Source: a phage. From it: DNA of 64,000 bases. Each line of letters begins with the position of its first letter. Positions within the stretch are counted from its first letter, which is position 1. Shown one piece after another: positions 1-64,000 of the stretch. The position numbers and the translations under genes were made by a program. The notes beneath the pieces are model-generated. The model had not been told where the DNA came from and ran no database searches. It was given only the letters and a program-made list of their open reading frames with translations. Location of the stretch: sequence record PX418922.1. One strand, 5' to 3'.

Positions 1-972
1 ATGTATTTCAGGGTTACAGTTTCATCTGAAAATCCTTATACAGCAAAACTTGGAGATTGTACAATACTGGACTACAAACTTGACAGTTTGAATTATACTC
101 CAGGAATCATTCCATTTTCCAATATTAGTGATCCTAACACAGCATTATATGACGGTTGGCGTGGTATTCCTTATCCAGGTTATCAATACCCATCCTTATA
201 TTGTTTTAAAGGGAGAGATATTGACTGGGTTCGTATGAACAACAGTATAGACTTTTTATATGATTCACAAATGTGGTTTTATAATAAGTTTGCCCCTGTA
301 ATGCCTGGGCCAATGGCACAAGCTTATGTTTGGGATCGTTGGGATGCTCATAAATATGGAAACAAAAATGAGTTCACAATGTATCATTGGAACGATAAAG
401 CTTGGGATGGTTATGAAGCACGAGCATTCTTCTGTGCGTGTCATACGGTATACGAACTAAAGCGACGAGGAGCCGAAGTTCCTGAAAAACTTTTAACAGT
501 TTGTAAAAACTGGATCAACTACCTGAAGTGGTTCCAAGATAACAACGAAGGAAGAACACCAACAATATTTTATCCCAACGGAGAAGTGGCTGCGCCTGTA
601 GATGACTTTACAAGTCACATGTCTGCGCTCTTTATGGCGGGATGTGCTATAATGGGGATGGCTGGATATGATTCAGAAATTCCTAACATTAAAATAGTAG
701 CAGACCGCTGTTTTGAACTTATTCAAGAAAACTATATTGTTCTTGGTCCTAATCACGTTATGAATGGTTGTTGGAGTGCTGCTCCTAGACCAGACAGTGA
801 TAACGGAGTCTTCTTTGGCTTCCACGCTGGAGAGTTGTTACGTGGTTTTGGGTTGTATGCTTTATACAAAAAACTTAATCCCCAAAATGCATTACCTGTT
901 TTGGATTCGAGCAATATTCCTGCACTTACTGTTTTGACAATGGCAAACATTAGTGTGGACGTTACCGAGTAA
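1..972 (+). CDS. hypothetical protein, possibly virion-associated; may be truncated at 5' end by window edge
   Basis: 323-aa ORF starting at base 1, Trp/Tyr-rich, co-oriented with downstream tail genes; no recognisable motif. Confidence 0.45.
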   Translation: MYFRVTVSSENPYTAKLGDCTILDYKLDSLNYTPGIIPFSNISDPNTALYDGWRGIPYPGYQYPSLYCFKGRDIDWVRMNNSIDFLYDSQMWFYNKFAPVMPGPMAQAYVWDRWDAHKYGNKNEFTMYHWNDKAWDGYEARAFFCACHTVYELKRRGAEVPEKLLTVCKNWINYLKWFQDNNEGRTPTIFYPNGEVAAPVDDFTSHMSALFMAGCAIMGMAGYDSEIPNIKIVADRCFELIQENYIVLGPNHVMNGCWSAAPRPDSDNGVFFGFHAGELLRGFGLYALYKKLNPQNALPVLDSSNIPALTVLTMANISVDVTE

Positions 973-980
973 GGGGTAAA

Positions 981-3134
981 ATGAAACAAGCTATATTTAC
1001 TGTCACGCGAGACAAGAGAGTAAATGCGAGTTCATTTAACTACACGACTGTTGACGGAACAGCAGTCGCTGGTAGAGATTATATTGCAAAATCGGGAACA
1101 CTTGTGTTCCCTGATGATGCTGATTCTGCTACTATTGTGGTTGAAGTATTTGAACGACCAAAGAACTCAATAGATCTTAACTTCTCCCTCCAAGTTTCAG
1201 GGATTAGTCAAAATAACATGATGGTTGAAACAACCATCAATTGTATTATAACTACTATCCAAGAAAATACTACTCCAATAACTTGGACTACAAAAGACGC
1301 TAAAATGTTCTCTCCTATGTATTGGACAATAGATTCTCAAGCAACGGAAAGTTGTTCTATTGTATCTCATGGAGACTCTTTTACTGCAAGATTTGTAAAC
1401 AGAACAACAGCAGGTTTGGCAGGGGTTATCTGGAGCACAGTTGACAAATATGACCATAAAGGTGTTGGGTATTTACCCCACACAGATTTAAGTTCAGAGA
1501 AACTTTGGTTTAAAATGGAAATTAGTCAAAACATGCCAGGTTTTAAAGAAGAACCTTTGGTGCCGACTTTGACTGTAACTCTCCTGGATAAAAGTGTTCA
1601 TTATGTCAGTTTAGGATTCTACGCTTCAGATATTTCAGAAGATGGTAAAACAGCTACAATCAAGTTAGATTTTGGTAATATCTTTTCTGGCCCTAACAAT
1701 GATATTCCTTTAGATATGAGTGCTGTAGATAATATTTTCTTCTCTTTGATTACAGCAAGGTATGAAGAAATAGAAGAGATTGTACCTATTGCCAGTCAAG
1801 AGGCTTGGTTTACTTTCACTCTTCTTGAACCTACTTCTGGTTACAGTATGATGAAAGTCAGCAACCTTGTCCAGCCTGAACATGATATTCGCATGTGCAC
1901 ATCTTATGATGATATGTATAACCTGACTCCAGAGAGAGTTATTTATAATACATATGCGCTAGGTTATCGTGGAATGATTAACCATTACAACGGAATGTCT
2001 CACTATTATGAGTTCTCATGGAACGGAACATCTTGGGCTTTAAATAGATCTGTCTTCCTGAATCCAGCTACAGAAGCTTGGCTAAATAGTTTCCATTCTA
2101 TAGCGAACGAGAAGGGTTACACAATAATGAACTCTTTAAGTTTTGAGTTGATGAGCACAGTTTGTCCTGTTGAATGGGTCCAGCATGATTGGAACGATGC
2201 TCTTGCAGCAACAGGGTATAAGCCTCCTAGTTACGTGTTGTCTCCAACTATTGACGAAGGCATGGAATATTTGCAAAATGTTATTAACAAAATAGCATCT
2301 ATTTCTCAAGCTAACAATATTCCAATCGTCATTCAAATTGGTGAACCTTGGTGGTGGTATAATACAGCAAGTAAAATGCCTTGTATATATGATTACACTA
2401 CCAAACTGGCATTCAATACAGAAACAGGCTTATTTGCACAAGATGCGGGAACAATAGATAATTATAAAACAGGAACGCCATTTGACGAATACTATGCATT
2501 TTTGTCTCGTAAACTAGGGTTAAGAGTTACAAAGTTTGCAACAGATACTAGAGCAACTTATCCAGGAGCTAAAGTAACATTGCTTCCATTCTTACCATCA
2601 ATTATTGGCAACGGGTTGATGGAGAAAGTTAACTTTCCGTCTGATTACTACATTCCTGAAGCTTTTGATTTTTACTGTTCGGAGTGTTACGACTGGCTTC
2701 TGGAAGGTAAAATGATGAAAGCATTTGATGCAATTACCATACCACATGAAAAATTAGGTTTTGAATATTCTGATATTCACTATCTTGCAGGTTTTGTTCC
2801 AGATGCTACTCTTGCACCTTTGTATGGCTTTGATCCTGAATCAAACTACCGCACGTATCTTTGGAAAATGATTATAGGTAACATAGTGTTGAACGCCAAT
2901 AAGTTTGACGGACTTACACAATATATATGGGCCTATCCTCAAATAATGCATGATTCTATCACGGTAGTTAATTCTCAATCCCAAGTTTTCTATATGGGTA
3001 ACGTGCCTTTGAACGTTTATTTACAGGATATCACTCTTAAACAGGTAAATGTTGAGATTGCCACCATAAGTGGAATTACATTAGCCACTAAATCTGGAGA
3101 AGATTTAGTAACAACACAAAAATTTTATATATAG
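981..3134 (+). CDS. hypothetical large structural protein (tail/baseplate-associated by context)
   Basis: 717-aa ORF, purine-rich RBS-like 'aaggggtaaa' before ATG, tightly packed with fibre genes. Confidence 0.5.
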   Translation: MKQAIFTVTRDKRVNASSFNYTTVDGTAVAGRDYIAKSGTLVFPDDADSATIVVEVFERPKNSIDLNFSLQVSGISQNNMMVETTINCIITTIQENTTPITWTTKDAKMFSPMYWTIDSQATESCSIVSHGDSFTARFVNRTTAGLAGVIWSTVDKYDHKGVGYLPHTDLSSEKLWFKMEISQNMPGFKEEPLVPTLTVTLLDKSVHYVSLGFYASDISEDGKTATIKLDFGNIFSGPNNDIPLDMSAVDNIFFSLITARYEEIEEIVPIASQEAWFTFTLLEPTSGYSMMKVSNLVQPEHDIRMCTSYDDMYNLTPERVIYNTYALGYRGMINHYNGMSHYYEFSWNGTSWALNRSVFLNPATEAWLNSFHSIANEKGYTIMNSLSFELMSTVCPVEWVQHDWNDALAATGYKPPSYVLSPTIDEGMEYLQNVINKIASISQANNIPIVIQIGEPWWWYNTASKMPCIYDYTTKLAFNTETGLFAQDAGTIDNYKTGTPFDEYYAFLSRKLGLRVTKFATDTRATYPGAKVTLLPFLPSIIGNGLMEKVNFPSDYYIPEAFDFYCSECYDWLLEGKMMKAFDAITIPHEKLGFEYSDIHYLAGFVPDATLAPLYGFDPESNYRTYLWKMIIGNIVLNANKFDGLTQYIWAYPQIMHDSITVVNSQSQVFYMGNVPLNVYLQDITLKQVNVEIATISGITLATKSGEDLVTTQKFYI

Positions 3135-3142
3135 GAGTAAAA

Positions 3143-5644
3143 ATGTCAACTACAATTACTAATTTACCCGAAACATCAAAAGTTAATGGTTCAGATTACC
3201 TGGTTTTAGATCAACCTGATAAAACTGTTAAAAGCACAGTTTCCAACTTTCTTACTGACACTGGGGTGGTTTTAGCCACCCAGTTGAAAGATACAGGTGG
3301 AGCAGATTTAATACAATCCTCAAATGGTAATACTGTTCAGGAAGAGTTGAATAACAATCTTCTTAATGATCGTGAACAGTGGCGTCGTAGTCTTGCTGAA
3401 GCGGGGTTAACACTTGTTGATGGTAGCTTTGAGGAGGGTGCTACATTAAATAATAATACTGATGCTGTTTGGTATATTGCAGGTGGACAGTGCTATACAT
3501 GGGGTGGTGCTTTCCCTAAAGAAGTTCCAGCTGGGTCAACCCCAGAAACATCTGGTGGCGTTGGTTCTGGGGCGTGGGTGAGCGTTGGTGATGCTAATTT
3601 AAGACAGGAATTAGCATCTTCATCTGGGTTTAAATTAATTGGTTCAGTATCTAATGTTACTCAATTAAGAACCATTACCGGTTCTGCTGGAGATAAAATA
3701 TTCCTCAAAGAATATAATACTGGTACCGGGAAAGGTGGGGGAATATTGACTGGTGTTAGCAGTCCGACACTGGTCGATGATGGCGTGAGCTTTTTCAGGG
3801 TTAACTCATCTTTTGGTTGGGCGCGAGATATATCTAAAGGTGTTAGCTTTTTTGATGGTGGTGTTATTGGTGATGCTGTTATTTCTGGTCCAAGTGTAAC
3901 TGGAACAGATGATACTGCCGCGGTTCTTCGCGTTTTTTCTGCCAGATTACCGATTAGGCAGAATACGCCGTTAAAAATGCGTCTAACGTCTTCTGTAACT
4001 TTAGGTAACGGTATTGTTGACTTGGTTGGTGCGGGGTCCACACATGTAGTATTTGTATTTGATCATTTGTCTGCCGGTTTAACTTTTGGCTCTGAGACTA
4101 ATTCGGAAACAAAATACCAGGGAACAGTGAAAGGCGTTTCTTGCGTTCGCCCTAACTACCTTGCATATGCTGGCTCAGCAGGTCCAAAATCTCTCTCATT
4201 TGGTAACTTCTCCCCTATTATTTTAGAAGACGTTAGAGAAGAAAACGCCATAGGATTTGGTATTTTCTTTGTATTCTGCCGGTCGGTCGTGGTTAGGAAA
4301 TGTTACGCCGGTAATCACGTCGGAACTTACTCTACCCCTAAATCTGGAACGGATGGCATCCATTTTTATAAATGTAACGACGTATGGGCCTACGATAATA
4401 TTTTAGAGGAAATCGGTGACGATGCGATATCATCAGGGTCATTTGATCCCCTGTTCCCTTGCTCAAATATAAACTTCATCAGGAATAAGATTTCAAGAGT
4501 GCACGGAAGTATGAAACTTTATAGTTTTGTGGACGGTGCGGAGATAGCCTATAACCGATTCCGCGTAGGTCATGAAGGAGGAGTTTATCTTACAAATGAT
4601 GCTAACTCTCTCGATAACTCTTATGTGAAGAATATAAAAATTCATCACAATGAGTTTTTTGATATTATTGGGAGTGAACCCAGTAATAACACATCTGGTG
4701 GCGTGCGTCTGAGATTCTGGCCTGATAATTCAGTACCAAATTCACGGGCAATTATAGACCAAATCTATATAACAGATAACCTAATTAGTGGCTGTGGCGC
4801 TGGCATTGCGGCAATAACACAGGATGCATACAAAAGATTTTCTAATATGTTCATTCGTAATAACTCGTTTCGTGCGGCACCACTCGATCTAACGGGTAGC
4901 AGGCCTTATATCCGCATACATCAATTTGATTATGAACTTGAGATTAGCGGAAATACAATGGTTAACTCGCATTCAGGGGGTATTGTTATAGATCAGGTCA
5001 ACGGCTCGGTTACCGCCACTTTTACGGCTCCAAAAGCTAAAATCAGCGGTAACACTATCGATGGGTACAGCCTGGCGTCAACGTTGGGCCAACTGGCAAA
5101 CGGTATTCTGGTTAGACCGTCTGATTACAATATCCTCTTAGAGATGGTAGGTAATCAGGTAAGGGGCCAGGCTATTAGTGATACCCTACCAGCAACACAA
5201 GGCATTTTGGTTAACAACGTTAGCCCACTGTCTTTTATTGAAGCAAACCAATCCGATAACAACATTGCTATCGGTGCAGGTTCTGCTGCCTATAAAGGTA
5301 TAGGTAAGACTAAGTTGGGAGCACCGAATGCTGGTACTCACTACGCTGGCAGTACCATTACTGATTATGTTGGTGGGAATCGTTACACTATCCTAACCAA
5401 CGGAACCTTTGGTACATTAAACGGTGTAACAGGTACTACTGTAGCCGGTAGTAAAACAGTTACTCTTAATAGCATAGCTGATGTGTATAGAGGTTGTGTT
5501 ATAGCTATAGCTGGTGTCTCTGGTAACAAACGTGTCTTGGATATACAAGGCACTACTATTAAGGTCGATGTAGCTTGTGACACTTCTGTATCAAACGGTG
5601 CAGTTAGCTACGTTGCCCCTACCTTTAGGACAGAAGCTATGTAA
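3143..5644 (+). CDS. tail fibre / tailspike-like protein
   Basis: 833-aa Gly/Ser/Thr/Asn-rich ORF; carries motif 'WYIAGGQCYTWGGAFPKEVPAGSTPETSGG..AWVSVG' (nt ~3464-3613) shared with two other fibre ORFs. Confidence 0.55.
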   Translation: MSTTITNLPETSKVNGSDYLVLDQPDKTVKSTVSNFLTDTGVVLATQLKDTGGADLIQSSNGNTVQEELNNNLLNDREQWRRSLAEAGLTLVDGSFEEGATLNNNTDAVWYIAGGQCYTWGGAFPKEVPAGSTPETSGGVGSGAWVSVGDANLRQELASSSGFKLIGSVSNVTQLRTITGSAGDKIFLKEYNTGTGKGGGILTGVSSPTLVDDGVSFFRVNSSFGWARDISKGVSFFDGGVIGDAVISGPSVTGTDDTAAVLRVFSARLPIRQNTPLKMRLTSSVTLGNGIVDLVGAGSTHVVFVFDHLSAGLTFGSETNSETKYQGTVKGVSCVRPNYLAYAGSAGPKSLSFGNFSPIILEDVREENAIGFGIFFVFCRSVVVRKCYAGNHVGTYSTPKSGTDGIHFYKCNDVWAYDNILEEIGDDAISSGSFDPLFPCSNINFIRNKISRVHGSMKLYSFVDGAEIAYNRFRVGHEGGVYLTNDANSLDNSYVKNIKIHHNEFFDIIGSEPSNNTSGGVRLRFWPDNSVPNSRAIIDQIYITDNLISGCGAGIAAITQDAYKRFSNMFIRNNSFRAAPLDLTGSRPYIRIHQFDYELEISGNTMVNSHSGGIVIDQVNGSVTATFTAPKAKISGNTIDGYSLASTLGQLANGILVRPSDYNILLEMVGNQVRGQAISDTLPATQGILVNNVSPLSFIEANQSDNNIAIGAGSAAYKGIGKTKLGAPNAGTHYAGSTITDYVGGNRYTILTNGTFGTLNGVTGTTVAGSKTVTLNSIADVYRGCVIAIAGVSGNKRVLDIQGTTIKVDVACDTSVSNGAVSYVAPTFRTEAM

Positions 5645-5696
5645 ACCATAGGCCACGTAAGGTGGCCTATTAAAACTACAACATGAGGATTAACCC

Positions 5697-6002
5697 ATGA
5701 ATAAGATGTTTACCCAGCCAACAGGCTCGGTAGCAAAACAGACTAACAAACAATCCATAGCCCGTCACTTTGGAGTTAAGCAATCCGAGGTTGTTTATTT
5801 CTCAGTTGGTGCTCCGCTTACTGGTTACAAAGCCATTTATGACAAAGAATCGCAGCGTGCTTACTCCTTACCTGCTGATATTGCCCCAGGTACTACTGCC
5901 ATTAGTCTTAGTGCTGCTGTACTTGTGCATTCAGCGGGTTCTGTAGACCTTGGGGAATTAGCTGTATATCGTGATTTAAAAAGTAATGAGAACGCACTAT
6001 GA
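5697..6002 (+). CDS. small fibre-related protein
   Basis: 101-aa ORF; ~50% identical by eye to residues ~228-305 of the 10326-13379 product ('SIARHFGV..LTGYKAIYD..GSVDLGELAV' vs 'TIARKYGL..LTGIKALYD..GSVDLSALAV'). Confidence 0.45.
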   Translation: MNKMFTQPTGSVAKQTNKQSIARHFGVKQSEVVYFSVGAPLTGYKAIYDKESQRAYSLPADIAPGTTAISLSAAVLVHSAGSVDLGELAVYRDLKSNENAL

Positions 6003-6241
6003 GAAAATTTTTAATAGGTATGTTCTGTACATATCCTGATAATAAAGTCAGTTCTACTAAAGTCTGGAACGCTGTAGGCATGTCGGTTATGACAGGCATG
6101 TTTATCTTTTTAGGAATAGAAAAAGAAATTCCTGAATGGATGGGTTGGGCTTTTGTTTTCATGATAACCCCTTCTCGCCTCATGAAAAATCTTATTGATT
6201 TACGCTGGGGCAGATCACAATCTACCAAAGAGGATGACTAA
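5999..6241 (+). CDS. small hydrophobic protein
   Basis: 80-aa ORF with hydrophobic stretch 'VMTGMFIFLGI', ATGA-type overlap with neighbours. Confidence 0.35.
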   Translation: MRKFLIGMFCTYPDNKVSSTKVWNAVGMSVMTGMFIFLGIEKEIPEWMGWAFVFMITPSRLMKNLIDLRWGRSQSTKEDD

Positions 6242-7728
6242 TGGACGAATATGGTTTGACAGATGCGGGATTTGTAATCCCGACTTTTGACGATGTTTTA
6301 AACAACTACATGACAGCAGTAAAAAACACATTTGGTGCAGATGCAGCCACTTCGGAAGATACTGTGATCGGGCAACTGTTTAGAATAATTGCATACACAG
6401 ATTACACATTGTGGGAAGGTATGCAAGGTGTTTATAATACTCAAACACTGGATGGTGCAGAAGGTATTTATCTTGACGAAATCTTTTCTAAACGCGGTTT
6501 CTATCGAGCAGGGGCAGCAGCAAGTACAGGTTATGCATATGTTAAGAGTAATAACAAAGCAGCTTGGACTTATGAGTTAGGCACGGATATTTACTTCAAC
6601 TCTGACAGTGATATGAACTACTATGTTAGCACACCAACTATGTTGAATGCTAAGATTGCAGCTTATCAAATATCTCGTGCTAATGCAACTGCTACAGGTG
6701 TTCCAAATATTACTTTTTATGCACAAAGTGCGGTGGATGGAGGACTAAACAGTAAAACACTTGCACCTGGTTCTTCTACATTTATAACCGATCTTGAAAC
6801 TTTTATCAAGGCAAATTTAACAGAAGCTGATCGTAGTCTCGTATTTTCTGATTCGGGTAACTTATCAGTTGGTTTTACTTCTTTAACCAGTGATACTCCA
6901 GTGGGACTGGTAACTCCTATTAAATTTTATGCTAGTGTTCCGGTTGGAACCAAGTGGAGTGAGATTCCGGTAGTTGCAGCAGAGAAAGGATACAACCCTG
7001 TTGGCGTAGAGTCTATTACAGGGATATCTTCTACCTTTACAGGTTATCTTGACAGTGGTAACTTCTATTCATTTTCTCCTGGTCGGGATGTTGAGACAGA
7101 CGCAGAATTCCGCTCTCGTTTCAATGACAACGTTGATGAAGCTAACGCAGGGACACGAGCAGCTATTGTGAAAGCTCTGCTACTCACAGATGGTGTTACT
7201 AAGGTGAAGATTTATGATAACCCTACATTACATGATCAAGAACATGCTCCAGCTATGACTTTCCAGACTATAGTTTATGGTGGCAGTGCAGAAGAAATTG
7301 CAAATGTTATCTATAAAACCAAACCAATCAACACTTTGACACACGGAACAACTAACATAACAGTTACAACAGAAGACGGAGGACAAGAAATTATTCGCTT
7401 CTCTCCTGGTGCTTCTGCTATGTATTCCGTAAAACTTGTTTATCAAACTGTCAACGGAACAACTTTAAGTGGAACAGAAAAACAAAACATCGTAGAAGCT
7501 CTACAAAACCTGCAAGCTTACTTTGAGTTAGGTTCTTCAGTAACGAACGATCAAATCAAAGGTGTTATTTATGCAGCACTTGCTTTTGGACGCTTGACTT
7601 CTCTTCGTGTTTATGTTAAACTTAATACTGAGGATGACAGTAAATATACAGAGAATAATATAGTTCCTACTTATAATGTTGTCCCTTCTTTTGACCTTGA
7701 TAACATTTCTTACGAGTATGGAGTGTAA
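6241..7728 (+). CDS. baseplate J-like protein
   Basis: 495-aa ORF; position and order (J-like, I-like, fibre, chaperone) resemble P2-type baseplate module; weak similarity to gpJ-family proteins by eye. Confidence 0.5.
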   Translation: MDEYGLTDAGFVIPTFDDVLNNYMTAVKNTFGADAATSEDTVIGQLFRIIAYTDYTLWEGMQGVYNTQTLDGAEGIYLDEIFSKRGFYRAGAAASTGYAYVKSNNKAAWTYELGTDIYFNSDSDMNYYVSTPTMLNAKIAAYQISRANATATGVPNITFYAQSAVDGGLNSKTLAPGSSTFITDLETFIKANLTEADRSLVFSDSGNLSVGFTSLTSDTPVGLVTPIKFYASVPVGTKWSEIPVVAAEKGYNPVGVESITGISSTFTGYLDSGNFYSFSPGRDVETDAEFRSRFNDNVDEANAGTRAAIVKALLLTDGVTKVKIYDNPTLHDQEHAPAMTFQTIVYGGSAEEIANVIYKTKPINTLTHGTTNITVTTEDGGQEIIRFSPGASAMYSVKLVYQTVNGTTLSGTEKQNIVEALQNLQAYFELGSSVTNDQIKGVIYAALAFGRLTSLRVYVKLNTEDDSKYTENNIVPTYNVVPSFDLDNISYEYGV

Positions 7729-7730
7729 AA

Positions 7731-8360
7731 ATGGCAGTGAGTGTTGACCATGTAACAACTTGGGCCAGTATCAATGAAGATGTTAAAAACCTTCTGATTG
7801 AAGATTTTAAATCTTCTCCTAACATTGTCAAGCTCCTCTACATCGTATCCAGTGAAAAGCAAAAGATAGATCAGGCAATGATCTATCTTGCTAAACACCG
7901 CTTGATCTCCACAGCCACAGGCAAATACCTAGATATCTTAGGAGAAGAAATGGGGATCGAACGTAATGGCTCTGATGATGAAGAGTATAGAACAATATTA
8001 AAAATCAGGGCTTACCGCGTAGCCTCATCGGGGACTCGTGGTGACATAATTGATATCTTCGCCCGTTTCACAGGAACAGAGCGTGAAACGCTTAATACTT
8101 ACGTAGGTTTGAATAAAACCTTTGATGTGTTTTTCTACAACCTGTGTCTTCAATCTGATCAAGCTTTAGAGCAGTTGCTAAGTGTTTTCCCTATTATTAG
8201 TAGCTACCGTCTTGGAGCAAAAGCAGGATCAGCTTTTGGTTTTAGTTCTTATTATGCTACCAAACCGCCTCATGGTATTGGTGGTTTAGGTTCCCTGTAC
8301 ATGGAATCTACTGGGGATGAAACAGGACGCATGTGTACGCTTCTCAAGCAAATAGATTAA
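7731..8360 (+). CDS. baseplate / tail-fibre connector protein (gpI-like by position)
   Basis: 209-aa ORF immediately after J-like gene and before a fibre gene. Confidence 0.4.
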   Translation: MAVSVDHVTTWASINEDVKNLLIEDFKSSPNIVKLLYIVSSEKQKIDQAMIYLAKHRLISTATGKYLDILGEEMGIERNGSDDEEYRTILKIRAYRVASSGTRGDIIDIFARFTGTERETLNTYVGLNKTFDVFFYNLCLQSDQALEQLLSVFPIISSYRLGAKAGSAFGFSSYYATKPPHGIGGLGSLYMESTGDETGRMCTLLKQID

Positions 8361-8369
8361 GGAGTTTAA

Positions 8370-9431
8370 ATGGCGAAGCCAATATATTATCCTGACTGGG
8401 CTACACAAACTGTAACGCTCCCAGGAACTTTAAACACAAACAAAATTAGACCTAAAGAAACCATCCGCACAGTTGGTATGGATTATGGTCAAATCATGAC
8501 TTGCGAAGAAATGAACTGGATTCTTAATAATATCGGTTTATGGATTCGCTATTTGGTGGATGACTTTCTTCCAACTTTACCTGATACTTACTTGCCTTTA
8601 GTTGGGACTAAGATTACAATGGCAGGTGATGCTACTGGTGAGGTTACTTGGAATGGTAATAAAGAAGTTACTTTATCTATCCAAGTTCAAGATAACAGCC
8701 ATAATCACTTGTCGGCAAACATTACAGATGCCACTAGTTCAACAGTAACACCAAACGTGTTGGTAAAACGTGATGCGGGTGGTGCTATTTATGGTGGTGA
8801 TGTTTATGTTAACGGTACTTCCACAACAGATCCTGCAACACTGTTTTTCAAAAACTTTGCAGGACAAACTAATGGTGAGATTTCTGCCGAATACCAAAGT
8901 GGAGGTCAGCTTTATATTTATCGTAGAAATCCTAGCACAGGTAATGTATCGGCAGGTGTTCGTTTATATGATGCAGGTTATGTTCTAATAGACAGTCCAA
9001 GATCAAACAGTGGACAAGATACTTCTAACGGAAATGCTTTAGTTCGCTTAGATTATCTGAATTCTCGTTTGACTTCTCTTCAGAACACATTGCAGACGAA
9101 TATTAACACTGTTCAAAACAACCTGAATAGTGTTAACAGCAACCTCTCTTCCCGTATAAACAATGTAGAAAGTAATCATCAAAGTCAGATTACAAACAAC
9201 TACAATTATGCTAACGGAACCTTTGTAAGAGATATTCGTTACACTAGCCAAGGTGTGTATTATCCACCAGGGAACGAAGTTTCTTGGACTTATATCTGTT
9301 CTTCTGGTTATGTTCTTTCTGGTATTATTGTCCAGGAAACAGGGCGTAGTTCTGCGGATAACATCGGTGGGGTTTATTTCAAACGCCTCCAGCGCAACGT
9401 TAACGGAAACTGGTACGATATCGGAGGCTAA
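8370..9431 (+). CDS. tail fibre protein
   Basis: 353-aa ORF with Asn/Ser/Thr-rich heptad-like stretch 'NTLQTNINTVQNNLNSVNSNLSSRINNVESN'. Confidence 0.5.
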   Translation: MAKPIYYPDWATQTVTLPGTLNTNKIRPKETIRTVGMDYGQIMTCEEMNWILNNIGLWIRYLVDDFLPTLPDTYLPLVGTKITMAGDATGEVTWNGNKEVTLSIQVQDNSHNHLSANITDATSSTVTPNVLVKRDAGGAIYGGDVYVNGTSTTDPATLFFKNFAGQTNGEISAEYQSGGQLYIYRRNPSTGNVSAGVRLYDAGYVLIDSPRSNSGQDTSNGNALVRLDYLNSRLTSLQNTLQTNINTVQNNLNSVNSNLSSRINNVESNHQSQITNNYNYANGTFVRDIRYTSQGVYYPPGNEVSWTYICSSGYVLSGIIVQETGRSSADNIGGVYFKRLQRNVNGNWYDIGG

Positions 9432-9977
9432 ATGATATTTACAAATTTTAAAAGATATATTCCCGAAGATCCCGAACTAAAAGAATTGGTAGAAGTAGAG
9501 AACATTCTTTTTCTTCGTTGCGATCAAGGTTACGATTGGTATGATTTACGTAGCACAGAATTCAATAACGATAAAATGAAAGTCGTTTTTGACGATCAAA
9601 ATCGTATTGTGTTTTGGAACACTGATCCTACATTACTTTGCCCTGAAGATCTTTCTATAGCACAAGTGGACTTTAATATAGACACTTTTGAGGATATTAG
9701 AAACAAGGTTCTGGATTTAGAAACTTTGACTCTTAAGGATAAAGAGTATTCCCGTGAAGAGTTGATGACACAAGCTAGTGCAAAAATTCGCTCTTTACAA
9801 GAAACAGCGGTAGCACTTATAACACCTTTACAGTATGCTAAAGATTTAGAAATGGCTACTGAAGATGAATTAGCTTATCTTAAAAATCTTCAAGTTTATG
9901 TGGTTAAACTAAACCGTGTTCCGCTTCAAAAAGACTATCCTTACACTATAGATTGGCCTACATTACCAACGGAATAA
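9432..9977 (+). CDS. tail fibre assembly / chaperone-like protein
   Basis: 181-aa acidic ORF directly downstream of fibre gene (positional inference). Confidence 0.35.
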   Translation: MIFTNFKRYIPEDPELKELVEVENILFLRCDQGYDWYDLRSTEFNNDKMKVVFDDQNRIVFWNTDPTLLCPEDLSIAQVDFNIDTFEDIRNKVLDLETLTLKDKEYSREELMTQASAKIRSLQETAVALITPLQYAKDLEMATEDELAYLKNLQVYVVKLNRVPLQKDYPYTIDWPTLPTE

Positions 9978-9986
9978 GGGATCATT

Positions 9987-10322
9987 ATGGAATTTCAAGA
10001 AGCATGGGGACTTGCAAAGGATGCAATAATCCCTTTAATCGGAGTCATCTGGTTCTTTTTCAAACAAAAAATGGATAAATTCGGCTCTGATCTTGAGGAA
10101 ATGGAGGAGAAAAGTCGAGAGCTAGAGAAGAAGTTGGTCTTTGTTGAATCAACTTATGCAACTAAAGCCGAACTTACCCAGATGCTAAATCAAATTAACT
10201 CTACATTAATGGCAAATAATAACACTCTTGAGCAAAAAATTGAAAAGATTATGGACCTCAAGAATGCGACTATCCAAATGATGCTAGATGACATAGTTAA
10301 ACGTACACAGAATAAGGGGTAA
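9987..10322 (+). CDS. hypothetical protein with N-terminal TM helix and coiled coil
   Basis: 111-aa ORF, 'IIPLIGVIWFFF' hydrophobic segment followed by charged helical region. Confidence 0.4.
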   Translation: MEFQEAWGLAKDAIIPLIGVIWFFFKQKMDKFGSDLEEMEEKSRELEKKLVFVESTYATKAELTQMLNQINSTLMANNNTLEQKIEKIMDLKNATIQMMLDDIVKRTQNKG

Positions 10323-10325
10323 TTA

Positions 10326-13300
10326 ATGGCAACATTCCCAACGTATCCAGCAACGTCTCTTGAACAGGGCGTAGATCTGGTTATTTTCTCGTCCAATCAA
10401 CTTCATGATGTTATTAATGGAAGTGCGACAGAAAGTATTGAGACAGAATCAGGGTTGATACCAACCCTGAGAAAAGCCCTTGTTGATAACTTTTTCTTTA
10501 AAAGCCCATTGGATTGGGCGCAAGGCACAAATGAAACGGTTTTTAACCAACTACGTTATTTTCAGAATGGGGTATTGAGCGGTTATTATTATGCTCCTAA
10601 TGCTACATTGGTAAACCCAATCCCTATGCAAGGTACTCCAGTAGGAGATAACAACTGGGTATTGTGGGGATTGAAGACAGAACAATTGGCAACAGAAGTC
10701 ACACCTTGGGTATATTCTGGTGCAACTGGTTATGAAACAGTAATCAGTCCTCCTTACATCTTTGATAGTGCTATTGTTACGATCAATGGTGTTATTCAGG
10801 TTCTGGGGGAAGCTTTCCGTATAGAAGATAGTAAGATCATCTTATCTGAACCTTTGGGACACGATCCTGCAACAGGACTGCCAAACAAGCTTTTCGCTTA
10901 TATTGGTAAAATCGTAGCTTCAGCAGATACAGATCCTAATCTAGAGAACCGTCTTGTTAGTTTAGAAACAAAAACGGAAGAACTAACAGAAAGCATAGAT
11001 AAAGTCCCTCTGCAAACTATTGCTCGTAAATATGGTTTGTTAGATGATGAGGTGGCTTACGCAACAGCAGGTCAATCGTTAACAGGGATTAAAGCTCTGT
11101 ATGATCCGGTAGCACAGTCTTCCTACACATTACCTCCTAACATCACAGGAACTTTAACATCTTTGTCTGTTTCTGGAGTAATGACTTATTCTGGAGGGTC
11201 TGTAGATCTTTCTGCACTAGCTGTTGAACGTGGACAGTTTGTCCATTTGCCTACAAGCTTTGGTAATAATGTAACTCTGACAGCTAAAAATCAGACGATT
11301 GGACGTGGTGCTGGTCGTTATCGTTGGGCTGGAAGTTTACCAAAAAGTATTTTGGCCTCTGACACATTAGAGACAAGCGGTGGATTAGGTCCAAACGCAT
11401 GGGTTCTAACTAATACGGAAGGACTGTTAACCCCTCGTGGTGGAACATACAACGATTTATTCGATGTTGTCTACTTGTCAGAATTTGCTAACAATACAAC
11501 TACCTATACCACACCAGAAGCAGCTTTCCAGGCGGCACTGTTAGCAGCAAAAGCTTCGAAAAGTAAGATTCTCGATGCTTACGGTTGCGATATGACTTTC
11601 ACGACAAGCTCTTTTGATATTCAAGGTATCACTTTGCGTGGTGGTGTGTTCCGTGGTCAACGCGACTATCGTGTGCAGAATGCTACAGTAGAAGGCACAA
11701 CTTTCCGTAACTCTCGTGTTATGTATTGGGGTGGTGCTGTGCGCATGTTCGATTGTTTGTGGGACGGTGCTCCTCGCGCAGGTCAAGTTGGTAGCTTGGT
11801 ATTCCAAGGCAACCCAATATCAGGTACTTTTGAAATTGATAATTGTACTTTTAAAAACGGGTTATATGGCATCCTTCAACAAGGGACAGGAGAACCAGTA
11901 ACACGCGGTGTCTTCCGTAACCTTACCTTCATGGACATGCAAGGTGATGCGATAGAACTGAACGTCATCAATAAACATTATGATGATGGTTGTGTGATTG
12001 AGAATATTTACCTGTCTAATATCGATGGGACTAACGCTCCTATTCCTCTGTCCAACTGGGGTATCGGTATCGGTGTAGCTGGTAAAGGACCATATGGTTA
12101 CGGAATCCCTGATGATCAATATTGCAAGAATATTACAATTCGTAACGTTTTTGCAAAACGTTGCCGTCAGATTGTCCACGTAGAAGTTGGTCGTAATATT
12201 TCTATCGAAAACATTCATGGCGATCCAGATCAAACCGTATCTGTTGGGACAGGTTTGGCAACTGGCGCAGTTGTAATGTATGGAAGTAAAGATTTTACGA
12301 TTGACGGTGTTTATGGAGAGCCTAAAACAGACGGTAGCACACTTGCAAGTAATATCCGTATGATTTATTTGGAGTGGGGAACTAACGCAGTTCTGGACGA
12401 AGAGGGTAATCCGGTAGTTCCGGCACAGGGTAGACCTTCAAACCCATGCTTTAACTATTCTGTTCGTAATATTCACACCAAAACTGGGCGTGTTTTTGCA
12501 GGAGTTTCCGCTGGGCCAGGTTATGAAAACAGAGTTAGCTTTGAAAATATTCGTTGCGCTGCATTGCAGTTGTTCGGTATAGCTTCTTGGCTTTCAATGT
12601 CTAACATCACCTGTAATATCTTCGATTGTGTTGGTCAACCTGAATCTGGTCCAGGGACATTTTATGATGGATTCTTCCGTAGAGAAAAATCTGTTCTTGA
12701 AATGGTTAACGTGAACTGTTACCCAGATGGCAAGACGATGGTTACTGGTCGTCCACAGTGGAGCCGTTGCCGTTACTCGGATATTCATCGTGTCAACTGT
12801 AATGTTGAAGCTAATATGTATACCAATATCGCAGGTGGTATTGGAGCTATTGTAGGGACAACGGGCAAAGTTTATTACTTAGAGCCTAATCCTAGTCGAA
12901 ACATTGATGGAATGCATTTCCCAACAGGGAAAGAGTTTGACAAAGGTGATATGATAGTCAAGGCGGATAATACGTTCTTCCTTGTAACAACAAGTGGGGC
13001 ATATATTCCAGATATCCCAGCTTTCGGTATTCGAGCTACACAGGCAGGAGATACCTTCCTGACACAGAACTTGACTCCTAACGGGACAGCAACAAATGCT
13101 TCTTGGTTGTATCATTACCCTCTGTCAGCAGGGACACGTATCCGTATTCCTGGTGCTGGCGTAGGTGGAGCAGATTTGGACACAGTTATTACTCGTGCAC
13201 CTTATCAAGATAATGATACGTGGACTAACCCAGTTAAAATAGACATTGCAGATCCAATTGTAACGCCTACAAGTGCTGGAGTTAGAATTAAAACCATACC

Positions 13301-13379
13301 TAATGATTCCAGTAATGTTTCTGTAGGTAATACTGCGGTTATTCGCCCAACGCCAGTAGTAGATGTGCCAACAACCTAA
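10326..13379 (+). CDS. tail fibre / tailspike-like protein
   Basis: 1017-aa ORF; contains shared fibre motif 'YRWAGSLPKSILASDTLETSGGLGPNAWV' (nt ~11298-11420) and a segment homologous to the 5697-6002 product. Confidence 0.55.
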   Translation: MATFPTYPATSLEQGVDLVIFSSNQLHDVINGSATESIETESGLIPTLRKALVDNFFFKSPLDWAQGTNETVFNQLRYFQNGVLSGYYYAPNATLVNPIPMQGTPVGDNNWVLWGLKTEQLATEVTPWVYSGATGYETVISPPYIFDSAIVTINGVIQVLGEAFRIEDSKIILSEPLGHDPATGLPNKLFAYIGKIVASADTDPNLENRLVSLETKTEELTESIDKVPLQTIARKYGLLDDEVAYATAGQSLTGIKALYDPVAQSSYTLPPNITGTLTSLSVSGVMTYSGGSVDLSALAVERGQFVHLPTSFGNNVTLTAKNQTIGRGAGRYRWAGSLPKSILASDTLETSGGLGPNAWVLTNTEGLLTPRGGTYNDLFDVVYLSEFANNTTTYTTPEAAFQAALLAAKASKSKILDAYGCDMTFTTSSFDIQGITLRGGVFRGQRDYRVQNATVEGTTFRNSRVMYWGGAVRMFDCLWDGAPRAGQVGSLVFQGNPISGTFEIDNCTFKNGLYGILQQGTGEPVTRGVFRNLTFMDMQGDAIELNVINKHYDDGCVIENIYLSNIDGTNAPIPLSNWGIGIGVAGKGPYGYGIPDDQYCKNITIRNVFAKRCRQIVHVEVGRNISIENIHGDPDQTVSVGTGLATGAVVMYGSKDFTIDGVYGEPKTDGSTLASNIRMIYLEWGTNAVLDEEGNPVVPAQGRPSNPCFNYSVRNIHTKTGRVFAGVSAGPGYENRVSFENIRCAALQLFGIASWLSMSNITCNIFDCVGQPESGPGTFYDGFFRREKSVLEMVNVNCYPDGKTMVTGRPQWSRCRYSDIHRVNCNVEANMYTNIAGGIGAIVGTTGKVYYLEPNPSRNIDGMHFPTGKEFDKGDMIVKADNTFFLVTTSGAYIPDIPAFGIRATQAGDTFLTQNLTPNGTATNASWLYHYPLSAGTRIRIPGAGVGGADLDTVITRAPYQDNDTWTNPVKIDIADPIVTPTSAGVRIKTIPNDSSNVSVGNTAVIRPTPVVDVPTT

Positions 13380-13440
13380 TGGAATAGAGGGGGATTCCCC
13401 CTCTTCTTCCAATAGAATGGTCTAATGATAGGAGAGATAA

Positions 13441-15465
13441 ATGAATTTAACAAGACCTAATAGTGCGATAGCCGATCTGGTAGAAGCTACTTATCGAAAA
13501 CGTCGCAGCTTTGAGGCAGGTTTTACATTACGTAATTCCCGTGAAGTTTTGCTGTTAGCAGCAGAAGGGAATTATTACCAATGGAAAGGAACTTTTCCTA
13601 AAGTAGTTCCAGCAAACTCTACGCCAGCCACCACAGGTGGTATTTCTTCCCTTGCATGGCAAAGTGTTGGGACCGCTGATGATATAGCAATTATCAATGC
13701 CAAGTTTACGGCAATGCAGCAACAGATTGATGATCTGTCGGAAACAATACCTGAAGCTGGTAAATCGGCTTATCAGATCGCACTTGATAATGGTTTTGTT
13801 GGAACAGAAGCACAATGGCTTGCTTCTTTGAAAGGGGATACTGGTGCTCAACTTAATATTAAAGGATCATTAGCAAGCACTAGTGAACTACCATCCACAG
13901 GTAACGTTGCAGGGGATGGTTATATCGTAGGTGATGTAATCTACGCTTGGGATGGTTCTGTTTGGAAACTTATTTCTTCTCTTGGACCAGAAGGTAAATC
14001 AGCTTACGAGATATGGTTGGCAGATGGTAATACAGGATCTGTTTATGATTTTCTTACCTCTATAAAAGGTGATAAAGGCGATGTTGGTCCTACAGGGCCA
14101 CAGGGAGCACCTGGTGTTAACGCCAACGGTTTTGATTATCGTGGGGATTTGCCTTCTACAAGTAACTTACCACAACCTAACTCTGAAAACGTAAGCCAAG
14201 CTTATTCTATCAATGGTAATCTTTATGTCTCTAATGGGACAGCTTGGGTCAACATGGGTAATATTGTTGGTCCTCAAGGTCCACAAGGTGAGGCAGGTAA
14301 AGACGGTCTAGATGGAACAGATGGAGATGAAGGGAAATCTGCATATCAAAGTTGGCTGGATGCTGGTAACGAAGGGACAGAAGTAGATTTTATTGCCTCA
14401 CTTAAAGGTCCAAAAGGAGACAAGGGTGATCAAGGAGAGCGAGGTCCACAAGGTGAACTAGGTCCGCAAGGACCAGTGGGTGCAACAGGATCAGGTTTAG
14501 AGATTATCGGGGTTCTGAACAGCGAAGCTGAACTTCCTCCTACTGGAGAAGTAGGTGATGCATATAAAATTAATAATGATTTGTATGTTTGGGTTCAAGA
14601 TGCTACGGAATGGATGAATGTTGGCAGTCTTGGAGGAACATCAATTACAGCTAAAGGGCATGTTCCGAACAGTGAAGCTCTCCCTGTTTACAATAACTAT
14701 GGCGATGCCTACTTAACTGAAGACACCAGTAATCTTTACATCTATACCTACGATCAAGACACCAATTCCGCATCTTTTGTTGACATGGGAAGTATTAAAG
14801 GCGACAAAGGTGAAAAAGGGGATAAAGGAGATAAGGGTGATCCTGGAACAAACGGAACCAACGGTACTAATGGGACCAACGGTAAGGACGGCGCACAGTG
14901 GTTTGTAGCAACAACTAATCCAGTCGCAGGTGATGGTGTTATCAATGATTACGCTTTCAATACTACCACTGGAGCAGTGTTTAAGAAAACAGATTCTTCT
15001 ACATGGACACTTATAGGAACTCTTCCTAGTATACCAGAAGCACCTCAAGACGGCTTGACGTATGGTCGTTCTGATGGGAACTGGATCGAAATATCAGGAT
15101 CAGATCCTACAGAAGCTATAACACCAACTAAAGTTACAGCAGGTTTCATGGAACTTGAAACAACTACTGCCAACTCTGGAGCATCTTGGACTCCTTCTGG
15201 AACTTCCAATATGTATGTTGTTACAGTAACTGACGCTCTGACAGTTGGAGCATGGCCTGGTGTCACTGGCTCTACAAAACCTAAAGCGTTTTCAGCAATG
15301 ATTTATTTGATTCAAGATACAACGGGACACACGGTTACACTAGATGCGTCTTATGGAGCACTAAATGATACAGAAATAGCAACTACTGCTAACGCAGTAA
15401 CAATTTTGCAATTAACGTATCCTGGTGTGGGTAATATCGTGGACATGGTTGTTGTAACACGATAA
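13441..15465 (+). CDS. collagen-like tail fibre protein
   Basis: 674-aa ORF with multiple Gly-X-Y tracts (e.g. 'GPQGPQGEAGKDGLDGTDG', 'GDKGEKGDKGDKGDPGTNGTNGTNGTNGKDG') and shared fibre N-terminal motif 'WKGTFPKVVPANSTPATTGG'. Confidence 0.65.
   Translation: MNLTRPNSAIADLVEATYRKRRSFEAGFTLRNSREVLLLAAEGNYYQWKGTFPKVVPANSTPATTGGISSLAWQSVGTADDIAIINAKFTAMQQQIDDLSETIPEAGKSAYQIALDNGFVGTEAQWLASLKGDTGAQLNIKGSLASTSELPSTGNVAGDGYIVGDVIYAWDGSVWKLISSLGPEGKSAYEIWLADGNTGSVYDFLTSIKGDKGDVGPTGPQGAPGVNANGFDYRGDLPSTSNLPQPNSENVSQAYSINGNLYVSNGTAWVNMGNIVGPQGPQGEAGKDGLDGTDGDEGKSAYQSWLDAGNEGTEVDFIASLKGPKGDKGDQGERGPQGELGPQGPVGATGSGLEIIGVLNSEAELPPTGEVGDAYKINNDLYVWVQDATEWMNVGSLGGTSITAKGHVPNSEALPVYNNYGDAYLTEDTSNLYIYTYDQDTNSASFVDMGSIKGDKGEKGDKGDKGDPGTNGTNGTNGTNGKDGAQWFVATTNPVAGDGVINDYAFNTTTGAVFKKTDSSTWTLIGTLPSIPEAPQDGLTYGRSDGNWIEISGSDPTEAITPTKVTAGFMELETTTANSGASWTPSGTSNMYVVTVTDALTVGAWPGVTGSTKPKAFSAMIYLIQDTTGHTVTLDASYGALNDTEIATTANAVTILQLTYPGVGNIVDMVVVTR
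14845..14880 (+). repeat. in-frame 9-bp (Gly-Thr-Asn)x4 tandem repeat inside collagen-like fibre gene
   Basis: 'ggaacaaac ggaaccaac ggtactaat gggaccaac' read directly. Confidence 0.6.
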
Positions 15466-15466
15466 C

Positions 15467-15494
15467 AGAAGCCCCGAAAGGGGCTTTCTTTTTA
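15467..15494 (+). terminator. rho-independent terminator
   Basis: 'agaagccccgaaaggggcttct' hairpin followed by 'ttttt' immediately after fibre gene stop. Confidence 0.7.
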
Positions 15495-15506
15495 TGGAGG
15501 GTTTAA

Positions 15507-18182
15507 ATGTTTCCAATTCCAATATTTACTATTATGACCAGCACTGGTGTCGTTCCTCTGCCAGCAGGTATTGTTAAAAAAGTAATCACTTTAGATTACC
15601 CAGATAATGCTGGGAATTCTAATAGCAGTTTAGCAATTTTGCTTAATGATGGTAGATTGTTTACTCAAGGCGCAAACCTTTTTGGTGAGATTGCAGATGG
15701 AACTCGTAGTGCACGATTCAATAATTTCCACTTGGCTTCTACTGTAGTAGCGGATGTGTTTACCGCAGATCGTTGTTTTGTTATTAAAACTAACAGTGGA
15801 GGATGGCAATATTCAGGATTGACAGCAGGATTGGTAGGATCTATAGCAGCAGGTGGTACGGACGCATGTGTAACTACTTGGACCAGCTTTCCATCTGTAA
15901 TAACAGGGACTATCTCTTTAGCTAATCTTAAAGAGGTTAAGGGAGGATATAACAACACTCTCTGGTTAATGAATAGTGGTGTTCTTTATGGATCAGGTCA
16001 AAACACAGTAGGCAGTTTAGGTGCAAGTACTACTAACGAAGTTTCTACTCCTCGTCAGATAACAAGTGCAGCAGTTGCTTTTGATGCAGGTTACAACCAA
16101 TGCTCTTATGTCAACAATGTGGGAACCTTGCGTGTTTGTGGAGCTAGTAAAGGTTTAGCAGGTAATAATAACACAACAACAGCTTTTGTCAATGCTAAGA
16201 TATCCGCTACTGAAACAGTGTATGTCAAAGATTACATCAATACAGTTTCCCAGACAATAGTTGTAGGAGATACCTCCGGTGGCACGGGTACAGTAAACTA
16301 CTTATATGTTAGGTCTAATACAGAAACAACCTACACTAAACTGGATACCTTTGCAGCAGGTTTCTCAACATGGAAGTTTCCACCAAGCCGCCACTCTTTT
16401 TTCGTTGGGATCAATAATTCCTTGTGGGCTATTGGTAAGAACTACACTGCAAACTTAGGTTTGGGGTATGATTCTGCGAGCGGAGATCCACTCCAAGTGG
16501 GAAAACCAGTTAAACCTGAAGGAGTGGGTTCTTGGGATATAAACAAGCTCACAAGCGTTCATACGCTGAATATGGATGTTACTAACCAATTAGGTTATCA
16601 AGGAACCTTTTTCGTTTATAATGGAGATATGTATTATTCCGGTATTTGGAAAGATGGGAAAGCCTCGTATCTGTTCAATAGCGGTCTAAACTATAATAAA
16701 TTCACACCAATAGCAAGCTCCGTGATTACGGGTGATATTCTGGCAACTGGCTTAACTACAGATTCTTTAGGAATTTGTATTGTAGGTGGAACTAAACAGT
16801 TGACACATTCTGTTAGCCCAGAAGGAGGTAAACTTTTCAATATTAAATACACTTCTTCTGCCCCTGCAAACATGACAATATCATCTACTGGTTTAATGAC
16901 TTTCCATGCAGAAGGTGGTTTTGATGCAGGTATGACAGCCTTAAACGCTGAAGGAACAACTTTATCAGATACCTCTGGAGGATATGCTTCAACATTGAGT
17001 GTTTACACCCCTAGCTTATCTGCGATGGATGTAGGAACAACACAAACAATGGTAGCAGAAATAACGCCAACAGGAGCAGCAAGCTTACCTGGCATGGTTG
17101 TTGAGTATTTCTCTAATGACCCTACGGTAGCAACAGTTGACCCCGTTACAGGCGTTATTACAGCGGTTGCTGATGGAGGTTGTCGTATCGGTTGTAGAGC
17201 AACTTATCAAGGTGTGGTAACTGCCGAAGATAGTTCTTATCTCACAGTGAATGCTGTGGTGATTGTGATGGATTATGATTTGACGCAAGAAACTATTCCG
17301 GCGGATGTAAAGGTCAACAGGAGTAACCGTTATGCCAGGGCTTCTGGAGATATCCTTGTACCTACAGAGAGTTCTGCTCCCGTAGCACCTTTAGAATATG
17401 TTGGTACAACTCCACAAGGTAGACGTGTTGTAGCAGCCAACCGTACACATATCTTTATCAACAATAACTTGACAACAGCTTCCCCGTGGTTGAAGACGAA
17501 CTTGACAGTCACAGCATCAACAATCAACTCTCCGGTTGGAACTACGGCTAACACTTACAAGTTAACACCTTCTACAACTTCAGGACAACATATTTTATCA
17601 GCAGTGAATACAGCTTCTGATATTACAGCAGGTAAGCACTGGGCGGCATCCGTATTCTTGAAGCCAGATGGGATCACTAAAGTGAAACTCAAATTGACTT
17701 CAGGAGATGAGATTAACGAAGGGACTTATGATCTTGTAGCTGGAACATTTACAGGTGCAGATGCAAACATAATCGATATGGGGAATGGTTGGTATCGTGT
17801 AATTCTACACAAAGTGACAGTTGCCAAACAAGCATCTATAACCTATGAGATTATAGCTTTGAATGCAAGTGGATCAGACACTTTCGCAGGAGATGGTACG
17901 GCAGGTCTTATTGCTTGGGTTCCACAGCTTGAGATGGGGGATATGACAAATCCAGTTTGGGCGGGGACACCATTTGTTTGTTCTTATGCACGAGACACTA
18001 CCAGTGCTGTTACCTTCACTATTCCTAAGAATGGACATACTGGCGTGGACATTTACCACACTGATGGTACTGTGCAACGAGAGGTCTTCACTGGTACAGC
18101 TACAACTTGGATGTTGACGTTCACCGCCGCAAGTGCGGATTGGGGATCGAAGTTCATTACAGGTTTGAAATATTACGACTAA
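15507..18182 (+). CDS. tail fibre protein with Ig-like (Big_2-like) region
   Basis: 891-aa Thr/Ser/Gly-rich ORF; segment '..ATYQGVVTAEDSSYLTVNAVV' resembles bacterial Ig-like domains. Confidence 0.5.
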   Translation: MFPIPIFTIMTSTGVVPLPAGIVKKVITLDYPDNAGNSNSSLAILLNDGRLFTQGANLFGEIADGTRSARFNNFHLASTVVADVFTADRCFVIKTNSGGWQYSGLTAGLVGSIAAGGTDACVTTWTSFPSVITGTISLANLKEVKGGYNNTLWLMNSGVLYGSGQNTVGSLGASTTNEVSTPRQITSAAVAFDAGYNQCSYVNNVGTLRVCGASKGLAGNNNTTTAFVNAKISATETVYVKDYINTVSQTIVVGDTSGGTGTVNYLYVRSNTETTYTKLDTFAAGFSTWKFPPSRHSFFVGINNSLWAIGKNYTANLGLGYDSASGDPLQVGKPVKPEGVGSWDINKLTSVHTLNMDVTNQLGYQGTFFVYNGDMYYSGIWKDGKASYLFNSGLNYNKFTPIASSVITGDILATGLTTDSLGICIVGGTKQLTHSVSPEGGKLFNIKYTSSAPANMTISSTGLMTFHAEGGFDAGMTALNAEGTTLSDTSGGYASTLSVYTPSLSAMDVGTTQTMVAEITPTGAASLPGMVVEYFSNDPTVATVDPVTGVITAVADGGCRIGCRATYQGVVTAEDSSYLTVNAVVIVMDYDLTQETIPADVKVNRSNRYARASGDILVPTESSAPVAPLEYVGTTPQGRRVVAANRTHIFINNNLTTASPWLKTNLTVTASTINSPVGTTANTYKLTPSTTSGQHILSAVNTASDITAGKHWAASVFLKPDGITKVKLKLTSGDEINEGTYDLVAGTFTGADANIIDMGNGWYRVILHKVTVAKQASITYEIIALNASGSDTFAGDGTAGLIAWVPQLEMGDMTNPVWAGTPFVCSYARDTTSAVTFTIPKNGHTGVDIYHTDGTVQREVFTGTATTWMLTFTAASADWGSKFITGLKYYD

Positions 18183-18189
18183 TAAAAAA

Positions 18190-18218
18190 GGGAACCTTTG
18201 CGGGTTCCCTTTTCTTTT
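18190..18218. terminator. bidirectional rho-independent terminator between convergent gene blocks
   Basis: 'gggaacctttgcgggttccc' hairpin flanked by A-run upstream and T-run downstream. Confidence 0.65.
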
Positions 18219-18245
18219 ATAAAAACTCTTTATAAATCAATAAGA

Positions 18246-19133
18246 TCAGAATGGAATATCATCGTCGAAGTCCATTGGAGGTTCTTCTTGATTACTTGGA
18301 GTTGGTTCTGGTTGTGGTTCAGGTTTCTTAACTTCTTTCTTCTCTTCTTTCTTAGGCTGTTCTGCGGAACCACGAATGGCAGCAGCAACTTTATCAGACA
18401 GAGCCAGAACTTTACGAGCAGAATCAATCAGATCTTCTACAGATACAGTCTTAATAGTATGGTCTTTACAAGCATTGAGGATAGCGTGACCAACAGATGC
18501 CCCAAGATCATAATCATTAATATCAACGCCACGAGATTCAGCAATTTCCGATTTCAGCGTGACAGTTGCAGATTGAACAACCCCAGCGATATCGAAAGCA
18601 TCGCCTTTAACACCATTACGAATCAGTTCCAGTGCACCATTTACTGCGTGACCAGTTTCCAGACCTACAGTATCACGTTTTTTATAGGATTGCTTAGGAG
18701 CAGCATCGTTGGAACCTTTATTGCCAGAAGATTTGTTAGACTTCTGAACACCATCGGTAGACAATACTGTAATACGAGATTTTTTAGTATTGTAGTAAGT
18801 TTTACCGCCTTTATTATCAACGCGATCAATATCAATACTTACTTCTACACCTTTTTCAATAGTGATCCAATTATCGCCTTCTTTGACTTGCAGGTTTTCA
18901 TAACCTTCTTTCAGTTCAATGTCACCAAGAGAAATCCAAACACCTTTCTCATCTGGTTTAGCACCTTTCTCTTTCAGAACAAGAGAAGCTCGGTGAGTTG
19001 AAACAATCGTTTTTCCTTCCCAATGGAAGGTTTTAGGTTCAGCGAATTTATCCAGTTTAACGTAGTCTACGATACCAGTTGCATAAGTTACGGTTTTGCC
19101 TTTACGATCAGTTTCAGTATTAATTACGGACAT
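18246..19133 (-). CDS. ssb: single-stranded DNA-binding protein-like
   Basis: 295-aa ORF ending in 'MDFDDDIPF', the canonical acidic SSB C-terminal tip; adjacent to replication genes. Confidence 0.6.
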   Translation of the reverse strand: MSVINTETDRKGKTVTYATGIVDYVKLDKFAEPKTFHWEGKTIVSTHRASLVLKEKGAKPDEKGVWISLGDIELKEGYENLQVKEGDNWITIEKGVEVSIDIDRVDNKGGKTYYNTKKSRITVLSTDGVQKSNKSSGNKGSNDAAPKQSYKKRDTVGLETGHAVNGALELIRNGVKGDAFDIAGVVQSATVTLKSEIAESRGVDINDYDLGASVGHAILNACKDHTIKTVSVEDLIDSARKVLALSDKVAAAIRGSAEQPKKEEKKEVKKPEPQPEPTPSNQEEPPMDFDDDIPF

Positions 19134-19149
19134 TATTATCTCCTCTACA

Positions 19150-19542
19150 TTACATTAATTTTGCACAGAAAGAGCGGAGTCTTTCCATATCATCTTGCTC
19201 TAACAGGTATTTACCTTTACCTATTCCAACTCCAATTTCACCATTAGGAAAATGAACTATTTGCACTGGGAAACCTCCGAGTTTAATTGTGGCAGCTTTG
19301 CCTTCTTCGTCTATAACGTTTCGGATTGTATCTTGCAGTGAAATGAATTCTTTGTTTGTAACAGTGGTTTCAATTATTTCAGATGTTTCGACACGAGCAG
19401 TTAGCTTCTTGTTTCCACCTTGAATAACCAAAATTTGAAAATAAAAAGAGTTGTCAAGACCTACAACATTTTTCTCAACTAGTGTCAAACTGGTATAGTT
19501 TCCATAAACAGTTTCAACAGCTATCTTAGAACGTTCAGTCAT
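19150..19542 (-). CDS. hypothetical protein
   Basis: 130-aa ORF, no recognisable motif. Confidence 0.45.
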   Translation of the reverse strand: MTERSKIAVETVYGNYTSLTLVEKNVVGLDNSFYFQILVIQGGNKKLTARVETSEIIETTVTNKEFISLQDTIRNVIDEEGKAATIKLGGFPVQIVHFPNGEIGVGIGKGKYLLEQDDMERLRSFCAKLM

Positions 19543-19587
19543 TGAATGCTATCCTATCATAAAATGTTTAATATTGTCAAGCTTTAA

Positions 19588-20181
19588 TTACCAAGGAATA
19601 TCATCTTCTTCCAATCTGGTATCTACTTGAGGTGGACGTGGAACCTTAACCTCTTTCACAAAACGAAGATATGGGAAACGTGTAGCAATTTTAATAACAT
19701 GTTTGGCATCTTCTCTAACATCTTTGTGCAAGAAGCAGATCCCTGTTTCCAAGGTTGTTTCAAAATCTTTAGAATAATAACAGTCCTTCCCATCAAATGC
19801 AGCCTGGCAGATGGACAGATCGAACTCATTTAGAAAGGTTGTCATTACGCTTGGTTCCATAATCATAAGGTTGCAAAGCTGACCATCACGTTCAAACTCA
19901 AAAACGTGTTTAAGACCAGTAACACCTTCATAATTGTCAGAAGCCTCTTTGTTCCCTAGTTTACGAATATTGGTTCCCATTAAAGCAGATGCAATTAATC
20001 CTTGTATTTGTTCTTCAGTCCGATGTGCAGGAAGGGATGTATAGAAATCCAGATCACGTCCAGCAATATCAAGAATACGCCAATCACGAACAGCACCGCC
20101 AGCCAAGACAGAATTAGGATCAGCGATCTTTAATATGGTAAGAATTTCTTTGGCAATATTGATTTGTTTTGATTTAGTCAT
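19588..20181 (-). CDS. Pol-beta superfamily nucleotidyltransferase (CCA/poly(A) polymerase head-domain-like)
   Basis: 'GGAVRDWRILDIAGRDLD' matches GGAVRD..DxD motif of class II tRNA nucleotidyltransferase head domain; C-terminus 'EEDDIPW' resembles SSB tail. Confidence 0.5.
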   Translation of the reverse strand: MTKSKQINIAKEILTILKIADPNSVLAGGAVRDWRILDIAGRDLDFYTSLPAHRTEEQIQGLIASALMGTNIRKLGNKEASDNYEGVTGLKHVFEFERDGQLCNLMIMEPSVMTTFLNEFDLSICQAAFDGKDCYYSKDFETTLETGICFLHKDVREDAKHVIKIATRFPYLRFVKEVKVPRPPQVDTRLEEDDIPW

Positions 20182-20392
20182 TGATACGCTCCACAGTTAC
20201 TTTTACAACATCGTCCATATTAATCTCATCCCCTAAGACCTCAATAACACCTTCCTCATAAAGTCGAGCACATTCTTCCCACACTTCAGCTTCCGTCATT
20301 CCACCTGCAATCTTATTTGCAAGACCTTTAATAACATCTTCATTTTGTTCATCAACAAGAATTGAAACATTAAAGCTCACTAATTTACGCAT
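20174..20392 (-). CDS. hypothetical small acidic protein
   Basis: 72-aa ORF overlapping neighbour start by 8 nt. Confidence 0.4.
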   Translation of the reverse strand: MRKLVSFNVSILVDEQNEDVIKGLANKIAGGMTEAEVWEECARLYEEGVIEVLGDEINMDDVVKVTVERIND

Positions 20393-20569
20393 TGTTTTCT
20401 CCTTATACTTCTAAACGGAAAGTTTCTTTAGATACAAAATCGTATCCACCTTTTTCAAGCCAGTCATTGTAAACCTCATCGGCTTGAGACTCTATCATAA
20501 AATACCGAGTGGTAACTTCGTCTCCGACAATACGCACAATTTTATAGCAAATCATGATACCATTTCCCA

Positions 20570-20761
20570 TTAATCTTCCTCCAGATCAATTTCATTATAA
20601 CAATGTATGCAGAAACCATCATTGTGCATATGTTGTTCATAAGACATATCTTTACCACAAGACCAACAACGGATATCCCCATCGTCCCATTCACGTTCTT
20701 CTTCACCTTCGAATTCATCTGGTAGGTAAGGCATACCAAGACAATCTAAATCGTAATGCAT
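20570..20761 (-). CDS. small Cys-rich (zinc-ribbon-like) protein
   Basis: ORF track gives 20570-20866, but the upstream part lies inside the polymerase gene; internal ATG at 20759-20761 has strong RBS 'ggaggag'; CxxC..CxxC pairs. Confidence 0.45.
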   Translation of the reverse strand: MHYDLDCLGMPYLPDEFEGEEEREWDDGDIRCWSCGKDMSYEQHMHNDGFCIHCYNEIDLEED

Positions 20762-20810
20762 ATCTCCTCCTATAAAGGGGCAGAAGCCCCTTATAAAACA
20801 ATATGTTAGA

Positions 20811-23408
20811 TCAGTGACAGGACGCCCAAGAATTACCCACATCATATCCGGCAGTAAGCTGAACATTAAGATTGTAAAATTCTCCAGCCTTAGTAACAGC
20901 TAAGGCAGCAAGTTCACCTGCCCGACTATAGGCTGTAAACCATCCACCTTTAGGAGATTCATGAATGTTAGCCCAAATTTGCCCTGTCTCTTTTTCCTTA
21001 TTATGCTTCCATTCTTCGACTTTAGCAAGGCATTCTTTATCAATTTTCTTTTGTTCTTCAGGATCGTCTACTTTCTTCCAACCTAATGATTCAGGTGAAA
21101 ACCATTTAAATTCTACAAGGTTACGAGAAACTTCAAGCTGGGCTTCATCGTGATATGCAATCATTTGTTGCACGAAGTCTTTATTCTTCCAGTCATCTTT
21201 AAAGAAGTCAACACTTAGCCCTTCTTCTTCGATCATGTCGTCATAAATAACCATTGCACGTTTAGCACAGATAACCCCGCCGCTTTGGAATAGAGAGTTA
21301 AGAATCGCGTGAGCAGAACGAGTAGGAACCTTACGACCGTCAATACCCAAAACATATTGTTTACCAGTCTTAACCCAGAAATCGTTTAAACGTTCTTTAA
21401 GACGCGCCAATGGGAATGCAGCTTCCCAGAAAGCATCAAACACCAATTGACCTGTAAACTTATCGCTACCAATTGTTTTAGCAACCTTGTCGGCTTGTGC
21501 ACCATAGGTAATACCATACTTAACAGATTTAGCAGGACTACGTTCAAATTTACGTCCAATAGTTTCAGTGATACGTTTTGCCATCATTGTGTGAACATCG
21601 TTAGGTTTTTCTAACAACAGAGCGTTACAATATTCGTGTGGCTCCGGCTCGTACCGCCAACAGTAGTGTGATTCAATTTTTGCTTCCAAAGAGTCGAAGT
21701 CGTAGCCGATCTGGAAGTATTTAGGAACCTCTACACCAAACAAGTTACGCATCTCCCATCCAAACAAAGATGTGACACGAGGAATGTTAGCTACAGACCT
21801 ATGCTTCATACGAGAGGTTGCAGCATCACATGTAGCTGCTGGGGTAGGAATACGACCATCCGCCCTTACTGCGGCTAAGAAACCTTTATCGTATTCTTGA
21901 TCTTCTTCATCTTCTTCCCAATCAGCACCGCCACCTAAAATAGAGTTCCTACGATGCTTATACGTTAAGTATTCTACAATCTGTGTAGCATAAGGAAACT
22001 TCTCACCCAAAGCTTGCAGGTTAGGACAAATTTCTTTTTCCTGACCTTTGGTAAAACATGGGTTAGTCAATACTTTAAGACCGCGACCTTTACCTTTTGC
22101 TATACGCTCTTGAATCTTCCTTTCCAAGGTTTCCGGTGTGCACTCCAGATGATCACAACGATCCTGACAAAAATTAGAAGATAGAGTTTGCTCAACGTAA
22201 GCTCGAATGCCTTTCTGAAGTTCTTCCTCGCTCTTTTTAATCTTGGTGCCAGATTTAAGAGTCAAGTCTTTATCTTTATATTCAGACGGTACCCAACCTA
22301 ATCCTACAAGCCAGTTTTTAATATGGGTTGTATCGTTCAATGTTGCAGGAATGTTAGGATCACATAGAGGCTCATCTGCTGCAACTGGCAGTTTCCACTC
22401 TTTCCCCAACATAACTAACCACCAATCGCCATCCCTCTCTTCCAAATGACCATCATGTTTCTTAGCAAAATTGATCATATGGTTAGTTGGCTCTAAGTTC
22501 TTTTTAATTTGCAACTTAGGTGGAATAAAAGCTTTAAGATAACCTTTTGTTGCTGGTTTAGGTGGCAAAATAGGCTCAACGAGTAAACGAAGACGCTCCA
22601 TTTCTGCATCCAAAAAAGCAAGGTTCTCTTCTGCTTGTTTCATGTTAAAAGCAAACCCACGGTGTTCCTGGCGTGTAATAATGTCTGCTACACGTTGTTC
22701 AAGTTCAAATGGACCTTCCCATTTATCATAATCACCCCATTCTTCCATAAGGTAATTATATACGCTCGTATTGGCTTTGTTGTCATAGATACAGTAATAA
22801 AGCATATCCGCAGCAAAAGTCTTAAATCGATCTTCTTCTGGAATCTCTTTACGGAAATCTATTTTTACATCACCACCTGCTTTTCGAGAAAGTGCTGCCA
22901 AGCTATGTCCTGATTTGCCCTCAATCTTTCGATCTGGGTTTAACACTTTACTCAAAATCAAGGAGTCAATAAGTTTTACCTTATTTTTGCCCCACGTATT
23001 ATATTTAACACTGTAATCTAATCCATAAAACAGTTTTGTAGCCAACCAGTCGTAGTTGATACCGTTGTGAGCCACAGCCATTTCAACCAGATATTCAGGC
23101 TTGTCTTTAAAATAACCTTCATGATTAATAAAATCTGGGAAATCTTTTAGTTGAAAATGTGTGTAATCTTGCGCCACATACTCTTTAAGAACATATGTGT
23201 ATTTACCATCTGACTCTTCATAAGGACGCCCATCAAAGATGTATTTAGGGCCATCGTGGAAAGCTACTATTTCTCCTGTTTCATGGTTCTCTAAGACAAT
23301 ACAGTGCATTTGAAATGTGTCTTTGAGACGATAAGGACTAGCTAAATAATCAATAGTGTCATTATTCAACAATCCGTTTGCTTCAATATCCCATGTAAAC
23401 TTACTCAC
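20811..23408 (-). CDS. DNA polymerase, family A (T7 gp5-like) with 3'-5' exonuclease domain
   Basis: 865-aa ORF; N-terminal 'DIEANGL' exo motif, C-terminal '...GNSWASCH' closely resembling T7 polymerase C-terminus. Confidence 0.85.
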   Translation of the reverse strand: MSKFTWDIEANGLLNNDTIDYLASPYRLKDTFQMHCIVLENHETGEIVAFHDGPKYIFDGRPYEESDGKYTYVLKEYVAQDYTHFQLKDFPDFINHEGYFKDKPEYLVEMAVAHNGINYDWLATKLFYGLDYSVKYNTWGKNKVKLIDSLILSKVLNPDRKIEGKSGHSLAALSRKAGGDVKIDFRKEIPEEDRFKTFAADMLYYCIYDNKANTSVYNYLMEEWGDYDKWEGPFELEQRVADIITRQEHRGFAFNMKQAEENLAFLDAEMERLRLLVEPILPPKPATKGYLKAFIPPKLQIKKNLEPTNHMINFAKKHDGHLEERDGDWWLVMLGKEWKLPVAADEPLCDPNIPATLNDTTHIKNWLVGLGWVPSEYKDKDLTLKSGTKIKKSEEELQKGIRAYVEQTLSSNFCQDRCDHLECTPETLERKIQERIAKGKGRGLKVLTNPCFTKGQEKEICPNLQALGEKFPYATQIVEYLTYKHRRNSILGGGADWEEDEEDQEYDKGFLAAVRADGRIPTPAATCDAATSRMKHRSVANIPRVTSLFGWEMRNLFGVEVPKYFQIGYDFDSLEAKIESHYCWRYEPEPHEYCNALLLEKPNDVHTMMAKRITETIGRKFERSPAKSVKYGITYGAQADKVAKTIGSDKFTGQLVFDAFWEAAFPLARLKERLNDFWVKTGKQYVLGIDGRKVPTRSAHAILNSLFQSGGVICAKRAMVIYDDMIEEEGLSVDFFKDDWKNKDFVQQMIAYHDEAQLEVSRNLVEFKWFSPESLGWKKVDDPEEQKKIDKECLAKVEEWKHNKEKETGQIWANIHESPKGGWFTAYSRAGELAALAVTKAGEFYNLNVQLTAGYDVGNSWASCH

Positions 23409-24202
23409 TATTCCTCCTTTCTAATGTTCTCCAGAACCCACTGAAGTTCTTTTAAACTTAAACTTCTTACTCCCGCAGTTTTACTAGCTTCAGCTTTAAG
23501 TAACGGGTAAGCCTCAATGATACGCGTTTTAAGATCAGAAGTCAAGGCTTTTAAAAAGTAGGTAGATGCTTCAGATAAAGAATCTTCTTCTGATAACACT
23601 TTACCTGCACTTGCTCCCGCTCTCCTAACGGCTATATCGTAGTCTTTACTGTTACCTAATACGAATAGTCGATTCTCTCCTAAAACAACGGGAGAACGCT
23701 TCTCGTTGCGTTTAATCCATATCTGGAATACACAAGGAACATCCCAAGGTTCTCCATGAAGAATAAAAGATCCTTTTGGACATTCTTCTTCGTAAAGAAG
23801 ATGCATGTGGGGATTTAGTTTGTGTGCAAAAAAGATTTTTTGAAATGTGCGAGGCAAGATAAAACAAATACCACCTTCGTTATCCAACATTTCAGCACAA
23901 TGGTTAAAGAACTTAATGGCAAGACTAGCATTTTTTCCAAACGGAGGATTACCGACAAAAGCAGTTACACTACCAACAGACTCAACAGATTGAGCTAAAA
24001 AATCTGCCTCAATACAATCTTCAAACTTAGGGTCAATATCAAAAGAAGTTATGTTTTTAAAACAAGAAGAGAAAGCCCCTTCTCCCGCAGATGGTTCTAC
24101 GTAGTTAGCTTCCTCTCCAAAAATTTCTTTGATCTTATCACATAAGAACCCCGCATAAGCGGGGTTAGTGTAATATTGATCAAGTGTGTTCAACTTGCTC
24201 AA
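23408..24202 (-). CDS. DNA N6-adenine methyltransferase
   Basis: 'EPSAGEGAF' (SAM-binding motif I-like) and 'GNPPFG' (motif IV NPPF). Confidence 0.65.
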   Translation of the reverse strand: MSKLNTLDQYYTNPAYAGFLCDKIKEIFGEEANYVEPSAGEGAFSSCFKNITSFDIDPKFEDCIEADFLAQSVESVGSVTAFVGNPPFGKNASLAIKFFNHCAEMLDNEGGICFILPRTFQKIFFAHKLNPHMHLLYEEECPKGSFILHGEPWDVPCVFQIWIKRNEKRSPVVLGENRLFVLGNSKDYDIAVRRAGASAGKVLSEEDSLSEASTYFLKALTSDLKTRIIEAYPLLKAEASKTAGVRSLSLKELQWVLENIRKEE

Positions 24203-24211
24203 TAGTCCTCC

Positions 24212-24643
24212 TTAGTTGTTAGCGAACTCAATAGTGAGGTCAACTTTACCATCGTCAGAAATAACCATGTTTTTGGTATTTTTAAAGATGATATCTACTT
24301 TACCTTCACTTACACGACAGAATGCAACACCATCTGCAACTTTATCGATATAATATTTGTAAGAAAGAATACCCACTTTACTACGACCAGCACCTTTTGT
24401 GAAAGAAGGGCTTACATCGAAACGGAAACCTTTAGAAGAAACAACACGGTAAGAACGTCCAGTTGGAAGATGTTCAATAACAGAGACATTATTCTCAACA
24501 ACTTTTACAGCAAACTCTTCAGGATGATCCTCAACAATCATATGTGGGATGGCAAATGCCAACGCTTGTTTGTGTTTAATAACACCAGCACCCAGAGCAC
24601 CAGCAGCTTTAACTTTTGCATTCAGATCGATTGTCATACGCAT
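24212..24643 (-). CDS. hypothetical protein
   Basis: 143-aa ORF, no recognisable motif. Confidence 0.45.
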   Translation of the reverse strand: MRMTIDLNAKVKAAGALGAGVIKHKQALAFAIPHMIVEDHPEEFAVKVVENNVSVIEHLPTGRSYRVVSSKGFRFDVSPSFTKGAGRSKVGILSYKYYIDKVADGVAFCRVSEGKVDIIFKNTKNMVISDDGKVDLTIEFANN

Positions 24644-24735
24644 TTTTACTTCTCCTCTTGTTTGGTTGATGAGACAAGTATAAGTCCCTTCCGTAAAGTT
24701 GTCAACAGGTATTTTTAATAAAAGGGCCGAAGCCC

Positions 24736-26511
24736 TTAATAATTGCTATCCGTAGGCAAATTAGCAGGATTGTTGAAATACTGCTCTTTGTCATGCAGGG
24801 TTGCAGTTCTAATGTCATAGTAAAACTGCCCTGCCGGACCAGTTTCTGAGAACTCACGGTTTTTTAGGATAAAGCAATGAGTCGTATTGCGTTCTACAGG
24901 GTCTTCAGCGGCTTTATCTCGTTCCAAAGCCAAGGTAATACCAGCACCTTTAGCCAAGAAACTACTACCCATTGCATCGTCCTCTGTTAAGTGTTCATTG
25001 CCACCATTGGCCGATTTCTTAACGTGTGAGATGACAATAATAGTTATAGCATACTCTTTCATGATGCGCTTCAACCATGTTGCTAACTCTTCCTGGGCTT
25101 GAACATCCATACCAGAAAGCAAATCAGAATAAGGGTCGATAACAAGAATTGTTACTCCAAAATAGATGATCATCTCCAAAACTTTTTCTTTGATAGACTC
25201 CACATCTGCTCCACGATCATCACACACATAAAAACGTGGTGATCCATCTTCTCTTTCGTAAAAATCTAGGATTTTTTCTTTATTCTCTTCCAAGATTTGA
25301 AATTTCTCTTCCGGTGTTTTCCTGTGTAGAGGAATATGCAGGAACGAGGACAACAGGTTACGAGAATATTTCTTATAAGTTGCTTCCAAGGACAGAATAC
25401 CTAGGGTATGTTCTGGGTGCGCAACAATAATATGTTTGGTGATCTCGTTCACCATCAAAGTTTTACCGATACTGGTCTTTGCCAGGATAACTGTAATCTC
25501 TTCCTCTACTAAACCACCACCCAGCATATTTGCAGCAACACGCATAAAAGGAGGCAAGGTAATCATCTTGGATTCCAAGCATTCTAATGCGGCTTCATAC
25601 AAGACATTAGAAGCATAAACACCTGCTGGGGTGTATAGACGAGCACTCCAAAAAGCTTTTACGAAATCTTTTGCACGACCTTCTTCCAGATACTGATTGG
25701 CATCCTTAAGATCCATCTGCATACGATAGACTTTGTTACGAGGCAGCACCTTAACAATATTTTCAAATGCCTCATTACCTGCTTTGTCATTATCCATGCA
25801 AACAATAATCTTCTTAAATTTTTCAAAGAAAGGATATTGTGCCTGAACTTGTTTATACATACTGGTTTCACCAGTTGTGCCACTAACTACTGCTGGAAGT
25901 TCATACTTGTTGTCCAAGTTTTCAGATAGCATTTGATAAGCTGCCAGAGCATCGTGTTCACCACCTGTAATTACCACAGTATGAGAACGGTCTGCAAAAC
26001 GAATTTGTCCAAAAAGATCTACATCTTTACCTACTTGACCAATAGGTTTACTGAAATCTTTAGGATGAATACGACGCTTAAAACCAACCAATTCTTTACC
26101 GATAGTAGTTGGATATAAACAACTTTCTACTACCATCTGATCCCCTTCCTGACGGTATTCATAACGAACACCATAGAAAGATGAAACTTTTTCTTTAATG
26201 CCTCGATAACCACGTGGGTTGGTTGATGTTTCTTGAACAATTTTACGATGAATCTGTTTATTAAATTCCGAACCCACAATCTCCTCCTCTTCTAAAACTT
26301 CACCATTTTCTCGTAACCATTCTACGCTAGGAATAGTGTATTCACACGCAAAGCACTTAGCACCTTTATGCTCTCCATTAGAATCTAATCCATAAACCAT
26401 CAGGTTATTACGAGAGCGATCCTTGCCATTTTTCATGCAGCGCGGACAACCTGTATGCCCTTCCTTGCTAAGATCAACATCAAATCCATATTTAGTTATA
26501 ATGTGCGACAC
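24736..26511 (-). CDS. bifunctional DNA primase-helicase (T7 gp4-like)
   Basis: N-terminal Cys4 zinc finger 'CPRCM..CFACEY', central TOPRIM-like region, C-terminal Walker A 'TSIGKT'. Confidence 0.8.
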   Translation of the reverse strand: MSHIITKYGFDVDLSKEGHTGCPRCMKNGKDRSRNNLMVYGLDSNGEHKGAKCFACEYTIPSVEWLRENGEVLEEEEIVGSEFNKQIHRKIVQETSTNPRGYRGIKEKVSSFYGVRYEYRQEGDQMVVESCLYPTTIGKELVGFKRRIHPKDFSKPIGQVGKDVDLFGQIRFADRSHTVVITGGEHDALAAYQMLSENLDNKYELPAVVSGTTGETSMYKQVQAQYPFFEKFKKIIVCMDNDKAGNEAFENIVKVLPRNKVYRMQMDLKDANQYLEEGRAKDFVKAFWSARLYTPAGVYASNVLYEAALECLESKMITLPPFMRVAANMLGGGLVEEEITVILAKTSIGKTLMVNEITKHIIVAHPEHTLGILSLEATYKKYSRNLLSSFLHIPLHRKTPEEKFQILEENKEKILDFYEREDGSPRFYVCDDRGADVESIKEKVLEMIIYFGVTILVIDPYSDLLSGMDVQAQEELATWLKRIMKEYAITIIVISHVKKSANGGNEHLTEDDAMGSSFLAKGAGITLALERDKAAEDPVERNTTHCFILKNREFSETGPAGQFYYDIRTATLHDKEQYFNNPANLPTDSNY

Positions 26512-26523
26512 TTTGTTCTCCTG

Positions 26524-26802
26524 TTAAAATGGTTCGTTAGTCTCCATCATATATTCTGCTTCTAGTTCTTCCATGTGCTTTCTAAATTGGAAAGCAATTT
26601 CTGCTACAGTTACATTTAAATCTTTTTCAAAAACTTCTGTAGAGCCTTCATAAAAACGAATACCGTCAATTAAAAGCCCTCCGTGGTAATCCCAATCACT
26701 TTCACGAGAAAGCGGGTTAGGCTCTTCATAATAGTAATCCACCTCCACGACTAAAGCTTTCCCGTTACGAGTGGTGTATTCAAAATCAAAAGTGTTAATC
26801 AT
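26524..26802 (-). CDS. hypothetical protein
   Basis: 92-aa ORF. Confidence 0.4.
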   Translation of the reverse strand: MINTFDFEYTTRNGKALVVEVDYYYEEPNPLSRESDWDYHGGLLIDGIRFYEGSTEVFEKDLNVTVAEIAFQFRKHMEELEAEYMMETNEPF

Positions 26803-27746
26803 TATAGCTCCTCAAATAAAAGTCTACGACGCTCATTCAACACATCAATGTGATAATGAGTCCTGACATACTTAGCTAATGCTAATCCTTTCTCCATGCA
26901 AACATCGGGAGCACTTAATAAGTATTCCGTAATATCTTTCCACTCGGAAGGTGTTTCAGCAAAGAATAACAAATCTTTAAACTCTTGTGTATGATAATTC
27001 TCACGAGGAGAACAGATCAAAGGTAAACCCTTAGCACCTGCCTCAAGAATTTTAAGATTGCTTTTTGCATTATTAAACACGTTATCAAGCAATGGCGCAA
27101 GACTGATTTGATGACCATCGTAAGATTCCATGTAGTTGGCATATGGTCTTACACCTTCATAAACACAAGTTGGTGCTACATTTTCTCTGATCACAGACCA
27201 TTCACGACTACTTAAAACTTCAGAACCCCTACGAAAACCACATATTGTAAGATCTTTACCAAAATCGGGCAAGATAGCCAAATCTTGTTTATGTGTTTCA
27301 CTTCCAGCCCAGACTAATGGAGTTTTGGAGTAGCGATCACGGGTCAACACAAATTGACCTTCATCGTAAGGAAGACCATTAGGGATTATGTGCACATTAT
27401 CATTGTATTGTGAAAGTTCAACTTGCAAAGCAGGTGTCGTAGTTGTAACAAGATCGCTGTGCTCTAAAAACCATTTTAAATGTTCACGAATACCTGATTC
27501 AAAAATACCTTCTAACATGTGTCCTTTTGGAATAACTAAAGAGTCATCCAAATCCATAACCATTTTAAAGCCTAGGTTTTTAAGGGCTAAAAAGCCCTCT
27601 TTACCTTTTGTTGGCACTCCGTTAAAAACGAAAACGTTGTGTTTAGGTTGTGAAGAGAACTGCCTTGAGTAAGGCAGCACTACCCTATGGAAATCGCAGA
27701 CACTATAATTGATTCCATTACGATTGTCAAGAATTATTTGTCCCAT
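26802..27746 (-). CDS. glycosyltransferase-like protein (GT-B-like), paralog A
   Basis: 314-aa ORF; C-terminal 'NLKILEAGAKGLPLICS' resembles GT-B sugar-donor-binding region; paralogous to 27754-28701. Confidence 0.4.
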   Translation of the reverse strand: MGQIILDNRNGINYSVCDFHRVVLPYSRQFSSQPKHNVFVFNGVPTKGKEGFLALKNLGFKMVMDLDDSLVIPKGHMLEGIFESGIREHLKWFLEHSDLVTTTTPALQVELSQYNDNVHIIPNGLPYDEGQFVLTRDRYSKTPLVWAGSETHKQDLAILPDFGKDLTICGFRRGSEVLSSREWSVIRENVAPTCVYEGVRPYANYMESYDGHQISLAPLLDNVFNNAKSNLKILEAGAKGLPLICSPRENYHTQEFKDLLFFAETPSEWKDITEYLLSAPDVCMEKGLALAKYVRTHYHIDVLNERRRLLFEEL

Positions 27747-27753
27747 ACTTCAC

Positions 27754-28701
27754 CTACAAACTTTCAATAACCTGGCGTCGCAACTCGTTTGCATCTGCCA
27801 GATTATAATGTGTTCGAACATGTTCAGCCAAGAACAAGCCACGATCTTCCCGATAGTTTGGATTGCGAAGAAGCTTAACAATTTCGTAATGCCATTCTGC
27901 TTTATTCTCTGCGTAAGCAACAGCGCGAGCATCTACAGGGTTAAAATAAGGTAATACCTTAGAACAAACAATTGGAATACCTTTTGCTCCAGCTTCCAGG
28001 ATTTTGAGATTACTTTTACAATTATTAAAATCGTTATCTACCAAAGGAGCTATAGCAATAGCATGACTTTCGTAAACACTCATGTAATTATCTAAATCTT
28101 TTACAGCGGCTTTATATTTGGCATTTGGTAAATTTCTGCGAATCTTAATCCACTCTTGTCCCGTGATGCTTTGTGATGTTTCATATCCCGCAATAGTAAG
28201 AAGTTCATCATCGAAAGTATTAGAGACTAGTCGTAAGTCTGGTTCGTGACTAGCACCGCCAGCCCATACAACAGGGGTACCGGATGAACGATCATTTGAC
28301 AAAGTGAATTGTCCGCTATCAAAAGGAAGTGCATTTCGGATCACAACAACATTCCTATTTAAGTGACGGATCTTATATGCCAAATATTCCGTAGTCACAA
28401 TAACCACATCAGCAAGCTTAACCATAGCTACAATAGCATGAGTGTTTGACTCGTATAGACTTGCTAAATAATGTTCTGGATTAAGTTGGTAAAAATCATC
28501 TAAGTCTACAACAACCTTAACACCTTGACGTTTCAAAGATAAAACGTATTCTGCACCTTTAGAGTGGATACGGTTAAACACAACAACATCTTTCTTAGGT
28601 TGAATATTATTGTTGTTAAATGGTATAACAATACGATGATAGTCACAACCGCTGTGAGGTTTTGCATCAATTTTTAGTTTAGACCATTTTTTATTTGACA
28701 T
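27754..28701 (-). CDS. glycosyltransferase-like protein (GT-B-like), paralog B
   Basis: 315-aa ORF, 'NLKILEAGAKGIPIVCS'; clear paralogy with 26802-27746 over full length. Confidence 0.4.
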   Translation of the reverse strand: MSNKKWSKLKIDAKPHSGCDYHRIVIPFNNNNIQPKKDVVVFNRIHSKGAEYVLSLKRQGVKVVVDLDDFYQLNPEHYLASLYESNTHAIVAMVKLADVVIVTTEYLAYKIRHLNRNVVVIRNALPFDSGQFTLSNDRSSGTPVVWAGGASHEPDLRLVSNTFDDELLTIAGYETSQSITGQEWIKIRRNLPNAKYKAAVKDLDNYMSVYESHAIAIAPLVDNDFNNCKSNLKILEAGAKGIPIVCSKVLPYFNPVDARAVAYAENKAEWHYEIVKLLRNPNYREDRGLFLAEHVRTHYNLADANELRRQVIESL

Positions 28702-29374
28702 GTGCTAGTGCCTCCTCATAGGAAATTCGGATTTTCCCATTTTTAATATCCTCTAAAGATGCTTTATATTCTTCCCAGTTAATCCCAATAGCAGCCTCTT
28801 TCTCTTCTTTTGTCAGGTTAGCAAAAGGCATAGGATTGTTTCCAAAAACATCGTCTGGGTGGATATAAGCCATGATACGAAGTGGACAAGGTGTTGCCTG
28901 AATACCATGATTCAAACCAGCAGCTTGCAAACGGTGTCCCCATTCAGCATCTTCAAAACCATAACCGTGAGTGTAAGGACGGAAATAACCCATCTTCTCA
29001 ACAACGGAACGAGAATACATTGCAAATTGACACATTGCAAGTTCCCAGAGAATAACTTCTCCTTTGCTTCCAACAACTTTATCTTTGAAATACTCCGGCA
29101 TACCAAAGAAATCCCATCCTCCAGAGACAGCTTGATCTACAAAGTATGTTTCCCATCCCTCCATGACTGGGTAGCAATCATCGTCAAAAATAAACCAATA
29201 ATCATAACCTTCTTCATAAAACTGGTGCATAAGTTCATTCCTGGCATAAGCTACACCTTTACGATCTGGATCGTTGAATACTCGAAAATCTGCACGTGGA
29301 TCTGTTACAAGGTAGTCTTTAAGTGGACGGACACCTACAGTGATAACACCCACTCCGATTTTAATATTTTCCAT
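28691..29374 (-). CDS. glycosyltransferase (GT-A fold-like)
   Basis: 'FIFDDDCYP' DxD-type motif and 'GYGFEDAEWGHRL'. Confidence 0.45.
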   Translation of the reverse strand: MENIKIGVGVITVGVRPLKDYLVTDPRADFRVFNDPDRKGVAYARNELMHQFYEEGYDYWFIFDDDCYPVMEGWETYFVDQAVSGGWDFFGMPEYFKDKVVGSKGEVILWELAMCQFAMYSRSVVEKMGYFRPYTHGYGFEDAEWGHRLQAAGLNHGIQATPCPLRIMAYIHPDDVFGNNPMPFANLTKEEKEAAIGINWEEYKASLEDIKNGKIRISYEEALAHVK

Positions 29375-29382
29375 TTTCTCTC

Positions 29383-29946
29383 CTAAATAGTTTTACTGTG
29401 ATCATGACAGTGTAATAAATGATGTATAGACCGTTGAGGATCTGTTTGACCTAATCTGTAAATGTGAAACAGATACATTCCCCGCATCAATCCTAACCTC
29501 TTTCCTTTTTCATGTAAAGTGCGAGAGAAAATTAAGTCGAATTGGATAGATTTTTCTTCGAAAGGAATTTCATTCCACAATGATTTTCTAAAAAGCAAAA
29601 AGAAACCTGCCAGAGGTGTTCCGAAAGGAACTTCTTCAACACTTACTTTATGATATTCCCTTGCAATCTTAGCATATTCTATATGGTTTAGAATATCGGG
29701 ATCATCGTTAATTTGGTTAGAGAAAAGCTGATAACCACTACCTAACCTGTTACAAGTTGCACCTATTACATCAAAAGGCGGGTTTGACATAACAAGCTCT
29801 TCAAGCATAGATGGTTGATCAGGTAGGAGGAACATTGTATCGGTATCTCTTAAACACACCCAACTATCGTCTGGAAGAACGGCAATAGCTTCATTGATAG
29901 CCTTGCCGATATTTCCTGTCAGATAGGGAGTAATATAATAAATCAT
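29383..29946 (-). CDS. possible glycosyltransferase (GT-A-like) / hypothetical
   Basis: 187-aa ORF, 'CLRDTDTMF' DxD-like motif; weak. Confidence 0.3.
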   Translation of the reverse strand: MIYYITPYLTGNIGKAINEAIAVLPDDSWVCLRDTDTMFLLPDQPSMLEELVMSNPPFDVIGATCNRLGSGYQLFSNQINDDPDILNHIEYAKIAREYHKVSVEEVPFGTPLAGFFLLFRKSLWNEIPFEEKSIQFDLIFSRTLHEKGKRLGLMRGMYLFHIYRLGQTDPQRSIHHLLHCHDHSKTI

Positions 29947-29964
29947 TCTCCCCCCTCCGTTATA

Positions 29965-30156
29965 TTAACTGTCAGCTACAATCCCACGTTTAATCATTTC
30001 TTGTTGGATCTGAATCACACGATCTCGTGCTTCCATATATTCTTTAAAAGATTCTTGGAGATGGTCACGGGCTACGTCCCGTAGTTTAATCAGTTTGTCG
30101 TTTGTCACTTCTTGAAGAGAGATCTCGCCAGTTTCATTGGTCCCAAGCGTTTTCAT
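29965..30156 (-). CDS. hypothetical small protein
   Basis: 63-aa ORF. Confidence 0.3.
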   Translation of the reverse strand: MKTLGTNETGEISLQEVTNDKLIKLRDVARDHLQESFKEYMEARDRVIQIQQEMIKRGIVADS

Positions 30157-30412
30157 TTACAACCTCCTTAATAGCTACTGCACAGTTCTTACAAATACAT
30201 TGACCTTTGTTCTTAGAAATTTCAATGTAAGGTTCATTTTCGTTTTCTCCGCGTCGTGAGTCGTATATTACTGTATTGAAGCAGACAACGCAAATGTTTT
30301 TAATAACGACATATTTTTGCACTTTCTGTTTAGTGCGAAAATTGACTTCAATGACTTCTCCCATCAATGAATCTCCCCTAAAATGTTGTTTTGAGACATT
30401 ACTGCGGAGCAT
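30134..30412 (-). CDS. small Cys-rich protein
   Basis: 92-aa ORF with 'CVVC...CICKNC'. Confidence 0.35.
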   Translation of the reverse strand: MLRSNVSKQHFRGDSLMGEVIEVNFRTKQKVQKYVVIKNICVVCFNTVIYDSRRGENENEPYIEISKNKGQCICKNCAVAIKEVVNENAWDQ

Positions 30413-30711
30413 TCTACAGCATCATGAGTCCTTGCAAAACGCTCCCACAACACAGCATCTACTTTAAGAACCATACAAGGATAAATACTGTCGTTGATCA
30501 TGTCAATGCTATATTTATCTACATCCTTTTCATCTTCCATAAACAAAGTAGCGTATGCTTCTAAATGCTTACGGGTGTAGTATACATCCTCTTCAGTAAG
30601 ACCGACAACCAGGTAACTTGCTACAACAACAGTATTATCTTCTTGCATTTTAACTCCCCTTTGGTAGATAGAAACCATGCACTTTATCTCGATAAACAAG
30701 ACGCATATCAC
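30364..30711 (-). CDS. hypothetical protein
   Basis: 115-aa ORF. Confidence 0.35.
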   Translation of the reverse strand: MICVLFIEIKCMVSIYQRGVKMQEDNTVVVASYLVVGLTEEDVYYTRKHLEAYATLFMEDEKDVDKYSIDMINDSIYPCMVLKVDAVLWERFARTHDAVECSAVMSQNNILGEIH

Positions 30712-31171
30712 GTTCCCAGTGTGTTCTTATATTCCGTTTCTTGAAGTATAGAGCACCTTTAGTAACATCTAAAACAGACCGCAATTCAGGAAAATGTTTC
30801 TCTAAATAAAGTAAACGCTCCGCTATTGCTTTTGCTTCCTGCCACTTATCTTTCTCTGTTACGTTAAAAGTTTTCGCATATGAGAATTGCCCTTTCTGGA
30901 ACAAGACTCCTCTGACTGTGTTAGGGAAGTAGGTATCATTTCTTCTGTTGATTACCACATTCCCAACGGCATTCATTCCTTTTTTACCCAGACCGCGACC
31001 TTCTGCGTAAATTGCACAAGCTAATAGAATTTTATCATTATATTGCTTTGTACATTTGTGAACTACTTTAGCGGTTTTTACGTTTGCAGCTTCGGCTTTC
31101 GCCACAACAGGTGTAAATGTAAAAGCAGTTAAGGATAGTAACGCAACTGTTACAAAGTTTTTTATCAGCAA
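30650..31171 (-). CDS. cell wall hydrolase (SleB/CwlJ-like), candidate secreted endolysin
   Basis: N-terminal signal-like segment; 'LACAIYAEGRG...AVGNVVINR' matches SleB-type hydrolase motif. Confidence 0.6.
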   Translation of the reverse strand: MLIKNFVTVALLSLTAFTFTPVVAKAEAANVKTAKVVHKCTKQYNDKILLACAIYAEGRGLGKKGMNAVGNVVINRRNDTYFPNTVRGVLFQKGQFSYAKTFNVTEKDKWQEAKAIAERLLYLEKHFPELRSVLDVTKGALYFKKRNIRTHWERDMRLVYRDKVHGFYLPKGS

Positions 31172-31270
31172 ATTTTGCCTCCTTTTTAAGTTAACGAATT
31201 TCTAGTATAACACGATAGAGGCTTTATTGCAAGAGGGGGATTTCTCCCCCTCAAAATCATTTGTTAATTA

Positions 31271-31873
31271 TTATGGACATTCATACCATTCTTTTTTACC
31301 ACCGAAGGCCATCACCACATCGCAAATATCCAGACCAGCTTTACCTACACCATATGCTTTCAGCTTCCATTCTCCATCTTCACGAACCAAGGAAGCCACG
31401 TGGCAGATTGTGTTACCAGCTACTTCAGGAGCCAGGAAGTCAAAATCCAGAATTTCCACATTGCGCTCGGAGTCGAAGATTTTAAGCATACCTTCAGAAG
31501 CATGACCAAAACGTTTCAGACCTGTATCATCATCAATGGTCAGAACAAAGGCAATCTCTTGTGCATCAGGAGAGATTTTAGCCAGAGTAATATCAATCTG
31601 CTCCATGCTGCCAGTGCCATCACGAACATCGTCACCAGCGAAGGTAGAACGTTCAGGATCAAACTTGTTAGCATAGCAAACAAGATGACGTGCAGACAGC
31701 ATTTCAGGATTGCCAGCGGCATTGTGACGACAAACCAGTGCACTTACATCCAGATCCAGTTTAGAATCAGACTTCCAAGAGAATTCCAGGCGCAGTTCTT
31801 TCAGAGCCGGAGCAACCTTCTTCAGGGAAATTTTTTCGCTAGAGCCTTTTTTCAGGGAAATTTTATCAGTCAT
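31271..31873 (-). CDS. terD: TerD-domain protein
   Basis: 'LDLDVSALV', 'GDDVRDGTGSMEQIDITL', 'IAFVLTIDD', 'VASLVREDGEWKLKAYGVG' match TerD family hallmarks. Confidence 0.7.
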   Translation of the reverse strand: MTDKISLKKGSSEKISLKKVAPALKELRLEFSWKSDSKLDLDVSALVCRHNAAGNPEMLSARHLVCYANKFDPERSTFAGDDVRDGTGSMEQIDITLAKISPDAQEIAFVLTIDDDTGLKRFGHASEGMLKIFDSERNVEILDFDFLAPEVAGNTICHVASLVREDGEWKLKAYGVGKAGLDICDVVMAFGGKKEWYECP

Positions 31874-31888
31874 CTTTTGTCTCCTCTA

Positions 31889-32158
31889 TTATTTAAGTGT
31901 AATACCAGTTACAGTCAATTCTACTTCCAAAAGCTTAGATGTGTTTTGGATTGATACTAATTGTGCATGATGGTTTAGTTCTACAGCAGAATAATCATTT
32001 TCCCCATCATCTACTTTTAAATAAACAATGATTTCACTAAGGTCTAAACCATTTTCGTCAAATGCATTTTCATAGACGAAAGTATCTCCTACATCCAAAT
32101 CTTTAATGGTAAGGCATCGTTTATTTACTTTTTGCTCATCAATTTCGAAGTTTAACAC
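31889..32158 (-). CDS. hypothetical small protein (paralog of 33180-33458)
   Basis: 'DLDVGDTFVYENAFDENGLD...VELTVTGITLK' vs paralog 'DLDVGATFMYYDAYEDAGLD...VDLEVTNITLK'. Confidence 0.4.
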   Translation of the reverse strand: MLNFEIDEQKVNKRCLTIKDLDVGDTFVYENAFDENGLDLSEIIVYLKVDDGENDYSAVELNHHAQLVSIQNTSKLLEVELTVTGITLK

Positions 32159-32387
32159 TTCTTCCTCCTAATGTTATCTCCGGTTTGTATATACGAAGAA
32201 TTATAGCATTTTCATTTTCTTTGTCAACCCATTCTTCATAATCAGGCCATACATGAATCTCTACTCTACTTACAATATCTTCCATTCGCACAGTCCCAAT
32301 GAAATACTCTTTGAGACTGCGCATAATGAAAGCTTCTCTCTCGCGCCAATAATTTTCTATGACTTGAGAGGCAAGCTCGTCGATCAT
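32139..32387 (-). CDS. hypothetical protein
   Basis: 82-aa ORF. Confidence 0.35.
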   Translation of the reverse strand: MIDELASQVIENYWREREAFIMRSLKEYFIGTVRMEDIVSRVEIHVWPDYEEWVDKENENAIILRIYKPEITLGGRSVKLRN

Positions 32388-33178
32388 TTTTTAGCACCTA
32401 CTTTAACAACCCACTCTCCGAACTCTTCAGATAAGAGTTTGTCATAAAGCTCTGAATCTGTCAAGTCTAAATCTTTAATGCCAATAAAACCAACATTATC
32501 ATAAGCATTTGCCAGTTCTTTCAGGAAGCCAAACTTCTCATTACCAACACCAACCATGAACCAATAAATAGGTTTATTCTTATTCTCTTCGATAAGACGA
32601 CGAACAGCACTAGGATCACCATTCTCACCATCCGTCTGGAAGAATACAACACCAGGGGTAATGTCAGCACCTGGTTCAGATACAGCTACAACTTTTTCAC
32701 GCTCTACAGACACTGTTTCAGTTTTACCAAGCAGACGATTAAAGAAGCCTTTCTTTGGAGCCTCCTCTTGTACCACTTGTTTAGTGGTAATATATTTAGT
32801 AACAGTGCCAAAATACTCATCGTAGATATCCGCCATTACAGGGGCGTAATTTGTTCCACCTCCGATACGAACATTACGCATACATTTACCAACATAGTCA
32901 TCGTAAACATCTGCTGTTGCTGGAGTAAGCTCTTGGGAACTCGTATTGAAGGCCCACATATCAATTTGTTGATTATCGTCGAACAGCATACCAAAAGGAA
33001 GCAGTTTACCTACAAAATCACTCACTACCCCATTAGAATATAGACCATGCATACTACCAGAAATATCTAGAGCACATGCTACACGAAGAACAATCTTACC
33101 TTCATTCAGGTTCTTATTCTTTTTCAGAGAGAAAGCAAGGTTTTCTTGACGTTTTTTCAGGCTGATTTTCTCGGACAT
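32384..33178 (-). CDS. von Willebrand factor A domain protein (TerY-like)
   Basis: MIDAS motif 'DISGSM', 'FFQTDGENGD'; N-terminus 'MSEKISLKK' echoes TerD N-terminus. Confidence 0.6.
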   Translation of the reverse strand: MSEKISLKKRQENLAFSLKKNKNLNEGKIVLRVACALDISGSMHGLYSNGVVSDFVGKLLPFGMLFDDNQQIDMWAFNTSSQELTPATADVYDDYVGKCMRNVRIGGGTNYAPVMADIYDEYFGTVTKYITTKQVVQEEAPKKGFFNRLLGKTETVSVEREKVVAVSEPGADITPGVVFFQTDGENGDPSAVRRLIEENKNKPIYWFMVGVGNEKFGFLKELANAYDNVGFIGIKDLDLTDSELYDKLLSEEFGEWVVKVGAKK

Positions 33179-33179
33179 A

Positions 33180-33458
33180 TTATTTCTCCTTCTTAAGTGT
33201 AATATTGGTAACTTCTAAATCTACTTCCACCATATTTGTATCTGGTGGGATGCAATGAGTATAGCCTCGTTGTGCTAGTGATCCATTAATACAGATCGCA
33301 CTGTTTGTGGAATTTTTAATGAACACCAAGTTACGGTAGGTATCCAACCCTGCGTCTTCATAGGCATCATAATACATGAATGTGGCCCCTACGTCAAGAT
33401 CTTCGAAAGCAATAGGTAAATCCTGACTTTTTTCTTCTTGAATATTGAATCTAAACAC
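33180..33458 (-). CDS. hypothetical small protein (paralog of 31889-32158); start inferred at GTG
   Basis: Track ORF is 33180-33524; RBS 'gaggagg' sits 5 nt upstream of in-frame GTG at 33456-33458, giving a length matching the paralog. Confidence 0.35.
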   Translation of the reverse strand: MFRFNIQEEKSQDLPIAFEDLDVGATFMYYDAYEDAGLDTYRNLVFIKNSTNSAICINGSLAQRGYTHCIPPDTNMVEVDLEVTNITLKKEK

Positions 33459-34014
33459 GCATACCTCCTCTACCAATTTTGAAGCCCAAATCGTAAGCTT
33501 CCTTGGTGATCTTTTGTAACTCACTTATAGGAAGTGTTACAAGAGGATCATCTTCTTCAATTTCCATCTTATCATCTTCTGTTTCAATGAGAGTATTATG
33601 CACTTTGTGATAAGGGTTGTCAACACGTTTAAACTTATTCTTTTCTGTGCTGAAAAAACAATCTGGATCTTCTTCGCCATCACCCCAACCTTGGTTAGGA
33701 TCTCCGTCAGATTGTTCTGTAGGGATTTCACCTGTAAAGTACTCTTCCAGCACCATAGCGATACCGTCCCTTGGATTTGAGGAATGCATCAAATCACAAA
33801 CCTTACCCCAATCCATAGCCCATTCGAACCGTTCACGAACGCCGTTTTCATCCTCCTTTCCAGAGAAAACACAACCATAACTATCATAGTTGCCATACAT
33901 CTCTTCAATAACAACACCGTCCTTCAAAAGAAAGAGATAACAAGGTGATCCGTCGAAAGAAGTAGAAAGGGCAGCTTTGCCCGATTCTTTGCACAAAAAG
34001 CTAAAACAACCCAT
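33451..34014 (-). CDS. hypothetical acidic protein
   Basis: 187-aa ORF. Confidence 0.4.
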   Translation of the reverse strand: MGCFSFLCKESGKAALSTSFDGSPCYLFLLKDGVVIEEMYGNYDSYGCVFSGKEDENGVRERFEWAMDWGKVCDLMHSSNPRDGIAMVLEEYFTGEIPTEQSDGDPNQGWGDGEEDPDCFFSTEKNKFKRVDNPYHKVHNTLIETEDDKMEIEEDDPLVTLPISELQKITKEAYDLGFKIGRGGMRV

Positions 34015-34412
34015 TACAAACCCTCCTTCAGATTATCAAGAGCTACAGTGGTTTCACAAAATTCTCCATAAGCTTTATGATGTTCCAGAAAAGCTTCGGG
34101 TCCACCCCAGTCATTATCTTGTGTATTCCAGCCATCAATAAAAGCATCTTCAATGATTGTGATCAGTTCCTGTCGAGTCAACGTAATGGTATCAGGTTTC
34201 TGCGTAGTTTCCACACGGAACCCTGGTTCTTCATAAAAACCTTTAGTTACAATGGATTCTAACTCTTCTGCATCACAGAGGAAGTAGCCACAAAGATAAC
34301 ACCAACCGTCACCATCTTTCATTACTTCATAAACTTCACCACTTGCTAACTTGGTGAAAAGAGTAGGGTCTGTTACTGTAAGTTTTAAAAGAATACCTGT
34401 TGGATTATACAT
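34014..34412 (-). CDS. hypothetical protein
   Basis: 132-aa ORF with RBS 'gaggagg' before ATG. Confidence 0.4.
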   Translation of the reverse strand: MYNPTGILLKLTVTDPTLFTKLASGEVYEVMKDGDGWCYLCGYFLCDAEELESIVTKGFYEEPGFRVETTQKPDTITLTRQELITIIEDAFIDGWNTQDNDWGGPEAFLEHHKAYGEFCETTVALDNLKEGL

Positions 34413-34578
34413 CTTCTTCCTCCTCTAAAATATGGAACCCGTAATTACAATAATCCTGAAAGGTTTCGTGCGCAAGATCTTCTATATCCTCTTGAGACAT
34501 ATCATCTTCAATTTCGATATCCACAACCTCATTGCATCCACACCAAGCAGTTTCAATATTCACTCGTAATATTTTCAT
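34405..34578 (-). CDS. small acidic Cys-containing ORF not in supplied track
   Basis: 57-codon ORF 'MKILRVNIETAWCGCNEVVDIEIEDD...' filling an otherwise empty gap, with overlapping stop/start at both ends. Confidence 0.3.
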   Translation of the reverse strand: MKILRVNIETAWCGCNEVVDIEIEDDMSQEDIEDLAHETFQDYCNYGFHILEEEEDV

Positions 34579-34775
34579 TACTCCTCCTCCTCATTGAAGT
34601 CAATATCTGCAAGGAGTTCGAATTTACGGAAGTTACGACAACCTTCATAAATATAACAATCACGACAAACTGCTAGAACACTTGGGGGATATATACCTCC
34701 CATCGGTGCGAATCGTTTTTCGTCATCATAACGGACACCAATGTCTTCATCAATTATATAGATACGGATTCTCAT
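34578..34775 (-). CDS. hypothetical small protein
   Basis: 65-aa ORF. Confidence 0.3.
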   Translation of the reverse strand: MRIRIYIIDEDIGVRYDDEKRFAPMGGIYPPSVLAVCRDCYIYEGCRNFRKFELLADIDFNEEEE

Positions 34776-35884
34776 TTACCAAGCCCTCGTTTCACAGCAG
34801 CTACCATCCCGTCTTCCAGAGATTGAACTTCATTAATATAATCAACACGAGCAGCACGGGCTTCCGTATTGATGCGGTTAGTTTCTTCCAACATCTTAAC
34901 CAAGTTTTCCTGATCGTGACGCAGAGTTTCAATATCCAACACTTGACGGTTAGCCAGTGCTGCTGCTTCGATCTGATTCTGTGTGGCAAGATCGCTACCC
35001 AGTTTAATTGCCAGGTTAAATTCATCAAGAACGTTATTCTGCGTCTCTGCTGCTTTCATTTGACGTAAGCTCTCGATATACATTGAGAAGTTAGCAGAGT
35101 AAGCAGGAATAACATTATTTACTATGTTACGCGCAGATCGCATTAAGCTTGCAGAAACTTTTTGCATACCTTGTACACGCGGTCCCATTTGGACACACAG
35201 TAGGCGCAATGCTTTTAAATCTGCAATACGAATCTCCAGAAGATCCAAAGTATCTCGGATCACTTGTCGCTGTTCTACTGCATCTTCTGGAAGAGCAGCC
35301 AAAGCTTGTTCTTCTTTTTCATAGGTTGTTGTTAGAAGCTGCATATCTCGGTTCAAACTTGCAGCATATTGTCCAATAGCTTGATGTAGCTTTTCAAGAT
35401 ATACCAAAGAATCTTCTTCTTTGCGAATATCCATTTGAAGGTTCTTTACCAACTCTTCAATACGGTTATTAACATTATCAAACTCCCCAAACAGGTCTTC
35501 TTTCATACCCATAACTTTTTTAATGAGTTTAGTAATACCCTTGCTTTGTTTAATAGAGTTTGGATCAAGTTGTTTTGCCTGTTTAATCAAAGCTGTGAGT
35601 CGTTCACTCATCTGATCGCCTTGATTACTACGTTGATGTTTTAATACCTCGGCATTCAAGGAACGCAAGGTTGTTCCTGCCTCTGCCCCAATCTCTTCGA
35701 TCTCTTGTCGGGTCATAGAAGGCAAAACTGGAACTTCTTGCGGTGCGGCTGGTGCATAAACAGGACTGGCATCTAACACGCTTGGAGCGAATACAGATTT
35801 ACTTGCATCTGTTGTTGCAGCAAATACGCTCATTTCAGGCTTCTTCTGACCGCCAGTAGCTGCTTTTAAAAATGGACTTGTCAT
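34772..35884 (-). CDS. TelA-like (toxic anion resistance family) coiled-coil protein
   Basis: 370-aa largely helical ORF of TelA-like size, located between TerD/vWA and TerC genes; assignment mainly contextual. Confidence 0.45.
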   Translation of the reverse strand: MTSPFLKAATGGQKKPEMSVFAATTDASKSVFAPSVLDASPVYAPAAPQEVPVLPSMTRQEIEEIGAEAGTTLRSLNAEVLKHQRSNQGDQMSERLTALIKQAKQLDPNSIKQSKGITKLIKKVMGMKEDLFGEFDNVNNRIEELVKNLQMDIRKEEDSLVYLEKLHQAIGQYAASLNRDMQLLTTTYEKEEQALAALPEDAVEQRQVIRDTLDLLEIRIADLKALRLLCVQMGPRVQGMQKVSASLMRSARNIVNNVIPAYSANFSMYIESLRQMKAAETQNNVLDEFNLAIKLGSDLATQNQIEAAALANRQVLDIETLRHDQENLVKMLEETNRINTEARAARVDYINEVQSLEDGMVAAVKRGLGK

Positions 35885-36471
35885 TCTTCATTCTCCTCTT
35901 CTGCATCTCTTATATATGGTGAAACACCGTACTCTTTAGCTACTTTAACCCAATCGTCCCATTTATACAACCATAATTTTCCTTCGGTCCCTTCTTTATC
36001 TGATTTCAACCACATATTAGGTTGCTTACCCGGGTACATGCGATTAGGTTTACGATTATAACCTCTAACACATCTTGTCGCAAACCTATCTACCAGAACA
36101 AGAACATATTTATACTCGTGGTTCAACGGCTCTTTGGAAGTGGCTTTAGGATTAGCCCCTAATTCTGCTGCCAGTTTTTGCCAATGAGCACCGTGCCTAC
36201 TAAACTTACCCATACAACCATCAATAGCATGAGCAATTTCGTGCTTCATTGTATCCACGATCATATCTCTTGTGGAGTTCTTATGCAAGTGCCAATTTAC
36301 AACAACAATTTTATCTCGGTAGTTGCACCAACCGAAAGAGTTATTCACTTTGTTTCTAACACAAGCTTTATATCCTGCTTCACGTAACATGTTGTAGTAA
36401 ACAGGAAAATCTTCTTTTATTTCCTGCATCACTTCCCACCACAAGAGTTGCAAGTCTCTCTCGGTATGCAT
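35881..36471 (-). CDS. SprT-like zinc metallopeptidase-like protein
   Basis: 'MKHEIAHAIDG...RHGAHW' HExxH motif in SprT-like context. Confidence 0.45.
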   Translation of the reverse strand: MHTERDLQLLWWEVMQEIKEDFPVYYNMLREAGYKACVRNKVNNSFGWCNYRDKIVVVNWHLHKNSTRDMIVDTMKHEIAHAIDGCMGKFSRHGAHWQKLAAELGANPKATSKEPLNHEYKYVLVLVDRFATRCVRGYNRKPNRMYPGKQPNMWLKSDKEGTEGKLWLYKWDDWVKVAKEYGVSPYIRDAEEENEE

Positions 36472-36474
36472 AAC

Positions 36475-37068
36475 TTACACCTTAAAAGCGAAATGCGTGG
36501 TCGTGGCTTCAAAATCAGGGCCAGATAAACTTGCACTGAAATCTGAAATATTTGTAATTAAAAAGCTTTTATGCATACCTAACACAGCCACGCTTTCAAT
36601 ATCTTCTACTAACATTTCAATCATGTTAGAAACATGGCTGAACGTATAGTTTTGTTTTTTGATGGTGTAGAAAGAAAGACTCCCACCTGCTGTATAAGAT
36701 ACCTCTTCAAAATCTTTAATCGTATATTGTGTGCCATCAGTAAAGAAAATGGTAGCTTTATTAGTAGCACGTTTCTTGTTTTTTGGTCCTTTTTTACGTT
36801 TACTGCGAGTAGGCAAACCGTTTGGGAACACCATAGCTACAAATTCTTCAGCAGAAACCTCCTTACCGAAATCATAACCATAAGAAACAGCGTCTATAAA
36901 CTCGTCATCTTCATTTTTAAAATAATGGAAATAGGGCCGATTTGAAAGATTATCAAGCATCTTATGCTCGTCCACAGCAGAGAATGTATCCCTCAAAGCG
37001 CGTGTGATTTGCAAAGCATTAGGCAACCTTTTAACACCTACGATGGAAGTACGAATAGAAATTGTCAT
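36475..37068 (-). CDS. hypothetical protein
   Basis: 197-aa ORF. Confidence 0.4.
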   Translation of the reverse strand: MTISIRTSIVGVKRLPNALQITRALRDTFSAVDEHKMLDNLSNRPYFHYFKNEDDEFIDAVSYGYDFGKEVSAEEFVAMVFPNGLPTRSKRKKGPKNKKRATNKATIFFTDGTQYTIKDFEEVSYTAGGSLSFYTIKKQNYTFSHVSNMIEMLVEDIESVAVLGMHKSFLITNISDFSASLSGPDFEATTTHFAFKV

Positions 37069-37082
37069 TGTTTTTCTCCTTA

Positions 37083-37520
37083 TTAACGCCGCTTGCTACG
37101 AGATGAACTCTTTTTACTTAAAGGGCTATTGTAAGATTTACGAGTTGTATAGCTACTATTTGTTTTAAAAGTTTGTCTCGGCTTTTCATAAGTTTTTATC
37201 TCTTGTTTAGGCTTACCATAAAAATTAGTTTTCGGTTTAGGTGTATTATAATGCTTATTAATAATCGTTCTGTTATCGTTATAATCCCCACTGCTACGAT
37301 TACTACCACCACTCATCATATGCCCTAACAACATACCTGTAGCAAACTCACTAACACCGCTACTACTAGAACCGCCACCATTGTTGATAATAGTTGTATC
37401 TCCGTCAGATCCTTGTTGAGCGTATTGTTGAGGAGGTTGTTGGTATTGTGCAGGATTTGTTTCATCCTCGCAAGCTGTTAAAAAGATACAACCAATTAAA
37501 ATCAGGGCTAGTTTTTTCAT
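37083..37520 (-). CDS. lipoprotein (Gly/Ser- and Lys-rich)
   Basis: Track ORF extends to 37595; likely start 'MKKLALILIGCIFLTAC' with lipobox LTAC (ATG at 37518-37520). Confidence 0.5.
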   Translation of the reverse strand: MKKLALILIGCIFLTACEDETNPAQYQQPPQQYAQQGSDGDTTIINNGGGSSSSGVSEFATGMLLGHMMSGGSNRSSGDYNDNRTIINKHYNTPKPKTNFYGKPKQEIKTYEKPRQTFKTNSSYTTRKSYNSPLSKKSSSRSKRR

Positions 37521-37707
37521 ATTTGCTTTCCTCGTTTTGGCTATTAATACATCTGTGTTTGAAATCTCCAGAGAAGCAATAAAGTTGCTCTCCATCTCGG
37601 TATAAACTCACTTTACTGCCGTTGATTACGCTTGTCAATACAAAAATTACAACAAACAACCCTATTGCAAAACAGATATTTTCAAACACAACCAACAAGT
37701 ATTTCAT
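37462..37707 (-). CDS. small membrane protein
   Basis: 81-aa ORF with N-terminal TM segment; overlaps lipoprotein gene start out of frame. Confidence 0.3.
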   Translation of the reverse strand: MKYLLVVFENICFAIGLFVVIFVLTSVINGSKVSLYRDGEQLYCFSGDFKHRCINSQNEESKYEKTSPDFNWLYLFNSLRG

Positions 37708-38054
37708 TTTAAAAACACCTCATCATCAGTCTCATTATCCCAGAAGAACAAATCCCAACCATTTGGATCATTCCATTTGGCTGCTGGAGAAGTCCATATT
37801 TGCTCAATATCAATATTCAAAACTTCACCGTTTCGTTTTGAAACAGCTTTAGTTAATTCCCAACGAGATACAGGCTCTACTTCTCCTGAACCACTTCCAC
37901 AACAAGCTACAACATTAGGAGGCAAATTAATTGGATCTTTGGTCACAATCATAACGCTTACCCCAGGGTAAACTTTTGAAAGATAATCTAAAACGTAATC
38001 CACATCACCAGATAAATCCCAAACAAGTTCTTGAATTTCATCAAAATTATTCAT
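37704..38054 (-). CDS. hypothetical protein
   Basis: 116-aa ORF. Confidence 0.4.
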   Translation of the reverse strand: MNNFDEIQELVWDLSGDVDYVLDYLSKVYPGVSVMIVTKDPINLPPNVVACCGSGSGEVEPVSRWELTKAVSKRNGEVLNIDIEQIWTSPAAKWNDPNGWDLFFWDNETDDEVFLK

Positions 38055-38065
38055 AAGTCTCTCCT

Positions 38066-38090
38066 ATAAAATAGCCTCCCGAAGGAGGCT
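38066..38090 (-). terminator. possible terminator hairpin after TerC gene
   Basis: 'agcctcccgaaggaggct' hairpin; on minus strand followed by 'attttat'. Confidence 0.4.
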
Positions 38091-38096
38091 CATCTA

Positions 38097-39071
38097 TTAA
38101 ACAGCAGCTTCTTCTTTTTCAGGGAAGATAAAGCTTGCAATAACACCAAGAGCTAATGTGCCTAGAACAATCATCAGACTTACGTTAGGGGAAATATCAT
38201 GCGGGAGGAATGACCACTTGGCATGAAGTGTTTCACCGAACGGGTGATACATAAGTTTAGCACCGACAAATACCAGAACCACAGCAACAGCTTTCTCTAA
38301 GTGAACCAGATATTTCACAGCTACACTTAACACAAAGAAAAGTGCACGTAAACCAAGAACAGCCATCAGCATTGCAGAATAAACTAGCAGAGGTTCTTGT
38401 GTCACACCGATCACAGCCGGAACTGAATCAAAAGAGAAGACAATATCTGTAAGCTCAATAACAAACACACAAAGAAGAGCAGGAGTTGCATATTTAATAC
38501 CATTCTTAATGGTGATGAACTTTTCACCATCCAGTGCATTGTGCACAGGCAGAACTTTACCTACTAAACGAACAGCCCAATGCTTAGAGTAATCAATATC
38601 CTCTTCTTCGTCACCACCTTTGATGATAGCCACGGCAGACCAAGCTACAATCAAACCGAACAACACTTGGACCGACCAATGAAGGTTAAACAAAGCGGTC
38701 CCTGCTGCAACAAAAATACCTCGGAAGACAATGGCTCCTGCAATTCCCCAAAGTAAAATCTTATGTTGGAGATGTGTGCTCTTAATTCCAAAGCTTGCAA
38801 AAATTGCCATGAACACCATCAGGTTATCTACAGAAAGACTCTTTTCCAACACATAGCCACTTAGGAAAAGCGCGGCAAACTCTTTACCATGTTCTACCCA
38901 AATGAATGCGTAATATCCTAAAGCTAAAGCAATCCAAAAAACAGACCAAAGCAAAGCAGATTTAATTCCAATTTCTTTATTCTCTTTATGACCAAAGAAA
39001 TCAATACCAATAGACAATGCTAAAATACCAACTAAAACAACTACATCAATAATGGGGAAACCAAGTTGCAT
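38097..39071 (-). CDS. terC: TerC-family integral membrane protein
   Basis: multi-TM ORF with 'EKSLSVDNLMVF' and 'FSFDSVPAVIGVT' motifs characteristic of TerC/Alx family. Confidence 0.7.
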   Translation of the reverse strand: MQLGFPIIDVVVLVGILALSIGIDFFGHKENKEIGIKSALLWSVFWIALALGYYAFIWVEHGKEFAALFLSGYVLEKSLSVDNLMVFMAIFASFGIKSTHLQHKILLWGIAGAIVFRGIFVAAGTALFNLHWSVQVLFGLIVAWSAVAIIKGGDEEEDIDYSKHWAVRLVGKVLPVHNALDGEKFITIKNGIKYATPALLCVFVIELTDIVFSFDSVPAVIGVTQEPLLVYSAMLMAVLGLRALFFVLSVAVKYLVHLEKAVAVVLVFVGAKLMYHPFGETLHAKWSFLPHDISPNVSLMIVLGTLALGVIASFIFPEKEEAAV

Positions 39072-39090
39072 TATTTTCTCCTTTCTCTTT

Positions 39091-39149
39091 GCGGGGAACC
39101 ACTCCCCGCCTCATGTGATACATCTTACTCTATTCTAAAACTTTGTCAA
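39091..39149 (-). promoter_or_regulatory. sigma70-type promoter plus 5' hairpin driving TerC gene (same architecture as 60.7-64 kb array)
   Basis: minus strand reads 'TTGACA-16nt-TAAGAT gtatcacatgaggcggggagtggttccccgc ...aaaggagaaaataATG'. Confidence 0.6.
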
Positions 39150-39152
39150 CAC

Positions 39153-39374
39153 TTATTTTGAAGAACTTGAGGAAAAGATCCCACGTAGTACAGCCATGAT
39201 AAATGCCACACACACCACAGTCCAGAAGGTGACAGGAACAGTGATATCTGTGTGACCCATCATTTCAACAACGTAGTTATAAGCCAGCAGCAGAAGCCAT
39301 GCTGGAATCATACTAATCAGAAAAGCAATAACAAACACAATAATCACTGCAAGAATACCTGCTAAAACGCCCAT
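39153..39374 (-). CDS. small membrane protein
   Basis: 73-aa ORF with two hydrophobic helices. Confidence 0.4.
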   Translation of the reverse strand: MGVLAGILAVIIVFVIAFLISMIPAWLLLLAYNYVVEMMGHTDITVPVTFWTVVCVAFIMAVLRGIFSSSSSK

Positions 39375-39387
39375 AATATTTCTCCTC

Positions 39388-39861
39388 TTAAAGTTTATAA
39401 ATAGTCACATCGTGACCTGTTTTTACTAAAGTTTCTTCAATCATCACTTCAATGATAGCCCAATTACCTCCTGCCAACCCTGCTCCAATCATAGGTAAGC
39501 CGATCTTACATTTTTGGTCACGGAGAAGCAAATCATTAGCCATAGCTATTAGTGCATCGTACAAGGCATCATAGTCCAACTGACGACCTTTAGCATTGTA
39601 TCCATAACGATACTGCCCGTATAGATTATATACCAAAGGATCTGATTGTTCGTCTGGCACCCCTAAACTAAAACAACCTAGTTTACTTTGATCACCAGCC
39701 ATTGTGTCTAAATCTGCCGCATATGCATAAGGGAATGCTCGTTTAATTTGCGGAGCAATTCCTGCTCCCATATTACACATACAATTGCAACAATGAGCAA
39801 TAACAGTTACTTCACCTGCTTTAGCGGCATCGATAAGATTACCTGTTTTCATTTTAAGCAT
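39388..39861 (-). CDS. macro-domain-like protein (ADP-ribose binding/processing)
   Basis: 'GNLIDAAKAGEVTVIAHCCNCMCNMGAGIAPQI' and 'IGLPMIGAGLAGG' resemble macro domain motifs; start moved to internal ATG with RBS 'aaggag' (track: 39388-39927). Confidence 0.4.
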   Translation of the reverse strand: MLKMKTGNLIDAAKAGEVTVIAHCCNCMCNMGAGIAPQIKRAFPYAYAADLDTMAGDQSKLGCFSLGVPDEQSDPLVYNLYGQYRYGYNAKGRQLDYDALYDALIAMANDLLLRDQKCKIGLPMIGAGLAGGNWAIIEVMIEETLVKTGHDVTIYKL

Positions 39862-39874
39862 TTTTAGCTCCTTA

Positions 39875-40702
39875 TTACAGAATGTGTTGTTTTGTGTAAC
39901 GATCCAAGAATTCAAAGTTTTCAGCATACTTTGAAATTCGGTTGTAACCTTCTCCCAAACATCCGAAGAAAAGTTGCTCTACATAGTAGTGTGGCAATTG
40001 GCTAAGAATGATTTTGAAGTCTTCGTGATTTTGGCCCATAAGATACTTAATAGGACGAACAAGACACTGTGCATCACGTTCTTCATTAATCATTTTAACA
40101 AAAGCTTCTGGTGTATTAATATAATTAAAATTCAGTTTAGCTTCGGTATCTGCTTGATTACCTTCATATTTTGCAAAATACAGGAAGTAAACATCATTTT
40201 TAACTTGATTTTCATCAAGGATCTCAATCAGTTTGTCTTCGTGCGTTCCAGTGATATTTACATCATCAATGAATACAAGCTTCTTATCACCCCAGAATTC
40301 TTTGTTGCAGTAGAATGTATCCCCATCAATAAGTTTCTTACGACTAGCTTTATCCAAGAAGCCATAATCATTAATATAGCTAACTTTACGATGAATAATA
40401 TCCAGTTCTGCTGAACGACCTTGATCATATTGTGCTTGCAACATATTAAAGTAATTAATAAAATGATCTGTCATCATTGTGGCAGCATTATGCACATGGT
40501 TGTAAGGAGAAGGAATGATAACAAATTGTTCCCCAATATGTTTCATTGCCACTTGAGCAAAAAACTGAAGTGCCAATTCTTTACCCATACGACGCGCGGC
40601 TTGGTTACTACCAAATTTCAATTTTGAATAATCTTGGATATCAAAAGTAGCAGTTTCCAGGTCATCAAATTTATTTGCAAAAATTTGAGTTTGATTACGC
40701 AT
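39875..40702 (-). CDS. phosphoribosyltransferase-domain protein
   Basis: 'KLVFIDDVNITGTHE' matches PRPP-binding motif of type I PRTases. Confidence 0.45.
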   Translation of the reverse strand: MRNQTQIFANKFDDLETATFDIQDYSKLKFGSNQAARRMGKELALQFFAQVAMKHIGEQFVIIPSPYNHVHNAATMMTDHFINYFNMLQAQYDQGRSAELDIIHRKVSYINDYGFLDKASRKKLIDGDTFYCNKEFWGDKKLVFIDDVNITGTHEDKLIEILDENQVKNDVYFLYFAKYEGNQADTEAKLNFNYINTPEAFVKMINEERDAQCLVRPIKYLMGQNHEDFKIILSQLPHYYVEQLFFGCLGEGYNRISKYAENFEFLDRYTKQHIL

Positions 40703-41351
40703 TTACAATTTCTCCTCTTTTAAGTTTCTCTAGTAAGTCGTTAGGGTTCTTAATATGACAGAAGTTAAATCCTAAGTCAACACATTTTCCATCATATTCT
40801 TCACTATCGCCTACGTGCAATACTTCGTGCCCTAACAGAGGGATCGGAGAATACGTGAGCGTGCGAGCAAAGAATCGCGGATCTGGTTTACAAAGTAAAG
40901 CTTCATCCGAGAAATGGGTGAACTCAAAACAATTCCAACTATCAAACTTACAAGCACGACGCAGGATATCCCCTGATATAAAGTTGGTATTGCTCTTAAT
41001 ACTCAAATCATAACGTCCCGAAAGATACAGCAAGTACATCGGCAGATCCACGGCTACGTGTGGTGGAAACTTAAGGAACCACTGTTCACACTCGAAACGA
41101 AGCTTTGCAGACTTCCAAGGTGTTATCCCAAGTTCAGAACCAAGTTTTTCCCAAGCGTATGCTGCACACTCGGCTTTGCCTTGAAGTGCTGCATTATCCA
41201 GTTCCTTTTTGATCTTCTTATAAGCTGCTCTTGCTTCCACTTCCGTAATATCTCCATATTTTGCGATAGTCCAGGCTCGCATGTCTGCGTAATTGGAGTT
41301 TGCTGTGATCAGTGTGTTCCATACATCAAAAGAGATATGTTTAATAGTCAT
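40695..41351 (-). CDS. HAD-superfamily hydrolase-like protein
   Basis: N-terminal 'FDVWNTL' (motif I-like) and C-terminal 'VGDSEEYD' (motif IV-like). Confidence 0.45.
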   Translation of the reverse strand: MTIKHISFDVWNTLITANSNYADMRAWTIAKYGDITEVEARAAYKKIKKELDNAALQGKAECAAYAWEKLGSELGITPWKSAKLRFECEQWFLKFPPHVAVDLPMYLLYLSGRYDLSIKSNTNFISGDILRRACKFDSWNCFEFTHFSDEALLCKPDPRFFARTLTYSPIPLLGHEVLHVGDSEEYDGKCVDLGFNFCHIKNPNDLLEKLKRGEIVNA

Positions 41352-41352
41352 A

Positions 41353-41958
41353 TTAAGCCCACCATGCGTCTAAGTTAAGATTACTGTCCACTACCACTTG
41401 TTCTATGTGGTAGCCTTTTATCTGTATCCCACTGTTCAAGAGCATATCATACGCTTCATTGAAACGCAACTTATCTTCTGCGGAATATAAGCGAGCATTA
41501 TAAAATCGGTAATCAATTTCTTCAGCATTAGAAGAAATACGGAAGAAGTTTGTTTCTACTTCGGGATCACTTGCTGAAGTCTTAATGTGAACTTCTCCGT
41601 AATTTTCTTTACTTAGATCCATGAAAAGAACACAGGCAACATGTTTAAACATTCGTTCCAGTTTGTAACGAACAACATTGAAACCTGCATTCTCAAGTTT
41701 TTCTACACACTGCAACATTAAAGTAGTGTCGAGATCGCTTTGATACTTTGTTAACATACGATCACGTTGAGACTTTGTATCCCGATGTAAATCAATTGTT
41801 GTGCATTTGGCACCAATAATCTTAGCTGCTTTCATCAACTCTTCAGAACTAACGTTAGATAAAGTAAGATGAAAATGGGCTTTCCACACTTTTTTAGCAG
41901 GGACACCAAAAGATTTATCCCCACTATTCGGCATGCTGACTACTACACTATGTTGCAT
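41353..41958 (-). CDS. hypothetical protein
   Basis: 201-aa ORF; 'HFHLTL' could be a 2H-phosphoesterase-like motif but unconfirmed. Confidence 0.4.
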   Translation of the reverse strand: MQHSVVVSMPNSGDKSFGVPAKKVWKAHFHLTLSNVSSEELMKAAKIIGAKCTTIDLHRDTKSQRDRMLTKYQSDLDTTLMLQCVEKLENAGFNVVRYKLERMFKHVACVLFMDLSKENYGEVHIKTSASDPEVETNFFRISSNAEEIDYRFYNARLYSAEDKLRFNEAYDMLLNSGIQIKGYHIEQVVVDSNLNLDAWWA

Positions 41959-41973
41959 TACTTATCTCCTCAC

Positions 41974-42198
41974 TTAAAATGGAAGTCTTTGAAGTTCATC
42001 TCCTCCGATATCAAGTAATTTAGCAACATCTCGATCAGAAAGCAACTCTTTTCTTTGTAAAATATCCACAAGGGTTGCAAGAATGTCCTTAACGTCCCGA
42101 TCACTGTTCTTCAAAAGTTCTCCTGCCGTCCCTACTCTATCTCCTACAGCAAAATATGTAACCATGAAACCTCCTAAGTTAATCTGATTGCCAACCAC
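41974..42198 (-). CDS. hypothetical small protein
   Basis: 74-aa ORF. Confidence 0.35.
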   Translation of the reverse strand: MVGNQINLGGFMVTYFAVGDRVGTAGELLKNSDRDVKDILATLVDILQRKELLSDRDVAKLLDIGGDELQRLPF

Positions 42199-42649
42199 TT
42201 GCCGTTTTGGTCCATAATCTTTGATTATCTGACCCTCTGAAAGGTTTTGTAGTTGGATTGTTTATTTCATACTTTCCGTCTACAATAATGTCAACAATAT
42301 TTTTAATATACAAAGGCACTTCCTCAAAAGTATATCCTGTATACACCATTATATCTTTGCTTGACCCATAAACATCTCTAACCTTTTCTATAAGGTTTTT
42401 AACATTGTAAATATTCTGCGGATCTAATGGCTCTCCTCCTAAAATTGTTAAACCTTTTACAAACGGTCTTGACAAATCTTTTAAAACTTGCTCTACATTT
42501 TCGTGAGTAAACGGTTTCCCATAAGAATAAGACCAGGCTTTTTGGTTAAAACAGCCACGACAACCGTGGCTACAACCACTAACCCAGAGGGAGCACCTAA
42601 CTCCCTCACCATTAATAAGATCTACAGGTTCGTATCCTGCAAAATTCAA
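42179..42649 (-). CDS. nrdG: anaerobic ribonucleotide reductase activating protein (radical SAM)
   Basis: 'CSLWVSGCSHGCRGC' CxxxCxxC cluster; 4-nt overlap with NrdD gene. Confidence 0.75.
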   Translation of the reverse strand: MNFAGYEPVDLINGEGVRCSLWVSGCSHGCRGCFNQKAWSYSYGKPFTHENVEQVLKDLSRPFVKGLTILGGEPLDPQNIYNVKNLIEKVRDVYGSSKDIMVYTGYTFEEVPLYIKNIVDIIVDGKYEINNPTTKPFRGSDNQRLWTKTASGWQSD

Positions 42650-44460
42650 AAATGTTTCTCCCTTTGCAAAACTTCCTGCATTTTACCTTTGTTATAAGGC
42701 CGTGAATTAGGGGCAGAAAGATACCCTGATACACGTCTAACTACAGAAATAGTTTCTTCTTCATGGTTGCCACAATCAGGACACTCAAACCCTTTAGCCG
42801 TTGCCTTAAATTCCCCATGAAAACCACACTTAAAGCATTGATCCACGGGCTGATTAATACCAAAATAGTGAATATGTTCATAAGCGTAGTCTACTAAAGT
42901 CTCCAAAGCTTCTAAGTTATTCTTTAAGTTTGGTGTTTCGACATAACTTATGTTACCACCATTACTAATCTGTGCAAAACCTGCTTCATAATCCCATTTT
43001 TCAAAAGGATTTGTTACCAACCATACAGGTTGATGAAAAGAGTTAGTAAGATAGTCTCTTTCTACCAAACCTGGGTATTTTTCATTTAAAGCTGTTGCAA
43101 ACTTATAGCACAAAGATTCTGCTGGAGTTCCATAGAGACTAAACGCCAGCTTAGATCGTTCTTTAAACACAGCACACACATCTTTCATATGTTGCAGAAT
43201 GCTTTTACCAAGTTCCTTTTTATCTTTTTCTTCTGGATAAAGGATTTCCAAAGCTTCGGCAAGACCTACATAACCAATACTAATAGAAGCATAACCACCT
43301 TCAAACAAAACACCAATTTCATCATTGGCATTTAAACGCGCTAAAGCCCCTTCCATGAAAAGAATAGGGTTTTCAGATGCTTTGGTATGTCTGATACGGT
43401 TTACACGTAGCATGTGAGCATCGTAGGCTATCTCCATATGTTTATTAAGAAGATCGGTGAAAGATTCTCCTTTACTTCTCGCTTCCGCAGCGATCAGAGG
43501 TAAGTTGATAGAAACTACTCCAAGGTTGAATCGTCCATCGTATTTTTCTCCTTGTTCGGTGGCATAGTACGACAAAAAGGAACGACAACCCATACTCGTA
43601 ACAGTACCATCTGCTGATCCCGTAACTTCTTTGTTCAAAGGAACAGAAATAAAATCTGGATAAATACGATCAGCACAACATGCCAAAGCTTGTTGCTTAA
43701 GGTCATAGTTAGGATCACTAGGTTTCATGTTAACACCTTCTTGTAAAAAGAAAATAACTTTAGGGAATACAGGTGTTACATGATCTTTGCCTAGACCGTT
43801 ACTATGCACTTTAAGATAGTTAGCTGTGATCATTCTGCCAAAAACAGAGGTATCCAGACCCATACTGATTGTAATAAAAGGAGATTGTCCATTAACACTC
43901 ATTAAAGTATTAACCTGATACAAGAGAGTTTGCATAGCATCGTATACATCTTGTTCGGTCATTTCTAGGGCTTCTTTCCTTGCATAACAACCGTAGCGAC
44001 GTTTGGTTATCTCCATGTTTTTAAGGAAACTAGCTTCAACATAAGGACTAAGACCTTTATCAATGTGCGCACACGTCTGACCTCCATACTGACTGGAGGC
44101 AACAGCTTGGATGATTTGAGTTAGCACTGTGGTAGCTACTCCAATAGATTTTGGTTTTTCTATCTGTGCAGCACCGATCTTAAAACCATTTTCTAACATA
44201 TCTTGATAATTAACAAGACAACAGTTTGTAAGAGGAGAGAGCAGATAATCCAAGTCGTGAATATGTCCAAAACCTTCTGTATGCCATTCTGACAAGTTTT
44301 TTGGCAGTATCTGTGTCATTGCCATATGTTTGCTTAAAATCCCAGCCAAGAGATCCCTATGCGTGTTAACGAGGTGGGAAGGTTTGTTTGCATTCTCTCT
44401 AGTGTATGTTTCTGAAGTACGATCTAAAAAAGAAAAAACATCTTGGTACAAATCTTTCAT
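42646..44460 (-). CDS. nrdD: anaerobic ribonucleoside-triphosphate reductase (class III)
   Basis: 604-aa ORF with C-terminal Zn ribbon 'CFKCG...CPDCG' and glycyl-radical motif 'RVSGYL'. Confidence 0.85.
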   Translation of the reverse strand: MKDLYQDVFSFLDRTSETYTRENANKPSHLVNTHRDLLAGILSKHMAMTQILPKNLSEWHTEGFGHIHDLDYLLSPLTNCCLVNYQDMLENGFKIGAAQIEKPKSIGVATTVLTQIIQAVASSQYGGQTCAHIDKGLSPYVEASFLKNMEITKRRYGCYARKEALEMTEQDVYDAMQTLLYQVNTLMSVNGQSPFITISMGLDTSVFGRMITANYLKVHSNGLGKDHVTPVFPKVIFFLQEGVNMKPSDPNYDLKQQALACCADRIYPDFISVPLNKEVTGSADGTVTSMGCRSFLSYYATEQGEKYDGRFNLGVVSINLPLIAAEARSKGESFTDLLNKHMEIAYDAHMLRVNRIRHTKASENPILFMEGALARLNANDEIGVLFEGGYASISIGYVGLAEALEILYPEEKDKKELGKSILQHMKDVCAVFKERSKLAFSLYGTPAESLCYKFATALNEKYPGLVERDYLTNSFHQPVWLVTNPFEKWDYEAGFAQISNGGNISYVETPNLKNNLEALETLVDYAYEHIHYFGINQPVDQCFKCGFHGEFKATAKGFECPDCGNHEEETISVVRRVSGYLSAPNSRPYNKGKMQEVLQREKHF

Positions 44461-44560
44461 TATTAATCCTTATTTTGTGAGTAGAACTATTATTCTACCT
44501 CTTCCAACCGAAAAAAGCTTTGAGGAAAATCAAAAAAGGCGCAAAGTGCGCCTTTAAGTT

Positions 44561-45907
44561 TTATCGTTTGGAGAGGAATTGTCTTCCCATGATCTTACCG
44601 TTCTTTACAGCGGTCCCATCGTGTCCATTATAATCCCAAGTTCCATCAATGTTACGCAAGAAACTATCACGAACAGTGTAGGCTTTACCGTTCTCTACTT
44701 TACTTTCTTCCACAATGATTGCCATAACAAGCTTATTTTCAATTTCGGTAGTAACCGATTCTTTAATACCCTCTGTAACTTCACGATCATATTGGATATA
44801 AACTCGCTCCTCGGTCACTTGCACGTCTACCACATTTTTAAATGTGTATGTCTGCTGTGTAGTGTAAAGGACACGAACGACACTCTTCTTACCTACTGGC
44901 GGCTTCTGACGACGCTTGCGGTAACGGGGAGACGGGTTAAGTTTAATATAACCTACAATATCTGATCCATCTCCAGAGTGGCTCCAATAAAACGTCTCTG
45001 CCAAACCTTTTCCTTGGTCCCCATTTCGAAAAAGAACATTAACAGGACCATCACAAGGGCGTCTACCTCCAATGTGGGCTTGGTATTTTGCTGTTCTTGG
45101 GAGAACAAAATATTCTTCAATCTGCCATTCACTATCGTATTTCTCCCATTCAAAGTGGTTGGCTTTGCATACTTCTAAAACACCATTTTTGTAACGGACT
45201 TGAACAAAGTCCTCACAAGGTTGAATACCTGTATTAGGAATATAGGTAGGCTCTGTGTCTTCTGGTTCAAAAGTCTCTTTTTGTTGTTCCATATCTTCCA
45301 CTTTCCTTACATGCTTAGTATAAAACATATCTTTAAACTCCTGTGCTTCAACCTCAACTGCAAATTCATGTTCTCTGACAGCCGGAGGCACAAGGCTTCC
45401 ACACTCAAGATGCAGCGCATCCAGACCTGCCACTTTATCGTAAAAGATAACTTTTCGATACTTCTTACCGTTTTCTGGAAAAGCAGGGTCTACTCGTTTA
45501 AGACGGGAAGCATCACTTTTAGTCCAAAAACTCTTCCCTGTTGTATTATTGAAAGTAGTAATCATCTCTCCAATTTCTTCTTCAGAAAGGTTACTAGTGT
45601 CTGTGTAAACATCTTCAATTTTTAGCATTTTAGTTTTCTTAAGAATTAAATCTAGCATTGCATCTCCTGTAAAACGTAGCTCATTATCTCCTACTGTCGG
45701 CTCTCCAGAAAATTCATTGGTCCCGACTGTGTGACAGACGTATGGAAAATTTGTGCAACCGTGTAAAAGAGCATATTGTCCTGTAAGTTTAGGATCTGTC
45801 TCTTTAGTCCAACCATATGCAATTTCAATAGCTTTGCAAAGCCTATCGAACAAGCCCCGATTGTTTGCCGCTGTTACCAAATCTTGCTTATGTGTATATA
45901 CATTCAT
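44561..45907 (-). CDS. hypothetical protein
   Basis: 448-aa ORF, no recognisable motif. Confidence 0.45.
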   Translation of the reverse strand: MNVYTHKQDLVTAANNRGLFDRLCKAIEIAYGWTKETDPKLTGQYALLHGCTNFPYVCHTVGTNEFSGEPTVGDNELRFTGDAMLDLILKKTKMLKIEDVYTDTSNLSEEEIGEMITTFNNTTGKSFWTKSDASRLKRVDPAFPENGKKYRKVIFYDKVAGLDALHLECGSLVPPAVREHEFAVEVEAQEFKDMFYTKHVRKVEDMEQQKETFEPEDTEPTYIPNTGIQPCEDFVQVRYKNGVLEVCKANHFEWEKYDSEWQIEEYFVLPRTAKYQAHIGGRRPCDGPVNVLFRNGDQGKGLAETFYWSHSGDGSDIVGYIKLNPSPRYRKRRQKPPVGKKSVVRVLYTTQQTYTFKNVVDVQVTEERVYIQYDREVTEGIKESVTTEIENKLVMAIIVEESKVENGKAYTVRDSFLRNIDGTWDYNGHDGTAVKNGKIMGRQFLSKR

Positions 45908-46458
45908 AATAACCCTCCTCGTTTTATTGCAATAGATGCCCTAGGCTCTGCGATACCAGTGGCGTATAAATACGGATGACCTTGTGGAGAAGTTCTCATC
46001 CCAAACGAACCTAATTCTAACCCATACATATCTTCCACGTCAAGACCAATATCTGTCTCTATGATTTGAGTTTGAACTTTGTAATACGTCCAAAAGAAAT
46101 AGCGCATAGTTTCGGCATATTCTTTGACGGACGCTCCTGGATAAAACTCAATAATTTCCAACTTTAAGAAAATGTTAAAATGAGCATCATCCAACTCTTC
46201 TTCTGTTCGGTAGCAAGGTGTTAGAGCCATATAAGGATGATCTGTTGAAAATTCAAACCCGTCTTTCTCCATTTGGAGGAAAGACTGCTCTGCACTGGCT
46301 ACGTAGAACTTACCATTAGGATGCCCCAAGGGGCGATCCTCTTTACCTTCTGGTAATGTATATGCAAGGATATCCGCATCTACAAGATAAGGGACTTCCA
46401 ACATCTCCGCAAATCGCCCATAGTAATCAATAGCTTGAGCAATAACAGCTACGTTCAT
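45904..46458 (-). CDS. hypothetical protein
   Basis: 184-aa ORF. Confidence 0.45.
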   Translation of the reverse strand: MNVAVIAQAIDYYGRFAEMLEVPYLVDADILAYTLPEGKEDRPLGHPNGKFYVASAEQSFLQMEKDGFEFSTDHPYMALTPCYRTEEELDDAHFNIFLKLEIIEFYPGASVKEYAETMRYFFWTYYKVQTQIIETDIGLDVEDMYGLELGSFGMRTSPQGHPYLYATGIAEPRASIAIKRGGLL

Positions 46459-46706
46459 GATCTCCCTCCTGTGCGGAAAGCGCGTTTAGTAATGTTGGAC
46501 ATAATGATTAAATCTTGTAAAGTCATATCTGGGAACTGTTGTTCTAAAACTCCCTCGACAGCACCTATAATATCAGATAGTTCAACAAGTTGCATTATTT
46601 TGCAATCCTGTTCAACAGCATCGAAAAGTTCTTCCACTTCCTCTTTAATCTTTTCTATGCTTCCGTAAGATTGTTTCTTAATGTCTGTTATGTGATACCC
46701 TGCCAT
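46455..46706 (-). CDS. hypothetical small protein
   Basis: 83-aa ORF. Confidence 0.4.
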   Translation of the reverse strand: MAGYHITDIKKQSYGSIEKIKEEVEELFDAVEQDCKIMQLVELSDIIGAVEGVLEQQFPDMTLQDLIIMSNITKRAFRTGGRS

Positions 46707-48299
46707 TTAACGATCCTCTCTGATTTGATTAATCTTACGAGCAAGGGCAGCTATAAGTTTATCTTCTTCAGATACAGGAGCTGTGCTCTTACCTAAACGA
46801 TGCATGTCTAAAATCTCTTGAACAGTTCGGTTCCATTGCAGGCATTTAATACAACGTGTATGTGCAACATACAGAAGATTTCGTTCTGATTCTTCAAGAC
46901 CTACCCACTCACCCTTCTTATCATAATTGGAAGGAAAGTCATTTGCAACAATAACCTGATCCCATTCCAAACCTTTTGATTTGTGGGCTGTAGTTAAAGT
47001 AACTTTAGCCGTTGGAGAGTTACGGTGCATACGTAAAGTATATGCAATATTATTAGCTTTACCAGAAACAACAATATTTAAAAGTCGTTTTGCATCAGGA
47101 TCTGATTCTGCACACTCTACAAATTCTTCCCAAGAAGTGTAAGGGAGAACTGTCTCATGCTTAACTTTGTCCAAATCGCCTCTACGTAAAGCATTAACAC
47201 TATCAACCATAGAAATGAAATCTTTGGTATCTACGTTAATAATAATCTCTTCTCCGTTAGCGATTCGGTCCATAGCTTCGAGCAACAGGGTCAAATTCTT
47301 ACGGAAAATAATGGTGTAAGGTTTACTATAATCTACCACATCAGAATGAAAACTTCCAGTGACAGTATCATAACCTTTGCCTACCAGCGGATGCTTCAGA
47401 GGTGAACGATCAGAAAGGATCGCATTAGCAATGTCCGCAACTTTAGGACCAAAGCGAAAACAAGCTGTCAGAGGCAACTCAACCCCATATGTAGCCGTTT
47501 GCTTCATCATGTTCTGGCTTCCACGGAACTGATAAATACTCTGAAATTCATCACCCACAACAACAATACGTTTAGCCGATTTAGCATTGCGAAGGATAGA
47601 CAGGAATGCAGGGTTAACATCCTGGAATTCATCTCCAAAAATAATATCGTATCCTAAATCTTCTTTACTCAATTCAAAGAGTTTCACATAGGTGTCATGA
47701 GTCATAATGGTTTCTGATTTAGGATCAATACGCTCACGCCAAAGTTGCTTCGCATATTTAACAACTTCGTTAATAAGTTTTTGTTCGTTGATGTTCTTAC
47801 GTTTAAGATCTGACATATGCACTTTAGGAAAATGTTTATGTCCAATATGTTCATCGTCAGAAAACTCATATTTAGCTAAAGTTTGTTTTACCATTAACCC
47901 GATCATTGCACGAGTCAGTAGCACTTTACCATTCTTATCAATCAAGTTCTGAATCTTGAATTTTTTGGCAATCTCGCTACCAGTTCCAGCTACGTTAACA
48001 TATTGACCTTCTGGACGAGACAATTTGTGTCGAAGGTTTTGTGGAAGACGCTGGTAACAGATTGAATGTAGCGTTCGGCACATAACGTTAGGCGGCATTT
48101 TACGTCGAGCTTCCTCTGCCATACTTTTGTTAAACGCCAAGTATAGAATACTATCATTTGTGCCATTAGCCAACATATACAGTGTTGACGTTTTACCTGA
48201 TCCAGATTTAGCTTGAATTGTAACGAAACGATTTTCTTTATACCCGCTTTCAATAGCGTATTGTTCATCAGTAGGTGTAAAACTCAATTGTGTAGACAC
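46707..48299 (-). CDS. UvrD/Rep-family DNA helicase-like protein
   Basis: Walker A 'AKSGSGKTST' and motif II 'GDEFQDVN'. Confidence 0.6.
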   Translation of the reverse strand: MSTQLSFTPTDEQYAIESGYKENRFVTIQAKSGSGKTSTLYMLANGTNDSILYLAFNKSMAEEARRKMPPNVMCRTLHSICYQRLPQNLRHKLSRPEGQYVNVAGTGSEIAKKFKIQNLIDKNGKVLLTRAMIGLMVKQTLAKYEFSDDEHIGHKHFPKVHMSDLKRKNINEQKLINEVVKYAKQLWRERIDPKSETIMTHDTYVKLFELSKEDLGYDIIFGDEFQDVNPAFLSILRNAKSAKRIVVVGDEFQSIYQFRGSQNMMKQTATYGVELPLTACFRFGPKVADIANAILSDRSPLKHPLVGKGYDTVTGSFHSDVVDYSKPYTIIFRKNLTLLLEAMDRIANGEEIIINVDTKDFISMVDSVNALRRGDLDKVKHETVLPYTSWEEFVECAESDPDAKRLLNIVVSGKANNIAYTLRMHRNSPTAKVTLTTAHKSKGLEWDQVIVANDFPSNYDKKGEWVGLEESERNLLYVAHTRCIKCLQWNRTVQEILDMHRLGKSTAPVSEEDKLIAALARKINQIREDR

Positions 48300-48313
48300 G
48301 TATTTCTCCTCTC

Positions 48314-48829
48314 TTAATAAAAACTCTTGACAATCCTCATCATTTCCTTAGCTCTGCTGGCGTAAGGTTCTTTTAGATTAGGTGGCAAATGTGCATTAAT
48401 GTACCCCATTTGTTTTTCCCATGTCCACTTATCTTTAAATCTTGGCATGGTGTCTCCTGCTAAACTGTTTTCTTTTCGTGTTTGAATAATCCAATTACAT
48501 GGAAAATGCACACCACCTTTACGGAAGGGAATATAATGTCCCAATGTGAATGCCTTATTGTTCTTTAAACGTCCAGCTAAATTAAGATTAACAATAAGAC
48601 TACGAAACACGTAGTATTGATAAAGATTGTCAACAGTATATACAGAGTAGTATGCTCTAAGTGCATTATCTCGACTAAGATTACCAACATCCAAACTACA
48701 CCAGTTTAAATTACTTGGATCATAGTTGTGATTATCAATCCATTCTTCTCTTTCCTCAAATTCTGCATTAACAGCAGATTGCCCTGCTGTAGATACAAAA
48801 AGAGAATTTGCATCAAAGAACATACTCAC
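48314..48829 (-). CDS. hypothetical protein
   Basis: 171-aa ORF. Confidence 0.45.
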   Translation of the reverse strand: MSMFFDANSLFVSTAGQSAVNAEFEEREEWIDNHNYDPSNLNWCSLDVGNLSRDNALRAYYSVYTVDNLYQYYVFRSLIVNLNLAGRLKNNKAFTLGHYIPFRKGGVHFPCNWIIQTRKENSLAGDTMPRFKDKWTWEKQMGYINAHLPPNLKEPYASRAKEMMRIVKSFY

Positions 48830-48837
48830 TCCCTCCT

Positions 48838-49248
48838 TTAGTTTACATCGTTTAGAGCATTACCAATCTTTAAGATAATAACATCATTAAGAGCTTCTTC
48901 TCCATTAAGGCCAGAGAAAGCAGGAGTAACGAAAGTTATCATATAATAATGGTCTTCTTGTAGGATTGCGATAACGCCATCTAGTTTAACATCTCCTGTG
49001 AAACGAAAAACTTTCAACTTTTGTTCTAAAGGAAGATCTCCTTCAACATTTAAAACCATATCTCCGACACCAAACTTTTCTGCCCCGATGTAGATGTAAG
49101 CTTGGTCCTCTTTTTTATGATAATACAATGTTGCTTGTTTGTCTTGTAGTGTTGTGATACCAAACACATCTACATCAATAATATTTTTCAAAAATTCTCC
49201 TCCCAAATCCAATAATTGTCTACATAAGTAGGATGCCTTTTGTCCCAC
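48838..49248 (-). CDS. hypothetical protein (start uncertain)
   Basis: 136-aa ORF overlapping upstream gene by ~60 nt; true start may be internal. Confidence 0.35.
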   Translation of the reverse strand: MGQKASYLCRQLLDLGGEFLKNIIDVDVFGITTLQDKQATLYYHKKEDQAYIYIGAEKFGVGDMVLNVEGDLPLEQKLKVFRFTGDVKLDGVIAILQEDHYYMITFVTPAFSGLNGEEALNDVIILKIGNALNDVN

Positions 49249-49556
49249 TCTTTTCTAGCCCAAGCTACGGCTGCTACCAATACATCTCCATGACAAGGTT
49301 GAGGTGAGCAGTAGCAAACTAAATCTTTCCCTTCTAACTCTAATAAATCTTCAAGAGTGATCTTACCACAACGAATTTGCTCCCACAACCACTCTTTATA
49401 CCTTTGTATGGTTGATCCTCGTGGTTCATCATCTTTTAACTTAAAAGGATTTGCAAACTTAGAGGCTTTTAGTCCCATATGTGGCATTGCTCTACCAATA
49501 TAAACAGCACCCTCTGGGATTGTTTTGCCTAAATGGTAAAAGTTTAATACCTTCAT
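49188..49556 (-). CDS. hypothetical protein with conserved Cys/His motif
   Basis: 'CYCSPQPCHGDVL' motif; 122-aa ORF. Confidence 0.4.
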   Translation of the reverse strand: MKVLNFYHLGKTIPEGAVYIGRAMPHMGLKASKFANPFKLKDDEPRGSTIQRYKEWLWEQIRCGKITLEDLLELEGKDLVCYCSPQPCHGDVLVAAVAWARKEWDKRHPTYVDNYWIWEENF

Positions 49557-49557
49557 A

Positions 49558-49920
49558 TTAACCTAAACACATACGTGCGATCAGACCCTGGATGAGTTTA
49601 TCTGCTTCTTCGCGATCATAGTCGGTATCTTCTATACCACCATCTTCATCACGATAAACTTTACCTTCCAGGTACCCAGCATCGATCAAACCAATAATCA
49701 AATCGAACTGCCAGCAAGAGTTACCGAAAGGGCGTTTTCCACTGAAACTATCTTCTTCTTCCCAAAGCGTAGAGAGCAGTCGTCTGAAATATTCACGCAC
49801 AGTAACAGTGCCAAGATCATCGTCTTCAAAAACAACATCTAAAGCATCTGGTTCAGCTTTCTCTACAACAGGCACATAACGTTGACCATTAATAACAACA
49901 TCTACGATTGTTTCTCTCAT
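49558..49920 (-). CDS. hypothetical acidic protein
   Basis: 120-aa ORF. Confidence 0.4.
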   Translation of the reverse strand: MRETIVDVVINGQRYVPVVEKAEPDALDVVFEDDDLGTVTVREYFRRLLSTLWEEEDSFSGKRPFGNSCWQFDLIIGLIDAGYLEGKVYRDEDGGIEDTDYDREEADKLIQGLIARMCLG

Positions 49921-50279
49921 TTTTCCTCCTTTTTGTATTCAATGAACATATCTGCATAGTAAGCTTTACGTTCTTCAAATTTAGCAGGGTTTACCACAAT
50001 GAACAACACCTTTCTGTTGTCTTGTGGTTCTTTGACTGTAATATATAAATCTTTTGTGCAATAGAAACCTGTGGCTTTGTAAGCGTCACCCCAATTATCC
50101 ACTCCACGATCTATACGATCAAACTTGCAGTTATACTTTTTATCATCCACTTGGTAGACAGCCTCCCCACCATACCAAGTGAAGAATTGGCTACCTTCCA
50201 CCCCAATCTTGAAACCATCACGGGCGGCTGTAGCATTGGTGGCAATCATCAACATCAGGACACAAAGTAGCCTTTTCAT
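49917..50279 (-). CDS. secreted hypothetical protein
   Basis: signal-peptide-like 'MKRLLCVLMLMIATNATAA'. Confidence 0.4.
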   Translation of the reverse strand: MKRLLCVLMLMIATNATAARDGFKIGVEGSQFFTWYGGEAVYQVDDKKYNCKFDRIDRGVDNWGDAYKATGFYCTKDLYITVKEPQDNRKVLFIVVNPAKFEERKAYYADMFIEYKKEEK

Positions 50280-50585
50280 TTAGAATTCCTCTTCAGTCTT
50301 CTGTCGGTTTTTGAAGAATACTACGTCATATACCTCTCCGTAACCATCATTTACATAGAACATAATAAAACGATCATCTTCTGCTGTTGGTGCGCGATGT
50401 TCAAGTTCAAAACTTTCAATAAAACCGCGTGAATTTACGTAGTAGATTTCATCCTCGCCAGAGAACATCCAATCCCTGTCTATCAAATAGAAAGCTAAAC
50501 TCACAGGCGACAACTCATCCTTCACAGAATCATTGTACAGCATGTGGGCTGCAACTGCCAAGCTTAAAGTCGTATTGTGCTGCAT
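50280..50585 (-). CDS. hypothetical protein (tandem paralog 1)
   Basis: 'LSLAVAAHMLYNDSVKD...FIMFYVNDGYGEVYDVVFFK' paralogous to adjacent ORF. Confidence 0.4.
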   Translation of the reverse strand: MQHNTTLSLAVAAHMLYNDSVKDELSPVSLAFYLIDRDWMFSGEDEIYYVNSRGFIESFELEHRAPTAEDDRFIMFYVNDGYGEVYDVVFFKNRQKTEEEF

Positions 50586-50896
50586 TACATCTCCTCGTCG
50601 GACTTCAAGGCTTTAGAGAATACTACGTTAAACGTTTCACCGCAACCATTATTAACATAATACATGATGTAATTGTCATCTTCGTCTACAGGCGCACGAT
50701 ACTCCAGTTCATAACTGTATAAATTAGAATTACTTGTGCAACCTTGTGGATACCAAAAGTAGAGTTCATCCCCAGATTCTACCCATTTAAGACCAGTCCG
50801 ATCTTCAAATACTAATGTAGATGGATTTTCTGAATCTTTTACAGCTTCTTCGTAATACTGGTGCACCGTAACTGCTAATGATAATGTACTCATCAC
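50585..50896 (-). CDS. hypothetical protein (tandem paralog 2)
   Basis: 'LSLAVTVHQYYEEAVKD...YIMYYVNNGCGETFNVVFSK'. Confidence 0.4.
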   Translation of the reverse strand: MMSTLSLAVTVHQYYEEAVKDSENPSTLVFEDRTGLKWVESGDELYFWYPQGCTSNSNLYSYELEYRAPVDEDDNYIMYYVNNGCGETFNVVFSKALKSDEEM

Positions 50897-51109
50897 GCCT
50901 CCAAATAGTGTTTACAAATGACAAAACGCCATGTTTGTTTATAATAGTCTCTTTTTTCAAGAGCCTCTTTGTAAGAGGGTATACGTTGCGACAGAAGCAT
51001 CCATTCACAATCTGCACCCATTCTTCCATAAAGCGCGTAACGGATGTTACTTTGTTTATCTCCCATAAATGCCTCCTTAATCTTGTTTACAAGTATACCC
51101 TCTAATTAG

Positions 51110-51307
51110 TTACACTTTTTCCCAAGTACCAAAAGCACAGGAAGGGTAGATTCCAACTTGAGGGTTTCCGTTATCATCTTTGAAAGTAAAACTGTTGTTG
51201 TCTTTATCAAGAACTGTAGAATAAATCTTACCAACAGTAACGCAGTTGGAAGCTTGACCCAGTTCAGTGAGAGTAAGACATTTCATTTTCTGTTTCTTTG
51301 TAGCCAT
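51110..51307 (-). CDS. hypothetical small protein
   Basis: 65-aa ORF with RBS 'aaggag'; candidate promoter TTGACA-18-TAGAAT upstream (51338-51367). Confidence 0.4.
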   Translation of the reverse strand: MATKKQKMKCLTLTELGQASNCVTVGKIYSTVLDKDNNSFTFKDDNGNPQVGIYPSCAFGTWEKV

Positions 51308-51389
51308 TTATAAAATCTCCTTAGTAAGTGAATCTTTATTCTACACAAAGAGCTTTGCACATGTCAAGTAACTCTTTGTCAGATTAGTC

Positions 51390-51659
51390 TTAATGATTGG
51401 TGATGTTGATGACAATCTTAGTTTCAACCTTAGCCCAACAGTAATCTGCTTCATTAAAACGACTATTCACAATGTATTCTCCTGCACGAGAACCTGTTAA
51501 GCACACTGCACCTGTATCTGTAGCCAAATAGTATTCCCGTTCTTGTTCATCTACTTCTGCAATGTAATAGTAGAAAACAGACATAGGTTCAATTTCAGAT
51601 AAACGGTATAACTTTGGAACAGGGGATTTCTCGATAAACTCAACAGAAGTTTTACTCAT
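51390..51659 (-). CDS. hypothetical protein
   Basis: 89-aa ORF. Confidence 0.4.
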   Translation of the reverse strand: MSKTSVEFIEKSPVPKLYRLSEIEPMSVFYYYIAEVDEQEREYYLATDTGAVCLTGSRAGEYIVNSRFNEADYCWAKVETKIVINITNH

Positions 51660-51892
51660 TTGTTTTCTCCTAGATCTAAACTAATTAAGAAGTCACGAAG
51701 GATGATCATTTGTTCTGTAGACAATGATAATACACCTTCTCCATAAATATCACCAGACCATTCAGCAGTTAGATCTAGTGTACCAGTACCAGGAAACCAA
51801 TCAACAGTGATCTGATTACCATTAGAGTCAGGTAGTATTTCACTGACTAACATAACACACTCTCCTATTATTGTTCTTGATCTTACGATCAT
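51656..51892 (-). CDS. hypothetical protein
   Basis: 78-aa ORF. Confidence 0.4.
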   Translation of the reverse strand: MIVRSRTIIGECVMLVSEILPDSNGNQITVDWFPGTGTLDLTAEWSGDIYGEGVLSLSTEQMIILRDFLISLDLGENK

Positions 51893-52029
51893 CTACCGAT
51901 AAGAACAAGTACTTAAATCTCTGTTCTTCGAACATCTAACGATAGAGATTAATCTATTACATAATCTATACTCGCTATCGCTCGACCCTTCGGGGTTAGG
52001 GTAGCATATTTTTTGAAAAAAGTCAACAC

Positions 52030-52380
52030 TTATTTTTTGGTAAGTAGATAAATCAATTGTTCACCTGCTTCTGGTGCATATAGTGCTTTAGTATCGAAGT
52101 CAAAGAAGTGAGTGACTCCTGTTACTTTGGATGCATGAATAGATAATCGTGCAAGCTTAAGCAGATTATCCATTTCCGCAATCTTTGCACGAAATACTGC
52201 ACGTGTAGCGTCAAAAGCTGCATGTGGCATGTATTTACGATTTAGACTACTACGTTTAAATTTACGATAATCTGCAATGATCCTGTTACGTTCTTTGTTC
52301 AAGTGCTTTACCAGTGCAGTATATACATGTGGTTCTTTGTTAGCCATTGTTAATCTCCTCTTCATATGTTGGTAGTGCAT
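52030..52380 (-). CDS. hypothetical basic protein
   Basis: 116-aa ORF. Confidence 0.4.
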   Translation of the reverse strand: MHYQHMKRRLTMANKEPHVYTALVKHLNKERNRIIADYRKFKRSSLNRKYMPHAAFDATRAVFRAKIAEMDNLLKLARLSIHASKVTGVTHFFDFDTKALYAPEAGEQLIYLLTKK

Positions 52381-52552
52381 GGTATACGATCACAGGTGCC
52401 AAGTCAAAATAAAAATGACCATTGATAACAGCTATCGTGCCATTGCGTGTTTTGTTAACTTCACAGAATCCCTTCTTGCCGTTTGCCATGATTACAAGCC
52501 ACTCTCCGATAGGAACATCCTCGGTACCAGATACTTTAATCCATCCACTCAC
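52340..52552 (-). CDS. hypothetical small protein
   Basis: 70-aa ORF. Confidence 0.35.
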   Translation of the reverse strand: MSGWIKVSGTEDVPIGEWLVIMANGKKGFCEVNKTRNGTIAVINGHFYFDLAPVIVYHALPTYEEEINNG

Positions 52553-52809
52553 TTTACTTCCCCTTTGTAATCGGACACTATACCAGGTCTTACTTTTGCC
52601 TTAAGATGTTTCAACTCTGCCATAGGAGTTGCCACTTGTATAAGGTTAATAATTTCAACCTCGTAGATAGTATACTCATAACCCGCATACTTCCCGATGG
52701 AATGCAGGTATTTGATAGCATGTTCAGGTGAATCTGCTTCAACATACCCCAAATCTTTTGTAGTGCGGCCTTCACAGTCGCCTTCTGTAGTTACGTGATA
52801 AAGTGTCAT
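52549..52809 (-). CDS. hypothetical protein
   Basis: 86-aa ORF. Confidence 0.4.
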   Translation of the reverse strand: MTLYHVTTEGDCEGRTTKDLGYVEADSPEHAIKYLHSIGKYAGYEYTIYEVEIINLIQVATPMAELKHLKAKVRPGIVSDYKGEVK

Positions 52810-52917
52810 AAAACCTCCTCATAGTAAGGTAAAGCCTTGATCAGTTGTTCTGAAGTGCCATTTTGCACCCACGTAACACCCTTGTCAAGAGAAACATACC
52901 CTTTCTTATTGATAAAT

Positions 52918-53394
52918 TTACGGAGACAACCAGTGAACTTGTTTTTGTAGATCATTTCTTCTTTCCTTTTTTAATTTGTTGTGACCTTTACCCTTATAAA
53001 GCTTGTGATTACGAGCAGACGGGTTATTTTGGTTCTCCAGTCGGCTAACAGGTGTATTCCAAAGGTTTCCTGCTACAAAAGATGCTGCCACAAGTTCTTC
53101 CAGGTATACAAAATCTAAAGCAGGTATCTTTGTTTCCCTCATCTCGCGTTCTACATTAGACAACACGCCTTCTTCCTTACTATCTTCTTTTTCAATTACA
53201 GACCAACCCTCTTCCTGCCAAGCTTCCCCTCTGAACCAAGTTTCCATGTTATAACCTTGTTCGTCGAGAATAACACCATCTCGCATCTCAAACCATTCGC
53301 CACCACAAAAATGGCGGTGCTCAACACGTCTACCTTCCTTCATTGCTTCTTTAGCTTCGGGCCAAGTCAGTTTGATGTTTTGGATGTTTTGCAT
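52918..53394 (-). CDS. hypothetical protein (first gene of leftward block)
   Basis: 158-aa ORF with RBS 'aaaaggagaaaac' and upstream TTGACA-16-TAAGAT promoter. Confidence 0.45.
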   Translation of the reverse strand: MQNIQNIKLTWPEAKEAMKEGRRVEHRHFCGGEWFEMRDGVILDEQGYNMETWFRGEAWQEEGWSVIEKEDSKEEGVLSNVEREMRETKIPALDFVYLEELVAASFVAGNLWNTPVSRLENQNNPSARNHKLYKGKGHNKLKKERRNDLQKQVHWLSP

Positions 53395-53424
53395 TTGTTT
53401 TCTCCTTTTGTTTGGTAGGAGTTG

Positions 53425-53483
53425 ATCTTAACAAGATTAAAAAGTATGTCAATACTTGATCTGAAATTATTTTCAGGTATCAT
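53425..53483. promoter_or_regulatory. divergent sigma70-type promoter pair
   Basis: minus strand: TTGACA (53447-53452) -16 nt- TAAGAT (53425-53430); plus strand: TTGATC (53456-53461) -16 nt- TATCAT (53478-53483). Confidence 0.5.
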
Positions 53484-53508
53484 GTATGAACATTAACAAG
53501 AGAGGTAG

Positions 53509-53802
53509 ATGATGAACATTACTTTAGCAACTAAGAATATTTCTGAAACAATTAACGGTTTTGGTGTGATTGTAGCCTTGCACGGTAACAATGAGAAATG
53601 GTTGGCTTCTTTTGAAGAGGATCGTCAACACAACATTATTTTAGATGCCCCTATAAAAGTTATGCATATCGTTGGTGAAAACAAAGTGCTCACTTCCTCC
53701 CGTTCAAAGGAACAAATTACAAACGAATTAGTAAAACTGCTTGACAATGTTCTTAACATGTTTGATAATGCACCCATCGACACAAAACGTGTCTTAATGT
53801 GA
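53509..53802 (+). CDS. hypothetical protein
   Basis: 97-aa ORF. Confidence 0.45.
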   Translation: MMNITLATKNISETINGFGVIVALHGNNEKWLASFEEDRQHNIILDAPIKVMHIVGENKVLTSSRSKEQITNELVKLLDNVLNMFDNAPIDTKRVLM

Positions 53803-53814
53803 GAGGAGAACCAA

Positions 53815-54099
53815 ATGTATTATTCACAAAATGAAGCAGCAAACATTAAACTGGCAGTTGGCGATCTTATTGTGTCACCTAACTACCATTGGGATAACAC
53901 AGATTTGGTTGAAGTAGTAACTCATGTTGGGTTTGAGGGTGTTGTGCTCTACACATTAGGTGGAGGTGTTGTTGGGGAAATGGAACGTTATACAACAACG
54001 AAGAAACTGGTAAGCTCTTATCGCATGTTTTTACACCAAGGTTCGGAAGAGTATACAGCTTTCTTGTTGAAATTAGATGCAGATCGGGAGAAGGCATGA
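53815..54099 (+). CDS. hypothetical protein
   Basis: 94-aa ORF. Confidence 0.45.
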   Translation: MYYSQNEAANIKLAVGDLIVSPNYHWDNTDLVEVVTHVGFEGVVLYTLGGGVVGEMERYTTTKKLVSSYRMFLHQGSEEYTAFLLKLDADREKA

Positions 54100-54455
54100 T
54101 GAAAATTGTACACGATGAAATTCAAATAGAAGAAAGTGACCTGATGGATTTGGATGCAGCTTTGGGGAAGGTAATCTATGCAGGAATTAAAGCCTTCCGT
54201 GAGAAGGCAAACAATAGCACGTTTGTCATGATCCCCACTAAACTGATGCGTGTTTTGTATCCAAATAGAAGTGCGCCGTATACAGATGAAGAAGAGGAGA
54301 CAGGTAGAAGAGAGTGGTTAAATATTTTAGAAAAGATGGAGAATGCTTTTATTGATAGTGGTAATCCAGAAATCGTGTATGCTGAAGATCAAAGGAAGGC
54401 ACGGTTAGAGGGCCGTCTTTTATTCGCTAGTTATTTTGATAATCTTTGGAGCTAA
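54096..54455 (+). CDS. hypothetical protein
   Basis: 119-aa ORF. Confidence 0.45.
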   Translation: MMKIVHDEIQIEESDLMDLDAALGKVIYAGIKAFREKANNSTFVMIPTKLMRVLYPNRSAPYTDEEEETGRREWLNILEKMENAFIDSGNPEIVYAEDQRKARLEGRLLFASYFDNLWS

Positions 54456-54457
54456 AT

Positions 54458-54634
54458 ATGTCTGAATTCTTCACAATGGCTTTCTTAGGGATCTATCTGA
54501 TTATTAGTGCTGTTGGCTTAATCATGTCTCTAATAGAGGAAATGGGAATTAAGTGGAATTGTGCATTCGGTATAGCTCTTATGCTCACTCCGGTTTGGAT
54601 CTACATCTGCAAAGCAGTTGAACTAATTGGTTAA
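54458..54634 (+). CDS. small membrane protein
   Basis: start moved to ATG with 'ggag' RBS (track 54446); two hydrophobic helices. Confidence 0.4.
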   Translation: MSEFFTMAFLGIYLIISAVGLIMSLIEEMGIKWNCAFGIALMLTPVWIYICKAVELIG

Positions 54635-54645
54635 TAGGGGGTAAT

Positions 54646-54897
54646 ATGATTCAGTTTCAAAAAGGTCAAAAGATGACGGTATACGACGCAAAAGATATGG
54701 AATTTGCACTTGAACTTCTCGAAGATGCAGGTTTTGTGTGGATCAACGGCGGAGAGAAGCCTACGGCTTGGCTTCCACATGAAAAAGTAGTCAACCACAC
54801 CTTTCCTGACAGTATCAACTGGCATTCTGATGGTAAGATTTGCCGTGGAAGTTACCCAACAGGTGTCGAGTGGACCATTAAATTAGGAGGGCTTTAA
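54646..54897 (+). CDS. hypothetical protein
   Basis: 83-aa ORF. Confidence 0.45.
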   Translation: MIQFQKGQKMTVYDAKDMEFALELLEDAGFVWINGGEKPTAWLPHEKVVNHTFPDSINWHSDGKICRGSYPTGVEWTIKLGGL

Positions 54898-54898
54898 T

Positions 54899-55237
54899 AT
54901 GTTTAGTAAAGAGATGAGAGACGTAATTGCCACTCTGGTAGTTGATCATGGTGTTGAAGTTGAGCGTCACGTTTGGAAAGATGAGCCTCCTTTCTTTGAT
55001 TTGGCATCACGGGCTAAAAGTCACATGTATCTCCTTGAAGATGATAAGGATTTTATTCTGCGTATGCGTTATGATCGAGAGTTTAGAATTCCTCTTGACA
55101 CAGATCCTGATGATGTAGTATTGTGGTTGGCAGAGCATTTCGCATTTAACGCTCTACATGGAAGAAGTTTTGGTAATGAACGTTGGGATACCATTTGTCG
55201 TAAACATAATATTGAACCAGAATACGGGAGTATGTAA
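54899..55237 (+). CDS. hypothetical protein
   Basis: 112-aa ORF. Confidence 0.45.
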   Translation: MFSKEMRDVIATLVVDHGVEVERHVWKDEPPFFDLASRAKSHMYLLEDDKDFILRMRYDREFRIPLDTDPDDVVLWLAEHFAFNALHGRSFGNERWDTICRKHNIEPEYGSM

Positions 55238-55488
55238 TGTTAAGCATCAAACCTAAAATGATTACTGAAGATCAAAAAGATTACATTTATAAATGTGGTC
55301 GGGTGTGGAAAGAATACACTAAAGGTAATGAAGTTATTGTAGTTACGGAACATGCTATTTCTTTATCAGATCTTTTTGGTGATTATTTGCAAGTCATTAA
55401 AATTGGTATTGACAGAGGTTTGGTGCAGGTGTTAACATTATCCCAAGTTGAAGCAGAACACTTAGACAAAATCATTGTCGAGTTCTAA
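55237..55488 (+). CDS. hypothetical protein
   Basis: 83-aa ORF. Confidence 0.45.
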   Translation: MLSIKPKMITEDQKDYIYKCGRVWKEYTKGNEVIVVTEHAISLSDLFGDYLQVIKIGIDRGLVQVLTLSQVEAEHLDKIIVEF

Positions 55489-55501
55489 GAGGAGAAAGAA
55501 T

Positions 55502-55666
55502 ATGATCTCTTTAGAATCAATAGCTTTTAAGAAAGGGTATACCGCAGGGTTCAAGTTTGGTATGTTTAATAAAGTAAATCCATACTGTCCAATGACACAC
55601 AAAAAGGAATTTGAAGAATGGGAAGATGGATTTTCTAAAGGCTACCAGGCAAAGGGTTGGTTGTAA
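55502..55666 (+). CDS. hypothetical small protein
   Basis: start moved to ATG after RBS 'aagaggagaaag' (track 55475). Confidence 0.35.
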   Translation: MISLESIAFKKGYTAGFKFGMFNKVNPYCPMTHKKEFEEWEDGFSKGYQAKGWL

Positions 55667-55675
55667 GGAGAGAAT

Positions 55676-55840
55676 ATGATTTTAAACTTCATCATCAACT
55701 TGTGTTTGACATTGGGACTACTCTGTGCAATAGTATCCCCTCTGATTGGTGAATATTTTTCTGAACTGGCGATGTTTATAGTTCTTGGTGCGGCTGTTGC
55801 TAACATGTTTGTCGCTGCGATTTGTATGTTGTGGGAATAG
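55676..55840 (+). CDS. small hydrophobic membrane peptide (not in supplied track)
   Basis: 54-aa ORF 'MILNFIINLCLTLGLLCAIVSPLIGEYF...' with RBS 'taaggagagaat'. Confidence 0.35.
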   Translation: MILNFIINLCLTLGLLCAIVSPLIGEYFSELAMFIVLGAAVANMFVAAICMLWE

Positions 55841-55851
55841 GAGGGAAGTTT

Positions 55852-56208
55852 ATGAAAAAATTAATCTTAGCCACATTGCTGGCTACCGTAAGCTTCACCA
55901 CTTACGCTCAAAAATTTGTAGCAGTTAAAACAGATATTGGTAAAGATGTTGTGATCACAGGCAACAAGTTTTACTATACACCTGGAAATGGTGTTCTAGA
56001 AGAGTGTAAAGATGTTGAGGCATATACAGGAAAAGAAGATAACACGGAACGTCCTTTTTATTCGATTATAGCCACTTGCAAAAATGAAATAGTAGCTATT
56101 AAACAATATAAAGATGCCCCTGGAGGAGAATACTTATTAGTCAAGAATATTAAGAGTGAAAAAACTGCAAAGTTTACAGTAATTATTTTAAAAGGAGAAA
56201 CGTTCTAA
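55852..56208 (+). CDS. secreted hypothetical protein
   Basis: start at 'MKKLILATLLATVSFTTYAQ' signal peptide with RBS 'ggagggaag' (track 55822). Confidence 0.45.
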   Translation: MKKLILATLLATVSFTTYAQKFVAVKTDIGKDVVITGNKFYYTPGNGVLEECKDVEAYTGKEDNTERPFYSIIATCKNEIVAIKQYKDAPGGEYLLVKNIKSEKTAKFTVIILKGETF

Positions 56209-57347
56209 TGAAATACACTATTTTTGGAGATGTGGCTGTTGTAAATAAGGAATATGGTGTTGAAGCTAATAAACTTCCTGCTGGAGTTTGGGTTGTCAAC
56301 TGCGATCCGCACGGTAACTACTCTTTAGTGCGTGGCGAAAGTTTCTCTCTTCCGAACACTCTTTATGGGGAAACTAAAGACCGCGCCGCACATGTTATTA
56401 AAACATTTGCTCGTCGTAGTAAAGAAGGTAAAAATACTGGGGTGTTACTGACAGGCACAAAAGGCAGTGGTAAGACGATGTTAGCTAAACTAATTAGCAT
56501 GTCCCTAATGTCCACAGAAGGTTTAGGTATTCCAACCATTTTGGTTACACAGCCTTACACAGATGCTGGCTTCTTAGAATTTATGAGTAAAATTACAGAT
56601 CGTGCTGTTGTTTTATTTGACGAATTTGATAAAGTGTACGCTAAGAAAGAAGATCAGGAAGCACTGTTGACCTTGTTGGATGGAACAGGAAGTGGGAATA
56701 AACTTTACATCCTAACTAAAAATAGTGGTTATATCTCGGAATATTTTGTAAACCGTCCTAGTCGTATCTATTACAGTTTCAATTACGATAAACTGTCTAG
56801 TGAAACTATGTTAGATTACTTGGATAAGAACTTGGTAAATAAAAAACACGTAGATAACTTCCAACGTTTATGGGATGTTAGCACAGAGTTGTCTTTCGAT
56901 GTTATTCAAGGTATTGTAGAAGAATTGAATTTCTATCCAAAAATGACTTTTAAAGAATGTCTTGAAATGATGGGTATTTCTTTAGGCAACGATGCTAAAT
57001 GGAATGTGGCTTCTATCGTAGCTAATGGCAAAACTCTGAAGGTGAATTGGATCAATAACTGGCACGACTTCACCCCTACTAAGTTTTTGTCGGGTGCTTG
57101 TTCCCTGAACATCTATCTGCAAAGCTTGAAAGATGATGAAGTGGAAGCAATGGAAACCAACAGTTATGTTATCCTGGATGAAGATGGTGATCCACATATT
57201 GATCTATGTGCAACTGCTGATGGTCTAACTTGTGATCTGATTGAAGGTGGTAAGATCCTGGTGATGAGCACTACACCAGGAAACACTCTGCGAGTGGTGC
57301 TGGAGCCTGTAACACAACGTTCCACCACATTAGGTAGCGTGTTCTAA
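56208..57347 (+). CDS. AAA+ family ATPase
   Basis: Walker A 'GTKGSGKT', Walker B 'VVLFDEFDK'. Confidence 0.55.
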   Translation: MKYTIFGDVAVVNKEYGVEANKLPAGVWVVNCDPHGNYSLVRGESFSLPNTLYGETKDRAAHVIKTFARRSKEGKNTGVLLTGTKGSGKTMLAKLISMSLMSTEGLGIPTILVTQPYTDAGFLEFMSKITDRAVVLFDEFDKVYAKKEDQEALLTLLDGTGSGNKLYILTKNSGYISEYFVNRPSRIYYSFNYDKLSSETMLDYLDKNLVNKKHVDNFQRLWDVSTELSFDVIQGIVEELNFYPKMTFKECLEMMGISLGNDAKWNVASIVANGKTLKVNWINNWHDFTPTKFLSGACSLNIYLQSLKDDEVEAMETNSYVILDEDGDPHIDLCATADGLTCDLIEGGKILVMSTTPGNTLRVVLEPVTQRSTTLGSVF

Positions 57348-57363
57348 TAAGTTGAGATTTATT

Positions 57364-57390
57364 AAACCCGCTTCGGCGGGTTTTCTCTTG
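57364..57390 (+). terminator. rho-independent terminator
   Basis: 'aaacccgcttcggcgggttt' hairpin followed by 'tctcttg'. Confidence 0.6.
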
Positions 57391-57422
57391 TATGGATATC
57401 AGATTAATAAGAGGAGCAACAG

Positions 57423-58409
57423 ATGGCAGCACCAAAATCATGGGAACAATATAAAGAAGAGTGTCAACCAATAGCAGAGAGTAAGCAAATCCAAATCTTA
57501 GGATGGACGGGAGAATGGAAAGGGGTTAATACAAAACTTGATTTGTTGTGTCATTGTGGTTATAAATGGGATACTACAAGTATTAACAATTTTAAACGTG
57601 GTAGTGGTTGTCCTTTATGTGGATATGAGAATACAAGGAAGGCACAAACAATATCCGACGATCAACATATTGCAGATTTCTTTTCTACAGGGAAGTTTAA
57701 GGAAGGCACTATTTTCACCAATACGGGGGAACGTAAAGGGTGTGATCCAGTATGGATGATTCAGTGTCCTGTTTGTTCTCATGATGAATATGTTAAAGCT
57801 GGACTATGTGATGGTAAGTTTTATATGACGCGTGGCAATCTTAAATATGGATACTTACCCTGCCGTTGCTCTGCATCTTATAGGTATACAGCGGAACAGA
57901 TTACGTATAAAGTAAGAAAGAAAATAGAAAAGAAAGGGTATGTTTGGATAGGATGGATTACCAAACCATCTTCTATAGGTAAGTTTAAATATATATGTAA
58001 GAGTCATGGGGAACAAAAAGGAACTGCAAACAACCTTTTAAACATAGGACAAGGTTGTCCGCAGTGTGCTAACAAAAATCAACAACAAGCCTACATTAAT
58101 TATATTTACGATGAGCAAGATATTATCTGTGCACTGAAGTTTGGTATTGCTAATAATAGTAATCGCCGTATGAAAGAACAAAATAGTCATAATGTGTTCA
58201 CTATGAAACAACACCAAGTGTGGCACTTCCCTACTGTTAAGCAATGCCAAAACGCAGAGAAATATTGCAAGAAGGTGTTAAACACGGAAGCAGTGAGCAA
58301 ATATTCTATGCAAGATGGCTACACAGAAACAGTGGAGCTATCTTGCATGGCATCCGTACAGAATATTTATAAACTTTATGGTGGAACATTACAGGAGGAA
58401 ACATGTTAG
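57423..58409 (+). CDS. Zn-ribbon repeat protein
   Basis: 328-aa ORF with at least five CxxC/CxC pairs ('CHCGY','CPLCGY','CPVCSH','CPQCAN'). Confidence 0.45.
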   Translation: MAAPKSWEQYKEECQPIAESKQIQILGWTGEWKGVNTKLDLLCHCGYKWDTTSINNFKRGSGCPLCGYENTRKAQTISDDQHIADFFSTGKFKEGTIFTNTGERKGCDPVWMIQCPVCSHDEYVKAGLCDGKFYMTRGNLKYGYLPCRCSASYRYTAEQITYKVRKKIEKKGYVWIGWITKPSSIGKFKYICKSHGEQKGTANNLLNIGQGCPQCANKNQQQAYINYIYDEQDIICALKFGIANNSNRRMKEQNSHNVFTMKQHQVWHFPTVKQCQNAEKYCKKVLNTEAVSKYSMQDGYTETVELSCMASVQNIYKLYGGTLQEETC

Positions 58410-58768
58410 TTGACGTTCAAATTATGCGCAACGAAAGAATGGACTTCTTTGAAGCAGTAGAGAAACATCTGATCAGATGGGACTATGAATTTGTTCCTGC
58501 TGGATGTGGACCAGTAGAGCATTTAGCGGAAGACGACGATGTATACATGATCATTCGTCAAGTGTACCAGACAGACCAGTGTGAAGAAACGCCCGAACTG
58601 ATTTTGTTTGAGTGTAAAGATCTTGCAAAATATTTTGACTATGGCGGAAAAGAGGGTCATAATCTCTCCAGATACAATAAACGTCTACTTATCTTAGACT
58701 ACATGCGGAACAACAAACACAAACTCATCGACGCAGACGCAGTTTATGGCTACTGGTGGATGGATTAA
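58403..58768 (+). CDS. hypothetical protein
   Basis: 121-aa ORF. Confidence 0.45.
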   Translation: MLVDVQIMRNERMDFFEAVEKHLIRWDYEFVPAGCGPVEHLAEDDDVYMIIRQVYQTDQCEETPELILFECKDLAKYFDYGGKEGHNLSRYNKRLLILDYMRNNKHKLIDADAVYGYWWMD

Positions 58769-58781
58769 CAAAGGAGAAACT

Positions 58782-58970
58782 ATGGCACGTTTAGCAGATA
58801 ACCCTGTATTCTACCCCGTTCTTGATCTTTATGATGAATTGACATATGTTGTGGAGCGGTATAATTACAATGAAGACCTCTTGGAGACAAACCTTAAAGT
58901 AGTTCTGATGAAAGCCTATCAGCAAGGGCAACGTGAAATTTTGGAGAGTATGAAAAATGCGAATAACTGA
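58782..58970 (+). CDS. hypothetical small protein
   Basis: start moved to ATG after RBS 'aaaggagaaact' (track 58746). Confidence 0.4.
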   Translation: MARLADNPVFYPVLDLYDELTYVVERYNYNEDLLETNLKVVLMKAYQQGQREILESMKNANN

Positions 58971-59499
58971 TGATTATGTATTCTTCTTTTCACATAAAGA
59001 TGTTTTTAGTAATTGGTATATTGCACCCTTTACAGAAACCGAACCAGGTTACAATCAGACATTTAATTGTGTCGAACAATACATGATGTGGCGTAAAGCT
59101 TTGCTTTTTAATGACCACAACACTGCACAGGCTATTCTGACTCATAGTTTGATACGGAAAGATGAGAAGATCCAAGCTTATTACAAACGTATGGGTAAGG
59201 CAGTGTCGGATTTTGATAACAACGTATGGGAAGAGAACCGTGAGCGTATTGTTATGCGAGGTTTATGCTTGAAATATGTACAGAATCCAGATTTGTATGC
59301 AGACTTACACCTTTACCAATACAAAACGTTTGTTGAAGCAAGCCCCTACGATAAGGTTTACGGAATTGGAATGGGGATGTATGAACCAGGGGTGCTAAAC
59401 CCTGCCACCTGGAAAGGGCAGAATCTTTTAGGTAAATATCATAATAAACTGATCGAAATACTTTTCCCAGACAAAATACCGCAAAGACGATATTTGTGA
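58957..59499 (+). CDS. NADAR (YbiA-like) domain protein
   Basis: 'FFFSHKDVFSNWY...FNCVEQYMMWRKALLF...EASPYDKVYGIGMG' matches NADAR/DUF1768 signature pattern. Confidence 0.5.
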   Translation: MRITDDYVFFFSHKDVFSNWYIAPFTETEPGYNQTFNCVEQYMMWRKALLFNDHNTAQAILTHSLIRKDEKIQAYYKRMGKAVSDFDNNVWEENRERIVMRGLCLKYVQNPDLYADLHLYQYKTFVEASPYDKVYGIGMGMYEPGVLNPATWKGQNLLGKYHNKLIEILFPDKIPQRRYL

Positions 59500-59554
59500 T
59501 ATTTTAACTTTTTTCATTTTTAGAACAAAGGTGTCACTTTGTAGCACAGAAATA

Positions 59555-59590
59555 AGGCTCCTACAGCACCGTAGAGAGCCTGTTATTTTG
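59555..59590 (+). terminator. candidate terminator hairpin after NADAR gene
   Basis: 'aggctcctacagcaccgtagagagcct' stem-loop followed by 'gttattttg'. Confidence 0.45.
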
Positions 59591-59721
59591 TCCTATACAA
59601 ACCCTTGTCTTTTTCAGTTTGCATCACTAGGATTCGATCTAAGTAGGTTCCTGAAGGTCTACCAATAAGATTAAAGGTTATCTCAAATTACCACTACCTG
59701 TTATCTCAAAAATTCCTCAAA

Positions 59722-59919
59722 TTATTTAAACTTTTTAAGAATTTACAAAAGTGAAAGTTGAAAACCAAAATTTAAAGTTTAGGAAAATTATCTTAAAATG
59801 TCAGATACAAAACAAAACTCAAAAGTCAAGGAAAATTTTAAAAATTTTGCGCGCCCACAGTATTTAAAGTTTTTTTGCTTTTACAAAAATGAAAGTACAA
59901 AAGCAAAATTTAAAGTTTA
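59722..59919. repeat. two ~60-bp AT-rich direct repeats (iteron-like)
   Basis: 'tttacaaaagtgaaagttgaaaaccaaaatttaaagttta' (59742-59781) vs 'tttacaaaaatgaaagtacaaaagcaaaatttaaagttta' (59880-59919), each preceded by 'atttaaa[c/g]ttttt'. Confidence 0.6.
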
Positions 59920-59940
59920 CAAAAATTTATGCAGATGGGA

Positions 59941-59957
59941 ATGAGAAGAGTTCTCAT
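59941..59957. promoter_or_regulatory. perfect 7-bp inverted repeat
   Basis: 'atgagaagagttctcat'. Confidence 0.4.
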
Positions 59958-59962
59958 GTGGA

Positions 59963-59988
59963 AATGCAAATGATAATGATTCGCATTT
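59963..59988. promoter_or_regulatory. Fur-box-like palindrome 1
   Basis: 'aaatgcaaatgataatgattcgcattt' contains GATAATGAT matching first half of Fur consensus GATAATGATAATCATTATC. Confidence 0.4.
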
Positions 59989-60024
59989 AGGTTTATAAAT
60001 GAGATTGATTCTTATTTAATAAAG

Positions 60025-60047
60025 TAAATGATAATCATTCTCATTTA
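60025..60047. promoter_or_regulatory. Fur-box-like palindrome 2
   Basis: 'taaatgataatcattctcattta' matches Fur consensus at about 16/19 positions and is near-palindromic. Confidence 0.5.
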
Positions 60048-60304
60048 GAGAATGACGCGCAGGGGCGGTGTTTGTCTCGCGCTCCCGTGTCCCCTCGCCA
60101 TGTACTAAGAATAACAGATCCAGCCAGGAAAGCAAGCGATTATTTTATCTTTACATTTCTTTACAAATATATAGCGCCCAGCCTACCGGCGATCAACCTT
60201 CCAACCAGTGCCCCTGGTATGTTAGCCCCGCCTTTACGCCGTGGGGTGGCGCTTCCTCTTCTGTATGTAAAACAGTATAAGCCCTATCCCTGGGCTTGTC
60301 AAGA

Positions 60305-60571
60305 TTATTTTTTGTTTTCTTGCCAGGTCAGGACACCTAGCCAAAAATGAATATCACCTTTTCCCCAATGTGGTATATTGCTTTCTTTCCCACCTTCACG
60401 CGCCCAGGTAAAACCGCCCGTGTAACTTTGTAATTGATAACTATCCTCGACCTTATAATCTGATAGGTTGAGAACGGTTTCAACCTTTAAGCCCGTTGCG
60501 CTTGCTACCTGGTGCACCGTGCCGCCTTGCCAGCCCAATGAGTGCATAAGATGTAATGTAGTATTTGTCAT
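60305..60571 (-). CDS. hypothetical protein in GC-richer block
   Basis: 88-aa ORF; local composition visibly GC-richer than flanking phage DNA. Confidence 0.3.
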   Translation of the reverse strand: MTNTTLHLMHSLGWQGGTVHQVASATGLKVETVLNLSDYKVEDSYQLQSYTGGFTWAREGGKESNIPHWGKGDIHFWLGVLTWQENKK

Positions 60572-60680
60572 GGTGTCGCCCTTTCTTTGTTGTGCGCCCT
60601 GGTTGGCGCGGTAGAAAGATGATAGCCCTTTCCTTTATATATAGCAAGCAAAAAGAAAATAAAAAAGATTGAAAAAGTGG

Positions 60681-60738
60681 TTGACGTTCGCCAGGTGGCG
60701 GCATAATATTTACCACGTAGCGCGGCAATGGTGCCGCT
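60681..60738 (+). promoter_or_regulatory. early-type promoter P1 with 5' hairpin
   Basis: TTGACG-17nt-TAATAT then 'gcggcaatggtgccgc' hairpin. Confidence 0.6.
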
Positions 60739-60758
60739 CACTATTTGGAGTTAAGATC

Positions 60759-60956
60759 ATGGCAACATTGCACATTGTGGCGAAAGCTGGACAAATCAAC
60801 GTAATAGTAAACGGTTTTACTGAGTTCAGTCATCCCCAGGATGATCATGAAACGGTTTTATCTTTCATTGATTCCCTGTTAGAAATGGGAGTCATTACAG
60901 AAGACCAGCACGCTACAAAATGCAAGCGCGTTAATCAAATTGCAGGGATAGAATAA
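60759..60956 (+). CDS. hypothetical small early protein
   Basis: 65-aa ORF starting 'MATLHIV' after RBS 'ggag' (track start 60669 lies upstream of promoter). Confidence 0.5.
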   Translation: MATLHIVAKAGQINVIVNGFTEFSHPQDDHETVLSFIDSLLEMGVITEDQHATKCKRVNQIAGIE

Positions 60957-60962
60957 AAAGTA

Positions 60963-61017
60963 TTGACAACAAACAACAACCTGATAAGATGTATCACATA
61001 GGGGCGACAAGCGCCCC
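60963..61017 (+). promoter_or_regulatory. early-type promoter P2 with 5' hairpin
   Basis: TTGACA-16nt-TAAGAT 'gtatcacata' then 'ggggcgacaagcgcccc' hairpin. Confidence 0.6.
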
Positions 61018-61041
61018 GCCTAACAGAAGAGAGAAATCATC

Positions 61042-61314
61042 ATGGCATCATATAGCGCAACAATGATCGTAACTGGCACCACTGGTAAACCTATGAGCGG
61101 TGGCGGATCTTTCGCTAATATTAATATTGACGGGCGCTTATCCCTGGACGCAGCGATCACCGTGGCGCGGGAAACATTTAAGAAAGAATGTAAATTCAAT
61201 AAACAAGATTATCTCGGTTTCGCTATTGAAAAAACCGCGCGCTTTGTTGATTATAAAAGCCCGAAAATGGTTGATACTACACTGAAAGCGCAAGATGTAG
61301 CCTTTTTGCTTTAA
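61042..61314 (+). CDS. hypothetical small early protein
   Basis: 90-aa ORF 'MASYSATMIV...'. Confidence 0.5.
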   Translation: MASYSATMIVTGTTGKPMSGGGSFANINIDGRLSLDAAITVARETFKKECKFNKQDYLGFAIEKTARFVDYKSPKMVDTTLKAQDVAFLL

Positions 61315-61326
61315 GGCTTGACATTA

Positions 61327-61382
61327 ACGAATAATTTGTTAATATGTTACATAAAGCGGGAATAGTTCCCGCTATTTGTAAG
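61327..61382 (+). promoter_or_regulatory. early-type promoter P3 with 5' hairpin
   Basis: TTGACA-16nt-TAATAT then 'agcgggaatagttcccgct' hairpin. Confidence 0.6.
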
Positions 61383-61390
61383 GTGGTAGA

Positions 61391-61648
61391 ATGTTTTACA
61401 TCAAATTAAAAGGTCACGTGATCGCGTTCAAAGATAACGCTTTTTACAGATTAGCAAAATATGCGTTAATACATCCCCACTATGTTTATATAAGGGGGCG
61501 TGATGAAATAAATATTTTTGATCAAACAACATGCGAAAACATCGAGATCCGCAAGGTTGGCGTACGTGATTATCGTACATCTTTCTACCCTTGCAAGGAT
61601 TCAGCAAGTCTTTTTAAAGTATGCCAATTGTTGAAAAAAGGTGGTTAA
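61391..61648 (+). CDS. hypothetical small early protein
   Basis: 85-aa ORF. Confidence 0.5.
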   Translation: MFYIKLKGHVIAFKDNAFYRLAKYALIHPHYVYIRGRDEINIFDQTTCENIEIRKVGVRDYRTSFYPCKDSASLFKVCQLLKKGG

Positions 61649-61649
61649 T

Positions 61650-62207
61650 ATGGGCCGCGAATATGTGATCCAGTCTTGGGTAAAACATGAAGCAGATGAT
61701 CCGCGCATCATTCCCGATCATCTTATCGATGAATCCACGGGATATAGCGGTGAGCAAATAGGTAACAGATTAGCACGTAGTAACGGCAACGTAAAAGCGC
61801 GTTATGTGCGCCCTGGCTGGCTGGCAAATGGTAACGCTGATTTATCCAGTGCGGAAGATGCGAGCGACGGCGCGAAAGATAATCCTTTGTACAAAATTGA
61901 TCCGGCTTTTCGTGTCCTGGATGAATACCCCAGCAAGATAGCGGCGCTCGATCAGGCCCTGGAAAGTAAGCGCATCACCTGGACCGCTTACAACATGGCA
62001 AAAAACGTACTTGATGGTAAATTGATTCAAGCTGAAAGAAAATTAGCCAAAATTGCAGCCATAACCCAGGAGGAAGACGAGGAGACAACGGAAGAGGAAG
62101 AGTACGAAGAGATCCCGCCGTTGTTGTGTGTTGATGCTTTCCCTGATTATCAGCCGACAGAGGAAGAAAAAAGGATCGCACTAGAAAACTTTGAAAATAG
62201 TCTTTGA
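61650..62207 (+). CDS. hypothetical early protein with acidic C-terminal region
   Basis: start at ATG after RBS 'aaaggtgg' (track 61641); 'EEDEETTEEEEYEE' tract. Confidence 0.5.
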   Translation: MGREYVIQSWVKHEADDPRIIPDHLIDESTGYSGEQIGNRLARSNGNVKARYVRPGWLANGNADLSSAEDASDGAKDNPLYKIDPAFRVLDEYPSKIAALDQALESKRITWTAYNMAKNVLDGKLIQAERKLAKIAAITQEEDEETTEEEEYEEIPPLLCVDAFPDYQPTEEEKRIALENFENSL

Positions 62208-62259
62208 CATATCGCCGCCACTGGCATAATATTTACCACGTAGGGCGGCAATGGTGCCG
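62203..62259 (+). promoter_or_regulatory. early-type promoter P4 with 5' hairpin
   Basis: TTGACA-17nt-TAATAT, near-identical to P1 over ~40 bp, then 'ggcggcaatggtgccgc' hairpin. Confidence 0.6.
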
Positions 62260-62289
62260 CTCATAGTGAAATTATGCAAGAGGTTTGCA

Positions 62290-62388
62290 ATGATTAATAA
62301 AGAAAATAGCTTGACGGTTGGAACGATTAACGCTATCATTCTTGCCGTTCCATTTTGGATTGTATTAGCGGCTATTATTTTCTAAAAA
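62290..62388 (+). CDS. 32-aa hydrophobic peptide (not in supplied track)
   Basis: 'MINKENSLTVGTINAIILAVPFWIVLAAIIF' downstream of P4 with RBS 'agagg'. Confidence 0.3.
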
Positions 62389-62394
62389 ATATTC

Positions 62395-62455
62395 TTGACA
62401 ACGTTTTTTAATCTGATAAGATGTATCACATAGGGCGGCGGAATACTTCCCCGCC
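62395..62455 (+). promoter_or_regulatory. early-type promoter P5 with 5' hairpin
   Basis: TTGACA-16nt-TAAGAT 'gtatcacatagggcggcggaatacttccccgcc'. Confidence 0.6.
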
Positions 62456-62476
62456 AAAACAAAAAAGGGTAACACA

Positions 62477-62839
62477 ATGAGCAAGCAAATCAATACTATC
62501 ATGTTTAATCTGGTATCTTTCCGCGATGATATGAAAAATTTACCACGTGAAACGGTTGATATTCATGTTTCAGCTTATCGCGCCCTTATTGATATGTTAC
62601 CGCTAAAACGTGATCAACATGCCGCTAATATGATGCTTAATGCTATGCTTAAAAAGATGATTCAAACGGATCTCACCCTGGCGTATGAGTATCAAGGGCG
62701 CTTATATGCAACTTACAACAAGGCGGTACCTGGTCTGGGAAGTACCGAAGAGTTGCACGGCTTAAACCTGGATCAAAACACTTGGGATAGTATGCGCCGC
62801 GTTATGGTATGGGCCGAAAGCGGTAAAATTTACGAATAA
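62477..62839 (+). CDS. hypothetical early protein
   Basis: 120-aa ORF. Confidence 0.5.
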   Translation: MSKQINTIMFNLVSFRDDMKNLPRETVDIHVSAYRALIDMLPLKRDQHAANMMLNAMLKKMIQTDLTLAYEYQGRLYATYNKAVPGLGSTEELHGLNLDQNTWDSMRRVMVWAESGKIYE

Positions 62840-62845
62840 AAACGG

Positions 62846-62905
62846 TTGACATTGTTTAAAATTCTAGTATAGTTTACCACATAGGGCGGGAAGTGGTTTC
62901 CCGCC
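62846..62905 (+). promoter_or_regulatory. early-type promoter P6 with 5' hairpin
   Basis: TTGACA-16nt-TATAGT then 'gggcgggaagtggtttcccgcc' hairpin. Confidence 0.6.
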
Positions 62906-62927
62906 AACAATGAAAAAGGTTATCATC

Positions 62928-63293
62928 ATGGCTATTAATATTAATGTTTCCGCTTATGCTACCCTGGCTAACACGGCTAAAATTGAATTATCCAGCATTG
63001 AGGCGGTGCATATTAGCGCCCGTCGCTGGTTTCAACGGTCCTACGGTAACACATATTTTTCTTTAATGGTTGACGTTGAGATCGGCGGTAAACTGATCGA
63101 GGTGGTTAACGTTCCGTTTCAATATGGCTATGGTGATCATTTTGATACCGTCGCCCTAGAAGAGTTTAGCAAGGTTATCAACCTGGAAGGTAAAGAGTTT
63201 TCAAATTATGCCTACCTTTCCCGTTTTTGCCGTGACAATGGGATCACTGTATACAGTCATGCGAGCGATGTAAAACGTAAAAAAGATTTATAA
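62928..63293 (+). CDS. hypothetical early protein
   Basis: start placed at 'MAININ...' with RBS 'aaaaagg' (track 62910); N-terminus resembles 63713 ORF. Confidence 0.5.
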   Translation: MAININVSAYATLANTAKIELSSIEAVHISARRWFQRSYGNTYFSLMVDVEIGGKLIEVVNVPFQYGYGDHFDTVALEEFSKVINLEGKEFSNYAYLSRFCRDNGITVYSHASDVKRKKDL

Positions 63294-63299
63294 AAAGCA

Positions 63300-63358
63300 T
63301 TGACAGCACGAATAAAAAGAGTAAACTGTATTACATAGAGAGCGGGAACACTTCCCGC
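63300..63358 (+). promoter_or_regulatory. early-type promoter P7 with 5' hairpin
   Basis: TTGACA-16nt-TAAACT then 'agcgggaacacttcccgc' hairpin. Confidence 0.55.
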
Positions 63359-63382
63359 CTCACTGAAAAAGAGAGAAAAATC

Positions 63383-63622
63383 ATGGCTAAATCTAAAATG
63401 TACAACGGTCACAAAAACAAAACTCATTGGAATGTAAGCCTTTGGATTAATAACGATGAATCGTTATACCGGTTGGCCCAAGATTTTATTAACGCTAATG
63501 CTAATCGTAATGATGCGGCGCGGGATATGATGCTTTTTCTGGAACAAACTGGACAAGATAAAACGCCAGACGGTTTCAAATATAGCACTACTGCGATCCG
63601 TGCCGCGATGGTTGGAATGTAA
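63383..63622 (+). CDS. hypothetical small early protein
   Basis: 79-aa ORF. Confidence 0.5.
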   Translation: MAKSKMYNGHKNKTHWNVSLWINNDESLYRLAQDFINANANRNDAARDMMLFLEQTGQDKTPDGFKYSTTAIRAAMVGM

Positions 63623-63631
63623 TAAAAACAG

Positions 63632-63691
63632 TTGACAACGTTTAAAATTAGTGTAAGATGTATCACATAGGGCGGGAAGTGGTTTCCCGCC
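63632..63691 (+). promoter_or_regulatory. early-type promoter P8 with 5' hairpin
   Basis: TTGACA-16nt-TAAGAT then 'gggcgggaagtggtttcccgcc' hairpin (identical to P6 hairpin). Confidence 0.6.
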
Positions 63692-63712
63692 AAAACAAAG
63701 AGATTAAAGATT

Positions 63713-63940
63713 ATGGCTATCAATATTGTTCGCGTATCCGGCACCGTTGGCACTTCCCAGGTTATTGCAGTTGTAACAAACAAAAAGATTAATGATGTAT
63801 GTGAGATCTTGAATAAGTGGGCTATTGCTAATTTTGGGGAATATGCAAGCGTCGAGTACATCGAATCCTACCAGGTGCCAACCATCAGCCTAACCGATCT
63901 CAACGTTGATCGCCTGTTATGCCTGGATGAATTGATCTGA
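63713..63940 (+). CDS. hypothetical small early protein
   Basis: 75-aa ORF 'MAINIVRVSG...'. Confidence 0.5.
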   Translation: MAINIVRVSGTVGTSQVIAVVTNKKINDVCEILNKWAIANFGEYASVEYIESYQVPTISLTDLNVDRLLCLDELI

Positions 63941-63949
63941 AAAAGATTG

Positions 63950-64000
63950 TTGACACCGGAAAGAAAAAGAGTAAACTGTATTACGTAGGGCGGCAATGGT
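63950..64000 (+). promoter_or_regulatory. early-type promoter P9 (hairpin truncated by window end)
   Basis: TTGACA-16nt-TAAACT 'gtattacgtagggcggcaatggt'. Confidence 0.5.

Follow-up and report, generated by a model that had tools for sequence, protein, structure and literature searches.

Ter genes have been described in phages before. Those of phage phi92 were pointed out in 2015 (PMC4690881), and the Ter cluster of the sister phage phiKp34 was published in 2021 (PMC8386662). Systems that combine Ter genes with PRTase and HAD genes in phages, for example that of Acinetobacter ME3, were reported by Iyer et al. (2021; PMC7824862), who also put forward superinfection exclusion as a hypothesis for phage Ter systems. 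The literature searched yielded no experimental work on a phage Ter gene.

The window, a stretch of 64,000 nt, belongs to a Phapecoctavirus with 98-99% identity to phAPEC8 and vB_Ec-G1. The phage has E. coli as its host and falls into the phAPEC8 group of virulent myoviruses. A conserved block in this genome encodes an abbreviated Ter system, which consists of a four-protein hub, several small membrane proteins and a lipoprotein, and a HAD-PRTase_3 cassette (Table 1). Of the 134 phage records in which the block was conserved, 62 retained 80% or more of its length, and the Ter plus HAD-PRTase module was a fixed trait across the subfamily Stephanstirmvirinae (phAPEC8, phi92 and phiKp34). The Phapecoctavirus and phi92 blocks were collinear. 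The phiKp34 block is rearranged, yet it retains TerC, vWA, two TerDs, TelA and HAD-PRTase, and conservation spans the three genera despite this rearrangement. The genes already carry GenBank annotation. In view of this annotation and the published phiKp34 and ME3 systems, a phage Ter module of this kind was known before and is not unusual for the Phapecoctavirus lineage; the sequence-only reading, which had called it unusual, overstated the case. Added here are the HAD-PRTase_3 order in 27 of 27 loci, the pair near Ter genes in at least seven lineages, the invariant Trp of the HAD protein, and TerC as an insulated, allele-swapped cassette.

Table 1. Features of the Ter block and its flanks, in descending order of position
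Feature	Coordinates	Strand	Basis or remark
HAD-fold hydrolase, obligate upstream partner of PRTase	40695..41351	-	PDB 2OM6
Type I phosphoribosyltransferase, PRTase_3 (ComF-like)	39875..40702	-	PF15610 7.7e-42
Macro domain protein, SCO6735/BT1257/TARG1/DarG class	39388..39861	-	PF01661
73-aa hydrophobic protein, predicted membrane-spanning segments	39153..39374	-	last gene of nrdDG-HAD-PRTase-Macro unit
Sigma-70-like promoter before TerC, TTGACA-16-TAAGAT	39122..39149	-	consensus match only
TerC/Alx-family integral membrane protein, predicted metal-ion transporter	38097..39071	-	PF03741 3e-40
Intrinsic terminator AGCCTCC-ttcg-GGAGGCT, then ATTTTAT	38073..38090	-	immediately 3' of TerC
116-aa protein after TerC	37704..38054	-	phrog_27498
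81-aa membrane protein	37462..37707	-	hydrophobic N-terminus; 49% identical to phi92 gp181
Predicted lipoprotein, lipobox MKKLALILIGCIFLTAC, low-complexity tail	37083..37520	-	sequence
197-aa protein	36475..37068	-	phrog_27550, phrog_27504
SprT-like zinc metalloprotease domain protein	35881..36471	-	PF10263 4e-9; HEIAH motif
TelA-family protein	34772..35884	-	PF05816 4e-33, residues 59-361
187-aa acidic protein between TelA and vWA	33451..34014	-	phrog_14928
TerF-type vWA protein (vWA-TerF-like)	32384..33178	-	PF10138 1e-37
Perfect sigma-70 consensus TTGACA-16-TATAAT, upstream TG	32200..32227	-	12/12; consensus match only
TerD-domain protein	31271..31873	-	PF02342 3.2e-28
Hairpin GAGGGGGAG-aaa-TCCCCCTC	31233..31257	-	ends TelA-vWA-TerD unit, before signal-peptide endolysin gene

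All seven ORFs named in the sequence-only reading lie where it placed them, on the minus strand, and match the families it proposed. Pfam matches were above threshold for TerD, vWA-TerF-like, TelA, TerC, Macro and PRTase_3 and sub-threshold for the HAD gene (4e-4). The TerD protein matched Klebsiella TerD (2KXT; 1.5e-15, residues 5-183), and its Ca2+ loop GDNRTGEGDGDDE is shrunk here to GDD-VRDGTGSME and partly degenerate. The MIDAS of the vWA protein is intact, since D38-x-S40-x-S42, T109 and D183 were invariant in an alignment of six phage homologues. Its N-terminus 'ISLKK...FSLKK' is conserved (L7, K9, E12, K20) and resembles the first TerD strands, as had been noticed earlier. The vWA gene was detected in 219 phage records, which take in all genus groups with PRTase_3, and TelA, here 78% identical to phi92 gp178, in 225. 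No TerB, ATP-grasp, lyase or TerY/kinase/phosphatase domain was detected in any ORF between 31 and 42 kb. The Ter set is an abbreviated hub of one TerD, TerC, a TerF-type vWA protein and TelA; with a single TerD-domain protein and those domains absent, its earlier description as near-complete went too far. We take this combination to be that of the Bacillus yceCDEFGH operon. No Ter-type model of PADLOC matched the block proteins.

HAD-PRTase_3 is a tightly coupled cassette. The HAD ORF and the start of the PRTase gene share 8 nt, and a HAD gene was located immediately upstream of PRTase_3 in all of the 27 loci examined. The HAD protein aligned with PDB 2OM6 over its full length (8e-5, residues 3-211), the FDVWNTL motif being common to both, and matched phrog_14393 (2e-117) as well as, weakly, NCBIfam HAD-IA models. 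HAD motifs I-IV were conserved in 13 homologues, in which D9, W11, T13, S120, N121, K155, G181 and D182 were invariant. Motif I (FDVWNTL) thus carries an invariant Trp at Asp+2, where phosphatases have the second catalytic Asp. The PRTase assignment was borne out by structure prediction (AF2 pLDDT 93) and by a Foldseek search against PDB, which matched HG(X)PRT at 1e-6, ComF (7P0H) and PyrR. Its PRPP motif VFIDDVNITGTH is invariant (D146, D147 and the T151, G152, T153 loop), and the protein bears an additional C-terminal helical domain.

The HAD-PRTase_3 pair had TerC, TerD and vWA no more than 10 kb away in seven or more phage lineages that are unrelated to one another, counted as independent at a PRTase identity of 50% or less; five of these also had TelA within that distance. 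The gene orders differed: TelA-vWA...TerC-HAD-PRT-TerD (L006 and L027), TelA-HAD-PRT-vWA-TerC-TerD (L028), TerC-vWA-TerD-TerD-TelA-HAD-PRT (L030) and TerC-TerD-vWA-HAD-PRT (L010, L011 and L031). This recurrence in different orders supports a real functional link. Record counts for PRTase_3 and vWA-TerF-like, grouped by the first word of the organism name, were consistent with their co-occurrence (Escherichia 105 and 106, Klebsiella 10 and 10, Rhizobium 11 and 10, Brevundimonas 7 and 7; XaC1 had both). Thus the gene identities and the tie between PRTase-HAD and Ter genes proposed earlier held, while rarity, near-completeness and Macro membership (see below) did not. Nor were enterobacterial ter plasmids found to carry PRTase_3, the PRTase family present here. 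Among plasmids it was limited to Rhizobium and Sinorhizobium, plus one partial Hymenobacter match, and the two Rhizobium/Sinorhizobium loci examined carried the HAD-PRTase pair without Ter genes.

TerC scored 319 bits against TIGR03718 (TerC/Alx; cutoff 246) and is a full-length family member. No yybP-ykoY riboswitch was found in the region searched 5' of TerC. Two TerC allele classes exist inside the genus and are swapped among near-identical phage genomes, and the 73-aa gene is swapped along with TerC (79% identity in SKA64 and EF1-1, with flanks of about 100%). Allele replacement as for TerC is frequent in conflict or host-interface genes. The predicted TerC promoter is followed by a 5'-UTR hairpin and RBS and coincides with an annotated promoter in phage ASO2A; terminators are annotated in ASO2A at the TerC-terminator site and at the place of the hairpin that ends the TelA-vWA-TerD unit. 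TerC is an insulated cassette with its own predicted promoter and terminator. The block appears to comprise three transcription units on one strand. One would run nrdD-nrdG-...-HAD-PRTase-Macro-TM73, another would hold TerC by itself, flanked by a sigma-70-like promoter and a terminator of its own, and the last would begin with the 116-aa ORF, take in TelA and vWA and finish with TerD, with more strong sigma-70-like promoter candidates inside. The perfect-consensus candidate sits upstream of an 89-aa ORF and TerD. Promoter calls are consensus matches, 52 being found and almost as many (45.6) expected from shuffled sequence.

The Macro protein passed the PF01661 gathering score (23.9 versus 22 bits) and was most similar to the SCO6735 macrodomain (5E3B; 8e-14), followed by BT1257, TARG1, DarG and Poa1p; PADLOC gave a DarG match (3e-10). 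Its homologue phi92 gp185 shares 49% identity (Macro 2e-7). Macro was not found in the phiKp34 region nor in most other lineages examined, and its adjacency was limited to Phapecoctavirus and Justusliebigvirus. It is therefore, contrary to the earlier reading, not an established member of the module, and probably provides a separate ADP-ribose-removing function that is merely co-located here.

Membrane and ion remodelling for superinfection exclusion is the most likely role that we infer for the block. The Ter complex would be placed at the inner membrane soon after infection, where TerC would move divalent cations and TelA, vWA and TerD would form a metal-dependent assembly below the membrane. 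The altered envelope and ion physiology would exclude later phages or colicin-like agents and keep the infected cell productive. The PRTase would join PRPP with a base and the HAD enzyme would then process the product to give a nucleoside- or nucleotide-like small molecule, which may act with the vWA/TerD components. We hold this combined model tentatively, at a little short of an even chance; the roles suggested earlier, metal/membrane physiology or a nucleotide-like signal, are plausible. Exclusion systems, T4 Imm/Sp and T5 Llp among them, typically involve membrane proteins or lipoproteins, so those of the block argue for exclusion. The TerC allele replacement, a conflict or host-interface pattern, points the same way, and the intact MIDAS and PRPP motifs are in favor of the model. 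It is patterned on plasmid ter operons with their phage-inhibition and colicin-resistance phenotypes (Whelan 1995, as cited in PMC8386662), and the published hypothesis and ter phenotypes support it (PMC7824862). Against it stand the HAD protein without the Asp+2 general acid/base of phosphatases, the degenerate TerD loop, the PADLOC result, the pair without nearby Ter genes in T4-like, XaC1-like and Rhizobium phages and on rhizobial plasmids, and the promoter/terminator boundary that splits HAD-PRTase, with its predicted nrdDG co-transcription, from TerC.

The block might instead hold two unrelated functions as mere neighbours, a metabolic or counter-defence HAD-PRTase(-Macro) unit with nrdDG, of nucleotide, ADP-ribose or RNA-repair type and no generator of a Ter signal, and a separate Ter unit of TerC, TelA, vWA and TerD only. 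HAD-PRTase-Macro indeed lies inside the predicted nrdD-nrdG unit, with a promoter, a 5' hairpin and terminators between it and TerC, and Macro resembles the de-ADP-ribosylases SCO6735, TARG1 and DarG. Elsewhere the pair occurs among RNA ligase, a DUF2828/DUF7788 protein, 2H-SAK, CCA-adding enzyme, NUDIX and PTH2 genes (XaC1-like and T4-like phages), beside an NMN adenylyltransferase/NUDIX gene (one Rhizobium phage), and without Ter genes at both rhizobial plasmid loci. We nevertheless consider this arrangement rather unlikely. At least seven independent lineages put the pair directly beside vWA, TerD, TelA or TerC in varying orders, and all PRTase_3-bearing phage groups have a vWA-TerF-like gene somewhere in the genome. 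Even in the RNA-repair-type neighbourhoods a vWA-like protein adjoins the pair (DUF7788 overlaps VWA_2 weakly), and in phiKp34 the pair is relocated yet still 2-3 kb from TelA.

That the block is an auxiliary metal-homeostasis module with a purpose other than competitor exclusion seems unlikely. An Alx-type TerC would export Mn2+ or other cations or load metal onto Sec-exported proteins, while buffering of Ca2+ or metal and stabilisation of the membrane would fall to TerD, vWA and TelA, so that the infected cell, possibly with the adjoining signal-peptide endolysin, is kept working until lysis. The full-length TerC/Alx membership fits this, as do TerC alone in many smaller phages (Cronobacter GAP52; Proteus, Pectobacterium and Vibrio phages), the neighbouring Fe-S/glycyl-radical NrdDG genes, and the endolysin (30650-31171), which has an N-terminal hydrophobic signal-like sequence and whose gene comes immediately after the Ter genes in each of the three genera. 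In its favor, too, TerC proteins are reported to supply metal to exoenzymes as these are secreted (PMC10550928) and TerC to contribute to zinc resistance (PMC12054061). No metal requirement, however, is known for this SleB-type hydrolase. The HAD-PRTase linkage is left without account, the Ca2+ loop of TerD is degenerate, neither a riboswitch nor a regulator that senses metal was found, and TerC allele swapping fits interface or conflict genes better. A moron-like benefit, with tellurite or xenobiotic resistance for the host, is suggested by family names and automatic annotations ('tellurite resistance'), and host xenobiotic resistance in pseudolysogeny was offered as a secondary possibility by Iyer et al. 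(PMC7824862). It is highly improbable in a virulent myovirus group: neither an integrase nor lysogeny genes were seen in the region annotated, the Ter genes are located in a replication and nucleotide-metabolism cluster and are without the TerB and multiple TerD paralogues of resistance operons, and tellurite is scarce in nature.

Several smaller genes of the block are shared with its relatives. The SprT-like ORF overlaps the TelA start; neither the phi92 nor the phiKp34 region was found to contain it. Neither the 197-aa nor the 116-aa protein had a Pfam match; the C-terminal part of the former resembles phi92 gp179 (39% identity), a neighbour of TelA, and the latter is 45% identical to phiKp34 gp125 at the same position. 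The predicted lipoprotein is 35% identical to phi92 gp180 (annotated with a signal peptide), the 73-aa protein 60% to gp184, and the 187-aa acidic protein 76% to gp175.

The block on the minus strand at 31271-41351 very probably encodes an abbreviated Ter system together with a two-gene HAD-PRTase_3 cassette, and this assignment is well supported. Each ORF named in the sequence-only reading exists and matches the family given to it there, in profile and sequence searches against Pfam, NCBIfam and PDB. The TerD ORF matched PF02342 (3.2e-28) and the PDB entries 2KXT (1.5e-15) and 3IBZ (2.9e-14). The TerD Ca2+ loop GDNRTGEGDGDDE (GDN(R/L)TGEGDGDDE) aligns as GDD-VRDGTGSME in the phage protein, with several acidic ligands substituted and the DxD and TIxD elements retained; metal binding is not readable from this sequence. 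The vWA ORF matched the vWA-TerF-like family PF10138 (1e-37), and a sequence search of PDB with it gave no match. Its MIDAS residues (DxSxS, T, D) were invariant across six phage vWA-TerF proteins. The TerD-like 'ISLKK' N-terminus noticed earlier on this protein was correct and is family-wide, since the six proteins display xSLxKRxE...FSLxK, a peptide resembling the first two TerD strands. The TelA ORF matched PF05816 (4e-33) over model positions 13-327 of 332. The TerC ORF matched PF03741 (3e-40) and TIGR03718 TerC/Alx (319 bits against a cutoff of 246), and by these matches the phage TerC is a member of the Alx-type family of polytopic membrane proteins. PADLOC returned no match for TerC, TerD, vWA, TelA, PRTase or HAD.

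The description of a near-complete Ter set was overstated. No TerB, ATP-grasp, lyase/aldolase, PELOTA or TerY-kinase-phosphatase triad was detected among the ORFs of 29-46 kb with Pfam, PHROGs and NCBIfam (for TerB, Pfam at E<=0.01-0.05). Only one ORF of the block has a TerD domain, and the vWA protein keeps just the short TerD-like N-terminal peptide. Because the other Ter members are absent and TerD is single, the system is an abbreviated hub of TerC, TerD, TerF-vWA and TelA, which we take to be the combination of the Bacillus yceCDEFGH operon. These four are homologous to members of the bacterial Ter network (IncHI2/O157 terZABCDEF, RK2 telA/klaA and Bacillus yceCDEFGH). In contrast, the classical terZABCDEF has TerB and several TerD paralogues (TerZ/A/D/E/F), while the phage set has no TerB and one TerD. 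The ATP-grasp, lyase and TerY-kinase-phosphatase parts of bacterial Ter systems are missing from the phage set, as is riboswitch or TerW-type regulation, and the genes are carried by a lytic virus.

The PRTase ORF matched PF15610 (PRTase_3, 7.7e-42), and its AlphaFold model (pLDDT 93) displayed a type I PRTase with an extra C-terminal helical domain. The nearest solved folds were 6-oxopurine PRTases, ComF and PyrR at 10-17% identity, and a PDB sequence search found no match. The PRPP loop VFIDDVNITGTH (DD..TGTH) was invariant in 45 homologues. The PRTase gene starts 8 nt before the HAD stop. The HAD ORF gave sub-threshold Pfam matches only and a full-length match to the archaeal PDB entry 2OM6 (8e-5), with which it shares the motif FDVWNTL. 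Motifs I-IV were conserved among 13 homologues, and motif I was D-x-W-x-T-L (D-V-W-N-T in the window), with Trp at Asp+2 in 13/13 sequences; the canonical phosphatase motif DxD was thus absent from the HAD ORF and its homologues. In HAD enzymes the second Asp of motif I is the general acid/base in phosphatases and mutases. With Trp at this position, it is not certain that the HAD dephosphorylates a nucleotide to a nucleoside, as is usually predicted, and judging from the motif, phosphatase chemistry of the HAD partner is not assured. The Ter pathway proposed in 2012 is said to include, in its full version, ATP-grasp and C-C lyase/aldolase enzymes, and no such Pfam domains were found in the block.

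PRTase_3 homologues were detected in 157 phage records, from Stephanstirmvirinae, Rhizobium Kleczkowskaviridae, Caulobacter/Brevundimonas jumbo phages and Xanthomonas XaC1. A total of 27 PRTase_3-centred loci, taken from phages in GenBank, plasmids, metagenome contigs and IMG/VR, were scanned with HMMs derived from the proteins identified in this analysis, and HAD lay directly upstream of PRTase_3 in all 27. TerC, TerD and vWA were located within 10 kb of the pair in seven lineages outside Stephanstirmvirinae whose PRTase identity was at most 50%, with TelA also in five of the seven, and at least four different gene orders were found among them. The tie of PRTase and HAD to Ter genes proposed earlier is therefore real. 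This repeated, rearranged clustering is good comparative evidence that HAD-PRTase_3 works with Ter proteins, most consistently with vWA. At the whole-genome level, every PRTase_3 group was also found with a vWA-TerF-like gene: XaC1, Caulobacter and Brevundimonas phages have both, and the Rhizobium phages accounted for 11 PRTase and 10 vWA records, while TelA, TerC and TerD were not detectable in them with the window proteins as queries.

The association is not universal. No Ter gene was detectable within 10 kb of the pair in Rhizobium phage TM61, CcrColossus, four IMG/VR contigs and two rhizobial plasmids. In three XaC1-like and T4-like lineages the pair is orthologous to that of the window (PRTase identity 48-56%, same HAD Trp motif) but has as neighbours an RNA ligase, a 2H-SAK phosphoesterase and a DUF2828/DUF7788 (vWA-like) protein in place of TerC, TerD or TelA; the DUF7788 part overlaps VWA_2 weakly. 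Ter genes were also found without the pair in Otagovirus (TerC, TerD, TerF, TelA), in RaK2-/PBECO4-type jumbo phages (TelA) and in many smaller phages (TerC alone), so the pair and the Ter genes are separable units. No PRTase_3 was detected in Otagovirus-type Pseudomonas phages, Pseudomonas being absent from the PRTase search counts as against 37 records for vWA. None was found on enterobacterial ter plasmids either, the plasmid matches being confined to Rhizobium, Sinorhizobium and one partial Hymenobacter sequence, and all metagenomic PRTase_3 contexts examined were phage-like. On a Sinorhizobium garamanticum plasmid (locus L013, 2492-18780) the pair lies among genes for a glycosyltransferase, radical SAM protein, NAD-dependent epimerase, GMC oxidoreductase and UbiA prenyltransferase, a set of neighbours more suggestive of a pathway for glycans or lipid-linked sugars than of a Ter system.

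Much of this is close to what is already known. The idea of a linked PRTase and HAD nucleoside pathway goes back to Anantharaman, Iyer and Aravind (2012), as quoted in PMC7824862 and PMC8386662. Iyer et al. (2021; PMC7824862) described phage Ter systems with PRTase and HAD in Acinetobacter ME3 and Caulobacter jumbo phages and mentioned 'related smaller tailed phages'. These systems and the window are alike in PRTase and HAD 'signal biosynthesis', TerD, TerC, TerF-vWA and TelA, and the proposed role, competition with superinfecting phages, is the same. Homologues of the window's PRTase_3, HAD, TerD, vWA and TelA are present in Caulobacter/Brevundimonas jumbo phages, with TerC also in Brevundimonas. 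However, the window phage is a 150-kb non-jumbo myovirus not named in that paper, and its parts all lie within 10 kb, whereas in CcrColossus and in the Brevundimonas phages 27-36 kb separate the PRTase pair from the Ter genes. An adjacent macro domain also sets the window apart from the systems of Iyer et al.

Ter genes had already been noted in phi92 and phiKp34, which belong to the subfamily of the window, and in a Pseudomonas phage. Phi92 gp172/173/178/182 were labelled stress or tellurium-resistance proteins in GenBank in 2012, and a 2015 metagenome study of a cocktail drew attention to phi92 genes (PMC4690881). The terC/terF/terD/telA cluster of the Klebsiella phage phiKp34 (vB_KpM_FBKp34) was described as a possible antiviral system (PMC8386662), and terC, terD, terF and telA were reported from Pseudomonas phage PhiPsa374 (PMC9796965). 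The papers on these three phages cover TerC, TerD, TerF-vWA and TelA only and do not connect the HAD-PRTase_3 pair, which is also present in phiKp34 (gp141/142) and phi92 (gp187/186). In GenBank, the near-identical phages SKA64 and EF1-1 already carry annotations for TerD, vWA-TerF-like, TelA, TerC, Macro, PRTase and HAD. To call the combination unusual was hence too strong: 134 phage records match the region, the genes are annotated in SKA64 and EF1-1, and both the phiKp34 cluster and phage PRTase/HAD Ter systems are published (PMC8386662, PMC7824862). The earlier interpretation thus held for the PRTase/HAD link and failed in its 'unusual', its 'near-complete' and its inclusion of the macro domain. 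In the literature searched, no paper was found to name the whole module for phages of the phAPEC8 type, and experimental work on phage Ter genes was likewise not encountered. The block is a well-conserved example of published phage Ter systems. The new points are modest: the HAD-PRTase_3 cassette in 27/27 loci, the Trp-for-Asp HAD motif, the recurring vWA tie, the apparent bias of PRTase_3 towards phages, and a TerC cassette that is insulated and allele-swapped.

Comparison of the block genes with phi92 (Justusliebigvirus) and phiKp34 by tblastn indicated conservation across the subfamily. Both phages have the same gene set as the window, with TerC identities of 88% in phiKp34 and 71% in phi92 and a TelA identity of 78% in phi92. 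In phiKp34 the order was reshuffled to TerC ... vWA-TerD-TerD-x-TelA-endolysin ... HAD-PRTase, and all six core genes were kept. The SprT-like gene, three small ORFs and the 201-aa ORF had no tblastn match in the phi92 or phiKp34 regions.

Features of the block and its borders, with amino acid identity to the phi92 counterpart
Feature	Position	Strand	Identity to phi92	Remarks
Predicted unit 1	after terminator 44555-44535	minus		nrdD, nrdG, two small/unknown ORFs, HAD, PRTase, Macro, 73-aa protein
201-aa ORF	41353-41958	minus		abuts HAD start; HxHxT and HxK motifs; H28, H30, H124 invariant
HAD	40695-41351	minus	49%	
PRTase	39875-40702	minus	65%	
Macro		minus	49%	phi92 gp185; Pfam Macro 2e-7
73-aa membrane protein		minus	60%	
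Predicted unit 2 promoter	39149-39122	minus		sigma-70-like, TTGACA-16-TAAGAT; 5' hairpin, then TerC
TerC		minus	71%	
Predicted unit 2 terminator	38090-38073	minus		clean; AGCCTCC-ttcg-GGAGGCT then ATTTTAT
Predicted unit 3	38054 down to 31271	minus		hairpin at end, before endolysin gene
81-aa membrane protein		minus	49%	
Predicted lipoprotein	37083-37520	minus	35%	MKKLALILIGCIFLTAC..., lipobox LTAC; Gly/Ser/Asn/Gln-rich tail; between TerC and TelA
197-aa ORF		minus	39%	
SprT-like zinc metalloprotease domain protein	35881-36471	minus		HEIAH motif; translationally coupled to TelA
TelA		minus	78%	
187-aa ORF		minus	76%	
Promoter candidate	33623-33595	minus		11/12 sigma-70 match inside unit 3, upstream of vWA
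Small paralogous ORFs	31889-32158 and 33180-33458	minus		about 34% mutual identity; flank vWA; one copy in phi92 (gp174)
vWA		minus	67%	
Promoter candidate	32227-32200	minus		perfect sigma-70 consensus inside unit 3, upstream of TerD
TerD		minus	81%	
Endolysin, SleB-type cell-wall hydrolase	30650-31171	minus		N-terminal hydrophobic signal-like segment (…TFTPVVAKAEA)

Transcription units were predicted from consensus scans and from the promoters and terminators that others had annotated in phage ASO2A, and these suggest that the block may be transcribed as three units. Sigma-70 pattern matches numbered 52 against 45.6 in shuffled sequence, and the promoters are pattern matches only. Unit 3 begins with a 116-aa ORF, the 81-aa membrane protein, the lipoprotein, the 197-aa ORF, the SprT-like protease and TelA, followed by five ORFs of unknown function, vWA, two small ORFs and TerD. 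A Mn2+ riboswitch (yybP-ykoY) usually precedes alx; none was found upstream of the Alx-type TerC, and no Rfam family matched anywhere in the window. GC skew and the ORF map place the block in a single long gene array on the minus strand, which extends over about 18-54 kb and contains replication and nucleotide-metabolism genes. NrdD and NrdG genes are located directly upstream of the block, and helicases, a primase and four glycosyltransferases around it. The glycosyltransferase run, at 27754-29946 on the minus strand and upstream, lies just downstream of the endolysin and is GT-B/GT1-like and GT2-like according to annotations by others.

The block encodes two small hydrophobic, probably membrane, proteins and a lipoprotein, all kept in phi92, where the lipoprotein homologue gp180 has a signal peptide. 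Proteins of this kind serve superinfection exclusion in T5 and T4. The endolysin gene is located directly 3' of the Ter genes in Phapecoctavirus, phi92 and the rearranged phiKp34. From their predicted features, the lipoprotein, the small membrane proteins and the signal-like endolysin all point to the cell envelope. The SprT-like protein may either cleave a Ter partner or be an insertion with no relation to the system. Proteins of 290-430 aa found among the Ter genes of different lineages showed no homology by BLASTP and Pfam beyond within-lineage pairs, and none to the unknown ORFs of the window.

The Macro ORF (157 aa, a macro domain alone) matched PF01661 at 23.9 bits against a gathering score of 22. 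Its PDB matches were the SCO6735 macrodomain 5E3B (8e-14), then BT1257, TARG1, DarG and Poa1p, and the phosphate-binding loop GxG(L)AGG is present (IGAGLAGGNW, aligned with IGCGLAGGTW of 5E3B). The DarG antitoxin was ruled out, with NF048014 at 34.7 bits against a cutoff of 250 and no second (C-terminal DarT-binding) domain. A macro gene adjoins the pair in two genera only; in three further lineages the distance is 7-9 kb, and none was found near the PRTase of phiKp34. Counting it as a part of the module therefore went too far. From its matches, it is probably a separate de-ADP-ribosylating function of the SCO6735/TARG1/DarG class. In phiKp34, about 8 kb upstream of TerC, there is an ORF (1700-2986 in its locus, L017) that carries a poly(ADP-ribose) polymerase annotation and has WGR, regulatory and catalytic domains.

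The 201-aa ORF next to HAD was considered as a 2H phosphoesterase in a 2H-HAD-PRTase-Macro pathway for ADP-ribose phosphate. This was rejected, since Pfam and PDB sequence searches were empty and BLAST did not relate it to the 2H-SAK proteins found at other loci. PADLOC matched it to AbiEi over nearly its full length (5e-13), and its AF2 model displayed a tandem ferredoxin-like fold. Its structural relatives in BFVD, all uncharacterised, came from Rheinheimera and Aeromonas phages, Acinetobacter ME3, Sinorhizobium phiM12 and several giant viruses.

The best-supported model for the block follows Iyer et al. (2021; PMC7824862) and the phage inhibition and colicin resistance of the plasmid ter operon (Whelan 1995, as quoted in PMC8386662). 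We infer that, early in infection, the phage would install a membrane-associated complex of TerC, TelA, vWA and TerD, which would alter ion and envelope physiology and exclude competitors. The HAD-PRTase product would be a small-molecule cofactor or signal of this complex. A rival model takes HAD-PRTase-Macro as an independent nucleotide or ADP-ribose unit belonging with nrdDG; the shared predicted unit 1 and the separability of the pair would fit it, and the recurrent clustering with Ter genes speaks against it. In another rival model the block aids metal homeostasis in the infected cell. TerC proteins are known for Mn2+ export and metalation of secreted enzymes (PMC10550928) and for an effect on zinc and tellurite resistance (PMC12054061). 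That the genes give the host tellurite resistance is very unlikely.

A bolder extension of the exclusion model, to which we give little probability, is that HAD-PRTase_3 and a vWA protein (TerF- or DUF7788-type) form a three-part, largely phage-borne signalling unit. The non-canonical HAD (Trp for Asp+2) and the purine-PRTase-like enzyme would together synthesize a novel ribosylated small molecule, which the MIDAS vWA/TerD assembly would read and use to switch the membrane state via TerC and TelA. If true, this would be virus-encoded small-molecule signalling for phage-against-phage exclusion and would identify the long-predicted 'Ter nucleoside'.

The block is of value less for any surprise than as a compact E. 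coli phage system in which a long-standing question can be approached. With six core genes in 10 kb, it is a practical version for questions on Ter function and the nucleoside-like metabolite that date from 2012. The two-gene biosynthetic cassette can be expressed alone, which is useful for a metabolite search and for testing Ter-mediated superinfection exclusion. E. coli K-12 supports growth of this phage group, since many relatives were isolated on MG1655. Therapeutic cocktails also contain Phapecoctaviruses and phi92-like phages. The 'tellurite resistance' labels that automatic annotation gives them raise questions for regulators, and a Ter set lacking TerB and extra TerD paralogues is useful context here.

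The region 31000-41500 (10.5 kb) displayed 99.0% identity to Escherichia phage vB_Ec-G1 and 98.5% to phAPEC8, and 62 of the 134 matching phage records covered at least 80% of it. This near-identity and the record matches place the window in Phapecoctavirus (Stephanstirmvirinae), virulent 150-kb myoviruses. TerC is swapped together with the 73-aa membrane protein as one cassette, with 65-73% identity to SKA64 at 38100-39400 and 98-100% in the flanks; EF1-1 has another allele of the 73-aa protein with the same TerC. Within Phapecoctavirus there are two TerC allele classes, 53 records being at least 99% identical and others (tuntematon, REC, ECO340P1) about 73%. A second small mosaic patch was observed at 33600-34000, where the N-terminal half of the 187-aa ORF has 78-82% identity in ASO2A and its neighbours 98-100%. 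Five 'Campylobacter phage' records (B15, A145, A150, A110a and others; among them MG065650, MG065645, MG065639 and MG065689) were near-identical to E. coli Phapecoctavirus/Justusliebigvirus, and probably their host labels are wrong or the samples were contaminated.

Follow-up and report, generated by a model that had tools for sequence, protein, structure and literature searches.

In the tellurite-resistance-like (Ter) module of a phAPEC8-like E. coli myovirus (Phapecoctavirus), two genes for small soluble proteins, small2 and small1, stand ahead of the genes for a vWA protein and a TerD-domain protein, respectively. We think it probable that they represent a lineage-specific family (PHROG 11278, ~87-93 aa) of phi92/phAPEC8-like Ter modules and their metagenomic relatives, in which the small gene alone was duplicated, with the position between vWA and TerD ('MID') ancestral, and whose products would be an accessory subunit of the vWA/TerD pair. 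The analysis covered a window of 64 kb, by which we mean the whole stretch of phage DNA (64,000 nucleotides, PX418922.1).

Two small paralogous genes on the minus strand

The genes of the locus lie on the minus strand throughout (Table 1), so that in each case the small ORF comes first and the ISLKK gene second, small2 leading into vWA and small1 into TerD. The preliminary description had placed a ~90-aa paralog after each ISLKK gene, an order that has to be reversed. Nor are the repeated pairs that it had proposed adjacent, since the 82-aa orf82 stands between vWA and small1. The small1 gene is separated from the ATG of TerD by 15 nt with GAGGAG inside. PRTase, phosphatase, TerC, SprT-like and TelA genes, together with the TerF-type vWA and TerD genes, make up the Ter module here. 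No family was detected for the 187-aa gene upstream of small2. orf82 was seen in the two-copy lineage only, where it houses the candidate promoter of small1-TerD, and has a dN/dS of 0.12-0.13.

Table 1. Features of the vWA/TerD part of the Ter module, in order of transcription
Feature	Position	Strand	Remarks
187-aa gene (phrog_14928)	33451..34014	-	directly upstream of small2, 8-nt overlap; kept in phi92 (gp175)
Candidate promoter TTGACA-17-CATAAT	33595..33623	-	near-consensus sigma-70; within 187-aa gene; ends 136 nt upstream of small2
small2 ('UP' copy), 92 aa	33180..33458	-	GTG start 6 nt past GAGGAGG; stop 1 nt before vWA ATG
TerF-C-type vWA protein (best Pfam match), 264 aa	32384..33178	-	N-terminal KISLKK...FSLKK, then MIDAS motif LDISGSM
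orf82 (phrog_22387), 82 aa	32139..32387	-	overlaps vWA stop (ATGA) and small1 start
Candidate promoter TTGACA-16-TGcTATAAT	32200..32227	-	perfect sigma-70 consensus, extended -10; ends 41 nt upstream of small1 GTG
small1 ('MID' copy), 89 aa	31889..32158	-	GTG start 5 nt past AGGAGG
TerD-domain protein, 200 aa	31271..31873	-	N-terminus KISLKKGSSEKISLKK, the canonical TerD start
G+C-rich hairpin	31231..31250	-	right past TerD stop; without T tract

The paralogy of the two small ORFs was borne out by pairwise alignment. BLASTP aligned them over their full length with 34% identity (49.3 bits, E 2e-14), and the Smith-Waterman score was 123, against 26.6 +/- 5.1 (maximum 63) for 5000 shuffles (z = 19). 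The motifs by which the pair had been recognized, DLDVG.TF.Y..A..GLD and VEL.VT.ITLK, were found in this alignment. Both proteins match phrog_11278 end to end (small1 with residues 1-89 of the 92-position profile, E 7e-45; small2 with 1-92 of 92, E 4.2e-51), and their paralogy is therefore already implicit in public clustering. The PHROG 11278 entry gives no function or context, and no mention of two members per genome beside vWA/TerD. A family HMM run over the 64-kb window recovered these two copies only. No significant match to the small proteins was found in Pfam, NCBIfam, PADLOC or PDB sequences. Two other origins were considered and rejected, namely decay of a TerD or vWA fragment into the small protein (hhalign probabilities 0.8% and 0.2%), and derivation of orf82, as a remnant, from the 187-aa gene, with '187-aa gene plus small' as the duplicated unit (no similarity, E 0.055).

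Both small ORFs, and not small2 alone as the preliminary description had it, begin with GTG in this window, as might be expected if they were chance ORFs or regulatory leaders that are not translated. Every relative, however, carries an ORF of 87-93 aa with a Shine-Dalgarno site, and the homologs of small2 in other phages have ATG at the aligned start residue. Both small genes are under purifying selection, with dN/dS of 0.11-0.16 in comparisons with enough substitutions. A profile search of 1.84 billion proteins recovered ~20 members of the family (87-93 aa). The search, an exhaustive one with HMMER, also matched large proteins with Ig, HYR and DUF11 repeats in many short stretches, and these were discarded as repeat or composition artefacts. 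The AF2 model of small2 was also confident (pLDDT 84.8). The protein is tentatively modelled as a small SH3-like beta-barrel, a class that includes FeoA, KOW, EF-P domain I, the ribosomal L2 SH3-like domain and HspQ, and the top BFVD match of the model was the phAPEC8 ortholog of small1 (TM 0.80-0.83). The chance that these ORFs are untranslated is thus close to nil. The GTG start proposed for small2 after a strong ribosome-binding site gained support, the same coordinates being annotated in ESCO13 and SF1-1, and both genes are annotated in deposited genomes.

We then looked for sigma-70 promoters, defined by -35 and -10 hexamers with 16-18 nt spacing and conservation in relatives. The candidate ahead of small1 matched at 12/12 positions plus the TG extension; perfect matches numbered 2 in the 64 kb, against 0.11 expected. 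It is kept in ESCO13, SF1-1, phiWec186, PsgM04F and SRR10902858_632. The candidate ahead of small2 occupies the same site in phi92, PsgM04F, ESCO13 and SF1-1, and in phiWec186 the candidate promoter of small2 is intergenic. Since both candidates lie within coding sequence in the window, their conservation could partly be protein constraint. In two-copy genomes each small gene comes first behind a conserved putative sigma-70-like promoter, and the predicted layouts, promoter-small2-vWA(-orf82) and promoter-small1-TerD-hairpin, are parallel. The folded 68-nt stretch that contains the hairpin has an MFE of -18.5 kcal/mol (z -3.2), and the hairpin could end the small1-TerD unit as a terminator, though it has no T tract.

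The N-terminal segment common to TerD and vWA

The TerD product matched PF02342 over residues 5-179 with 98.9 bits (gathering cut-off 25.3) and aligned with the solved structures 2KXT (E 1.5e-15, from residue 5) and 3IBZ (E 2.9e-14); this is a beta-sandwich family. The vWA product is classed as TerF-C type by its best Pfam match, PF10138 (vWA-TerF-like; 130.7 bits, gathering cut-off 29.4), its score against the generic VWA family PF00092 being under threshold (19.2 bits against 23.8). The preliminary description had spoken of TerD/TerY-type proteins, an assignment that the Pfam scan does not bear out for this vWA protein; TerY-type proteins typically go with a TerY-C domain or a kinase/phosphatase triad. 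The MIDAS residues of the vWA protein (DxSxS ... T ... D), D38, S40, S42, T109 and D183, are invariant in 8/8 divergent phage sequences.

Comparison of the two N-termini confirmed that the MxxKISLKK start noticed on both proteins is real. Profile-profile alignment by hhalign gave a probability of 89% (E 2.3e-6) over ~50 N-terminal residues. Past residue ~50 no further similarity was seen, and the proteins fall into different Pfam domains. In TerD the hSLKK double motif forms the canonical N-terminus, which aligns with residues 3-20 of 2KXT. It also stands ahead of the vWA core in bacterial proteins, both stand-alone and TerD+vWA fusions, from Burkholderia, Bacteroidota, Saccharibacteria and Actinobacteria. 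phi92 and 05F01 have the same N-terminus, and in these phages no small gene stands ahead of TerD. The serine codons of the shared motif differ between the two genes (TCC vs AGC), which argues against a recent DNA copy of the N-terminus. By these comparisons, the hSLKK-x-hSLKK segment is an ancient trait of both the TerD and the TerF-type vWA families, bacteria included. A single-sequence AF2 model of the vWA protein, made in search of the role of the motif, was unusable (pLDDT 38.5).

Gene order and the history of the small gene

Ten divergent metagenomic loci, representing nine distinct gene neighbourhoods, have the order vWA, small, TerD, and in one of them the small gene is doubled in tandem. 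A single small gene, ahead of vWA and TerD, is found in phi92 and Klebsiella phage 05F01 (small, vWA, TerD), whereas the order in the two-copy lineage (ESCO13, SF1-1, phiWec186, PsgM04F, ECO340P2 and SRR10902858_632) is small, vWA, orf82, small, TerD. Among these gene orders the copy number changes for the small gene only, which indicates that only the small gene was duplicated. The tree of the small proteins has the UP copies together in one clade (74% bootstrap) and the Phapecoctavirus-type MID copies in another (73.5%). We infer that the MID position is ancestral and the UP copy a derived duplicate; with deep nodes at 14-29% bootstrap, this direction is an argument from parsimony. In one sub-lineage a second small copy stands immediately upstream of vWA. 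Phapecoctavirus-type genomes, the window among them, hold both copies, with an insertion of the 82-aa ORF between vWA and the MID copy, and phi92-type and 05F01-type genomes hold the upstream copy only.

Two other histories were weighed against this one. According to the preliminary description, an ISLKK gene and its small gene were duplicated as a unit, and the large gene then diverged into TerD in one copy and vWA in the other. The common start of the two large genes and their hhalign similarity fit such an event, as does a blastn match of 70% identity over 83 nt (E 6e-6), which runs from the 3' end of the small gene across the ribosome-binding site into the downstream gene as far as codon 9. 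However, only the small genes are paralogous; the large ones are similar in their first ~50 residues and fall into PF02342 and PF10138 beyond them. The N-terminal motif occurs equally in bacterial TerD, vWA-TerF-like and TerD+vWA fusion proteins, and in phi92 and 05F01 with no small gene ahead of TerD. Every single-copy genome already holds both vWA and TerD. The 83-nt stretch consists of protein-conserved segments only, with different serine codons, and is unproven as a duplication boundary. We give duplication of the two-gene unit scarcely any credence. Alternatively, both positions may be ancient, the ancestor having had small, vWA, small, TerD and the single-copy genomes having arisen by loss. 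The separate clades of UP and MID copies, their 34% identity within one genome and the weak deep nodes are compatible with this, and phi92 and 05F01 lost the MID copy under either scenario. Yet all ten of the most divergent loci have the MID copy only and none has UP, so that the same copy would have to have been lost independently several times. We take an ancestor with both copies to be a minority possibility that deserves consideration, and prefer the gain of the UP copy.

Possible roles of the small proteins

Ter clusters have a wide distribution that takes in bacteria, plasmids and large phages. The bacterial Ter hub, reportedly described by Anantharaman, Iyer and Aravind in 2012, is said to be TelA, a TerF-type vWA protein, a DUF475/TerC-like membrane protein and TerD. 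The TelA, vWA-TerF-like, TerD and TerC families are likewise clustered on one strand here; in both systems vWA comes ahead of TerD, and both proteins have the N-terminal hxLxK double motif. A DUF475/TerC-like membrane protein gene lies between vWA and TerD in Burkholderia, CcrColossus and Cygsa01. Unlike in the hub, TerC here lies ~5 kb upstream, the slot between vWA and TerD is taken by a soluble ~90-aa protein, and the gene for this protein is duplicated, with separate predicted promoters. In TerF of E. coli and Klebsiella, a TerD domain is fused to a C-terminal vWA domain, which links the same vWA subtype with TerD functionally, and TerD+vWA fusion proteins have hxLxK repeats between both domains. 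In the present phage, by comparison, TerD and vWA are made as two proteins, and the gene for a third, small one lies beside theirs. The Ter hub has also been reported in phages (PMC7824862, PMC8386662).

Searches for the small family in 68 bacterial vWA-TerF-like loci (E <= 10) and in three other phage Ter modules found none. Wherever the family occurs, in 16 distinct genome types or contigs, there is tight linkage between the small gene and the vWA/TerD pair. The earlier hint at a conserved partner is thus reasonable within this phage group, but is not supported by these searches for TerD/TerY-type proteins in general. Ter modules of bacteria and of other phages function in the absence of the small protein, so that it is not essential for vWA/TerD function in general.

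From this conserved adjacency and the tight gene spacing, we infer that the small protein serves the vWA/TerD pair as a phage-specific adaptor or accessory subunit, which would be co-produced with its downstream partner. With the module split into two promoter-driven units, each unit would have kept its own small copy. The whole module probably works at the membrane of the infected host; superinfection exclusion and stress protection are examples of what has been proposed for phage Ter systems. Alternatively, the small proteins could have nothing to do with Ter and be host-takeover or anti-defence factors that merely share the slot and the transcript. Their fold is generic, homologs were found neither in the bacterial Ter loci nor in the other phage Ter modules examined, and among close phages small2 is more variable than its neighbours, as a host-interaction gene would be. 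However, the slot beside vWA and/or TerD is kept even where vWA identity drops to 46-49%, and the small gene stays put while the flanking small ORFs turn over. Between it and vWA, start and stop codons either overlap by 8 nt or lie 1 nt apart, which suggests translational coupling, and 4/4 duplication or relocation variants again adjoin vWA or TerD. A role outside Ter therefore appears unlikely to us.

A more specific version of the accessory-subunit role can be formulated. SH3-like barrels often bind short linear peptides. The small proteins, with their predicted SH3-like fold, might be adaptors that bind the hSLKK-x-hSLKK segment of TerD and vWA and replace the DUF475/TerC-like membrane protein, which may be the bridge in canonical TelA-vWA-DUF475-TerD hubs. 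Of the paralogs in two-copy phages, one would have become specific to vWA and the other to TerD. We consider this highly speculative and improbable as a whole. If true, it would explain why the same N-terminal segment is kept on two unrelated domains.

The genes described here are ordinary hypothetical genes, already annotated in >100 phage genomes and clustered in PHROGs, and since only the small gene was duplicated, and no two-gene unit, they extend a known module modestly and within one lineage. The small gene has been duplicated or moved several times, each time adjoining vWA or TerD. The hSLKK double motif, general to TerD and TerF-type vWA proteins, may be an element that both use for docking or assembly. 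A small soluble protein kept at the vWA/TerD pair by one phage lineage offers a cheap experimental entry point, and its action as an adaptor, if true, would give a first handle on the assembly of Ter-hub components.

The Ter module and its two small genes

Every gene between 31200 and 34100 lies on the minus strand, and this region shares 99% identity with phAPEC8-like E. coli myoviruses (such as PNJ1809-36, tuntematon and ESCO13) of the genus Phapecoctavirus, subfamily Stephanstirmvirinae. Together the genes make up a phage Ter module like those treated in PMC7824862 and PMC8386662. Its overall role may be one of those proposed for phage Ter, which include membrane-associated stress protection and superinfection exclusion (PMC7824862). 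With its PRTase, phosphatase and SprT-like genes, the module resembles fuller Ter systems that have a nucleotide-derivative synthesis arm. Three records (MG065650.1, OP562383.1 and OR584014.1) and the contig L017, about 99% identical to this region, carry the labels Campylobacter phage B15, Acinetobacter phage ABPW7 and 'Proteobacteria bacterium' MAG; Pseudomonas phage PsgM04F is Phapecoctavirus-like too. These host or bin labels look doubtful.

Genes and predicted signals of the Ter module, from upstream to downstream
Feature	Position	Strand	Remarks
PRTase and phosphatase	39388-40702	-	farther upstream; from SF1-1 annotation and Pfam tags on L087 (related records)
TerC	38097-39071		upstream part of module
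SprT-like metallopeptidase	35881-36471	-	upstream part of module; adjoins TelA
TelA	34772-35884		upstream of 187-aa gene
187-aa gene	33451-34014	-	first in transcription order
Near-consensus promoter (predicted), TTGACA-17-CATAAT	33623..33595	-	end 136 nt upstream of small2
small2	33180-33458	-	92 aa; second
vWA-TerF-like protein (vWA)	32384-33178	-	264 aa; third
orf82	32139-32387	-	fourth
Perfect extended sigma-70 consensus (predicted promoter), TTGACA-16-TGcTATAAT	32227..32200	-	inside orf82; end 41 nt upstream of small1
small1	31889-32158	-	89 aa; fifth
TerD	31271-31873	-	200 aa; sixth
Hairpin GAGGGGGA-GAAA-TCCCCCTC	31231-31250	-	G+C-rich; directly 3' of TerD stop
Cell-wall hydrolase	30650-31171	-	seventh

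The proposal that the two small ORFs are paralogous was borne out by pairwise alignment. BLASTP aligned small1 and small2 over their full length (34% identity, E 2e-14), and their Smith-Waterman score was 123, against 26.6 ± 5.1 for 5000 shuffles. Both show full-length matches to PHROG 11278, and within the 64-kb window the family HMM found no copies other than these two. Identical coordinates are annotated in ESCO13 and SF1-1, and relatives retain an 87-93-aa ORF with a Shine-Dalgarno site and an aligned start that is mostly ATG. The dN/dS ratio of small2 was 0.155 (window vs ECO340P2); between phiWec186 and PsgM04F it was 0.108 for the copy upstream of vWA and 0.128 for the copy between vWA and TerD. 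For small1 the window-ECO340P2 ratio has 4 substitutions behind it, too few to be informative. On this sequence evidence, small1 and small2 are genuine genes. The suggested GTG start of small2 behind a strong ribosome-binding site is also supported, as GAGGAGG precedes the GTG and the ESCO13 and SF1-1 coordinates agree; small1 likewise starts with GTG, preceded by AGGAGG, which the preliminary description had overlooked. Between the window and a close phage (L089, 1207-1479), small2 shows a dS of 0.37 and 89% amino acid identity, and its neighbours 0.04-0.16 and 97-99%; this excess divergence suggests that the upstream copy evolves faster or has undergone local recombination.

A confident AF2 model of small2 from a 14-sequence alignment (pLDDT 84.8, pTM 0.75) contains about five strands and a short helix. 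Its top BFVD match was the phAPEC8 small1 ortholog (TM 0.80-0.83, 34% identity), and the paralogs are therefore predicted to have a common fold. Pfam, NCBIfam, PADLOC and PDB sequence searches gave no match to the small proteins. Profile comparison revealed no relation to TerD or vWA.

Gene orders and the unit of duplication

The preliminary description held that TerD and vWA, both beginning with ISLKK, were each followed by a small paralog, and that this two-gene unit appeared to have been duplicated and to have then diverged. Because the genes are on the minus strand, each small gene in fact lies upstream of its ISLKK gene, and the supposed tandem of pairs is broken by orf82. The likeness of the large proteins is real: both start with M-x-x-K-I-S-L-K-K and carry another hSLKK shortly after it, and hhalign aligned their profiles over the first ~50 residues (89% probability, E 2.3e-6) in the order hSLKK, hSLKK, hydrophobic strand, LD.S. 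Beyond residue ~50 no further similarity was found, and the two match unrelated Pfam domains. The motif is also ancient. In TerD the hSLKK pair is the canonical domain start, aligning to VSLSKGG-NVSLSK of the Klebsiella TerD structure 2KXT. Ahead of the MIDAS strand, vWA-TerF-like proteins of Burkholderia, Cupriavidus, Gallionellaceae, Bacteroidota, Saccharibacteria and Lachnospiraceae carry two or three hxLxK repeats, and in actinobacterial and gammaproteobacterial TerD+vWA fusions such repeats sit between the two domains. TerD of phi92 and Klebsiella phage 05F01 has the motif with no small gene ahead of it, and the Ser codons of the motif differ between the two genes (TCC vs AGC). These comparisons indicate that the N-terminal likeness is an old family trait, not the trace of a local duplication; the segment may be a docking or assembly element common to TerD and vWA. 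An 83-nt blastn match (70% identity) between the small-gene junctions runs from the 3' end of each small gene across the ribosome-binding site into the first nine codons of the gene that follows; it was not accepted as a duplication boundary because its extent is confined to protein-constrained segments.

Gene orders point to the small gene itself. The order vWA, small gene, TerD, Hydrolase_2 was found in 10/10 divergent metagenomic loci (L007-L016), which count as nine distinct neighbourhoods because L008 and L009 are near-identical; their vWA proteins are 46-63% identical to that of the window where aligned. One of them (L015, 5001-5546) holds a tandem pair in the vWA-TerD slot, which is an independent small-gene duplication. 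Justusliebigvirus phi92 and phage 05F01 have the order small gene, vWA, TerD, with a single small copy and no orf82. Two copies, in the order upstream small gene, vWA, orf80-82, middle small gene, TerD, occur in the window, ESCO13, SF1-1, ECO340P2, phiWec186, PsgM04F and the divergent contig SRR10902858_632. A neighbour-joining tree, in which deeper nodes lack support, placed the upstream copies in one clade that includes phi92 and 05F01 (74% bootstrap) and the Phapecoctavirus-type middle copies in a separate one (73.5%). In the simplest reading, the position between the large genes would be ancestral, a single duplication would have given the subfamily ancestor a second copy, upstream of vWA, and the middle copy would later have been lost in phi92-type and 05F01-type lineages. 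Genomes with one small gene already contain vWA as well as TerD, and whatever the scenario, copy number is seen to change in the small gene only. We consider this evolutionary and anatomical account probable. In the annotation of phage WPEC2 (L088, 2781-4462), the vWA gene after small2 is broken into a 186-aa fragment and several tiny ORFs, perhaps because the assembly is frameshifted or the gene disrupted.

Predicted promoters of the two-copy layout

The promoter motifs ahead of small1 and small2 are an addition of this analysis. Perfect sigma-70 matches number 2 in 64 kb against 0.11 expected. At the small1 site the hexamers do not change across phiWec186, PsgM04F and SRR10902858_632, while synonymous sites close by do, and the consensus is conserved in all two-copy relatives. 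The other perfect match, TTGACA-N15-TATAAT at 58839-58865 (+), is on the strand opposite to the Ter genes. The small2 motif has the same position in phi92 and PsgM04F, and phiWec186 carries a related, intergenic TTGACA-17-GATAAT 31 nt ahead of the ATG of its upstream small gene. A 68-nt stretch with the hairpin behind TerD folded with an MFE of -18.5 kcal/mol (z -3.2); the hairpin has no T tract. A weak promoter-like site lies between it and the hydrolase gene. Given the predicted promoters and hairpin, two-copy genomes look like two parallel units, predicted promoter-small2-vWA(-orf82) and predicted promoter-small1-TerD. The repeated layout thus survives as an organisational parallel, not as a duplicated two-gene block.

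Distribution and possible role of the small protein

HMMER, run exhaustively against 1.84 billion representatives, gave 26 matches, about 20 of them small family proteins; the rest were repeat-protein artefacts. Among the collected phages, 127 records contain the family, nearly all of them with genome sizes and names of Stephanstirmvirinae type, and 213 contain vWA, including Caulobacter, Brevundimonas, Pseudomonas, Rhizobium, Xanthomonas and Acinetobacter phages. No family member was found in 68 bacterial vWA-TerF-like loci (E <= 10) or in the Ter loci of CcrColossus, Cygsa01 and vB_AciJM_313. Burkholderia (L019), CcrColossus (L090) and Cygsa01 (L091) have the canonical order TelA, vWA, DUF475/TerC-like membrane protein, TerD, whereas the phi92/phAPEC8 lineage encodes the membrane protein elsewhere and has a small soluble protein in the slot. 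This restricted distribution argues that the small protein is a lineage-specific occupant of the vWA-TerD slot. The suggested idea of a conserved partner of TerD/TerY-type proteins is therefore reasonable within the lineage, where the association is conserved, but not in general.

The data show that the small genes are paralogous and coding, have a predicted fold class in common, keep their place beside vWA or TerD, are restricted in distribution and are preceded by promoter motifs. Tentatively, and at rather less than an even chance, the small protein might serve the vWA/TerD pair as an accessory subunit or adaptor. This is suggested because start and stop codons overlap or sit tightly (small2 overlaps the upstream gene by 8 nt, with a 1-nt gap to vWA; small1 and TerD are 15 nt apart), because linkage persists at vWA identities below 50%, and because in 4/4 duplication or relocation variants the copy landed beside vWA or TerD. 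The small protein would then be produced alongside its downstream partner, vWA or TerD, and the retention of both copies would be explained if the module had been split into two units, each driven by a promoter. The preliminary description was largely right in what it observed and partly right in its interpretation; its central two-gene-unit claim and its generality were wrong. What emerges is a lineage-specific variation on a known module, of modest interest.

Follow-up and report, generated by a model that had tools for sequence, protein, structure and literature searches.

A structurally conserved leader hairpin behind a predicted sigma-70 promoter of the TerC/Alx gene in a Phapecoctavirus

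What does a promoter followed by a hairpin, a combination otherwise found before small genes elsewhere in the same DNA, do in front of the TerC gene of a coliphage? The window considered here is the whole stretch of 64,000 nucleotides analysed from sequence record PX418922.1; it matches phAPEC8 and vB_Ec-G1 at 98.6-99% identity over positions 38000-42000, and represents a Phapecoctavirus (Stephanstirmvirinae), a coliphage of the phAPEC8 group. The TerC promoter is already on record as a prediction, and the hairpin has been noticed earlier under labels that are inconsistent with each other. In the phAPEC8 record, 39 bp at the TerC promoter are marked as a 'putative host dependent promoter determined with MEME'. 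The ASO2A record likewise has this promoter, and it labels the TerC hairpin a 'rho-independent terminator predicted by WebGeSTer'. At other sites of phAPEC8, 20-nt 'putative promoters determined with PHIRE' were annotated directly behind sigma-70 promoters, and these PHIRE 20-mers are the hairpin itself, (G/A)TAGGGCGGCAATGGTGCCG. What is new here is that the leader hairpin is conserved as a structure.

An earlier note on this DNA had read a promoter and a hairpin in front of TerC, and this reading is borne out: TTGACA-16 nt-TAAGAT occupies 39149-39122 of the minus strand, the hairpin follows 12 nt on, and the start codon lies at 39071. The -35 hexamer TTGACA (39144-39149, minus strand) agrees with the consensus at 6 of 6 positions, and the -10 hexamer TAAGAT (39122-39127, minus strand), behind a 16-nt spacer, agrees at 4 of 6 with the key A2 and T6 present. 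With 10 of 12 matches to TTGACA/TATAAT, the element is, as judged from its boxes, a near-consensus sigma-70 promoter. The arrangement TTGACA-N15-18-TAAGAT occurs five times in the window, compared with 0.07 occurrences expected. The orthologous site has retained this promoter in Phapecoctavirus, Justusliebigvirus and Klebsiella-infecting Stephanstirmvirinae, with flanks that diverge; TTGAC is invariant in the TerC orthologues of four phage lineages, and TTGAC together with a TAnnnT -10 is present in all 9 of 9 orthologues. Upstream of the promoter stands a 73-aa membrane ORF (39153-39374, minus strand), whose TAA stop codon (39153-39155) lies 3 nt before the -35 hexamer, and neither a terminator scan nor reading of the sequence found a terminator between this ORF and the promoter. 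The interval 39101-39450, which comprises the 73-aa ORF and the promoter, is approximately 82-88% identical to most Phapecoctavirus relatives and has flanks that are 96-100% identical; its allele is found at 99% identity or more in only four records, and it forms a small mosaic block that ends near the cassette.

Between the -10 hexamer and the stem lies a conserved segment, gtatcacatgag (39110-39121, minus strand). The RNA polymerase of E. coli prefers to start 7-8 nt after the -10 hexamer, at a purine that follows a pyrimidine. Among 45 distinct cassettes, 41 have a pyrimidine at position 7 and a purine at position 8 after the -10 hexamer, with C at position 7 in 37 and a purine at position 8 in 43. 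Because this C-7/purine-8 step is conserved and coincides with the start preference of the E. coli polymerase, transcription of TerC is predicted to start, probably, at the A at 39114, which is position 8 after the -10 hexamer. The first paired base of the hairpin falls 10-13 nt after the -10 hexamer in 33 of the 45 cassettes, and the stem starts 9-13 nt after it in the majority of copies, the distance at TerC being 12 nt; the predicted number of unpaired 5' nucleotides is 2-5 in most copies, approximately 5 at TerC and 0 in the TerC copies of Klebsiella phages. A search of the window's large ORFs and of the phAPEC8 annotation revealed no phage RNA polymerase, and from this, together with the near-consensus sigma-70 promoter, we reasonably infer that the host polymerase would fire on DNA entry. 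A literature search retrieved no transcript or transcriptomic data for Phapecoctavirus or Justusliebigvirus; early expression of TerC is a fair expectation from the promoter sequence.

The hairpin itself, GCGGGGA-gtggt-TCCCCGC, occupies 39091-39109 of the minus strand (stem arms 39109-39103 and 39097-39091). It contains seven G-C/A-U pairs, or eight with a G-U closing pair and a UGG loop, and has an energy of approximately -14.3 kcal/mol; the whole predicted leader folds into this single hairpin. On its 3' side follows aaagagaaaGGAGaaaata, and then the ATG at 39071 (minus strand). This purine-rich stretch (39072-39090, minus strand) is unstructured, and its Shine-Dalgarno sequence GGAG (39081-39078), located 6 nt upstream of the ATG, remains free of pairing in the minimum-energy as well as the centroid fold. 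The hairpin sequence, with no more than two mismatches, occurs three times in the window compared with zero expected. Its tail is poor in T: none is present in the 8 nt after the TerC stem (aaagagaa), and 32 of 40 distinct hairpins have zero or one T in the 8-nt tail. Because a T-run is missing, the leader hairpin is not a canonical intrinsic terminator. The terminator scan called none of the leader hairpins and did call the terminator downstream of TerC at 38090-38073, and the reading of the hairpin as a canonical intrinsic terminator was rejected for either strand.

Conservation of the hairpin was evaluated in TerC orthologues from Schickermooser and tuntematon, P3322, EmilieFrey, two IMG/VR contigs of the Justusliebigvirus type, the Klebsiella phages KP13-26 and KP2025, and two further IMG/VR contigs; the IMG/VR scans, which used TerC both as one protein sequence and as an alignment, yielded only five loci. 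All of these leaders show the same order of TTGAC-type -35, -10, hairpin, A-rich leader and AGGAG-ATG. Their stems differ in sequence, being GCGGGGA(A), GCGGAGGA, AGAGGGAG or AGGGAGAG, and the stem of the Klebsiella relatives is unrelated to GCGGGGA. In the nine distinct TerC orthologues, pairing was nevertheless present in 94.4% of cells, compared with 51-64% after the 3' partners were slid by 1-3 columns; both-sided, that is, compensatory, changes were found in 5 of 8 pairs, and the covariation score was reached by 0 of 500 shuffles. Stem stability was uniform, from -12.4 to -15.2 kcal/mol, and across the 40 distinct cassette hairpins, too, it varied little. The leader hairpin of TerC is under selection as a structure.

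The strand on which the structure acts may be suggested by the G-U pairs, of which there are 15 among the 40 distinct hairpins. Owing to these pairs, the sense strand gave the better fold in 21 cases and the antisense strand in 5, an asymmetry that derives mostly from one repeated hairpin type, the cases not being independent. Because sense folds beat antisense folds through G-U pairs, these data point to an action of the hairpin in the sense RNA. A covariance model (R1) built from ten copies recovered array copies outside its seed; its alignment A9 includes antisense palindrome hits, which inflate the counts of compensatory changes, and these counts were set aside. Concerted evolution of the TerC and array hairpins, which would be expected from a common sequence-specific reader, was considered and rejected: KP13-26 has GCGG-type array stems but AGAGGGAG at TerC. 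The TerC hairpin thus evolves independently, under structural constraint.

The gene behind the cassette (38097-39071, minus strand) encodes a TerC/Alx-family membrane protein of 324 aa (Pfam TerC, E 3e-40), which is assigned to the Alx subfamily (NCBIfam TIGR03718 R_switched_Alx, 319 bits versus a cut-off of 246). Its stop codon is followed, 7 nt on, by a canonical intrinsic terminator that consists of AGCCTCC-ttcg-GGAGGCT and the tail ATTTTAT (38066-38090, minus strand). This terminator is annotated in two relatives, ASO2A and Schickermooser, and at the aligned position EmilieFrey has GCCCC-ttcg-GGGGC and then TTTAT, as read by eye from the alignment and not folded. Because a canonical terminator stands directly past TerC, the cassette most likely drives TerC alone as a monocistronic unit, and co-transcription of TelA (34772-35884) and of the vWA-TerF-like gene (32384-33178), both downstream, from the TerC promoter is unlikely; the tentative placing of the downstream Ter genes in the same early class is thus not supported, given the terminator at 38090-38066. 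TerC lies within a long minus-strand block of replication and nucleotide-metabolism genes. At the head of this co-directional block stands the 53452 promoter, which shares the TTGACA-16-TAAGAT boxes, and read-through transcription of TerC from the block is also possible.

The surroundings of the gene show features of their own. On the minus strand, 32384-41958 holds a Ter-linked set of vWA-TerF-like, TelA, SprT-like, TerC/Alx, Macro and ComF-like PRTase (PRTase_3) genes, together with two ORFs annotated as (HAD-type) hydrolases in relatives, and NrdD and NrdG (phAPEC8 annotation) adjoin this set of a lytic phage. The set recalls the Ter-associated nucleoside-metabolite gene sets of bacteria. 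When tuntematon was compared with 38107-38960 of the window, the flanks were 97-100% identical, and the body of TerC was 48-83% identical per 100-nt window. The tuntematon TerC is a replacement by a Justusliebigvirus-like allele, with crossovers in the conserved N- and C-terminal coding stretches. The cassette was considered as a crossover site of this allele swap and is not supported as one, the crossovers sitting inside the coding sequence.

Does the TerC element belong with the promoters at the other end of the window? A paralogous promoter-hairpin array occupies 60681-64000 of the plus strand, where each cassette precedes a small ORF; the -35 hexamers start at 60681, 60963, 61318, 62204, 62395, 62846, 63300 and 63632, and a further cassette at 63950 is cut by the window end. 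The earlier note had put this array 21 kb off, and it does start 21.5 kb away, at 60681, on the opposite strand. As had been proposed, TerC is preceded by a genuine member of the cassette family found in front of the small genes at 60.7-64 kb. The description 'nearly identical' slightly overstated the likeness: over 59 nt, identity of the TerC cassette amounts to 85% with the cassette at 63632, 83% with that at 62395 and 63-76% with the others. Because the similarity reaches into the spacer, the sequences suggest that the TerC and array cassettes are homologous by common descent. Calling the array genes 'host-takeover-like' was a guess, all eight matching PHROG families of unknown function.

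A fold of -12 kcal/mol or lower was found behind 9 of 22 strict TTGACA-N16-18-TAnnnT sites, compared with 1.07% of background 36-nt windows, and eight of these nine strongly folded sites are the TerC site and seven array cassettes. Within the window, the hairpin-type motif CAYRTAGRGCGG (no more than one mismatch) has a single, chance match outside the array, at 55149, and in the array each copy lies right behind a promoter. Throughout the 35-kb minus-strand block, TerC has the sole array-type cassette. The same cassette is arrayed in the Justusliebigvirus EmilieFrey and in the Klebsiella phage KP13-26, and the Vequintavirus NHEP1 (1519-1577 of locus L021) carries an almost identical one, TTGACAACGTTTTAAATTAGTTTAAGATGTATCACATAGGGCGGGAAATGGTTTCCCGC. 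Because NHEP1 belongs to another subfamily, its sequence suggests that cassettes or early-gene modules have been exchanged between coliphage lineages. Within the array, a block at 62360-63632 holding three genes, each with its own cassette, is replaced in phAPEC8 (145360-145900) by two unrelated genes, and homology breaks at the cassettes 62395 and 63632.

Some further structured elements were noted in the array and elsewhere. The cassettes at 60681 and 62204 have a GC-rich spacer between -35 and -10 in addition to the downstream hairpin (that of 62204 was read by eye). The scan placed a 5-bp stem-loop at 60688-60701 in the spacer of the former, which is the usual position in the PeSL cassettes compared below, and the GC-rich spacer sequence of the latter lies at 62213-62226. 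Just upstream of the array, the non-coding stretch 59718-60050 contains nested direct repeats, among them four palindromic units of approximately 21 nt, AAATGA(G/T)AnnGATTCnCATTT, 29 nt apart at 59940-60048; the unit at 60024-60042 resembles a Fur box with three mismatches. These repeats could be an operator or iteron array. On the minus strand at 31204-31253, the hairpin GAGGGGGA-gaaa-TCCCCCTC directly precedes a TTGCAA-17-TATACT promoter-like site and then a ribosome-binding site; the order of promoter and hairpin is reversed there.

On balance, and with slightly better than even confidence, we favor the reading that the TerC element is a sigma-70 early-type expression cassette in which the leader hairpin caps or insulates its own transcript close to the 5' end and does not act as an intrinsic terminator. 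The E. coli polymerase would bind TTGACA/TAAGAT and most likely start at the A at 39114, and a GC-rich stem-loop (about -14 kcal/mol), set about 5 nt back from the 5' end, would form in the first approximately 25 nt of the RNA. The unpaired purine-rich leader would offer a strong GGAG to the ribosome, leading to translation of TerC/Alx, and the canonical terminator would halt the transcript right past the gene. TerC would in this way be an autonomous one-gene unit within the replication and nucleotide-metabolism block, expressible upon DNA entry. In its own sense RNA, the stem-loop may limit 5'-end-dependent decay (by RppH and RNase E), and it may also keep the folding of the leader independent of context.

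A stabilizing role of this kind has precedents in the host. In E. coli, mRNAs such as ompA and papA are protected by pairing of their 5'-terminal bases, an established means of slowing 5'-end-dependent decay (references in PMC3997798). The stabilizing stem-loops of ompA and papA (Emory, Bouvet and Belasco 1992, cited in PMC3997798) resemble the TerC leader as predicted here in having a stable hairpin near the 5' end, in the unstructured leader and ribosome-binding site that follow it, and in a sequence that varies while pairing is kept. By contrast, the predicted approximately 5 unpaired nucleotides at TerC exceed the few that are known to be tolerated, and the hairpin here is part of a repeated, copyable cassette. 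RNase E has no difficulty in passing an internal stem-loop that lies orthogonal to its path (PMC9943677), and any protection by the hairpin would therefore depend entirely on the number of nucleotides before the stem, and so on the actual start site; at TerC, approximately 5 unpaired 5' nucleotides may suffice for RppH and RNase E to engage.

Among known systems, the cassette is closest to the PeSLs of T4-type phages (RB49/phi1, T4/PST and KVP40/nt-1; PMC2839356, PMC4122927), which likewise are repeated intergenic cassettes of a promoter and a stem-loop. Both kinds share the order of upstream stop codon, A-rich stretch, strong sigma-70-like promoter, GC-rich stem-loop, Shine-Dalgarno sequence and ATG, and both are found mostly in a variable early region, ahead of small ORFs to which no function is assigned. 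The replaced array block 62360-63632, with its breaks at cassettes, recalls the module replacement of PeSLs, whereas at TerC the crossovers fall within the coding sequence. However, the present cassettes occur in Stephanstirmvirinae and Vequintavirinae and not in T4-like phages, their hairpins are without a T-rich tail, and one copy serves a conserved gene of a known family, TerC, outside the variable region. In PeSLs, the stem-loop may lie upstream of the -35, between -35 and -10, over the -10 or immediately ahead of the start (PMC2839356), whereas the present stem-loop has a near-fixed place 9-12 nt after the -10, within its own transcript, which is none of these positions. The cassette hence differs from PeSLs in geometry, and probably in the role of its hairpin.

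By analogy with PeSLs, the stem-loop could instead be an insulator that attenuates or terminates upstream transcripts, so that the cassette sets the dose of its own gene, and that also serves as a homology patch for module swaps; we consider this unlikely, although it is the most serious competitor of the capping role. T4-type promoter-stem-loop cassettes terminate transcription in reporter assays and recombine mutually (PMC2839356), and at TerC the upstream ORF and the promoter are not separated by any other terminator. The hairpin is missing where insulation would not be needed: the 53452 promoter at the divergent junction, which has no co-directional transcription upstream, has the same boxes without a hairpin, as do the divergent-junction promoters 7404 and 7408 of KP13-26 (locus L019), and the 24705 promoter, without a hairpin as well, has a canonical terminator just upstream. 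Absence of the hairpin at these sites also fits an insulator against upstream read-through. Against this, the first-in-array cassettes carry the hairpin despite having no co-directional gene directly upstream. The tail of the hairpin is A-rich and without a U-tract, and the hairpin lies past the predicted start, where an efficient terminator would abort the cassette's own transcripts; the PeSL stem-loop instead precedes the start site (PMC2839356). As regards a linker function, the swap of the three-gene block 62360-63632 relative to phAPEC8, with its breaks at cassettes, and the almost identical cassette of a Vequintavirus speak in its favor, but the tuntematon crossovers at TerC fall within the coding sequence and not in the cassette.

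Another reading is that a phage or host protein recognizes the RNA hairpin or the DNA palindrome (+5 to +25) and switches the whole early class off or on jointly, for example when early gives way to middle expression. This we regard as improbable. In phages of E. coli and Klebsiella and in a Vequintavirus, the arrays retain the motif CAYRTAGGGCGG and GCGG-type stems, a conservation of sequence that exceeds what structure alone would need, and the position just past the start is typical of operators. Recent copying between repeats can, however, also explain the conservation within the array, and no candidate protein came to light. The TerC orthologues pair with unrelated stems (AGAGGGAG versus GCGGGGA), even where the phage's own array is of the GCGG type, which makes it unlikely that one sequence-specific reader serves all cassettes. 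Scarcely credible, finally, is a phage-specific promoter or a plain intrinsic terminator as the GenBank labels have it (phAPEC8 'PHIRE promoter', ASO2A 'rho-independent terminator'): apart from these existing labels it can draw only on a loose and partial resemblance, by our own comparison, of TATCACATAGGG to the T7-type promoter core CTCACTATAGGG, short of a match to the 23-bp consensus, and the T7-like or PHIRE promoter is excluded because no phage polymerase was found, with a single-subunit RNA polymerase absent from the phAPEC8 annotation and the window's large ORFs, the PHIRE 20-mers simply being the hairpin directly behind sigma-70 promoters, and a plain terminator lacking its defining T-run.

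The capping cassette that we favor can also be placed beside what is described for related phages. Early promoters of Vequintavirinae (rV5, PMC3606486; Certrevirus CB7/CR3, PMC7344957) are of the TTGAC-N17-TATAAT type with A-rich upstream sequence, as here, and they too belong to phages without their own RNA polymerase and are clustered in a small-ORF region. Promoters of this type are described as located mainly in the presumed early region, and a few of them stand at genes of replication and nucleotide metabolism (PMC7344957). A leader hairpin on these promoters is not described in the relevant passages of the two papers (PMC3606486, PMC7344957), and in this the present cassettes differ.

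Searches against Rfam returned no riboswitch or other family for the whole window at the gathering threshold, and neither yybP-ykoY nor any other match for 38900-39500 at E up to 10. The yybP-ykoY Mn2+ riboswitch is the usual leader of bacterial Alx-type TerC genes. The phage resembles this arrangement in that the 5' leader of its Alx-subfamily TerC gene contains a structured RNA, but this leader is only approximately 45 nt long and consists of one simple hairpin without an Rfam match. In the phage, a constitutive cassette seems to have taken the place of control by a ligand.

These findings leave the understanding of phage transcription unchanged; the feature is ordinary in kind, and its predicted early sigma-70 promoter had already been annotated. 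They do correct inconsistent labels, under which one hairpin family was called a 'phage promoter' in one record and a 'terminator' in another, and they define a compact natural expression cassette, consisting of promoter, leader hairpin, purine-rich leader and ribosome-binding site, that is found in two coliphage subfamilies. The cassette also offers a clean, testable case of whether a 5'-proximal hairpin protects phage early messages. A bolder prediction, which we hold to be distinctly doubtful, would make the hairpin an identity tag for the whole class of early transcripts made by host polymerase in Stephanstirmvirinae and Vequintavirinae. If true, phage messages would be spared from infection-induced RNA decay, or the hairpin would be read by a phage factor that times the early class, and TerC/Alx would have been recruited into the tagged class in place of ancestral riboswitch control. 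For the biology of the phage, an Alx-type TerC metal-homeostasis protein stands here in a self-contained unit without the usual riboswitch of its subfamily, which hints that the protein is wanted from the start of infection, whatever the metal status.
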